In this document: piece after piece, positions 1 to 32,000 of the stretch
Layout: the number at the start of each line of letters is the position of its first letter
How positions within the stretch are numbered: the first letter of the stretch is position 1
Source of the DNA: Oscillospiraceae bacterium
GTDB taxonomy: Bacteria > Bacillota > Clostridia > Oscillospirales > Oscillospiraceae
Direction: 5' to 3'
Length of the DNA: 32,000 nucleotides
Assembly: GCA_017527825.1 (NCBI GenBank)
Contig: JAFXPO010000020.1
Coordinates: forward strand, 1-32,000
Translations under genes and position numbers: made by a program
Notes under the pieces: model-generated
Databases searched by the model: none
What the model was told of the DNA's origin: nothing
The model's input: the letters and a program-made list of their open reading frames with translations, nothing else

Positions 1-171
1 AACGACACGGCTCATACCTCCATCCGGGAGTTATACGGGAGCGGTCGATAGTGTGCATGAAGCGCGCCGACAGCATAAATGGTGCATAGCGCAGCCCGTC
101 AATACGCGGTCAAAAGGTGGGCGCAGGAAATGGCCCGGAGCATGGAGGGCAAAAAAATAATAATATAACGC

Positions 172-200
172 TTGGCAGCAGAACAGATATACTATATAAT
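172..200 (+). promoter_or_regulatory. sigma-70-type promoter candidate for the xis-int pair of the left-hand element
   Basis: TTGGCA (172-177), 17-nt spacer, TATAAT (195-200), about 90 nt upstream of the ATG at 290. Confidence 0.45.
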
Positions 201-289
201 ATGTGTACCTAACCAATCTGCATTTTTGAGGGAAGGAGGTACATTTTGCGTCTGAAAAGTTGCCAAGCTGTGAGAAAGGAGAGTCTTCT

Positions 290-496
290 ATGACTTTATC
301 TGATTGCAGCAAGCCCACTCGGCAGACATATACTGCCGAACAGGTGGCGGAAATCCTCGGGGTGAGCGTTCGCACTGCCTATAGCATATGCGAAACGACC
401 AAAGATTTTAAGGTAATGCGGCTTGGAAAGCGTTGCCTGCGAGTCCACAAGGAATCCTTTGATAAGTGGTTTAACGAGGGCAGCGCAAATACCTGA
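290..496 (+). CDS. excisionase-like helix-turn-helix DNA-binding protein (Xis/MerR-type HTH)
   Basis: ATG 290 is preceded by GAAAGGAG. The translation YTAEQVAEILGVSVRTAYSICE...VMRLGKRCLRVHKESFDKWF looks like an excisionase-family HTH. The gene lies directly upstream of an integrase gene. Confidence 0.6.
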   Translation: MTLSDCSKPTRQTYTAEQVAEILGVSVRTAYSICETTKDFKVMRLGKRCLRVHKESFDKWFNEGSANT

Positions 497-524
497 ACCG
501 CTCTTTGAGAAAGGATTATCCAAT

Positions 525-2018
525 ATGGCAACTTATAAAATGCGTGGGGACTCCCATAGCGTTGTATACCGCTACATAGACGAAAACGGTAAGAAAATTC
601 AACATTGGGAGACCTATCAAACAGAATTAGAGGCATTACAGAGAAAAGTATATATTGATTGTCTGCAAAAGGAAAACAAAAACGACGAAATGCGCGCGGC
701 TGCCCGAGACTACAAGGCGAGGCGCGCAGCAGTCAAGGACGCGATCCAGCGGGCGAGAGGTGCATTCAGACCTGTTGAACCGAAGGAACCTCCGAAGCCT
801 TCACCGTCGGGCGAAGACAATTCGCAGAAGACGTTTCGTGACTTTATGGAACGGTTTCTGCCAATCCATGCCCGAAAAGAGCGATTTTCACCGAACAGCT
901 ACGATAGCTACCGAACAACGCTCAAGACACATATTTACCCATATTTTGGCGATTGGGTCATGAGCAGCATCAAGGCGGAGGACATTGATTTATTCGTTGA
1001 CTATCTGAGCGGCAAGCGTTGCTCGGGAAGCAAAGCCTATTCCGGTGATCCGTTCAAAATCCCTCATTTGTCGCAGTCTACAATCAAAAAGTGCTATGAC
1101 GTACTTACGGTCGGATTTCCTACCGCGAAAAAATGGGGATATATCAAGGAGATTCCTGTCACTTCCGCGCCGTCCTGCAAGATGAAAAAGCGTCGAGCGT
1201 GGGATGCAGAGAGAGTCATGGATCTGATGGAAAAGATCCCGCGAGATTCACTGCTCCATCTCGAAGTCCACCTTGCTTTTGTCTGCTCATTACGAGCGGG
1301 CGAGGTGGTAGGCATTGAAGCGTCCTCTGTCAATTTTGAGGATAAGAGCCTCTGGATCACTCAAATCGTCGAGCGCGTTTCGGACGAAGCGATCGGTCAA
1401 CTGCCGAAAGAGGATTTAATCAAAATTTTTCCGAAGCTGAAGGAGAACTCCAAAAGCAGCATTATCCTCAAAACGCCGAAAACCGAGGGCAGTGTCCGAA
1501 AGCAGTATTTGACATGGCCGCTGCTTGCCGAGATCAAGGAACGGATGCAGGAGATCGAGCGCAACAAGGACTTCTTCGGGAGCGAGTATCAAGACTACGG
1601 CCTTTTGATCTGCAACCCTGACGGCACGCCAATTGAGCCGAAATCCTTGAATGGGAAGCTCAAAGAGGCTGAAATGGCGTTAGGGATCAAGGATCAGATC
1701 GAGTTTCAAGGGCTTCGAAAGTCCGGACAGATGCACAAGGTCAGACTGACGCAGAACAACTATCAGCTTGTGGCAGAGAACGCCGGACAATCGCCGGAGG
1801 TGCTGATGTCGAACTATAACGAGGCACTTGACTCGGAGAAGCGGGAACTCGCTCAATTGGTCGAAGAACACCTTTACCCGCGGTTGGTTACCGAGGACGG
1901 TAAACGCGGGGGTAGCGAGGACAGCATGACGGAGATCGTCGAGAAAATCAGGAGTGACCCTAAGTTTTCCCAGCAGATATTGCAGCTCTTGCTATCCAGC
2001 GCAGCTAACGCCGGCTAA
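525..2018 (+). CDS. tyrosine recombinase / integrase (497 aa) of a first integrative element, atypical catalytic residues
   Basis: ATG 525 follows GAAAGGA. It has an N-terminal arm-binding-like segment (MATYKMRGDSHSVVYRYIDENGKKIQHWETY) and a SAM-like core-binding segment (FRDFMERFLPIHARKERFSPNSYDSYRTTLKTHIYPYFGDW). Box I is SLRAGEV, followed by KTPKTEGSVRKQYL. Box II-like FQGLRKSG...AGQSPEVLMSNY has Gln where His is usual. Confidence 0.8.
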   Translation: MATYKMRGDSHSVVYRYIDENGKKIQHWETYQTELEALQRKVYIDCLQKENKNDEMRAAARDYKARRAAVKDAIQRARGAFRPVEPKEPPKPSPSGEDNSQKTFRDFMERFLPIHARKERFSPNSYDSYRTTLKTHIYPYFGDWVMSSIKAEDIDLFVDYLSGKRCSGSKAYSGDPFKIPHLSQSTIKKCYDVLTVGFPTAKKWGYIKEIPVTSAPSCKMKKRRAWDAERVMDLMEKIPRDSLLHLEVHLAFVCSLRAGEVVGIEASSVNFEDKSLWITQIVERVSDEAIGQLPKEDLIKIFPKLKENSKSSIILKTPKTEGSVRKQYLTWPLLAEIKERMQEIERNKDFFGSEYQDYGLLICNPDGTPIEPKSLNGKLKEAEMALGIKDQIEFQGLRKSGQMHKVRLTQNNYQLVAENAGQSPEVLMSNYNEALDSEKRELAQLVEEHLYPRLVTEDGKRGGSEDSMTEIVEKIRSDPKFSQQILQLLLSSAANAG

Positions 2019-2065
2019 TAGCAAGAGGGTGCCGCTGTTAGCAAAGATAGCTGGTTTGTTAGCAA
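2016..2065. repeat. three phased 9-mers T(A/G)(A/T)TAGCAA at 2016, 2036 and 2057 (20-21 bp period)
   Basis: TAATAGCAA 2016-2024, TGTTAGCAA 2036-2044 and TGTTAGCAA 2057-2065, read directly. They lie immediately after the integrase stop. Confidence 0.5.
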
Positions 2066-2117
2066 GCGGGGCTGGTGGGCCGTGAATGGGCTTGCCTCGA
2101 TCCTAACATTTTGAAAA

Positions 2118-2164
2118 GAAAAAGCCCCGATTTTAACCTAACACAGTCAAAATCAGGACTTTTT
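2118..2164 (-). terminator. rho-independent terminator-like hairpin downstream (minus strand) of the displaced tRNA-Thr 3' fragment
   Basis: 16-nt arms at 2118-2134 and 2149-2164. On the minus-strand RNA all 16 positions pair (two are G-U) and a T-rich run follows. On the plus-strand RNA those two positions would be C-A mismatches. Confidence 0.45.
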
Positions 2165-2166
2165 CG

Positions 2167-2211
2167 TGGAGCTGCTGGGCAGATTCGAACTGCCGACCTC
2201 ATCCTTACCAA
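2167..2211. repeat. att direct repeat, distal copy (displaced 3' 45 nt of tRNA-Thr)
   Basis: tggagctgctgggcagattcgaactgccgacctcatccttaccaa is identical to 18353-18397. The flanking bases differ on both sides. Confidence 0.9.
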
Positions 2212-2243
2212 TTAACCAAGAGCATTTTTTAGTTTATCAAAGT

Positions 2244-2314
2244 TTGCCATAGTTTGAGATTTGGAAACCAGCAATCAAGCGGGTTTGCAGCGTTTTACTT
2301 GCCGTAGTTTGAGA
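2244..2314. repeat. 16-bp direct repeat pair ttgcc(a/g)tagtttgaga (2244-2259 and 2299-2314)
   Basis: The two copies differ at one position and are spaced 55 bp apart. They lie in the non-coding arm between att and the integrase gene. Confidence 0.6.
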
Positions 2315-2353
2315 AAGCCGACGATAGCGTTTTTATAACTTTTTTAGCATGAT

Positions 2354-2377
2354 GCTCAATACTTTGCTCAATACTTC
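2354..2377. repeat. arm-type tandem 12-mer (gctcaatacttt gctcaatacttc), left-end copy
   Basis: The 22-bp core ctcaatactttgctcaatactt (2355-2376) recurs identically at 18232-18253, in the same orientation, just inside the other att copy. Confidence 0.75.
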
Positions 2378-2433
2378 TGAAAAGAGAGGTGCCGCCGACC
2401 TCATCTCTACAAGCGGCTCCTTTGACATAGACC

Positions 2434-2467
2434 GGCGGCGCAGGAAAGAACCCTGCGCCGCCTTTTT
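2434..2467 (+). terminator. GC-rich hairpin plus T-run at the 3' end of the integrase gene (plus-oriented, possibly bidirectional)
   Basis: ggcggcgcagg (2434-2444), 7-nt loop, cctgcgccgcc (2452-2462), then ttttt. The T-run is on the plus strand and overlaps the integrase stop codon on the minus strand. Confidence 0.5.
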
Positions 2468-3662
2468 ATTCGTTCTGGGCTTTTAGAGCATCCCGGACAA
2501 CCTGACCAGCCCGGCGGATACTATCCTCGTTCGCGTGGGCGTACATTCGGAGCGTGACCGCCGTATCGCTGTGGCCGAGCCGCTCCGAAACGCTGACCAC
2601 ATCGGCCCCGTTCGTGATGGCAAGGCTGGCCGAGGTATGCCGGAGCAGGTGTGGGTGGAAGTTTGGAATGCCGTACCGCTCCCCAAACTTTTTGAAATAG
2701 TGCGTCGGAGACTGCGGGTGCATCGGATCGGCGACCCCATCCACCGTGAACACATAGCGGGAGATGCACGTCGCCGCCTGTTCCTCCCGGAGCTGCCGGA
2801 GCAGTGCCAGCGCGTCTGGGCCGACGTCCACCGTGCGCCCCTTGCCATTCTTCGGAGAGGTCTCATAGACCCCAGCCGCCGGAGTATACTGCAGATTACG
2901 CCGGATCGTGATCACACCCGTGGCGAAATTGATATCCGACCATTGTAGGGCGCACAGCTCACCCTTTCGCGCCCCGGTATCGGCAGCGAGGTTTATATAC
3001 GTCCGCCACTTCAATGGCTCCTGCTCGACGCAGGAGAGGACGCGGCGGAGCTGATCGACCGTCAGCGCCTTCTCGGCCTCGGACTCCGCAACCTCGCCTT
3101 TACGCGGAGCTGGACGCTTCACCTTCAGCATGGGCGAGATTTTGATGCTCTCATCCATGAACGCCATATCAAAGAGGCCGTTCAGGATATTATAGAGCTT
3201 CACCGCCGAGGCGTGGGCTTTGCCGGTTTTTTGGTAGTCCAGTATGAGCTTTGAGATCATGGCCGGAGAGACCTCGACCAGCAGAGCGTCGCCGATCACC
3301 GGCAGGATATACCGATCAAGGAACAGCCGGTAGGAGTACCGGGAGTTCTCGCTGAGAGAGGCTTCCTTCGTCGGCATGAACACCCCGTCCGCGTATTGCC
3401 GGACGGTTTTCAATTTGGCAGCCTCGGCGGCAGCGGCGCGATCCTGCTCCTTCTGCTCGGCTCTGTTCAAGACCTCGCCCTTCCCGCACTGCAGCTCAAA
3501 GGCGGCGGCGACCTTTGCAAGCTCGCGCTCGGCGGCGCGTTTGCTCCACCCTTCAGGCCAGTACCAGCGCTTCGTATATGGCGTTTTGCCGTAACCGCGA
3601 GAAACGGAGATTTTGAAGAACCGCCGCCCGTCCTTCGTTTCCATGAGCTTTGTCGATGCCAT
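2466..3662 (-). CDS. tyrosine-type site-specific integrase (398 aa)
   Basis: Classical motifs are present: TGARKGELCALQWSDI, KNGKGRTV and HPHLLRHTSASLAITNGADVVSVSERLGHSDTAVTLRMYAH. GGGAGGG RBS. The gene is adjacent to an att repeat. Confidence 0.95.
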   Translation of the reverse strand: MASTKLMETKDGRRFFKISVSRGYGKTPYTKRWYWPEGWSKRAAERELAKVAAAFELQCGKGEVLNRAEQKEQDRAAAAEAAKLKTVRQYADGVFMPTKEASLSENSRYSYRLFLDRYILPVIGDALLVEVSPAMISKLILDYQKTGKAHASAVKLYNILNGLFDMAFMDESIKISPMLKVKRPAPRKGEVAESEAEKALTVDQLRRVLSCVEQEPLKWRTYINLAADTGARKGELCALQWSDINFATGVITIRRNLQYTPAAGVYETSPKNGKGRTVDVGPDALALLRQLREEQAATCISRYVFTVDGVADPMHPQSPTHYFKKFGERYGIPNFHPHLLRHTSASLAITNGADVVSVSERLGHSDTAVTLRMYAHANEDSIRRAGQVVRDALKAQNE

Positions 3663-4309
3663 TATTCATCCCTCCCAAAAACAACGAACCGGGCCAATTT
3701 GCGGAACCGAGCGACGGCTTCGCATTCAATGATAGCGGTCGCATAGGCTTCTGATCCCATCGAGTAGCGCCCCAGTTTTTTTAATTCGCGCTCCTTCTGA
3801 AAAACCGAGTCATCCCATGACGGTGCTGCCGAGACCTCAACCGCTTTCCGGCATTCGGAAAGATAGGCAAGCACATCACCAAAGCTGACTACATCGTGAG
3901 ATTGCCCCTGCCGCTCATCAAGAAGCGTTTCGAGAAGCAGCGAGAGGGCTTTCCGCTGGTCTTGATAGTAGCGGCCTTCGGCGTTCAAACTCATTAGAAA
4001 ATCAACGGCTCCTTCGGAGAGGCCAAGAGCTTTGACAGCGGCCTGAATATTTGCGTCGGGGCTTCGGGCGGGAGAGAGGCCACAGAGGTAATCGAGTGAC
4101 ACACCATAAAAAGCTGCGATCTTTATCAAGTTTTCCATCTTAGGATAGGCGATCCCCTGTTTGTACTGGTTAATAGCCTGAACAGAGCAGCCGAGGTGAT
4201 CGGCCAGAGCGTGAGGATCGTCAATGAGATCACGCAATTTCGTCGCAAGGCTCGCCTTCGCCTTTTCAGCAATATCGCTGTCGTAAGTTTTCCTTCCATT
4301 TTCGCCCAT
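3662..4309 (-). CDS. XRE-family HTH repressor-like protein (cI/ImmR-like position)
   Basis: HTH segment LADHLGCSVQAINQYKQGIAYPKMENLIKIAAFYGVSLDYLCG. ATG 4309 follows AGAGGTGA. The stop overlaps the integrase ATG by 1 nt (TAATG), so the two genes look co-transcribed. Confidence 0.8.
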   Translation of the reverse strand: MGENGRKTYDSDIAEKAKASLATKLRDLIDDPHALADHLGCSVQAINQYKQGIAYPKMENLIKIAAFYGVSLDYLCGLSPARSPDANIQAAVKALGLSEGAVDFLMSLNAEGRYYQDQRKALSLLLETLLDERQGQSHDVVSFGDVLAYLSECRKAVEVSAAPSWDDSVFQKERELKKLGRYSMGSEAYATAIIECEAVARFRKLARFVVFGRDE

Positions 4310-4348
4310 CAAATCACCTCTCAAAAAGTAATACTTTCAATTTTCTTT

Positions 4349-4377
4349 ATCTTATCATTCTCACTTTACAATGTCAA
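4349..4377 (-). promoter_or_regulatory. leftward promoter candidate for the repressor-integrase operon
   Basis: On the minus strand: TTGACA (4372-4377), 17 nt, TAAGAT (4349-4354). Confidence 0.5.
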
Positions 4378-4393
4378 GAGGTAGTGATACGAT
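4365..4393 (+). promoter_or_regulatory. rightward early promoter candidate, overlapping the leftward one face to face
   Basis: TTTACA (4365-4370), 17 nt, TACGAT (4388-4393), upstream of the 4430 ORF. Confidence 0.4.
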
Positions 4394-4429
4394 AAAGCAG
4401 AACTATTCAAGAAAGGAGATTTTGAAGTT

Positions 4430-4606
4430 ATGCTTCAGACTGAGAAAAGCGATAAGGCGAGGGAAGCGCAGCGGCAGTACCTCCGCGAATGGAGAAAGAA
4501 GAACAAAGACAAGGTTCGCCAGTACAATGAAAAATACTGGCAGCGGAAGGGTGAGAGCCTTTCAACGGAAAGAGGTGAGCAGGATGCCGAAACGCAGAAA
4601 GGCTAA
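4430..4606 (+). CDS. small basic protein (58 aa), hypothetical
   Basis: GAAAGGAG RBS then ATG 4430. Translation is MLQTEKSDKAREAQRQYLREWRKKNKDKVRQYNEKYWQRKGESL.... It is below the ORF-track length cutoff and was read directly from the sequence. Confidence 0.55.
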   Translation: MLQTEKSDKAREAQRQYLREWRKKNKDKVRQYNEKYWQRKGESLSTERGEQDAETQKG

Positions 4607-4817
4607 CCTTGACGCGCCTCTGCAGACGATCAGCGCCACGAGCTACATCACAGGAGAAAGCCGCACGGCACTGCGGCAGCTTTGCCGCGAAGGGCGAATC
4701 CCTCACGTCCGCCGGGGCGAGGGCAAGAATGCCACCTACCTCATCAATGTGCCTTTGTACCTGAAAATGCTGGACGCGGAAAGCAATTCCAACATCAGAT
4801 CGGAGGCCAGAGTATGA
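4584..4817 (+). CDS. Xis/AlpA-like HTH DNA-binding protein (77 aa)
   Basis: AGAGGTGA RBS then ATG 4584. Translation SYITGESRTALRQLCREGRIPHVRRGEGKNATYLINVPLYLKML. The longer ORF-track start at 4371 runs through the preceding ORF in another frame and is not credible. Confidence 0.6.
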   Translation: MPKRRKANLDAPLQTISATSYITGESRTALRQLCREGRIPHVRRGEGKNATYLINVPLYLKMLDAESNSNIRSEARV

Positions 4818-4969
4818 GCAGGCAAAAAAGAGCCGCCCTCGGCGCTACGAACACCGAAAGCGGCAGGGAATTAGGAAGCGGAGCAGCTCTCCATTTCCCC
4901 GAAGCAATTCTACCACACCGCCGGTACCAGCGCAAGGAGTTTGTGCATAGCAGCGGAACAAGGCGGTGA
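4814..4969 (+). CDS. small hypothetical protein (51 aa)
   Basis: GGAGG lies 8 nt upstream of ATG 4814. There is an ATGA overlap with the preceding stop, and the ORF ends 5 nt before the primase ATG. The amino-acid composition is not strongly protein-like. Confidence 0.35.
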   Translation: MSRQKRAALGATNTESGRELGSGAALHFPEAILPHRRYQRKEFVHSSGTRR

Positions 4970-4973
4970 GAAC

Positions 4974-7655
4974 ATGGCAGCAAGGGAAAACGTCGACTTC
5001 GACCAGATCGTCGATTACAGAGCGGAATACTCCGCCATTGTGGAGAAGCACAAGATCATCGGCGACAACCTGACCGGCCTCTGCCCATTTCACAAGGACA
5101 CCAACAACAGTTTCTCGGTCGATCTGAAAACAGGACAATGGCACTGCTTCAGCGAGGACATCGGCGGCAACTTCATATCCTTCTGGGCGAAGTACCGAGG
5201 CATCGACACCAAGGAAGCCTACAAGGAGATACTCGACCGCTACGGCATCCGGCAGGAGGAACGCCCCGCCGAGAAGCCGAAGCAGACCGGCGGAGGGCTG
5301 ATCCCCTACACCATCGAGCAGTACAGCTTCGACAAGCGGCTCCCGGTCGACTTCCTGAAGCAGACGTGCCGTGTCGAGACCGGCAAAGACCGCGACGGCA
5401 CCGAGTACCTGAAGATGCCCTACTTCTTCGAGAACGGGAAACCGGCTGCGACGCGGAAGCGTTACGGTCAGAAAGAGTTCCGCTGGATGAAGGGCAGCAG
5501 GGGAAAGATATGCCTCTACGGTGAGTGGCGGATCGCGGAGATCAGGAAGGTCGGCTGGTGCATTCTGGTAGAGGGCGAGAGCGACACCCAGAGCCTCTGG
5601 TACATGGGCCTCCCCGCCATCGGCGTGGCCGGAGCCTCGATGTTCAAGGCGTACCAGACGATGGTGCTGCAGGGCCTCAAGGTTTACATACACAAGGAGC
5701 CGGACGGCGGAGGCGAGACCTTCTACAAGAAGCTCTGCCATGCGTTCGATGAGACCGGCTTCGACGGTGAGCTGTTCGTGTGGTCGTGCCAGAGCCTCGG
5801 CAAGAAAGACCCATCCGACGTTTACCTCGCCTACGACAAGGACGAAGGAAAGCGCCTGATCCAAGAGGCCCTGAAGAAAGCCAAAGCCGTCGACCTGAAG
5901 CTGGAGCTGCAGGAAGAAACCGCGAGCGGAGCGCCGGTCAGCCTACGCACCCCGAAAGGCTGGAAGCTATCGGACAGCGGCATATTCCTCATAGATGCAA
6001 AGACACGCGCCCCCGTTCTGATCTGCCGAACACCGATCATCCTGACCCGGCGGATCGCCAATCTGGAAACCGGGGAAGAAAAGATCGAAGTTGCGTTCAA
6101 GGATCACGGCGAAGAATGGACACGCGGAGTTTATGCGAGGCACACCGTTTTTTCACGCCAGAGCATCATGGAGCTTGCTAATTCAGGCTGCACCGTCACC
6201 AGCGAGAACGCGAAGAACGTGGTCAAGTTCCTCATGGAGCTGGAGGCAGAAAACTACGATGAAATTCCGACAGCTGTGGCAACGTCATCCTTCGGGTGGC
6301 AGGTCGACAACCGCTTTCTACCCGGATGCGATAAGGAAATAGTTCTCGACATAGACCCTACGCTGAAACCGTTGGCAGCGGCCTATTGCCAGAACGGAAC
6401 CATGGAGCGGTGGATCGAACACATGGCACCGCACCGACAGCGTGACAAGTTCCGCTTCATCCTCGCCGCCTCGTTTGCGGCCCCGCTCCTGCGGATCGTG
6501 AAGCAGCGGATCTTCTTCGTTTACAATTGGGGAGGCTCCAAAGGCGGAAAGACCGCCGCCCTAAAAGCGGCCCTCTCGGCATGGGGAGACCCGGAGCGGC
6601 TCATGGTGAACTTTAACGCCACGCAGGTCGGCCTCGAACGAACCGCCGCCTTCTACTGTGACCTTCCCCTCGGCATCGACGAACGGCAGCTCGCCGGGAA
6701 CAACCAAGGCTCGCTGGAGAAGATCGTCTACATGATCGCCAGCGGCACCGGCAAGATACGCGGAGCCAAAAGCGGCGGCATCCAGACCGTCCAGCAATGG
6801 CGCACCGTGGCGCTGGCCACCGGCGAGGAACCGCTCTCGACCGACACTTCCCAGACCGGCGTCAGCACCCGCGTCTTGGAGCTTTACGGTGGGCCGTTCG
6901 ACAATGAGCAGGATGCCGCCCTCATGCACCAGCAAGCCGCCCTCGACTGTGGCTGGGCTGGCCCCGCCTTCATCGACCACCTCCTGCAGATGGATGAGCG
7001 TGAGATCGTGGAGCAGTACGAGGAAATGCAGACCTACGTCCGCGAAATCAGCAACGGCAAGAACGGCTCCCACATCGCCGGAATCGCCGCCGTTGCCCTC
7101 GCCGACAGCATGATAGATCAGCTATTCTTCGGAGGCTCGCCGGAGCAGAGCCGCGAGGCGGCGAAGCGCATGGCGGCAAGCATCCTGATCAATCAGGTGG
7201 AGAGCAATGCCACCGACGTGAACGAGAACGCGGTGCAGTTCGTAGTCGACTGGGTGCTGGCGAACAAGGCGTACTTCGGCCAGAACGCCGTCGGAACGTG
7301 CCTCGGCTTTACCAGCGACACCGGCAACACCGCCTACATCTTCCCGACCATGCTCAATCAGGCGCTCTCCAAAGCAGGGTACAGCCCCCGGAAAACTATG
7401 AAGTATCTCGCCGAGCGTGAGCTGATCGGCATGACGGTCGAGGGCAGCGGAAAGAAGATATACTCCGTTACAAAATGGTTCGGGAGCCGCTCGGTGAGGT
7501 TCGTCGAGTTCTACATCGGCAAGATCGCCGAGGCAAAAGACCCGATAGACGACGCCGATGAAATCGGCTCCAACCGCGAGAGCGACGCGCCGGAGTACCA
7601 GCAGCAGAGCTTTACTGAACTGACCGACGCGGATCACAAAGAGCTGCCATTCTGA
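4974..7655 (+). CDS. primase-helicase (CHC2 zinc finger + Toprim + P-loop NTPase, DUF927/D5-like)
   Basis: Zinc finger CPFHKDTNNSFSV...WHCF. Toprim ILVEGESDTQSLWYMG...HKEPDGGGE. Walker A NWGGSKGGKTAAL and Walker B-like LPLGIDERQ. Confidence 0.9.
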   Translation: MAARENVDFDQIVDYRAEYSAIVEKHKIIGDNLTGLCPFHKDTNNSFSVDLKTGQWHCFSEDIGGNFISFWAKYRGIDTKEAYKEILDRYGIRQEERPAEKPKQTGGGLIPYTIEQYSFDKRLPVDFLKQTCRVETGKDRDGTEYLKMPYFFENGKPAATRKRYGQKEFRWMKGSRGKICLYGEWRIAEIRKVGWCILVEGESDTQSLWYMGLPAIGVAGASMFKAYQTMVLQGLKVYIHKEPDGGGETFYKKLCHAFDETGFDGELFVWSCQSLGKKDPSDVYLAYDKDEGKRLIQEALKKAKAVDLKLELQEETASGAPVSLRTPKGWKLSDSGIFLIDAKTRAPVLICRTPIILTRRIANLETGEEKIEVAFKDHGEEWTRGVYARHTVFSRQSIMELANSGCTVTSENAKNVVKFLMELEAENYDEIPTAVATSSFGWQVDNRFLPGCDKEIVLDIDPTLKPLAAAYCQNGTMERWIEHMAPHRQRDKFRFILAASFAAPLLRIVKQRIFFVYNWGGSKGGKTAALKAALSAWGDPERLMVNFNATQVGLERTAAFYCDLPLGIDERQLAGNNQGSLEKIVYMIASGTGKIRGAKSGGIQTVQQWRTVALATGEEPLSTDTSQTGVSTRVLELYGGPFDNEQDAALMHQQAALDCGWAGPAFIDHLLQMDEREIVEQYEEMQTYVREISNGKNGSHIAGIAAVALADSMIDQLFFGGSPEQSREAAKRMAASILINQVESNATDVNENAVQFVVDWVLANKAYFGQNAVGTCLGFTSDTGNTAYIFPTMLNQALSKAGYSPRKTMKYLAERELIGMTVEGSGKKIYSVTKWFGSRSVRFVEFYIGKIAEAKDPIDDADEIGSNRESDAPEYQQQSFTELTDADHKELPF

Positions 7656-7678
7656 AAAAGGAACCGCACAACTGACAC

Positions 7679-7883
7679 TTAGATGTTCAGTTAGATGCAA
7701 GGATAGGTGCAAGGCGGAAAAGCCCCGAAAATCAAGGCGTTGTGACATTCTCTTACACCTATTTTATAATTTTTTAAGAGTAAATATTATTTATAGCGTT
7801 TTGCAGAATGTCGAGAAAATCCGACATAATGCAATAAATTTGTAAAAAGCAAGGTATATTTTCGGGATGCAAGGTTTTAGATG
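7679..7883. promoter_or_regulatory. AT-rich non-coding region flanked by short direct repeats (candidate origin and/or late promoter region)
   Basis: G(A/G)TGCAAGG at 7694-7702, 7706-7714 and 7866-7874. TTAGATG at 7679, 7691 and 7877. The AT-rich core at ~7750-7860 contains TGACAT-17-TATAAT (7743-7771) and TTGCAG-18-CATAAT (7801-7830). Confidence 0.4.
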
Positions 7884-7988
7884 TGATGCTGGAAAAGCGG
7901 CGCGAATCACCGAAAATAGACGGTTTCCGAGCATTTTACCTTTTCGGAATAGCTGTCAGGGAGCCGCCAGCAAGGAGGCGGAGCAGAA

Positions 7989-8642
7989 ATGAAGATGCAG
8001 TCAGACAACGCCATGATCAGCGTCGAGCTGGATGCGGATATGCTGCAGATGGTCGACAAGGCCCTCGGCGGTTTGAAAAGCGAGAGCCGGAAGGTGCTGA
8101 AAAAAGCCATCAACACGACCGCGAAACAGGCAAAGAAAGACCTGATCAGCAAGGCCAGAGAGGAATACACGGTCAAGGCATCCGTGCTGAACAAGGCGAC
8201 CCAGAAGCACAATGCCACCGTTTCCAATTTGGAGGCGACCATCGAGGTCGAGAGCGCGACGCGGGAGCTGACGGACTTCAAGACCAGAGTATCGAAGCAG
8301 GGAGTCAAGGCCCAGATTTTGAAAAGCAGCTCCATGAAGCTGCTCCAATCCCAGAGGGGCAATCGGGCCAAGGCGTTTATGACCAAGTTCGAGAGTGGCC
8401 ATCAGGCCATCGTTCAGAGGCAGGAAGGACAGACGTACAAGACGGCCAAGGGCCGACAGAAGCGCATGGAGAAGTATGGCCCCCACGCCGACATGACCCA
8501 GATCAAAAAGCTGCTGGCGGTCTCGGCTCCCAAGATGATCGGCAGCGAGAAAAGGGTGTTCGGTATCCTGCGCCCGACGATATACGAGAACCTCATGACA
8601 AACATTCAAAAGGAGATCGACAAGACGCTGGCCTCTCGGTGA
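7989..8642 (+). CDS. phage minor tail protein Z-like / tail completion protein (217 aa)
   Basis: AAGGAGG RBS. The overall pattern (LKSESRKVLKKAINTTAKQAKKDLISKAREEYTVK ... FKTRV ... AFMTKFESGHQAIVQRQ ... IKKLLAVSAPKM) resembles the lambda gpZ family. It lies upstream of the chaperone and tape measure genes. Confidence 0.55.
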   Translation: MKMQSDNAMISVELDADMLQMVDKALGGLKSESRKVLKKAINTTAKQAKKDLISKAREEYTVKASVLNKATQKHNATVSNLEATIEVESATRELTDFKTRVSKQGVKAQILKSSSMKLLQSQRGNRAKAFMTKFESGHQAIVQRQEGQTYKTAKGRQKRMEKYGPHADMTQIKKLLAVSAPKMIGSEKRVFGILRPTIYENLMTNIQKEIDKTLASR

Positions 8643-8840
8643 GCGGCGGAGCCGGAGGCCCAGCGCATAGGCGCAGCCTCTGCAGAGGCACCCAGCACCC
8701 CCCACCCCCACCGTAGGTACTACCGACGCCCCCTCCCCAATGCGGGGCGAGGAAGGCGCGAAAGTTTGCTCCGTAAAATCAAAATTTTTTCCGGCGTTTC
8801 GTTACGCGAACCCTACATATCCCATTTTGGAGGCGAGAAA

Positions 8841-9182
8841 ATGGAGAACCAGAACGTCAGCCATGTGTTGAAATTAAGCCAGCCCTACACCTTCCGAGAC
8901 CAGTCATATGCAGAAATCAACCTCTCCGGCATGGAGAATATGACCGCCGCCGACATGATCGCCGCCGAGGCATACCTGATCCACGAGGGGCTGTTCACGA
9001 CTGAAAAAGAGGACACATTAGAGTACAGTTTTTTCATTGCAAGCCGATTTTCAGGGCTTCCAATGCAGTTTTTTATGCAGTTTAAGCCAAAAGATGCCGC
9101 CCGGTTAAGGGCGGCAGTCAAGGAATACATGGGCAGCGATGCCGACGAAGGGAGCGGTGAACGACATGGCAAAAACAAATAA
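8841..9182 (+). CDS. phage tail assembly chaperone-like protein (113 aa)
   Basis: GGAGG RBS then ATG 8841. It lies immediately upstream of, and overlaps, the tape-measure gene. The pattern YAEINLSG...TAADMIAAEAY...FSGLPMQFFMQFKPKDAARLRAAVKEYM resembles the gpE/gp41-type chaperones. Confidence 0.55.
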   Translation: MENQNVSHVLKLSQPYTFRDQSYAEINLSGMENMTAADMIAAEAYLIHEGLFTTEKEDTLEYSFFIASRFSGLPMQFFMQFKPKDAARLRAAVKEYMGSDADEGSGERHGKNK

Positions 9183-11655
9183 AGAGTACGAGCTGGCAAT
9201 AAAGATCGCCGGGAAGATCGACCCTTCCCTTGGCGCTTCGGCCAAAAAGGCGGCGAGTACCCTCTCCAAGCTGGGCGGAGCCGTTGGCACGATGGCCAAG
9301 GCGGCAGGAATTGCCATCGGAGCGGCAACCACGGCAGCGGTCGCGTTCGCAAAGAGCGCCGTCGATGCGGGAATGCAGTTCGACTCGGCCATGTCGCAGG
9401 TCGCCGCGACGATGGGAACCACCGTCGACCAGATCGACCAGCTGCGGGACTTCGCCATGGAGATGGGCAGCAAGACCGCTTTCTCCGCTTCAGAGGCGGC
9501 GGAGGCCCTGAACTTCATGGCGCTGGCCGGATACGATGCACAGACCTCCATGGCGATGTTGCCGAACGTCCTTAATCTTGCCGCTGCCGGTACGATGGAG
9601 CTGAAGGATGCCTCGGATATGATTACCGACGCGCAGAGCGCCCTCGGCCTCTCGTTGGAGCAGACCAGCGCAATGGTCGACCAGATGGCGCGAGCGTCCT
9701 CCAGAACCAACACCAGCGTCTCACAGCTCGGCGAGGCGATCCTCACCGTCGGCGGCACGGCCCAGTACATGGCCGGAGGCACCAACGAACTCAGCACCGT
9801 TCTCGGTGTTCTGGCCGACAACGGCATCAAGGGCAGCGAGGGCGGAACGCACCTCCGCAATATGCTCCTGAAGCTCTCCTCGCCGACAGCAGACGCAACC
9901 AAGCTGTTAAACCGGCTCGGCGTTCAGGTGTTCGACGCGGAAGGGAATATGCGGAGCTTCACCGAGGTATTCCCGGAGCTGAACGCCGCCATGGCCGACA
10001 TGACCGACCAAGAGCGGCTCGACGCAATGGCTACGCTGTTCAATTCCCGTGACATCGCCTCCGCAACAGCACTGCTTGGAACCACCACCGAGCGCTGGGA
10101 GGAACTGACCGCCGCGATAGAGGACAGCGCCGGAGCCGCCGAGCAGATGGCCAACACCCAGCTCGACAACCTCGCTGGCGACATCACGCTGTGGAAATCG
10201 GCACTGGAAGGAGCGCAGATCACGCTCTCCGACCAGCTGACCCCGACGCTGCGGCAGTTCGTCCAGTTCGGAACCAGCGGCATTACGCAGCTATCCGATG
10301 CATTCAAGGAGGGCGGACTGAGCGGAGCCATGGAGGCGTTCGGCTCTATTTTGAGCGACGGCCTGAACATGGTGATCGCGGCGCTGCCAGAGATGGTGGA
10401 CGCAGGAATGCAGCTCCTCGGAGCGCTGGGCGAGGGCATCATAGCGAACCTTCCCGTGCTCACTGATGCAGTGGTGGAGATCGTTTTAATGTTTGTGGAT
10501 GGGATTGCAAAGGCGCTTCCTCAAATTGCCGCTGCATTGCCGGTAATCTTGGCGACTCTTGCAAACGGAATCGCTGATGCGCTGCCAGAACTCATACCAG
10601 TATTGGTGGAATCATTTTTACAGATATTTGATGCGCTTCTCGATCCTAGAACATTTGATACTTTGCTCAACGGAACAATACAACTCGCAGTCGGGCTGGT
10701 TAACGGCGTGATCGAGGCGCTCCCCAGCATTGTCGCCAGAATTCCGGCATACCTCGCTTACCTCTCAGGCGCGCTTTTGTCAGACGCGGCTTTCCGTGCC
10801 ATGCCCGCGGTGATCGAAGCGATTAAGAGCGTGCTCCTGCAACTAAAAGACGTAATGGTCGAATTGCTCAGGCCCATAGTTGATGAAATGACTGCCGCTT
10901 TTGGACTGGCGTGGGAAGCAATAAAATACATTTTCGCCCCGGTCGGCGAGTTCTTCTCCGGCGTTTGGAGCGGCATCAAGGGAGCCTTCGGAGCGGTGAC
11001 GGACTGGTTCTCCGGCGTTTTCACCGACGCATGGACAGCGGTCAAGGACGTGTTCAGCAAAGGCGGCGAGATTTTCACCGGCATCGTGGACGGCATCCTC
11101 GACGGCTTTAAGGTCGTGGTGAACGGCATCATCGGAGGGCTGAACGCCGTGATCAAGGTACCTTTCAACGGCATCAACACGGCGCTCCGCACCATCCGCG
11201 ACATCAACATCCTCGGCGTTACCCCGTTCAGCTGGATCACCGAGATCGGCGTCCCGCAAATCCCCATGCTGGCGGAGGGCGGCGTGGTCAACCAAGCCAC
11301 AACCCTGATTGCTGGCGAAGCAGGAAGCGAGGCCATCGTCCCGCTTTCAGAGCTGTGGGCGCAGCTGCAGGACATGATCTCCGACAGCATCGGCGGCGCG
11401 AGCGACAGGATCGCCGACCTTCTCACGGAGCTGGACGGTACTGGCAGCGAGGGAGAGGCGGAGCAACACGATAGCAGCGGCGTCATGTACCAGATCACCT
11501 ACAGCCCGGAGAACCATTATCATTTCGATAGCAGCGCACCCAGCAGCGAGGACATTGCGGGAGCGGAGCGCATGAGTCAGGATGAATTCAATCGCAAGAT
11601 GGCGCAGTGGATGAAAGACGCGGCCCGAAAAGGTTTCAGCCCGGTAATGGCCTAA
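9166..11655 (+). CDS. phage tail tape measure protein, TP901-family core (829 aa)
   Basis: N-terminal core FAKSAVDAGMQFDSAMSQVAATMG...EMGSKTAFSASEAAEALNFMALAGYD...RTNTSVSQLGEA...GSEGGTHLRNMLLKL...LFNSRDIASATALL. C-terminal LAEGGVVNQATTLIAGEAGSEAIVPL. Confidence 0.9.
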   Translation: MAKTNKEYELAIKIAGKIDPSLGASAKKAASTLSKLGGAVGTMAKAAGIAIGAATTAAVAFAKSAVDAGMQFDSAMSQVAATMGTTVDQIDQLRDFAMEMGSKTAFSASEAAEALNFMALAGYDAQTSMAMLPNVLNLAAAGTMELKDASDMITDAQSALGLSLEQTSAMVDQMARASSRTNTSVSQLGEAILTVGGTAQYMAGGTNELSTVLGVLADNGIKGSEGGTHLRNMLLKLSSPTADATKLLNRLGVQVFDAEGNMRSFTEVFPELNAAMADMTDQERLDAMATLFNSRDIASATALLGTTTERWEELTAAIEDSAGAAEQMANTQLDNLAGDITLWKSALEGAQITLSDQLTPTLRQFVQFGTSGITQLSDAFKEGGLSGAMEAFGSILSDGLNMVIAALPEMVDAGMQLLGALGEGIIANLPVLTDAVVEIVLMFVDGIAKALPQIAAALPVILATLANGIADALPELIPVLVESFLQIFDALLDPRTFDTLLNGTIQLAVGLVNGVIEALPSIVARIPAYLAYLSGALLSDAAFRAMPAVIEAIKSVLLQLKDVMVELLRPIVDEMTAAFGLAWEAIKYIFAPVGEFFSGVWSGIKGAFGAVTDWFSGVFTDAWTAVKDVFSKGGEIFTGIVDGILDGFKVVVNGIIGGLNAVIKVPFNGINTALRTIRDINILGVTPFSWITEIGVPQIPMLAEGGVVNQATTLIAGEAGSEAIVPLSELWAQLQDMISDSIGGASDRIADLLTELDGTGSEGEAEQHDSSGVMYQITYSPENHYHFDSSAPSSEDIAGAERMSQDEFNRKMAQWMKDAARKGFSPVMA

Positions 11656-11777
11656 TCCTTCAGATCAGGCCACTCCCTCAAAAAAGAAGAAAGCCGCTCC
11701 GCGTTCGGAACGGCCTCCCCGCGAGATAGATATGGTGGTGGCACCCCTATCCTATCACAAAGGGAGGCCCGAATGCA

Positions 11778-12515
11778 ATGGCCACGAATGAAGAACTCGT
11801 TTTAACAATTCAGGCAGGTGAACGTAACCGCCTTCCGGAGCTTTGGAAGCAGGTGGAGCGGTTCGCACGAATGATGGCGCGGAGGCGCGTCAACCTCGCG
11901 GGAGAACTGGGAGGGGCCACGGTTCAGGATTTGTACCAATCGGGCTACATAGCTCTCGTAGAGGCTGCCGAAACATGGTCGGCAGCTCCCGGATATAAAT
12001 TTTTGACGTGGTATGAGTTCTACCTAAAAACTGCATTTGCCGAGGCCGGAGGGTACCGAAGCGACAAGCAGGCCCATGATCCGCTCCAACACGCAGCGAG
12101 TCTTGACGCGCCAGCTGGTGAGGATGCTGATGGTGATGCGCTGATCGACCTCGTACCTGCCACAAACGACCCCATCGCCGAGATCGAGGAACAGGTATAC
12201 AATGAGCAGCTCCACGATGCACTGGAAACCGCTCTGCGGCAGCTCCCCTCGGATGAAGAAGTGGTCATAAGGGCGATATACTACGAGGGGAAAACCCTCC
12301 GCGAGATTGGCCCACGGGCCAAGGATGTACAGCAGCGAGCATTGGAACACCTGCGCCGTCCGCTGGTCAGCCGCGATCTGCGCCAATTCATCGAGTTGCG
12401 AGTTCCCAGATATCAAATAGGCCGAGGGTTCAGTTATACCCGCGTTTCAGCGGATGAACTGGCCTCTATGCTGCGAGATCGGACGAAAACACCGGCTGCT
12501 TATGCAGGGAGATAG
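11778..12515 (+). CDS. sigma-70 family RNA polymerase sigma factor (ECF-like, 245 aa)
   Basis: Region 2-like DLYQSGYIALVEAAETW...FLTWYEFYLKTAF. Region 4-like LPSDEEVVIRAIYYEGKTLREIGPRAKDVQQRALEHLRR. AAGGGAGG RBS. Confidence 0.8.
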   Translation: MATNEELVLTIQAGERNRLPELWKQVERFARMMARRRVNLAGELGGATVQDLYQSGYIALVEAAETWSAAPGYKFLTWYEFYLKTAFAEAGGYRSDKQAHDPLQHAASLDAPAGEDADGDALIDLVPATNDPIAEIEEQVYNEQLHDALETALRQLPSDEEVVIRAIYYEGKTLREIGPRAKDVQQRALEHLRRPLVSRDLRQFIELRVPRYQIGRGFSYTRVSADELASMLRDRTKTPAAYAGR

Positions 12516-12526
12516 GAGAAAATAAA

Positions 12527-12946
12527 ATGGTAACCATGCCTCAGACCCGAAAAGATGTTAAAGAGCGGCTCCGCATTTACCGCCGAGCCGAGGCCCAAAG
12601 AATTATTCTGATTGAGCGGCGCGAGAAGATGCTGGCAGAGTTGCGGCAAACGAACACAGACCCAAGAACACCGAACCATGCCCTTGATGAGATCAGCGCA
12701 ACGCTGACATCCCAAATCAGGGAGCAGGACAACATGATGCTGGAGGCCGTGGAGCTTATGGCACGTCTGCCCTCTGGCTCTATGGAGAGGATCATCGTAG
12801 AGCTGCGGCATATCGAGGGCCTGAGCTGGGCTGAAATTTCTAGTGCGCTCAGTTTGAGCAAAAGCCCCCTATTTGCTTACTACGGCAACGCCCTCGATAT
12901 GTTGGGAGAGAGCCTGTCAGCTGAGAACAAAGCTCCGTCAACGTAG
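12527..12946 (+). CDS. sigma region-4-only / RinA-ArpU-DUF1492-like phage transcriptional regulator (139 aa)
   Basis: C-terminal RIIVELRHIEGLSWAEISSALSLSKSPLFAYYGNALDML looks like a sigma-70 region 4 HTH. AGGAGA RBS. Confidence 0.55.
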   Translation: MVTMPQTRKDVKERLRIYRRAEAQRIILIERREKMLAELRQTNTDPRTPNHALDEISATLTSQIREQDNMMLEAVELMARLPSGSMERIIVELRHIEGLSWAEISSALSLSKSPLFAYYGNALDMLGESLSAENKAPST

Positions 12947-13200
12947 GAAGGACAGCAACATGAAGATGATGAACCAGAAGGGCGAAACCCTCCACCACGT
13001 TTGATACCTCTTCGGCGCACGGCTCCCAGAGCGGCGCTGTGCGCCGGGTTCCTCCTTACCCTTGCGCACGGCTACCCCACTCTGGCCCGTCCGCCTTTTT
13101 TCTTTTGGAAAAAAGAGGCACGTTCCCGCCGAGGGCATCAAAGTTTACATCCCCGGAGCGTTCGAGCCGCCACAGGGCAACTGTGGGCGCGAGAGAGGGC

Positions 13201-13235
13201 AAAACGAAAGGCGGACGCTTCCACAGCGCCCGCCT
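13201..13235 (-). terminator. rho-independent terminator of the minus-strand TA operon
   Basis: Minus-strand hairpin at 13209-13235 (9-bp stem with one mismatch) starting 3 nt after the stop at 13239. A U-rich tract follows (plus-strand aaaacgaa, 13201-13208). Confidence 0.55.
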
Positions 13236-13238
13236 CAT

Positions 13239-13424
13239 TCATTTTGCTGATGCGCTCGCTTTCCGCTCCGCTTTCCAGCATTCGTAGGCCTCCCTCACGG
13301 CAGGATCGTTCCATGCTTGGAGTGCGCTGGTGTAGACCACCTGCGCGATGTTCTCCTTGATGTGGCTCGGCACCGATGCCGGGTCGAACTTTCCGCCGGT
13401 CGCGGTGATTCTGAATTCCTTCAT
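13239..13424 (-). CDS. small hypothetical protein (61 aa), last gene of the TA operon
   Basis: Strong GAAGGAGGG RBS 6 nt upstream of the ATG. It lies 33 nt downstream of the toxin gene on the same strand. Confidence 0.6.
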   Translation of the reverse strand: MKEFRITATGGKFDPASVPSHIKENIAQVVYTSALQAWNDPAVREAYECWKAERKASASAK

Positions 13425-13457
13425 GTGCGGCCCTCCTTCTCGGTGCGGCGTCGCCGC

Positions 13458-13730
13458 TCAAAAGAGATCGCTGTGCGTTCCCGTTCGCATCAGGTACAGC
13501 ACCAGCTCCGTATCGTCGACCTCGTAGACCAGCAGCCAGTCCGGCGTGATGTGGCATTCACGACACCCGGCATAGTCGCCCTGCAGATCGTGATCCTTGT
13601 ACTGCGGAGGCAGCGGCTGACCGTCGGCCAGAATGGCGATCACCGCCTCCAAGAGCCGGAGATCGTACCCGCGCTTTTTGATGCGCTTATAGTCCCGCTT
13701 GAATTTGGATTGATAGCTAATCGTCAGCAT
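13458..13730 (-). CDS. type II toxin, YafQ/RelE-family mRNA interferase (90 aa)
   Basis: KRDYKRIKKRGYDLRLLEAVIAILADGQPLPPQYKDHDLQGDYAGCRECHITPDWLLVYEVDDTELVLYLMRTGTHSDLF matches the YafQ-family hallmarks (H.L.G......RE.HI.PDWLL.Y ... RTG.HSDLF). Confidence 0.9.
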   Translation of the reverse strand: MLTISYQSKFKRDYKRIKKRGYDLRLLEAVIAILADGQPLPPQYKDHDLQGDYAGCRECHITPDWLLVYEVDDTELVLYLMRTGTHSDLF

Positions 13731-13935
13731 TCAGATCCTCCATCAGCTCCGCCACGGAGGAAAAGCGTCTGCTTATCCCGATCCCGTTCCGAGCGTCCTC
13801 AATGGCCTTGGCCGTTTCCGCATTCGGAACCTCGGCCCCCTCGGCGGCGATGCCCTGAACATAGGCGAGGATATAACCCAGCTTGTGTTCCGGCACGACA
13901 TCAAGCAGAGAAATGATCTGCTCCCGGTTACTCAT
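13717..13935 (-). CDS. antitoxin with DinJ-like C-terminal toxin-binding segment (72 aa)
   Basis: AAAGGTGA RBS then ATG 13935. The C-terminus PNAETAKAIEDARNGIGISRRFSSVAELMEDLNADD parallels the E. coli DinJ C-terminus (PNQLTIQSIKNSEAGIDVHKAKDADDLFDKLGI). There is a 14-nt overlap with the toxin start. Confidence 0.7.
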   Translation of the reverse strand: MSNREQIISLLDVVPEHKLGYILAYVQGIAAEGAEVPNAETAKAIEDARNGIGISRRFSSVAELMEDLNADD

Positions 13936-14158
13936 CACTTTCACCTTTCCTTTCCTCTGGCGCGTACTCCAGAATATCCCCCGGCTGGCAACCGAGCAAT
14001 TCACAGATGCGCCCGATGTTCGCCCACGACACGAGGTTCCCCGTTCGGAGCTGCTGGATCGTACTCTCGGCGAGCAGCTTCTCCCGCCGGAGGTTGGTAG
14101 TATTGTGGCCGCTTGCTTTGAGAGCGGCCAGCACGTTTACTTTGTACTGCACAGGCAT
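13928..14158 (-). CDS. XRE-family (HTH_26/YozG-like) small transcriptional regulator (76 aa)
   Basis: VNVLAALKASGHNTTNLRREKLLAESTIQQLRTGNLVSWANIGRICELLGCQPGDILEY. AAGGGGGA RBS. It overlaps the antitoxin start by 8 nt. Confidence 0.85.
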   Translation of the reverse strand: MPVQYKVNVLAALKASGHNTTNLRREKLLAESTIQQLRTGNLVSWANIGRICELLGCQPGDILEYAPEERKGESDE

Positions 14159-14218
14159 TTCTCACATTCCCCCTTCCGGGGAGCGCCGCATAAAGCGACT
14201 TCCTCTCCCACTATAGGC

Positions 14219-14247
14219 ATTTTAGCACAGTATTACACAGAAATCAA
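14219..14247 (-). promoter_or_regulatory. leftward promoter candidate of the XRE-antitoxin-toxin operon
   Basis: On the minus strand: TTGATT (14242-14247), 17 nt, TAAAAT (14219-14224). Confidence 0.55.
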
Positions 14248-14323
14248 GTGTAAATAGTACCCAAAGATTACACCAAAACCTTGTGCAATACTCCATATTG
14301 CAATACACAGAAATATGGTGTAA
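14233..14323. promoter_or_regulatory. three phased 21-bp dyad operator-like sites (TTACAC-N9-GTGTAA)
   Basis: Site 1 is 14233-14253, TTACAC agaaatcaa GTGTAA (perfect). Site 2 is 14268-14288, TTACAC caaaacctt GTGCAA. Site 3 is 14303-14323, ATACAC agaaatatg GTGTAA. The starts are spaced exactly 35 bp apart. Sites 1 and 3 overlap the two divergent promoters. Confidence 0.7.
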
Positions 14324-14326
14324 TAT
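14298..14326 (+). promoter_or_regulatory. rightward promoter candidate
   Basis: TTGCAA (14298-14303), 17 nt, TAATAT (14321-14326). Confidence 0.55.
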
Positions 14327-14540
14327 AGTAGACAGAAGGAGGGAACACCGAGCCGAGGACAGACGGTCGGCGAACCTGAAGCCGGTACACGGGTGAGCGG
14401 CAGCGAGCGACAGCGAGAGTCCCGAACCCTTCAGGCGGTGAACCCCAAAGCAAACAGGAGCGGGAAACGCATTCCCCAGTAGGCCAGAGGCGCGAACGGA
14501 CTCACGCCCCGCTCCACCGAAAAAGAAAGGAGTTCAGACC

Positions 14541-14816
14541 ATGACAGACAAGCAGCTGAACAACAGGATCGCCAAGCTCCAGGGCATCGAGGCCCAGATG
14601 AAGGAGCTGGAGGACGCCGCCGAGAAGATCAGAACCGAGATCAAGGCTGACCTCGAAGCGAAGGGTGAGGACGAACACAACACCGGCAGCTTCATCATCC
14701 GCTGGAAAGAGATCATCAGCCGCCGCCTCGACAGCAAGGCCCTCAAAGCAGCCCTGCCGGACGTGTTCACCGCCTACAGCAAGGAGAGCAGCACCCGCCG
14801 CTTCTCCATCGCGTGA
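14541..14816 (+). CDS. hypothetical coiled-coil protein (91 aa)
   Basis: GAAAGGAG RBS then ATG 14541. The composition is protein-like. I recognised no family. Confidence 0.6.
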   Translation: MTDKQLNNRIAKLQGIEAQMKELEDAAEKIRTEIKADLEAKGEDEHNTGSFIIRWKEIISRRLDSKALKAALPDVFTAYSKESSTRRFSIA

Positions 14817-14827
14817 GGGTGCCGACC

Positions 14828-14971
14828 ATGCCGACCGGCACCATGATCCTGACGATCCTCGGCGCGATCCACGCCACAGCGCAGCTGATGCACCTGATCG
14901 AATGGCTCGACACGCCGCACACAAAGAAAGCCCCACACCCGGACAGGCCGACCAAAGCAAGCCGAGTGTGA
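14828..14971 (+). CDS. small hydrophobic-N-terminus peptide (47 aa), hypothetical
   Basis: ATG 14828 lies 12 nt after the previous stop. Translation MPTGTMILTILGAIHATAQLMHLIEWLDTPHTKKAPHPDRPTKASRV. It is below the ORF-track cutoff and has only a weak RBS (GAGGGTG). Confidence 0.3.
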   Translation: MPTGTMILTILGAIHATAQLMHLIEWLDTPHTKKAPHPDRPTKASRV

Positions 14972-15066
14972 AGCCACAAGACCAGCACCCACGGGGGAGC
15001 CGGTACCGCCATTATACCGGCTCCCCTTCGGAAAAACAAGAAGAATTTCGAGGAGGAACAACAGAA

Positions 15067-15525
15067 ATGGAAATTACCAATACCCTGAATCTGGAACAGG
15101 CCAATGCCCTTTTCGACACAGAGGCGGTATTCATGTGCAGAACCAATGTGATCCCCGAATATAGGGTAGTGGAACTCTTTGGCGATGATATGGCCGAATG
15201 GCTCGACAAATGCTGCCGCCACGACGGATATATGAAAGGCGGCGCGGACTACAACCTCGTGGGCGACACCCACCAAACGATAAGGGTTTTCTATCGGGCG
15301 GGATTTTACAAGATAGCCGGCAAGGCAAACTATAAGCTCACGCTTCAATCGCATCGGAATTGTGACGCTGGAAAGCTGATAGATGCGATTTCAGAGGAAC
15401 GGAGCCAGGAGCTTGCGCGACAGGATGCGGAGTATGAACGTAAGTTGGCGGAGCGCCGTGCAAAGCGAGCGGCAGCGAAAGCAGCCAAGACGCAGGAATC
15501 CTCGGCAGCCTCCAACCAAGGCTGA
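15067..15525 (+). CDS. hypothetical protein (152 aa) with basic Ala/Lys-rich C-terminus
   Basis: GAGGAGG RBS then ATG 15067. The upstream part of the 14665 ORF-track entry is Arg/Pro/Ala-rich frame noise. Confidence 0.65.
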   Translation: MEITNTLNLEQANALFDTEAVFMCRTNVIPEYRVVELFGDDMAEWLDKCCRHDGYMKGGADYNLVGDTHQTIRVFYRAGFYKIAGKANYKLTLQSHRNCDAGKLIDAISEERSQELARQDAEYERKLAERRAKRAAAKAAKTQESSAASNQG

Positions 15526-15585
15526 TACATCGGAATCAGAACACATACCCCGCCCCGGAGGTCACGAGGGCAGAAAGGATTTGAG

Positions 15586-15816
15586 ATGAGCGCGAAGAAC
15601 ACCAAAGAGCAGAGTTACATGATCACAAACGAGCTGGGAACCATCACCGGCAAAATGAGGGCGCTGACCGGCCTCCTTTTTACGATCCACAGCAACATGA
15701 CCGACGGCGGCGACATCGCGGAGTCAGTTTATGTGGCCAGCGGTTACCTCGAACAGCTGGTGCAGGACTTGGAGAACGTCACCGCCGAGGTGCAGGATGC
15801 ACTAAAAGCCGAGTGA
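15586..15816 (+). CDS. hypothetical protein (76 aa)
   Basis: AAAGGA RBS. The composition is protein-like and a terminator hairpin follows. Confidence 0.55.
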   Translation: MSAKNTKEQSYMITNELGTITGKMRALTGLLFTIHSNMTDGGDIAESVYVASGYLEQLVQDLENVTAEVQDALKAE

Positions 15817-15822
15817 GCGCCG

Positions 15823-15869
15823 AGGCGGCGACGGCCCAGCAGGGAGCGAGCGCCGCCTTTCTCCTTTTC
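15823..15869 (+). terminator. rho-independent terminator
   Basis: aggcggcg (15823-15830) pairs with cgccgcct (15851-15858), followed by ttctcctttt. Confidence 0.55.
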
Positions 15870-15933
15870 AGAATAAGCACCCGCCCTCCCTTGTCGACGT
15901 GGCCACGTAGCCCCGGCGGCAGGGGAGGGCTTT

Positions 15934-16266
15934 ATGGTACCGGCAGAGAAATACAGCCTGAAATATAACCGCGAGCGGGAGGGCTTCGTTGTGCAAAGCT
16001 GGCAGCAGCAGAGATGCCCGAACTGTAGCGCACCTTTGAGCGGTTACGATCTGCGCCGCCGAAAGAGCATCGACACAGAGGGCCGCTCCCAGATCGTCTA
16101 TGTGCGCCGCCTCCGATGCGCCGGGTGCGGGAGGCTCCATACCGAAATCCCGGACTTCATGCTGCCATACAAACAGTACACCAAGGCCGCCGTCGAGGAA
16201 GGAAAGACGGGCGGCCCTTCCTGCTGTCCGGCAGACGCGTCGACCATTCGGCGGTGGAAAAAATAA
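15934..16266 (+). CDS. zinc-ribbon protein, DUF6431-like (110 aa)
   Basis: CPNC ... CAGCGRLHTEIPDFMLPYKQY has the two-CxxC pattern typical of DUF6431-type proteins. GGAGGG RBS. Confidence 0.55.
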   Translation: MVPAEKYSLKYNREREGFVVQSWQQQRCPNCSAPLSGYDLRRRKSIDTEGRSQIVYVRRLRCAGCGRLHTEIPDFMLPYKQYTKAAVEEGKTGGPSCCPADASTIRRWKK

Positions 16267-16363
16267 ATACCCACCTACTTTGCCTTTATCCCGACCTGAT
16301 CCTCTGCTACCCTGAACGCGGACGCTCCTGCAGGGCTTCACATCATATTCAGGAGGAATCGGA

Positions 16364-18193
16364 ATGAAGAAATTAATCTCCCTGCTGCTGGCCATGACGC
16401 TGGCGGCGACCTGTGCGCTCCCTGCCGGAGCCGTGGACGATGAAGAAGCCGAGGCCAGCCCAGCCCCGGTCACGGTCACCACGGCGGAGGAACTGCTGGA
16501 GGCAATCGAAGCCGCCGAGGACGGCGATACGATCCTCATAGGAGCCACGATCTGCCCCGCTTTTGGTACAACCATCGGAAGTTCCGAAAAGCGGATAACT
16601 CTCGCAAGAGCCAATGAATTTCGCAACAGTATTATGTTTTCGTGCATCTTTTCAGCGGCGTTTGAAAATTTGACCTTTGACGGAAGCGGTTCTGATGTTC
16701 AATGCCTAACCATTTTTGCGGATGTACATTTTTACGGGGTTACCGTACAGAATACCAACACTTCCGGGATCGTGGTGGCCAGCGGAAACCCAGCATTTGA
16801 GGATTGCACATTCGAAAACAACTCCGCGTCTAAAGGCGGACACCTTCTGATAAAAAGCCGAGCGGGAGCGACAATCAGGAACTCTTCTTTTTTCAATGGC
16901 GCCTCGACAATGCAGGGAGGTGGTGCAATCTCGAATAGTGGTGACCTTAACATTACCGACTGCACTTTTATAGGAAATGCAACAACCGGCAACGGTGGAG
17001 CAATCAGCACATCTGGACGATGCAGGATAGAAGGCTGCACAATAATCGGAAACAGTGCATCCGCCGCAGGTGGGGGAATCCACTGCGTAGGCAGCCTCGA
17101 AATATCCGACAGCGTAATCTACGGAAATACGGCCCAGATGCGCGGCGCAGATATTGCTTCATCCGGCGAATTAGAACTATCCATATCCGGCGACGATTTA
17201 AGCGAGGTTTATCAAATTGAAGGAAGAATGCCGCTCGGCTTCTATTGTGATGCTTCTGATGGGCGCTTCAACGGCGAGACAAATGTGACTGAGAACAAAC
17301 CTCTCCCGATCAGCAAAGAAAGCGGAGTTTTGGATTTAATCTTTGTATTTACAGATGAGATTATTGTCCAAGATGATGAGCAACAGGTAGAGCCAGTGCA
17401 GGAGCCAGATCAACAGGAGCCAGAGGAACCAGCTCAACCTTCGGAGCCGGAAGCGCCCCAAGGGCAGGAGCAGCCGGAAGAACCGGCACAAGAACCCACA
17501 TCGGAGCCGGAGCCTGAACCAGAGCAACCGAGCGCCTCCGTCGCGCCGCCGAGTGTGGTACCGCCGAGCTACACACCCAGCCGAAGCAACACGCGCTCCT
17601 CCGAGGATAGCGTCACTTCGGAATCGGAATCGGAACCGGCACCCGCCCCGGCAGAACAGGCGCAGCCGGAGGCTGCAGCTCCCGCGCTCTCCTGCGGCGG
17701 AGCGGCGCTCGACACGTCGGGCCGTGCCTTCCTCGCTGGGTATGGTGATGGCGTGATCGGCGAGGATGATCCAGTCACCCGCGCCCAGATCGCCCAGATC
17801 ATCTACCGCCTCATGACCGATGAAAGCCGGGAGGCATTACAGACCACAGAGAACAGCTTCGAGGACGTACCCGCCGAGGCATGGTATAACCTCGCCGTCA
17901 GCACGATAGCTCGCGCCGGAATCGTGGTCGGTACCGGCGACGGCTTCCACCCGGAGGGCTACATCACGAGGGCGCAGCTCATCACAATCATGGCCCGGTT
18001 CATCGCCCCGGCAGAACAGGAAAGCAGCTACGCCGACGTGACCGGCCACTGGGCCGAGAGCTTCATCGGAACGGCAGAGGCCGCCGGATGGCTGACCGGC
18101 GGAGGCGACCTCCGTCCGAACGAGTACATTAGCCGCCGCGAGGTCGTGGAGTTCATCAATCACGTTTTCGATCTCTGCGAGGAAGCAGCGTAG
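16364..18193 (+). CDS. secreted cell-surface protein: signal peptide, right-handed beta-helix repeats, Pro/Glu-rich linker, C-terminal SLH domains (609 aa)
   Basis: Signal peptide MKKLISLLLAMTLAATCALPAGA. Repeated GGAI/GN motifs (QGGGAISNSGDLNITDCTFIGNATTGNGGAISTSGRCRIEGCTIIGNSASAAGGGIHC). Linker EPVQEPDQQEPEEPAQPSEPEAP.... SLH-like segments FLAGYGDG...TRAQIAQIIYRL, FEDVPAEAWY...TRAQLITIMARF and YADVTGHWAESFI. Confidence 0.85.
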   Translation: MKKLISLLLAMTLAATCALPAGAVDDEEAEASPAPVTVTTAEELLEAIEAAEDGDTILIGATICPAFGTTIGSSEKRITLARANEFRNSIMFSCIFSAAFENLTFDGSGSDVQCLTIFADVHFYGVTVQNTNTSGIVVASGNPAFEDCTFENNSASKGGHLLIKSRAGATIRNSSFFNGASTMQGGGAISNSGDLNITDCTFIGNATTGNGGAISTSGRCRIEGCTIIGNSASAAGGGIHCVGSLEISDSVIYGNTAQMRGADIASSGELELSISGDDLSEVYQIEGRMPLGFYCDASDGRFNGETNVTENKPLPISKESGVLDLIFVFTDEIIVQDDEQQVEPVQEPDQQEPEEPAQPSEPEAPQGQEQPEEPAQEPTSEPEPEPEQPSASVAPPSVVPPSYTPSRSNTRSSEDSVTSESESEPAPAPAEQAQPEAAAPALSCGGAALDTSGRAFLAGYGDGVIGEDDPVTRAQIAQIIYRLMTDESREALQTTENSFEDVPAEAWYNLAVSTIARAGIVVGTGDGFHPEGYITRAQLITIMARFIAPAEQESSYADVTGHWAESFIGTAEAAGWLTGGGDLRPNEYISRREVVEFINHVFDLCEEAA

Positions 18194-18230
18194 AGCGCCG
18201 GTACCGGCCAGCAGCTCAAAAAAAGGGCCA

Positions 18231-18254
18231 CCTCAATACTTTGCTCAATACTTT
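18231..18254. repeat. arm-type tandem 12-mer (cctcaatacttt gctcaatacttt), right-end copy
   Basis: The 22-bp core at 18232-18253 is identical to 2355-2376. Confidence 0.75.
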
Positions 18255-18304
18255 TGCAAAAATCAAAAATCAGGCAAAAATTGAAGTAGTCAAGAAAATG
18301 AGAA

Positions 18305-18345
18305 AAGCAAACAAAAAGAGCGGTGAAACTTCACGTTTCACCGCT
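18305..18345 (-). terminator. rho-independent terminator for the tRNA operon, encoded inside the element
   Basis: agcggtgaaac (18319-18329) pairs with gtttcaccgct (18335-18345). On the minus strand the hairpin is followed by ctttttgtttgc. It lies 8 nt downstream of the tRNA-Thr 3' end. Confidence 0.6.
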
Positions 18346-18352
18346 CAAATGT

Positions 18353-18428
<76 letters not shown>

Positions 18429-18431
18429 AAA

Positions 18432-18508
<77 letters not shown>

Positions 18509-18540
18509 ATTACGCTGCGGTCGTTTGATGACCGAGGTGT

Positions 18541-18570
18541 ATCCTAACACATTGTGCCCGGAAATGTCAA
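18541..18570 (-). promoter_or_regulatory. promoter candidate of the tRNA-Asp/tRNA-Thr operon
   Basis: On the minus strand: TTGACA (18565-18570), 18 nt, TAGGAT (18541-18546), with TG at the extended -10 position. An A/T-rich UP-like tract lies upstream (18575-18600). Confidence 0.55.
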
Positions 18571-18651
18571 GCGTTTTTTGAGAAAAAAAGAAAAAATTTG
18601 TGAAGCGCCGCCAAGGCGTGCCTAAAAAGGGCGTACTGTCGGGTTCGATGG

Positions 18652-18680
18652 TTTACAACGGGGGCAGCGTGTGGTATACT
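18652..18680 (+). promoter_or_regulatory. birA promoter candidate
   Basis: TTTACA (18652-18657), 17 nt, TATACT (18675-18680), with a TGg extended -10. Confidence 0.5.
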
Positions 18681-18712
18681 AACGCAAAATCAAAGAACGG
18701 GAGCGGTGCGGT

Positions 18713-19714
18713 ATGAGCAAGGAAACAGTACTGAAGCTGTTGCAGGACAGCCGCGGGGGCTACGTCTCCGGCGAGGGCATCAGCGCGCAGCTGGGCATCA
18801 CGCGGGCGGCGGTGTGGAAGGCGGTCAAGGGTCTGCAGCGGGACGGCTACGACATCGAGTCTCGCAAAAGCCGGGGCTATCGGCTGATGGACGCGCCCGA
18901 CCGCCTGAGCGAGACCGCGATCCGCGCACGGCTGGGACAGGTGAAGCTGGTGGGGCGGACGCTGGTTTGCTTCGAACGCATCGACTCCACCAACGCGTAC
19001 TTGAAGCGCGCCGCCTCCGAGGGCGTGGTGGACGGCACCGTCGCCGTGGCGGATGAGCAGACCGGCGGGCGCGGCCGCCGCGGGCGCAGCTTCCAGAGTC
19101 CCGCGGGCAAGGGCATCTATCTTTCGGCGTTGCTGCGACCTCCGGTGGAGCCGAACCGTCTGCTGCCCATCACGGGTTACGTCGCCGTGGCGATGTGCAA
19201 TGCCGTGGAGCGCGTGGCGTTTGTGCGCCCGCGCATCAAGTGGGCGAACGACCTCGTCCTCGGCGGCCGGAAGCTCTGCGGTATCCTGACGGAGCTGAGC
19301 ATGGAGGGCGAGAGCGGCGCGCTGCAATACGTCATCGTGGGCATCGGCATGAACGTCGCCCAGACGAGGGAGGACTTCGCGGGTGAGCTGGAGAGCATCG
19401 CCACGTCGCTGAATCTGGAAACAGGGCGGGAAATTTCCCGCGCGGCGCTGGCGGCGGCGATGATTGAGGAGCTGGACGCGCTGTATCAGGCGCTGCTGCG
19501 CCACCGGCTCACGCCGTATCTGGAGCAGTACCGCGCGGACTGCCTGACCATCGGGCAGCAGGTGCAGCTGCTGTGGGAGGACGTACACGAGAAGGTACTC
19601 GCAACCGGCGTGGACGAGAACCTCGGTCTGGAGGTGCTGCGCGGGAACGGCGCGAAGGATGTGATCCGCACCGGTGAGGTTTCCGTGCGCGGACTTTATG
19701 GATATGTGGAGTAA
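18713..19714 (+). CDS. birA: bifunctional biotin-[acetyl-CoA-carboxylase] ligase / biotin operon repressor
   Basis: N-terminal winged HTH (YVSGEGISAQLGITRAAVWKAVKGLQRDGYDIES) and the ligase motif GGRGRRGRSFQSPAGKGIYLS. Confidence 0.9.
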   Translation: MSKETVLKLLQDSRGGYVSGEGISAQLGITRAAVWKAVKGLQRDGYDIESRKSRGYRLMDAPDRLSETAIRARLGQVKLVGRTLVCFERIDSTNAYLKRAASEGVVDGTVAVADEQTGGRGRRGRSFQSPAGKGIYLSALLRPPVEPNRLLPITGYVAVAMCNAVERVAFVRPRIKWANDLVLGGRKLCGILTELSMEGESGALQYVIVGIGMNVAQTREDFAGELESIATSLNLETGREISRAALAAAMIEELDALYQALLRHRLTPYLEQYRADCLTIGQQVQLLWEDVHEKVLATGVDENLGLEVLRGNGAKDVIRTGEVSVRGLYGYVE

Positions 19715-19720
19715 CTTGAA

Positions 19721-20272
19721 ATGAAGCAACTGCTGATTTTGTTTCTCACCTTTGCCAAGGTCGGCGTGATGACCTTCGGCGGCGGCTACGCGATGCTGCC
19801 GATCTTGCAGCGTGAGATCGTGGAAAACAAGGGCTGGGCGACCGAGGAGGAGCTGGCGGACTACTTCGCCATCGGGCAGTGCACCCCCGGCGTGATCGCT
19901 GTCAACACCGCCACGTTCATCGGACGCAAGCGCTTTGGCATTGCGGGTGGCGTCGTCGCCACGCTGGGCGTGGTGTTTCCGTCGCTGATCATAATCTCGC
20001 TGCTGGCAGGGGTTATCACGCAGTTTTCGGAACTTGCGTGGGTGAAGAATGCCTTCGCGGGCGTCCGCGTCTGCGTCTGCGTGCTGATTGCCAACGCCGT
20101 GTGGAAGCTGGGAAAAAAATCCATCGTGGACAAGTGGACGGCGGGCATCTTTCTCGTCATCGCCGCTGCGGCAATCCTGACGGACTGGTCGCCGGTGGTG
20201 TTCGTGCTGTTCGCGGGCGTATGCGGCGTCGTGCTGCAAGTGCTGCTCAGGAAAGGGGCTGCGGCGAAGTGA
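19721..20272 (+). CDS. chromate transporter family protein (short CHR, first of a pair)
   Basis: FAKVGVMTFGGGYAMLPILQREIVENKGWATEEELADYFAIGQCTPGVIAVNTATFIG. Confidence 0.85.
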   Translation: MKQLLILFLTFAKVGVMTFGGGYAMLPILQREIVENKGWATEEELADYFAIGQCTPGVIAVNTATFIGRKRFGIAGGVVATLGVVFPSLIIISLLAGVITQFSELAWVKNAFAGVRVCVCVLIANAVWKLGKKSIVDKWTAGIFLVIAAAAILTDWSPVVFVLFAGVCGVVLQVLLRKGAAAK

Positions 20273-20844
20273 TCTATTTGCGCCTCTTTTGGGAGTTTTT
20301 CAAGGCCGGACTCTTCGCTGTGGGCGGTGGCATGGCGACCTTACCGTTTCTCTACGACATCTCTGACCGCACCGGCTGGTTTACCCACGCCCAGCTTGCC
20401 GACATGGTGGCGGTGTCCGAGTCCACGCCCGGTCCCATCGGCGTGAACATGGCGACTTACGTCGGCTTTCTCACCGGCGGACACGTCGGCGGCATGGCAA
20501 CCGGCATCCTCGGCGCGGCGGTGGCAACACTCGGACTGATTACGCCCAGTATTATTGTAATCTTAATCGTCTCTGCGTTTTTAGAAAGGTTCCGCTCCAG
20601 CAGATATGTCAGCGGCGCGTTCTACGGCTTGCGGCCTGCGTCCACGGCGATGATCCTCGCCGCGCTGGTGATGGTGGTGAAGGCGACGTTCCTGCCCGCC
20701 GTGGGGGCGGCGTTTGACTGGCGACTGCCGGCGCTGGCGGTGGTATTGCTGGTGCTGACGAACACGGCGGGGAAGAAGCTGCATCCCATTGTGTTCATCC
20801 TCGCCTCCGCCGTGGCGGGCGCAGTGCTGGGGCTGGCGGGCTGA
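20269..20844 (+). CDS. chromate transporter family protein (short CHR, second of a pair)
   Basis: GTG 20269 overlaps the preceding stop (GTGA). Translation FFKAGLFAVGGGMATLPFLYDISDRTGWFTHAQLADMVAVSESTPGPIGVNMATYVGF. Confidence 0.8.
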   Translation: MIYLRLFWEFFKAGLFAVGGGMATLPFLYDISDRTGWFTHAQLADMVAVSESTPGPIGVNMATYVGFLTGGHVGGMATGILGAAVATLGLITPSIIVILIVSAFLERFRSSRYVSGAFYGLRPASTAMILAALVMVVKATFLPAVGAAFDWRLPALAVVLLVLTNTAGKKLHPIVFILASAVAGAVLGLAG

Positions 20845-20922
20845 AGCGCGTCAGAGAGGCTTACCCGCCCTGGCGGAAACTGAAAGCACACGCGTCCGAC
20901 GGTGGACGCCGCCGTTCCCGGT

Positions 20923-20960
20923 TTGAAAAAGAGCAGCGCCGCCCGAAGAGGACGGCGCTG
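20923..20960 (-). terminator. rho-independent terminator of udk
   Basis: cagcgccg (20934-20941) pairs with cggcgctg (20953-20960). On the minus strand ctctttttc follows. It starts 3 nt after the udk stop. Confidence 0.65.
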
Positions 20961-20963
20961 CGT

Positions 20964-21599
20964 TTATACGTTTTCTGTGAGCACGTCGGTGGTGGCGATG
21001 TGGTTTTCGATACGCTGCATGATCATATCCAGCGCCACGAGGTTGCGCCCGCCTTCGAGCACGATGATGTCGGCAAACTTGCGGGTCGGCTCCACGAACT
21101 GCTCGTGCATGGGCTTGACCGTGGTGAGGTACTGGGTGACGACGCTCTCCAGCGTCCGACCGCGGTCGCGCACGTCGCGCAGGGCGCGGCGCAGGATGCG
21201 AACGTCGGCGTCGGTCTCCACGAAGATCTTGATGTCCAGCATCTCCCGCAGCACAGGGTGGTGGAAGATGAGGATGCCCTCGACGATGATGACCTTGGAC
21301 GGACGCACCAGCTCGGTTTCGTCGCTGCGCTGATGCTCGGAATAGTTGTAAATCGGCACGCGCACGGATTTGCCCGCCTTCAGCGCGCGCAGATGCTCGA
21401 CGAGCATGGGCGTGTCGAAGGCGTCGGGGTGGTCGTAATTGGTCTTGCAGCGCTCCTCAAAGGGGATATCCTGACGCTTGTAATAGCTGTCGTGATGAAT
21501 GACGGTGATATCCTGACCGAAGTGCTGTTGCAGATGCTCGGTCAGTGTGGTTTTGCCCGAACCGGTTCCGCCGGCAATGCCGATAAACATGACGCTCAT
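20964..21599 (-). CDS. udk: uridine kinase
   Basis: P-loop IGIAGGTGSGKTT, then HDSYYK...NYDHPDAFD...VIIVEGILIF...IKIFVETDADVRILRR. Confidence 0.95.
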   Translation of the reverse strand: MSVMFIGIAGGTGSGKTTLTEHLQQHFGQDITVIHHDSYYKRQDIPFEERCKTNYDHPDAFDTPMLVEHLRALKAGKSVRVPIYNYSEHQRSDETELVRPSKVIIVEGILIFHHPVLREMLDIKIFVETDADVRILRRALRDVRDRGRTLESVVTQYLTTVKPMHEQFVEPTRKFADIIVLEGGRNLVALDMIMQRIENHIATTDVLTENV

Positions 21600-21753
21600 T
21601 CCGTACCCTCCCGGATTTTTTTCCCATTATATGGGAAACTATCCCAAAAATCAAGCCCGGTCGAAATTTCTGCGCAAGATATGGTTGACGGCGGTGAAAA
21701 AAGTGGTATTATGTAAAATGAAAGACAGTCGCCCAAAGGAGGGCTTTGACGAT

Positions 21754-22725
21754 ATGGAGTACAACAGAGAGCTCATCAAGTGCCCGCAGTGCGGCGAGCG
21801 GTATTCCTCCAGCTATGCAAGCTGCCCGTTCTGTGAGGAGGACGGGGAGCCGGAGGGCGCGCGGAGCAACCGCCGCCATGTGGCGGATCACCACGCCGGA
21901 CAGTCCGCCCGCGGCGGATTGATCATGGTGCTGGTACTGGTTCTGGTGCTGCTGAGTTGGTATCTGTTTATCGGCAATCACTACCGCCGCGGGAAGGATA
22001 CGACGCCCGTTACCGATACGGAAACCGTCGCGCCCGCAGATGACAGCGTTCCCGCCTCCGCGCCCGCTCAGTCGGATATGGAGGGGGAGGCGCCTGCCGA
22101 TACGCCGGAGGAGATCGCCGCACCGGAGGAAAGCGCCGCGCCGCAGGAGAACGTGGACGTGTCCGGCGCGAAGCTCAACCGGGAGGATTTCACCCTCAGC
22201 GTCAAAGGGGAGACGTATACCGTCAAACTCAGCGGCACGGAGGCGATGCCGCGCTGGAGCATTGACAATCCCAACGTCGCCACCATCACCGGGGACGGCA
22301 CCGTCACCGCCGTTGCCAACGGCAACACGACGATCCACTGCAAGGTCGGTTCCCGCGACCTCACCTGCACGGTGCGTGTGCGCGGCACCGGCACTTTCGC
22401 AGCGGAGGCGGACGCGCCCATGATCGCGGAGCCGATCACACCCGTTGCGCCGCCGCAGCCCGCTTCCACACCCGCCTCCACGCCCGCGTCGAGCGTGGAC
22501 GTGTCCGGCGCGAAGCTCAACCGGGAGGATTTCACCCTCAGCCGGGGTGAGAAGTTCACCATGAAGGTCAGCGGCACGGAGGCGACGCCGCAGTGGGACA
22601 TCGACAACCCCAACGTGGCGGTCATCACCGAGGACGGCGCCGTCACCGGTGTGGGCGCCGGCACGACGACGATCCACTGCAAGGTCGGGACACGCGATCT
22701 GACCTGTATCGTCCGCGTACAGTAA
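21754..22725 (+). CDS. membrane protein: N-terminal zinc ribbon, one TM helix, two Big_2-like Ig domains (323 aa)
   Basis: AAAGGAGGG RBS then ATG 21754. Zinc ribbon CPQCGERYSSSYASCPFC. TM helix GGLIMVLVLVLVLLSWYLFI. Two copies of VDVSGAKLNREDFTLS...W.IDNPNVA.IT.DG.VT......TTIHCKVG.RDLTC.VRV. Confidence 0.8.
   Translation: MEYNRELIKCPQCGERYSSSYASCPFCEEDGEPEGARSNRRHVADHHAGQSARGGLIMVLVLVLVLLSWYLFIGNHYRRGKDTTPVTDTETVAPADDSVPASAPAQSDMEGEAPADTPEEIAAPEESAAPQENVDVSGAKLNREDFTLSVKGETYTVKLSGTEAMPRWSIDNPNVATITGDGTVTAVANGNTTIHCKVGSRDLTCTVRVRGTGTFAAEADAPMIAEPITPVAPPQPASTPASTPASSVDVSGAKLNREDFTLSRGEKFTMKVSGTEATPQWDIDNPNVAVITEDGAVTGVGAGTTTIHCKVGTRDLTCIVRVQ
22152..22542. repeat. intragenic direct repeat (49-bp identical blocks 22152-22200 and 22494-22542, plus a further 23-bp identical block)
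   Basis: cgtggacgtgtccggcgcgaagctcaaccgggaggatttcaccctcagc occurs twice. It marks the starts of the two Ig-like domains. Confidence 0.85.
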
Positions 22726-22730
22726 CCCGA

Positions 22731-22760
22731 AAAGCACGGCAGACATGCCGTGCTTTTTTT
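22731..22760 (+). terminator. rho-independent terminator
   Basis: aaagcacggc (22731-22740), loop agacat, gccgtgcttt (22747-22756), running into a T-run. Confidence 0.8.
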
Positions 22761-22823
22761 GCCTTGCAACTGAGACGCAAGTGTGCTATCTTATGGTAGA
22801 ACTATTATGTATAAGGGAGCAGT

Positions 22824-23612
22824 ATGGATAGGAAGACCCTGCTGGATCGCGCTGCGCGGGACGCGGAGAGCCGCGTGCTGCTGGCGCATGTGCTGGATAA
22901 GGCGGAGCAGTGCCGCGCGCGGAACATGCCCACGCATACAGATTTTCTCAGCCCTGCTGAGCTGCGGGACGCCACGGAGCTGCTGCACGCGGCAAAGCTC
23001 CACGACGGCTGGGCGGCGGTTGGCGGCTATGACCGGGCGGAGCGGCGGATGCTCTGCTTCCTGCCGGATTGGCAGGAGGAGCCTGACCTCGCGGACTGCC
23101 TGTCGGCGCTGCGCGTGCGCTATCGCGCGGAGGAGGGCATCACCCACCGCGACCTGCTGGGGAGCCTGATGGCGCTGGGCGTGGTACGCGCGAAGCTGGG
23201 GGATATTCTGGTTTCGGAGTCCTCGGCGGACGTGATCGTCTGTGCCGACGCGGCGGAGTACCTGCTGCGGGAGTGGACGGGCGCGGGGCACGCGAAGCTC
23301 GCGGCGGAGCGGATCGAGCCGGACGAGCTGGCGGTGCCGGAGTTGAAGGTGAAGGAAATCCGTGACACGGTGGCGACGCTGCGGCTCGACGCGGTGGCGT
23401 CCACGGGTTTTGCCATGAGCCGCGCGAAGGCGGCGGAGCTGATCGTCTCCGGGCGGGTGCAACTCAACCATCGGGAGACGGTGAAGCCGGACGCGCCGGT
23501 GGCGCAGGGCGACGTTGTCTCGGCGCGGGGACTGGGCAAATTCGAGCTGGCGGAGGTCGGCGGCTTGAGCAAGAAGGGAAGAACGGCGATCTGCGTTCGC
23601 AGGTATTTGTAA
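22824..23612 (+). CDS. ylmH: YlmH-like RNA-binding S4-domain protein
   Basis: The N-terminus LLAHVLDKAEQCRARNMPTHTDFLSPAE is typical of YlmH. C-terminal S4 domain LRLDAVASTGFAMSRAKAAELIVSGRVQLNHRETVKPDAPVAQGDVVSARGLGKF. Confidence 0.7.
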   Translation: MDRKTLLDRAARDAESRVLLAHVLDKAEQCRARNMPTHTDFLSPAELRDATELLHAAKLHDGWAAVGGYDRAERRMLCFLPDWQEEPDLADCLSALRVRYRAEEGITHRDLLGSLMALGVVRAKLGDILVSESSADVIVCADAAEYLLREWTGAGHAKLAAERIEPDELAVPELKVKEIRDTVATLRLDAVASTGFAMSRAKAAELIVSGRVQLNHRETVKPDAPVAQGDVVSARGLGKFELAEVGGLSKKGRTAICVRRYL

Positions 23613-23715
23613 TCGCCGTTTCGCTCGCCGCTGCGCGGCAACCGCGAAATTTGGCTTAAGCAAAACGCCGGTTCCCACCGTTTTTGCTTAACCGCGCTTC
23701 ATGAAAGGGGATTAT

Positions 23716-23934
23716 ATGGAACAGAAGAAGATTGACCGCATCAACGAACTCGCGCACAAAGCCAAAGCTGAGGGCCTGACCGACGAGGAGAAGGTCGAGC
23801 GGGCGGCGCTGCGGCAGGAGTATATCAACGCTGTGACCGGAAACCTGAAGGCGCAGCTGGACAACACCTACATCATGGACAAGCACGGCAACAAGACAAA
23901 GCTGACGCGCTGGGGCGAGAGGGAGCCAAAATGA
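23716..23934 (+). CDS. DUF896 / UPF0291 family small protein (72 aa)
   Basis: MEQKKIDRINELAHKAKAEGLTDEEKVERAALRQEYINAVTGNLKAQLDN is the characteristic YnzC-like pattern. AAAGGGGA RBS. Confidence 0.8.
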   Translation: MEQKKIDRINELAHKAKAEGLTDEEKVERAALRQEYINAVTGNLKAQLDNTYIMDKHGNKTKLTRWGEREPK

Positions 23935-25127
23935 GTGAGTGGAGATACGATGAGAGCAGCGGCTCGTTTCGCCAGTACAACAACAGCCCGAAAAAGGATG
24001 ACAGCGACTGGTTCAGCTGGGTGCTGATCGGTTTGCTGTTTGTCAGCGGCTGGGGCTGGTGGATCGGTCTGATCCTGCTGATCAACAAGCTCAAGGACGA
24101 CAAGCGCCGTCCCGCGCAGCGCAGCACGGCGCACTCCGCGTCGTCAACAGCCCAGCAGACGGCGAAGCCGGCGGCGAGCAAGGCGGCGAAGGCGGCGAAG
24201 AAGGTCACCAAGTCGCCCAGCGATACGAGCAAGACCGCGAAGATTCTGCAAATCGTCGGCGCGGCAGTCATGGGCTTGTTCGGCATCGGGCTGCTCTCCG
24301 AGCTGGGCAATCTCGTCGGCGGCTACTGGGTGGACTGGGAGAGCGTCCTGACCCTCACCGGCTTTGTCGCCGGCGGCGCGACTACGTTCTTCTACGGCCG
24401 CAAGATGCAGAAGCGCCAGAATCGCCTCAAGCGCTACATGGCGGTGTTGGGCGAGCGGGACCATGTGACGGTTGCCGAGCTGTGCGCCATCGTCGGCAAG
24501 AAGGAAAAGGTCGTCAAGGACGATGTGGAATACATGCTCCAGAAGAACATGCTCGCCACGGGCGCGTTTCTCGACGAGGGCCGCGGCATCCTGTTCCGCA
24601 GCGCCGACGCTTACCAGCGCTACCTGACCGAGCGCACGAAAAAGGAAAACCTCACCCCCAAGGAGGCGACGGAGGGCTACTCCGGTGCGCTGCGCGCCAT
24701 CCGCGAGGCGAATGACCGCATCCCCGACCCCGTGTTCTCCGAGAAGCTCGACCGCATGGAGACGGTGGCGGGCAAAATTTTCCGCGAGGTGGAGGATCAC
24801 CCGGAAAAGCTCAAGCAGGCGTCCACGTTTTTTGACTACTACCTGCCCACGACCCTCAAGCTGCTCTCGACCTACAGCGAGTTTGAGGAGGCGGGCATCG
24901 AGGGCGAAAACCTCCGCTCCGCCAAGGCGCGCATCGAGTCCATCATGGACAACCTGCTGGAGAATTTTGAAAAGCAGCTCGACGAGCTGTACCGCAGTGA
25001 GGCGTTGGACGTGGACGCGGACATCCGCGTGATGGAGAGCATGCTCAACCGCGACTTGTCCAGCGTGGAGCGTGATTTTGGGCTGGGCGGCACCGCGGTG
25101 GTGCAGCGGCCTGAGGATATGGAATAA
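23931..25127 (+). CDS. membrane protein with XpaC-like (5-bromo-4-chloroindolyl phosphate hydrolysis family) C-terminal domain
   Basis: ATGA overlap with the previous gene. TM segments WFSWVLIGLLFVSGWGWWIGLILLI and others. C-terminal FFDYYLPTTLKLLSTYSEFEEAG...IESIMDNLLENFEKQLDELY. Confidence 0.6.
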   Translation: MSEWRYDESSGSFRQYNNSPKKDDSDWFSWVLIGLLFVSGWGWWIGLILLINKLKDDKRRPAQRSTAHSASSTAQQTAKPAASKAAKAAKKVTKSPSDTSKTAKILQIVGAAVMGLFGIGLLSELGNLVGGYWVDWESVLTLTGFVAGGATTFFYGRKMQKRQNRLKRYMAVLGERDHVTVAELCAIVGKKEKVVKDDVEYMLQKNMLATGAFLDEGRGILFRSADAYQRYLTERTKKENLTPKEATEGYSGALRAIREANDRIPDPVFSEKLDRMETVAGKIFREVEDHPEKLKQASTFFDYYLPTTLKLLSTYSEFEEAGIEGENLRSAKARIESIMDNLLENFEKQLDELYRSEALDVDADIRVMESMLNRDLSSVERDFGLGGTAVVQRPEDME

Positions 25128-25163
25128 GAAGACCAAACTGAAAATAAAAAGGGAGAGATTCAC

Positions 25164-27281
25164 ATGGGCGATTTGAATTATCTGGACTCCATGGCGTTCT
25201 ACGGCGGAAATCTGTACGACGCCTACGAGTACTTCGGCGCGCACCCCACCGTGCGTGACCGGAAGAACGGCTGGCTGTTCCGCGTCTGGGCGCCGAACGC
25301 GCAGTCCGTGTCCGTGGTGGGCGATTTCTGCAACTGGGATCGCAACGCGTACCGCATGTGGCGCAACGACAAGAACATGTGGGAGATTTTCATTCCCGGT
25401 CTTGCCGAGTACGACGCCTATAAGTACGCCGTCACCGGTCCCAAGGGCGAGGTCACGCTCAAGGCGGACCCCTACGGCTTCCACAGTGAAACGCGCCCCA
25501 ACACCGCCAGCAAGCTCTATGACATCGCCGGCTACCACTGGCACGACAAAAAGTGGATGGAGCACCGCAAGGATAAGCTGGTCTACGATCATCCGCTGAA
25601 CATCTATGAGGTCCACCTCGGCTCCTGGCGCAAGCGCCCCAACGGCACGTTCTACGACTATCGCTCCATCGCTGACGAGCTGTCCGAATACTGCGCCGAC
25701 CTCGGCTACAACTGCGTGGAGCTGATGCCCATTACCGAGTACCCCTTCGACGCGTCGTGGGGCTATCAGGTCACCGGTTATTTCTCCGCCACGTCCCGTT
25801 ACGGCACGCCCAAGGACTTCATGTACTTCATGGACAAGATGCATGAAAAGGGCATTTCCGTCATTCTCGACTGGGTTCCGTCCCACTTCTGCAAGGACAC
25901 CCACGGTCTGCGCGACTTTGACGGCGCGAGCTGCTACGAGTACGAAGACCCCCGCAAGCGCGAGCATCTGAGCTGGGGTACCCGCGTGTTCGACTACGGC
26001 CGCGGCGAGGTGAAGAGCTTCCTGCTCTCCTCGGCGGCGTTCTGGCTCAAGGAATTCCACGTCGACGGTTTGCGCGTGGACGCGGTGGCGTCGATGCTCT
26101 ACCTCGACTATGACCGCCGCGACGGCGAGTGGTCGCCCAACGTCTACGGCGGGCATGAGAACATCGAGGCGATCGAGTTCCTGCGCGAGCTTAACCGCAT
26201 GGCGTTTGCCATCGATCCGGGATTGATGATGGTCGCGGAGGAGTCGACCGCGTGGCCGATGGTCACCAAGCCCACCGACATGGGCGGTCTCGGCTTCAAC
26301 CTCAAGTGGAACATGGGCTGGATGAACGACATGTGCCACTACCTCAAGCTCGACCCCTGGTTCCGCCAGTTCCACCACAAGGACATCACCTTCTCGTTCA
26401 TGTACGCGTTTTCCGAGAATTACGTCTTGCCCATCTCCCACGACGAGGTCGTGCACATGAAGGGTTCGCTGCGCGGCAAGATGCCCGGCGACGACTGGGG
26501 TCAGCTCGCGAGCGTCCGCGGCTTCACGGCGTATCTCTACGCCCACCCCGGCAAGCAGCTCACGTTCATGGGCGCGGAGCTGGGTCAGTGGCACGAGTGG
26601 GACTTCGCGGGCGAGCTGGACTGGTACCTGCTGCGGGAAAATGAGGAAAACCGCCAAATGCAGGACTTTTTCCGCGCCATCAACAAGTTCTACCTCGACT
26701 CTCCCGAACTGTGGGAGATCGACTTCAGCTGGGAGGGCTTCGAGTGGATCGTGCCTGACGACAACGAGAACAACGTCATCGTCTTCCTCCGCCGCGACAA
26801 GAAGGGCAATGAGATTGTCTGCGCCATCAACTTCTCCCCCAACCATTATGAAAATTACCGCTTCGGCGTACCGTCGAAGAGGGAGTACACCGAGGTCTTC
26901 AACACCGACCGCCCGGAGTTCGGCGGCAGCGGCTGGAACTACAACGGCACCGTCCCATGCGAGCGCGTCTGGTCGCACGACCGCGAGGCGTCCATCGCTG
27001 TGACGCTCCCGCCCTACGGCGCGATCTACCTGCGCGGCACTGGCACGCTGCTCACCGAGGAGGAGGAACGCGCCGCCGCCGAGAAGGCGATGAAGAAAGC
27101 GGCGCGCAAGCCCCGCGCCCCCAGAGCGAAGAAGGACGACGCCAAGGCGGCGAGCGCCGAGGAAAAGCCCGCGAAGAAGCCCGCCGCGAAGGCGGAGGGC
27201 GCGGAGAAGCGCAAACCCGGCAGACCCAGAAAGACTGCCGTTACCACCGATACAGCCAAACGCGAAAAGAAGTCTAAATAA
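25164..27281 (+). CDS. glgB: 1,4-alpha-glucan branching enzyme with a ~70-aa Lys/Ala-rich C-terminal extension
   Basis: GH13 branching-enzyme motifs: [30 protein letters not shown] and ISHDEVVH. The tail [26 protein letters not shown]...[10 protein letters not shown].... Confidence 0.95.
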
Positions 27282-27295
27282 GGAGGGCACCCAGC

Positions 27296-28498
27296 ATGAA
27301 AAAAGACTGCATCGCCATGCTGCTCGCCGGCGGACAGGGGAGCCGGCTTTACGTCCTGACGGAGAACATGGCAAAGCCCGCCGTTCCCTTCGGCGGCAAG
27401 TTCCGCATCATCGATTTTCCCCTTTCCAACTGCACCAACGCGGGCATTGACACCGTGGGCGTTCTGACCCAGTACCGTCCGCTGGAGCTCAACAGCTACA
27501 TCGGCTCCGGTCAGCCCTGGGACCTCGACCGCGACGACGGCGGCGTGCATATCCTGCCCCCGTATCAGAGCGCCACAGGCGCGAGCTGGTACAAGGGTAC
27601 GGCGAACGCCATCTATCAGAACATCGGCTTCGTCGATATGTACGATCCCGAATATGTGGTGGTGCTCTCCGGCGACCATATCTATAAGATGGACTATGCC
27701 GACATGGTAGCCGCCCACAAGAAGGCGGGCGCGGCGTGCACCATCGCCGTCATGGAGGTGCCCTGGAGCGAGGCGTCCCGCTTCGGCATCATGAGCGTCG
27801 ATGGCGAGGACAACATCACCGAGTTCGCCGAAAAGCCCAAGGAGCCAAAGAGCAACCTCGCCTCCATGGGTATCTACGTTTTCACCTGGAGCAAGATGCG
27901 CGAGTGCCTGATCCGCGACGAGAACGATCCCAACAGCGAGAACGACTTCGGCAAGAACATCATCCCCATGATGCTGAACGCCGGGGAAAAGATGATCGCC
28001 TATCGCTTCGCGGGCTACTGGAAGGACGTCGGCACGCTGGATTCCCTCTGGGACGCCAACATGGACATGCTCGCCACCGGCAGCGGTCTTGACCTCTTCG
28101 AGCGCAGTTGGCCGATCTACGGCCGCAGCACCTCCGCGCCTCCGGCGATGCTGGGTAAGAACAGCTCCGTGGAGCACAGTGTCGTCACCCGCGGCTGCGT
28201 GGTGGACGGCAAGGCGGAGAACTCCGTGCTCTCCGAGAACAGCGCCATTGAGGACGGCGCGACGGTGGAGTATTCCATCCTCATGCCCGGCGCGGTGGTG
28301 AAGAAGGGCGCCACGGTGTCCTACGCCATCATCGGCGAGGACACGGTCATCGGCGAGAACGCCGTCATCGGCTGCCGCCCCGACGGCAGCGAGGGCTGGG
28401 GCGTCACGGTGGTTGGCCCGGAGACTGACGTGCCCGGGGATTACAAGCTCGCGGCGAATCACATGCTCAACAAGAATCTGAAGGAGGTGGCGAGATGA
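27296..28498 (+). CDS. glgC: glucose-1-phosphate adenylyltransferase
   Basis: [52 protein letters not shown]. Confidence 0.95.
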
Positions 28499-29610
28499 AC
28501 GGACTGCACGGCATCATTTTCTCCTATGAGAAGGAACCCGGACTGCGGGAGCTGGTCGAACACCGCATGCCCGCCTCGATCCCCTTTGGCGGCCGCTATC
28601 GCGTGATTGATTTCATGCTCTCCAACATGCAGAACGCCGGCATCACCGACGTGGGCGTCGTGCTGCACGGCAATTATCAGAGCCTGCTCGATCACGTCGG
28701 CAACGGCAAGACGTGGGACATGTCCCGCAAGTACGGCGGACTGCGGATGCTGCCCCCGTTCGCGGACAACCGCAAGTACCGCAGCGGCGAAGAGTTTGAG
28801 GGCAAGATGCAGGCACTCGCCGGTGTGCGCTCCTATTTGCAGCAGATCCGTCAGGACTATGTGGTCCTCGCGGACAGCGACCTGATCATCAACATCGACC
28901 TCGCGGACGTGTTCGCCGCGCACCTTCAGTCCAAGGCGGACATCACCTGCGTCTGCACCCCCAACTACAGGCAGACCGAAAACGCCACGTTCTTCCAGCT
29001 CGGCGAGGACAACAAGGTCGTCAAGACCCTCTGTGGTCCCAAGAAGCCGGAGGGCTATCACTGCCTCGAAATCTATATCCTCAGTAAGGATTTGCTGCTG
29101 CGTCTGGTGGATCAGTGCGAGGCGGAGGAGAAGATCAGCTTCCGCAGCGACGTGCTCAACGGCATGGGCGACCAGTTCGACATCCGCGGCTACGTTTTCA
29201 ACGGTCTCGCCGCCCAGATCCGCACGGTGAAGGAGTATTATGACCGCAGTATGGATATGCTTGACCCGCGCGTCTATCGCGAGCTGTCCACCGCGGCGCA
29301 TCCCATCCGCGCCAAGGAGGACGACGAAACGCCCACCTACATCGCGCCGGAGAGCAGCTGCACCAATACGCTGGTGGCGGACGGCTGCATCATCGAGGGC
29401 ACGGTGGAGAACAGCGTGATCTTTCCGGGCGTCAAGGTCGCCAAGGGCGCGGTGGTCAGGAACAGCATCCTGTTCAAGAACGCCAGCGTCGAGGAGAACG
29501 CCGAGGTCAGCTATGTGATCGCGGACAAGAACGTGCAGATTCGCCGCGGCAGCCATCTCAACGGGCATGAGAATTACCCGATGGCGATTTCCAAGAACAG
29601 CGTGATCTGA
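28495..29610 (+). CDS. glgD: glucose-1-phosphate adenylyltransferase regulatory subunit GlgD
   Basis: ATGA overlap with glgC. Translation [32 protein letters not shown]. Its position between glgC and glgA matches Firmicutes glgBCDAP operons. Confidence 0.85.
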
Positions 29611-29665
29611 CATCACCTCTCACGGGAGGCGCGGCAAGAGCCTCCCGTCTCAAAGGAGAAACAAC

Positions 29666-31099
29666 ATGAATATACTGTATGTGGCGAGCGAGGCGGCACC
29701 GTTCTGCAAGACCGGCGGGCTTGCCGACGTCGCGGGCAGTCTTCCGCCCTCGCTGGTCAGGAAGGGTGACAGCGTCAGCGTGATCGTGCCGCTGTATCAG
29801 AGCGTGGCGGATCAGTTCCACGGCGAGCTGGAGTTCGTCAAGTGGACGTTCGTGCGCCTTGCGTGGCGCAGCGTGTACTGCGGACTGTTCCGGTACGAAA
29901 AGGACGGTGTAACGTGGTATTTTGTGGACAACGAGTACTATTTCCGCCGCCCGGAACTGTACGGCTACTATGACGACGCGGAGCGCTTCGGCTTCTTCTC
30001 CCGCGCGGTGACGGAGCTGATGCGTGAGTTTACGGAGAAGCCCGACGTGGTGCACTGCAACGACTGGCAGACCGCGCTTGTGCCCATCTATATCCACGAT
30101 GAGGCGGTGCGCGACGACTTTTACAAGAGCATCCGCACGGTCATCACCATCCACAACATCGAGTACCAGGGGCGCTACGGTCGTGAGCTGCTGGAAGAGC
30201 TGTTCGGACTCGCGTCGGGCTGGTACGACGGCGGCACGTTGGCGTATGAGGACGGCATCAACCTCCTCAAGGGCGCCATCGTCAATTCCGACGCGGTGAC
30301 GGCGGTCAGCCCCACCTACGCGCAGGAGCTCAAGTACGCCTACTTTGCCCACGGCCTTGAAAACGTGATCGCCATGTGCGAGGGCAAGCTCAGCGGCGTG
30401 CTCAACGGCATCGATGAAAAGAGCTTCGATCCCCGCGCCGACAAGAGCATCGCCGCGACCTATTCCCCCGGCAATATGGCGGGTAAGAAGAAGTGCAAGG
30501 AGCAGCTCCAGCAGACGATGGGCTTGCAGGTCAAGCCCGACACGCCCATCGTGGCGATGGTCACGCGGCTCGTGCCGCACAAGGGGCTTGACCTCGTGTG
30601 CGAGACGCTGGACTCCATCATGGAAAAGGACGTCCAGTTCGTCGTGCTCGGCAAGGGAGAGGCGCAGTATGAGGCGTTTTTCAACTACGCCAGAGCGCGC
30701 TATCCCGGCCGCGTGGCGGTCTACCTCGGCTATTCCGACGCGCTTTCGCGCCAGATCTACGCCGGCGCGGACCTGTTCCTGATGCCGTCGAAGAGCGAAC
30801 CCTGCGGACTGTCGCAGATGATTGCCATGCGCTATGGCACAATTCCTATCGTCCGCGAGACCGGCGGTCTCAAGGACACGGTGCGGCCGTACCAGTCCTG
30901 GAACGGCGAAGGCAACGGTTTCAGCTTCGCAAACTACAACGCCGGCGACATGTGCCATGTGGTCTGCGAGGCGATCGACCTGTATCACAACAATCCCGAT
31001 GCGTTCAAGCTCCTGCAAAAGCGCGACATGAACGAGGATTTTAGCTGGAAGCGCAGCGCCGAAGAATATCACGCCATTTACGAAAAACTCTGTAAATAG
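29666..31099 (+). CDS. glgA: glycogen synthase (ADP-glucose type)
   Basis: MNILYVASEAAPFCKTGGLADVAGSLP ... HCNDWQTALVPIY ... PSKSEPCGLSQMIAMRYGTIPIVRETGGLKDTV. Confidence 0.95.
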   Translation: MNILYVASEAAPFCKTGGLADVAGSLPPSLVRKGDSVSVIVPLYQSVADQFHGELEFVKWTFVRLAWRSVYCGLFRYEKDGVTWYFVDNEYYFRRPELYGYYDDAERFGFFSRAVTELMREFTEKPDVVHCNDWQTALVPIYIHDEAVRDDFYKSIRTVITIHNIEYQGRYGRELLEELFGLASGWYDGGTLAYEDGINLLKGAIVNSDAVTAVSPTYAQELKYAYFAHGLENVIAMCEGKLSGVLNGIDEKSFDPRADKSIAATYSPGNMAGKKKCKEQLQQTMGLQVKPDTPIVAMVTRLVPHKGLDLVCETLDSIMEKDVQFVVLGKGEAQYEAFFNYARARYPGRVAVYLGYSDALSRQIYAGADLFLMPSKSEPCGLSQMIAMRYGTIPIVRETGGLKDTVRPYQSWNGEGNGFSFANYNAGDMCHVVCEAIDLYHNNPDAFKLLQKRDMNEDFSWKRSAEEYHAIYEKLCK

Positions 31100-31116
31100 G
31101 AAGCAAGGAGAATTGA

Positions 31117-32000
31117 ATGACTTCCATTAACAACGTTGACAACATGAAAAAAGCCCTCTGTGACAAGCTGAAGCTGAGCTATGGCTGCAGCGTGGAGGAA
31201 GCGACCGAGGCACAAATGATGCGCGCCGCCGCGCTGGTGCTTCGCGAGATTATGGCGGATCGCGAGATCAGCACCAAACGCGCCACGCGCGAAAAGCAGG
31301 CGCGTCAGGTGCACTATCTCTCCATGGAGTTCCTCATGGGCCGCAGCCTGATGAAGAACGCCTACAATCTCGGCGTCGACGACGTGCTGACCAAGGCGCT
31401 TGACGAGCTGGGCTTCCACGCCGCCGACGTGTTCGAAGCGGAGCCGGACGCGGCGCTGGGCAACGGCGGTCTCGGTCGTCTTGCCGCGTGCTATCTGGAC
31501 TCCCTGTCCACGCTGGAGATTCCCGCCACCGGCTATTCCATCTGCTATGAGCTGGGCATTTTCCGCCAGCGCATCGTGGACGGCGAGCAGGTGGAGCTGC
31601 CCGACAACTGGAAGGAGCTGGGCAGCGCGTGGCTTGTGCAGAAGCCGCAGGAGACCGAAACCGTCCTCTTCGGCGGAACTCTCCGCCGCTTTGTGGACAA
31701 CGGTCGTCTCCACGTCGTCAACGAGGGCGCGACGCCCGTGCTGGCGGTGCCTTTCGACATGGAGATCGCGGGCTTTAAGACCGACCACGTCAACACGCTG
31801 CGCCTGTGGGACGCCAAGTCCCCCGCGCCGCTGGATATGTCCCTGTTTTCGCAGGGCGAATACCTGCGCGCGGTGGAGCAGCACGCCATGGCGGAGACCA
31901 TCGCCAAGATTCTCTATCCTGAGGACAACCACTACGAGGGCAAGTCCCTTCGCCTCAAGCAGCAGTATTTCTTCGTCTCCGCCACGATGCAGTCCATCGT
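31117..32000 (+). CDS. glgP: glycogen/maltodextrin phosphorylase (5' part, runs off the window)
   Basis: GCAAGGAG RBS then ATG 31117. Translation YLSMEFLMGRSLMKNAYNLG...EPDAALGNGGLGRLAACYLDSLSTLEIPATGYSICYELGIFRQ. It is not in the ORF track because no stop lies within the window. Confidence 0.9.
   Translation, partial: MTSINNVDNMKKALCDKLKLSYGCSVEEATEAQMMRAAALVLREIMADREISTKRATREKQARQVHYLSMEFLMGRSLMKNAYNLGVDDVLTKALDELGFHAADVFEAEPDAALGNGGLGRLAACYLDSLSTLEIPATGYSICYELGIFRQRIVDGEQVELPDNWKELGSAWLVQKPQETETVLFGGTLRRFVDNGRLHVVNEGATPVLAVPFDMEIAGFKTDHVNTLRLWDAKSPAPLDMSLFSQGEYLRAVEQHAMAETIAKILYPEDNHYEGKSLRLKQQYFFVSATMQSI

Follow-up and report, generated by a model that had tools for sequence, protein, structure and literature searches.

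A 16.2-kb candidate satellite of Epona-like phages in a gut Oscillospiraceae bacterium carries a putative helper-type cos site and its own tape measure gene

We report that a 16,186-bp mobile element, found in a gut Oscillospiraceae bacterium, is probably an active 16.2-kb satellite of temperate contractile-tail phages of the Faecalibacterium phage FP_Epona type, and that it would bring its own tape measure protein (TMP) to the tails of these phages. The element lies within the window, i.e., the whole 32,000-nucleotide stretch analysed here, and is flanked by perfect 45-nt direct repeats (2167-2211 and 18353-18397, 100% identical) at a tRNA-Thr gene. Its tail trio at 7989-11655 encodes a gpZ/Neck1-like protein (Z), a tail assembly chaperone (TAC) and the TMP. 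The features of the element are as follows.

2167..2211: attL core, 45-nt perfect direct repeat equal to the 3' part of tRNA-Thr
2466..3662, minus strand: tyrosine integrase, 398 aa (PF00589, E 4.5e-28; phrog_1, E 1e-61)
3662..4309, minus strand: repressor-like regulator of the HTH_3 family, pointing away from the excisionase side (PF01381, E 1.3e-9; phrog_8, phrog_4)
4345-4397: 26-nt inverted repeat (I1) in the repressor/excisionase divergent promoter region
4430-4606: 58-aa ORF upstream of the excisionase (gene call)
4584..4817, plus strand: Cox-like excisionase, 77 aa (phrog_575, E 4e-4)
4974..7655, plus strand: primase-helicase with CHC2 zinc finger, DUF927 and Cch HTH, 893 aa (PF01807, PF06048, PF18662; phrog_8841, E 2e-177)
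7989..8642, plus strand: 217-aa protein of the head-tail interface, similar to gpZ / Neck1 (Ne1) (phrog_27, 'tail completion or Neck1 protein', E 9e-20)
8713..8807, plus strand: cos site as found in the Epona-like phages, with the cohesive-end sequence GGGCGAGGAAGG at 8745-8756
8713-8723 and 8797-8806: conserved cos flanks, GTAGGTACTAC and TTTCGTTACG, respectively
8841..9182, plus strand: TAC, short form only, 113 aa (PF10109, E 1e-6; phrog_3140, E 9e-20)
9166..11655, plus strand: TMP of the TP901 type, 829 aa from ATG 9166 (838 aa from 9139, ORF open; PF10145, E 4e-45; TIGR01760 tape_meas_TP901)
11778..12515, plus strand: sig1, sigma-70-family protein, 245 aa (PF04542, PF04545; TIGR02937, 55 bits; phrog_351)
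12527..12946, plus strand: sig2, small ECF/ArpU-like late regulator, 139 aa (PF07638, PF08281; phrog_36, phrog_248)
13458..14158, minus strand: RelE/YafQ toxin (13458-13730), putative antitoxin (13717-13935) and HTH_26 regulator (13928-14158) (phrog_7251, E 4.5e-36; PF15738, PF05016, PF13443)
14541..16266, plus strand: small accessory ORFs (91, 47, 152 and 76 aa) and a DUF6431 protein (110 aa), no function assigned
16364..18193, plus strand: secreted beta-helix / SLH cell-surface protein, 609 aa (PF00395, E 5e-19)
18353..18397: attR core, inside tRNA-Thr(GGT) (18353-18428, minus strand)

The initial annotation had described a layout of integrase, repressor, divergent excisionase and primase-helicase with sigma-like genes after an intact Z, TAC and full-length TP901-type TMP, and both the layout and the three tail genes were confirmed by Pfam and PHROGs (phrog_27, PF10109 and PF10145/TIGR01760 for the trio). 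In agreement with it, searches of the remaining ORFs with Pfam, PHROGs and PADLOC found no terminase, portal, capsid, protease, baseplate or lysis gene, nor any sheath or tube gene, and the accessory ORFs at 14541..16266 matched no structural, packaging or defence family. The 45-mer of attL and attR is present once, as attP, in three junction contigs (L014, L128 and L125), and an exact 141-nt terminal overlap closes L128 into a 16,251-bp circle that contains the attP core and cos once each. This evidence, drawn from assemblies of other metagenomes, shows that besides the integrated form of the element there is a circle of 16,251 bp, or else a head-to-tail repeat, in which attP occurs once. As to its spread, an identical small protein was found on 17 contigs, 16-kb as well as chromosomal, and the element as a whole represents a diversified lineage with dS up to about 1.4 and a constant architecture. 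Searches of IMG/VR and INPHARED did not return the element, and no helper prophage was recognised in the genome that carries it. The integrase has a dN/dS of 0.05 versus L014 and L017, and the excisionase shares 82% amino acid identity with those of L014 and L016, while the SLH protein is the most divergent gene across copies (53-64% amino acid identity in elements otherwise 80-99% identical), with a dN/dS of about 0.3.

Z and TAC are separated by 198 nt holding a conserved block of about 95 nt (8713-8807; nhmmer E 3e-23, single copy in the window), so that of the earlier description of the three ORFs as intact and tightly coupled only the first part stands for this gene pair. The block is 76-87% identical to an intergenic block which, in every phage, lies between the late sigma gene and the methylase-terS-TerL(GpA) genes, the terminase of Epona-like phages being of the lambda-gpA type. 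Five viral contigs begin (L097, L095 and L092, at GGGCGA.GGAAGG) or end (L064 and L065, at ...GGAAGG) within it, with an overlap of exactly 12 nt between the two sides; because of these termini the 12-nt cohesive end was defined as GGGCGAGGAAGG. Judged from these comparisons the block is a cos site, which probably also holds the late promoter of the downstream genes. TAC-TMP begin 35 nt downstream of this cos/late-promoter block, which is the position of the first late gene of the helper. The same cos family also occurs in L116 and in L117, the latter being one of the sig1-bearing islands described below.

Homologues of Z bear PF06763 (Minor_tail_Z) and are located in myophage neck modules; Z itself has no Pfam match, its BFVD fold matches are to 'Minor tail protein' (E 6e-7), and it shares 42% identity with FP_Epona gp43 'Ne1' and 42-64% with phages overall. 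It is the sole structural gene kept in every variant of the element. The true start of TAC is the ATG at 8841, which has an RBS, and not 8766. TAC is 39-47% identical in amino acids to phage TACs and is intact as an ORF, as first annotated, but not complete in the phage sense, since it lacks the slippery site and -1 frame extension (programmed frameshift) conserved in all five phages examined; this loss could represent early decay. The TMP scores 207 bits against TIGR01760 (cut-off 28.8), matches many TMP PHROGs and aligns over its full length with phage TMPs of 839, 837 and 839 aa at 80%, 72% and 68% identity. With 829-838 aa versus 837-839 aa in its nearest phage relatives, the TMP lends no support to the earlier suggestion that the element remodels tail length.

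The primase-helicase is homologous to FP_Epona gp22 (63% amino acid identity; 59-74% versus IMG/VR phage primases), and sig2 shares 32-46% identity with the phage regulator that immediately precedes cos (FP_Epona gp31 'sigma factor'), which matches the same PHROGs. The modules of the element clearly derive from Epona-like phages. sig1 has no homologue in FP_Epona, nor in those parts of related phages that were sampled, and 50,697 phage records gave only one weak match; its 281 homologues, many of them on 10-17-kb contigs, indicate that sig1 is a marker of a wider family of small Oscillospiraceae islands. In the phages, four genes separate Z from TAC-TMP and cos is located elsewhere. The order in the element is Z-cos-TAC-TMP-sig1-sig2, which cannot arise from the phage order by deletions alone; the element is therefore not a simple deletion derivative. 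This, together with the finding that none of the contigs and loci examined has a full prophage at the att site, speaks against the reading of the initial annotation in which a prophage had merely lost its head and distal tail modules. In three distant sig1-bearing islands (L113, L117 and L121), whose primases and TMP families differ from those of the element, a lone TMP gene immediately precedes sig1, and no structural genes follow.

The conservation of the trio, which the initial annotation had proposed to examine, was analysed across copies of the element, and the trio was shown to be intact and under purifying selection. The dN/dS was 0.043 for the TMP (42 synonymous versus 6 non-synonymous differences between copies), 0.07-0.13 for Z and 0.21 for TAC. 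The TMP was intact in seven copies, with 69 synonymous versus 19 amino acid-changing polymorphic codons and no stop or indel, and Z was kept in all variants over a dS of about 1.4, where its dN/dS was 0.07. Divergence is mosaic (dS of 0.18 for Z, 0.07 for TMP and 0.01 for sig1), and the signal of purifying selection could partly reflect alleles brought from phages by recombination. In a sister lineage (lineage II, represented by L016 and L125) TAC-TMP was deleted once, leaving the first 25 codons of TAC and the last 26 of TMP; this lineage has diversified after the loss and its attP junction is still seen. As lineage II persists without them, TAC-TMP are dispensable for persistence of the element. 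L125 still measures 16.0 kb, a 1.46-kb insertion elsewhere compensating for the deletion, while L016 is about 15.3 kb and would, if tripled, reach only 92% of FP_Epona.

These data bear on three other explanations. The element might be a reductive remnant, i.e., a phage-derived island, perhaps mobilisable through cos, in which Z, TAC and TMP are leftovers without a role of their own; the Epona-like origin of every shared module, the survival of lineage II and the lost frameshift extension of TAC fit this explanation, which we nevertheless consider quite unlikely in view of the excess of synonymous changes in the TMP, the retention of Z in all variants, a gene order that deletions alone cannot give, and the recurrence of a lone TMP beside sig1 on three unrelated island backbones. 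It is unlikely, too, that the main function of Z, TAC and TMP is that of poison or competitor subunits which spoil helper tails as a population-level defence. A TAC without the tube-recruiting extension could, together with a TMP that has diverged (at most 80% identity), titrate the partners made by the helper, and blocking of tail assembly is known in satellites and PICIs, as in the Tai systems (PMC11364771) and Rta of PLE11 (PMC12987554); the transfer of the satellite itself, however, requires functional tails, no separate rescue factor was recognised among the ORFs of the element, and in the PLEs, where alone this has been tested, the satellite TMP becomes part of the tails and promotes transduction (PMC12987554).

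Highly improbable, finally, is that the 95-nt block is a shared late promoter or regulatory site only and that the element moves otherwise than by helper packaging. In the phages the block does directly precede the first late gene, just as it precedes TAC in the element, with RBS and ATG at equal distance in both, and a homologue of the phage late sigma factor is among the genes of the element; but the same 12 nt form the start or the end of five independent viral contigs, an exact overlap of this kind corresponds to filled-in cohesive ends, the phages have a lambda-gpA-type terminase, and the roles of cos and promoter may well coexist in the block. The helper-family cos, the closed 16.25-kb circle with attP, the diversified lineage and the purifying selection favour instead the hitchhiker that the initial annotation had offered as its second reading.

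That no satellite of this kind had been described does not hold. A TMP and a TAC encoded by a satellite have been published before, for the PLE satellites of Vibrio cholerae phage ICP1, whose chimeric tails are built with satellite TMP, TAC and hub, so they are not new here; this experimental demonstration of a satellite-supplied tape measure, the only one, dates from 2026, and putative tmp genes were noted in other satellites (Mathur, Boyd et al., Nature 2026, PMC12987554, Extended Data Fig. 10). The PLEs take sheath, tube and other tail parts from their contractile-tail helper, as the element would from its own. The PLEs belong to another host phylum and differ in backbone, which in our element consists of a tyrosine integrase at a tRNA, a DUF927 primase-helicase and a sigma pair; a baseplate hub accompanies TMP and TAC in PLE where the element has a Neck1/gpZ protein; and the PLE TMP is 95 aa shorter than that of ICP1 while ours matches its nearest phage relatives in length. 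Unlike PLE, the element has no recognised TcaP-like capsid-remodelling or Rta-like gene, its predicted helper is temperate and cos-packaging, and it bears a copy of the cos. The tail role of PLE is demonstrated, that of the element predicted from its genes. The EPIPs of Mycolicibacterium aichiense are also reported to carry a TMP, with a suggested effect on tail morphology (bioRxiv Dec 2025, PMC12822802); unlike the element they encode terS, head-tail adaptor and stopper, scaffold, major capsid protein and a serine integrase, and they were isolated as longer-tailed particles, whereas no change in tail length is expected for the element. The PICMIs of Vibrionaceae (PMC10803314), like the element, have no capsid-remodelling genes and are packaged as a concatemer in helper-size heads, a mode that the 3:1 size ratio suggests for the element; unlike it they are minimal (about 5-7 kb), have no structural genes and use virulent helpers. 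The cos-type PICIs (the SaPIbov5 family and Gram-negative examples such as EcCICFT073; PMC5052747, PMC6092414) share with the element a size of 10-18 kb, att sites, a gene order in which divergent regulators, excisionase and primase/replicase come after the integrase, and a copy of the helper cos without a terminase of their own. By definition PICIs have no phage structural genes save capsid-remodelling homologues (Ccm), whereas the element has three neck/tail genes and a sigma-like pair and no recognisable capsid-size or TerS-redirecting gene. P4, whose helper is P2, resembles the element in its use of the helper's cos site, a genome one third of the helper's and its own primase-helicase. Without Sid, P4 multimers are packaged in full-size heads. 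P4 delta could cross-activate helper late genes, a part that sig1 and sig2 may play in the element, which matched no Sid, Psu, delta or epsilon homologue; P4 has no tail genes and differs in hosts and integrase targets.

In the satellite life cycle that we propose, helper induction or infection would lead to excision by integrase and excisionase and to replication by the element's own primase-helicase, after which the TerS/TerL of the helper would cut and package the DNA from cos to cos. Three units of 16,186-16,251 bp amount to 48.6-48.8 kb, or 0.97-1.05 of helper-type genomes (eight phage contigs of 46.2-50.2 kb and FP_Epona, 49,573 bp); the size comparison covers three element variants, among them L016 with its 92%. 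As a helper genome is three times the length of the unit, three units would fill a normal helper head without capsid remodelling, as in PICMIs or P4 sid mutants. Since TAC-TMP occupy the position of the first late gene of the helper they are probably turned on with the helper late genes, through the sigma factor of the helper or through sig2 and sig1 of the satellite itself. The satellite TMP, held by the short chaperone, and the Neck1 protein would then be built into tails otherwise made by the helper, whose long chaperone form would still be required because the short TAC lacks the frameshift extension. Given that the satellite TMP is as long as its nearest phage relatives, the benefit to the element is probably not tail length; it is more likely independence from, or immunity to, something acting on the helper TMP, or it could be compatibility of the tails with satellite-filled heads.

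The element is delimited by perfect 45-nt direct repeats, the right-hand copy of which forms the 3' part of a tRNA-Thr, and this gives a unit length of 16,186 bp. The left-hand genes encode a tyrosine integrase, an HTH_3 repressor, a Cox-like excisionase and a CHC2/DUF927/Cch primase-helicase, and the right-hand genes two sigma-like proteins, a RelE/YafQ toxin-antitoxin pair, small ORFs of unknown function, a DUF6431 protein and an SLH/beta-helix surface protein. The features discussed here are as follows.

290-2018 (+): second tyrosine integrase (497 aa; PF14659, PF00589), unrelated to that of the element and left of attL
2167-2211: left 45-nt direct repeat
7656-7988: 334-nt gap between the primase-helicase and Z-like genes
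7989-8642: Z-like protein, 217 aa, matching phrog_27 ('tail completion or Neck1 protein', E 9e-20) over its full length
8713-8807: cos site, with its 12-mer at 8745-8756
8841: true start (ATG, with RBS) of the tail assembly chaperone (TAC), PF10109 and phrog_3140
following TAC: tape measure protein (TMP), PF10145 (154.7 bits; cut-off 33.2) and TIGR01760, TP901 family (207.5 bits; cut-off 28.8)
11778-12515: sigma-like gene sig1
12527-12946: sigma-like gene sig2
13458-14158 (-): RelE/YafQ-type toxin, small antitoxin and HTH_26 regulator
14234-14323: three copies of a 20-nt partly palindromic repeat
16364-18193: SLH/beta-helix surface protein
18353-18397: right 45-nt direct repeat

Gene-level searches confirmed both the Z-TAC-TMP trio and the satellite-like layout described in the initial annotation. 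The absence of head and packaging functions was also borne out: no terminase, portal, capsid, protease, sheath, tube, baseplate or lysis family was matched in the element ORFs with Pfam, PHROGs or PADLOC. PADLOC found no defence system among the accessory ORFs, and Rfam over the window returned two tRNAs and nothing else. The Z-like protein is assigned as a minor tail protein Z/Neck1 by its profile match and by its position in the neck module of related phages, where its homologues (44-64% identity) are placed between the Hc1-like and Tc1-like genes of myophages. The window protein itself had no Pfam match at an E value of 0.01 or better, and PF06763 (Minor_tail_Z) is present in its homologues. 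Its AlphaFold model is of moderate quality (pLDDT 68); Foldseek gave no PDB match at an E value of 0.001 or better, a profile search of PDB sequences gave none, and the structural matches were BFVD 'minor tail protein' entries only. TMP scores above the curated cut-off of the TP901 family, and its alignment with phage TMPs of 837-839 aa spans both proteins in full.

Several further features of the element and its surroundings were recorded. The toxin, antitoxin and HTH_26 regulator are 97-99% identical in amino acid sequence across variants which otherwise differ by about 20%, which points to an addiction module that has been exchanged recently or is under strong conservation. The three 20-nt repeats (TACACAGAAATCAAGTGTAA), spaced by 35 nt, occupy the region from which the HTH_26 gene and a 91-aa ORF diverge, and look like operator sites. 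By far the most diverged gene among the element copies is that of the SLH/beta-helix protein (53-64% amino acid identity, dN/dS about 0.3), the neighbours of which are 95-100% identical between the same copies; it may be diversifying cargo which, for example, modifies the cell surface or excludes phages. To the left of the element, where the contig starts, the second integrase follows an HTH_17 excisionase-like gene and is oriented towards the 45-nt core of the element, which suggests the end of a further island integrated in tandem at this tRNA-Thr.

The origin of the trio was traced to a family of contractile-tail phages represented in culture by Faecalibacterium phage FP_Epona alone (49,573 bp). 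All of the Z-like homologues at 44-64% identity lie within complete contractile-tail prophages with the gene order TerL (lambda gpA type), portal, S78 protease, capsid, cement, Hc1-like, Z, a 154-aa gene, a 92-aa gene, sheath, tube, TAC, TMP, tail X and baseplate. Amino acid identity to the FP_Epona proteins is 63% for the primase-helicase (gp22), 42% for Z (Ne1, gp43), 41% for TAC (gp48), about 30% for TMP (gp49) and 32% for sig2 (the small sigma factor gp31). The nearest phage TMPs found are 80% and 72% identical to that of the element (839 and 837 aa) and lie inside full myophage tail modules. As Z is separated from TAC-TMP in the phages by about 2.8 kb and four genes, the trio of the element is a non-contiguous selection of phage structural genes. 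A search of INPHARED with the whole element returned matches limited to the FP_Epona primase and one to the att core; the element is absent from the phage collections. The latter match, at 100%, is to the core (tRNA-Thr 3' end) at 5589-5641 of MT836267.1, a human faecal 'Bacteriophage sp.' record of 11.5 kb without annotation; this may be another element using the same attachment site.

Between the Z-like and TAC genes lies a block (8713-8807) with 76-87% identity to an intergenic block present in every one of these phages, where it is located between the late sigma gene and the methylase-terS-TerL genes and is more conserved than the genes flanking it. By exact-pattern scanning, the block was detected in 74 IMG/VR contigs, and those with enough flank to annotate were phages of Epona-like type. 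Two viral contigs terminate exactly at ...GCGGGGCGAGGAAGG and three start at GGGCGA(T)GGAAGGCGCG; the contig ends of both kinds share a 12-nt overlap, GGGCGAGGAAGG, which is the product expected of filled-in 5' cohesive ends. The cohesive end of lambda is GGGCGGCGACCT. These termini, together with the gpA-family terminase of the phages, identify the block as cos. The definition of the site rests on the ends of five contigs from the phage family. A profile built from the phage sites matched the window once only (E 3e-23), and the element carries a single copy of a helper-type cos. The TAC start codon is 35 nt 3' of the block, a distance equal to that of the first late gene in the phages, and the block probably also holds a late promoter. 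A second copy of its promoter-like part was sought in the window; there was a single site only, and the weak matches were at chance expectation. Many of the motif-bearing IMG/VR contigs are about 25 kb long, but a half-genome satellite class of this size was dropped after annotation showed them to be partial phage contigs.

Three units of the element amount to 48.6-48.8 kb, corresponding to 0.97-1.05 of the length of eight motif-bearing phage contigs (46.2-50.2 kb) and to 0.98 of FP_Epona; the size of the related locus L016 is about 15.3 kb. By arithmetic alone, these sizes fit cos-to-cos packaging of a trimer in unmodified heads. Packaging of concatemers without capsid remodelling has been documented for PICMIs (PMC10803314).

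The element is active and forms a lineage. The related metagenome contig L128 (16,392 nt; assembly k = 141) has an exact 141-nt terminal overlap and closes into a 16,251-bp circle carrying a single attP core and a single cos, and the SLH-attP-int junction was likewise seen in two other loci (L014 and L125). A 76-aa element protein is unchanged on 17 contigs; nine of these belong to the 10-20-kb class, and five, with the same site beside birA, are chromosomal. In seven copies, representing three alleles, the trio is free of stop codons and indels; dN/dS between copies is 0.043 for TMP (42 synonymous and 6 non-synonymous changes), 0.13 and 0.07 for Z, and 0.21 for TAC, values comparable to those of the integrase, primase and sigma genes.

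A second lineage (L016/L017 and L125), with 81-84% identity to the window in the primase and 71-82% in sig1, has retained Z and cos and no longer has TAC-TMP. In L125 the first 25 codons of TAC and the last 26 of TMP remain, and the deletion junction is common to L016; TAC-TMP was therefore ancestral and is dispensable for persistence. A 1.46-kb insertion in L125 (8014-9474; JGI Ga0256405_10007666) with small ORFs of 99, 89, 87 and 175 aa, located between the 152-aa and 76-aa genes, returns this variant to about 16 kb (contig of 16,005 nt). Translationally coupled to Z in this lineage is a 111-aa ORF (L016 4465-4800; L125 2138-2470) which is absent from the window; it has the size and position of the phage head-closure gene, but its assignment as Hc1 was not upheld, there being no similarity by BLASTP or PHROGs. 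The gap upstream of Z contains several short repeats, direct as well as inverted (GATGCAAGG in three copies; CCCGAAAAT/ATTTTCGGG), and its conservation with this second lineage is limited to about 30 nt; it may be a replication origin or promoter.

The chaperone of the element differs from those of the phages. Each of the five phages examined has a slippery T_TTT_TTC some 21 nt ahead of the TAC stop and, beyond it, a conserved extension of about 50 codons in the -1 frame, which is the G/GT (or E/E') arrangement of lambda and P2. The TAC of the window and of its relative L013 has neither the slippery site nor the -1 extension, and its stop overlaps the TMP start. With both lost, the element makes the short chaperone form only and lacks the programmed-frameshift chaperone of those phages. 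The sole in-frame slippery heptamer of TAC, at 9029, would upon -1 frameshifting add 16 codons only, and it was rejected as a G/GT equivalent.

The initial annotation left the choice between a prophage remnant and a hitchhiker which supplies its own tail-length determinant and chaperone to a helper. The element has an integrase, excisionase, repressor, primase-helicase, att repeats and a circular form, the further genes needed to make a virion were not found in it, and the cos site is the decisive addition in favour of the hitchhiker; we consider it quite probable that the element is a helper-packaged satellite. The second half of the proposal, remodelling of tail length, is unsupported since the TMP of the satellite equals its nearest phage counterparts in length. 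Whether TMP, TAC and Z are built into particles is a nearly even question, leaning slightly towards doubt. We infer for the trio a role in chimeric neck and tail assembly, as opposed to interference with the helper or to slow loss of the genes.

Comparison with the named kinds of satellite places the element outside each of them. Like PICIs it has the order integrase, divergent regulators, xis and primase-replicase at one end, a size within about 10-18 kb and a specific att site, but PICIs by definition carry no phage structural genes and the element has three (Neck1/gpZ, TAC and TMP), for which reason it is not filed as a classical PICI. None of the P4 features (Sid, Psu, delta, epsilon, alpha-type primase, P2-type cos) was matched in the element, the cos of which is of the Epona/lambda-gpA type. 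With PLEs the element has its own TMP and TAC in common; PLEs also have the baseplate hub BhuB, and family searches set the element apart, its ORFs being without a baseplate or hub family match. Lacking the signature genes of P4 and PLE and departing from the PICI definition, it is a satellite variant outside the named families. By analogy, its packaging would work like that of a cos-type PICI or P4, and its tail strategy probably resembles that of PLEs, which replace the TMP, TAC and baseplate hub of ICP1 by their own, the resulting chimeric tails being shorter by about 10 nm (Mathur, Boyd et al., Nature 2026; PMC12987554). The same authors remarked on putative tmp genes in other satellites (PMC12987554), and EPIP satellites carry a TMP (December 2025 preprint, PMC12822802); the remark in the initial annotation that satellites remodelling tail length had not been described has thus been overtaken by the PLE and EPIP reports.

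The distribution of sig1 was addressed by database searches. It had no homologue in FP_Epona or in the fetched phage loci and one weak match in 50,697 phage records; in metagenomes 281 homologues were found, many of them on 10-17-kb contigs. A profile scan of species-representative genomes identified 23 islands in Oscillospiraceae MAGs (Faecousia, Lawsonibacter, Oscillibacter), all of them distant (37-49% identity), with no close relative among them. In most islands extending far enough upstream, sig1 is preceded at a distance of a few kb (about 9 kb at most) by an integrase. Three distant sig1 loci (L113, L117 and L121) have different primases and a lone TMP directly upstream of sig1 (719, 705 and 858 aa, respectively, from different PHROG families), followed downstream by cargo only (methylases, an HNH nuclease, a DEAD helicase and HAAS/DUF4097 proteins); L117 and another distant locus, L116, have the same cos family as the element. 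The recurrence of a solitary TMP beside sig1 on different backbones argues that this configuration is under selection. In a further locus, L124, the gene directly upstream of sig1 (7843-9165) encodes a terminase large subunit (phrog_2, E 5e-46) and not a TMP or replication protein; the sig1 family thus also stands beside packaging genes, possibly in true phages.

In the literature searched, no satellite has been described for these phages. The element provides a concrete satellite-helper pair with the cos defined to the nucleotide, an exact att site and a closed circular form, and it extends the PLE/ICP1 finding of a satellite tape measure and chaperone in helper tails (2026) to Gram-positive gut commensals and temperate cos phages. 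Multimer packaging free of capsid remodelling can be tested simply through the 3:1 size ratio with the helper, and the variants with or without TAC-TMP, together with the three unrelated lone-TMP sig1 islands, form a natural comparative experiment on what a satellite gains from a TMP. A broader reading, which we regard as rather unlikely, is that this is the first recognised member of a widespread satellite family of Oscillospiraceae (Faecalibacterium group) with a satellite-specific sigma factor and a helper-type cos, its size held at one third of the helper genome for trimer packaging without capsid remodelling, and with repeated independent recruitment of a lone TMP, with or without chaperone and neck protein, beside the sigma gene. 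If this were true, satellite particles would carry a TMP unlike that of the helper and might, for example, escape TMP-directed exclusion or immunity in helper lysogens.
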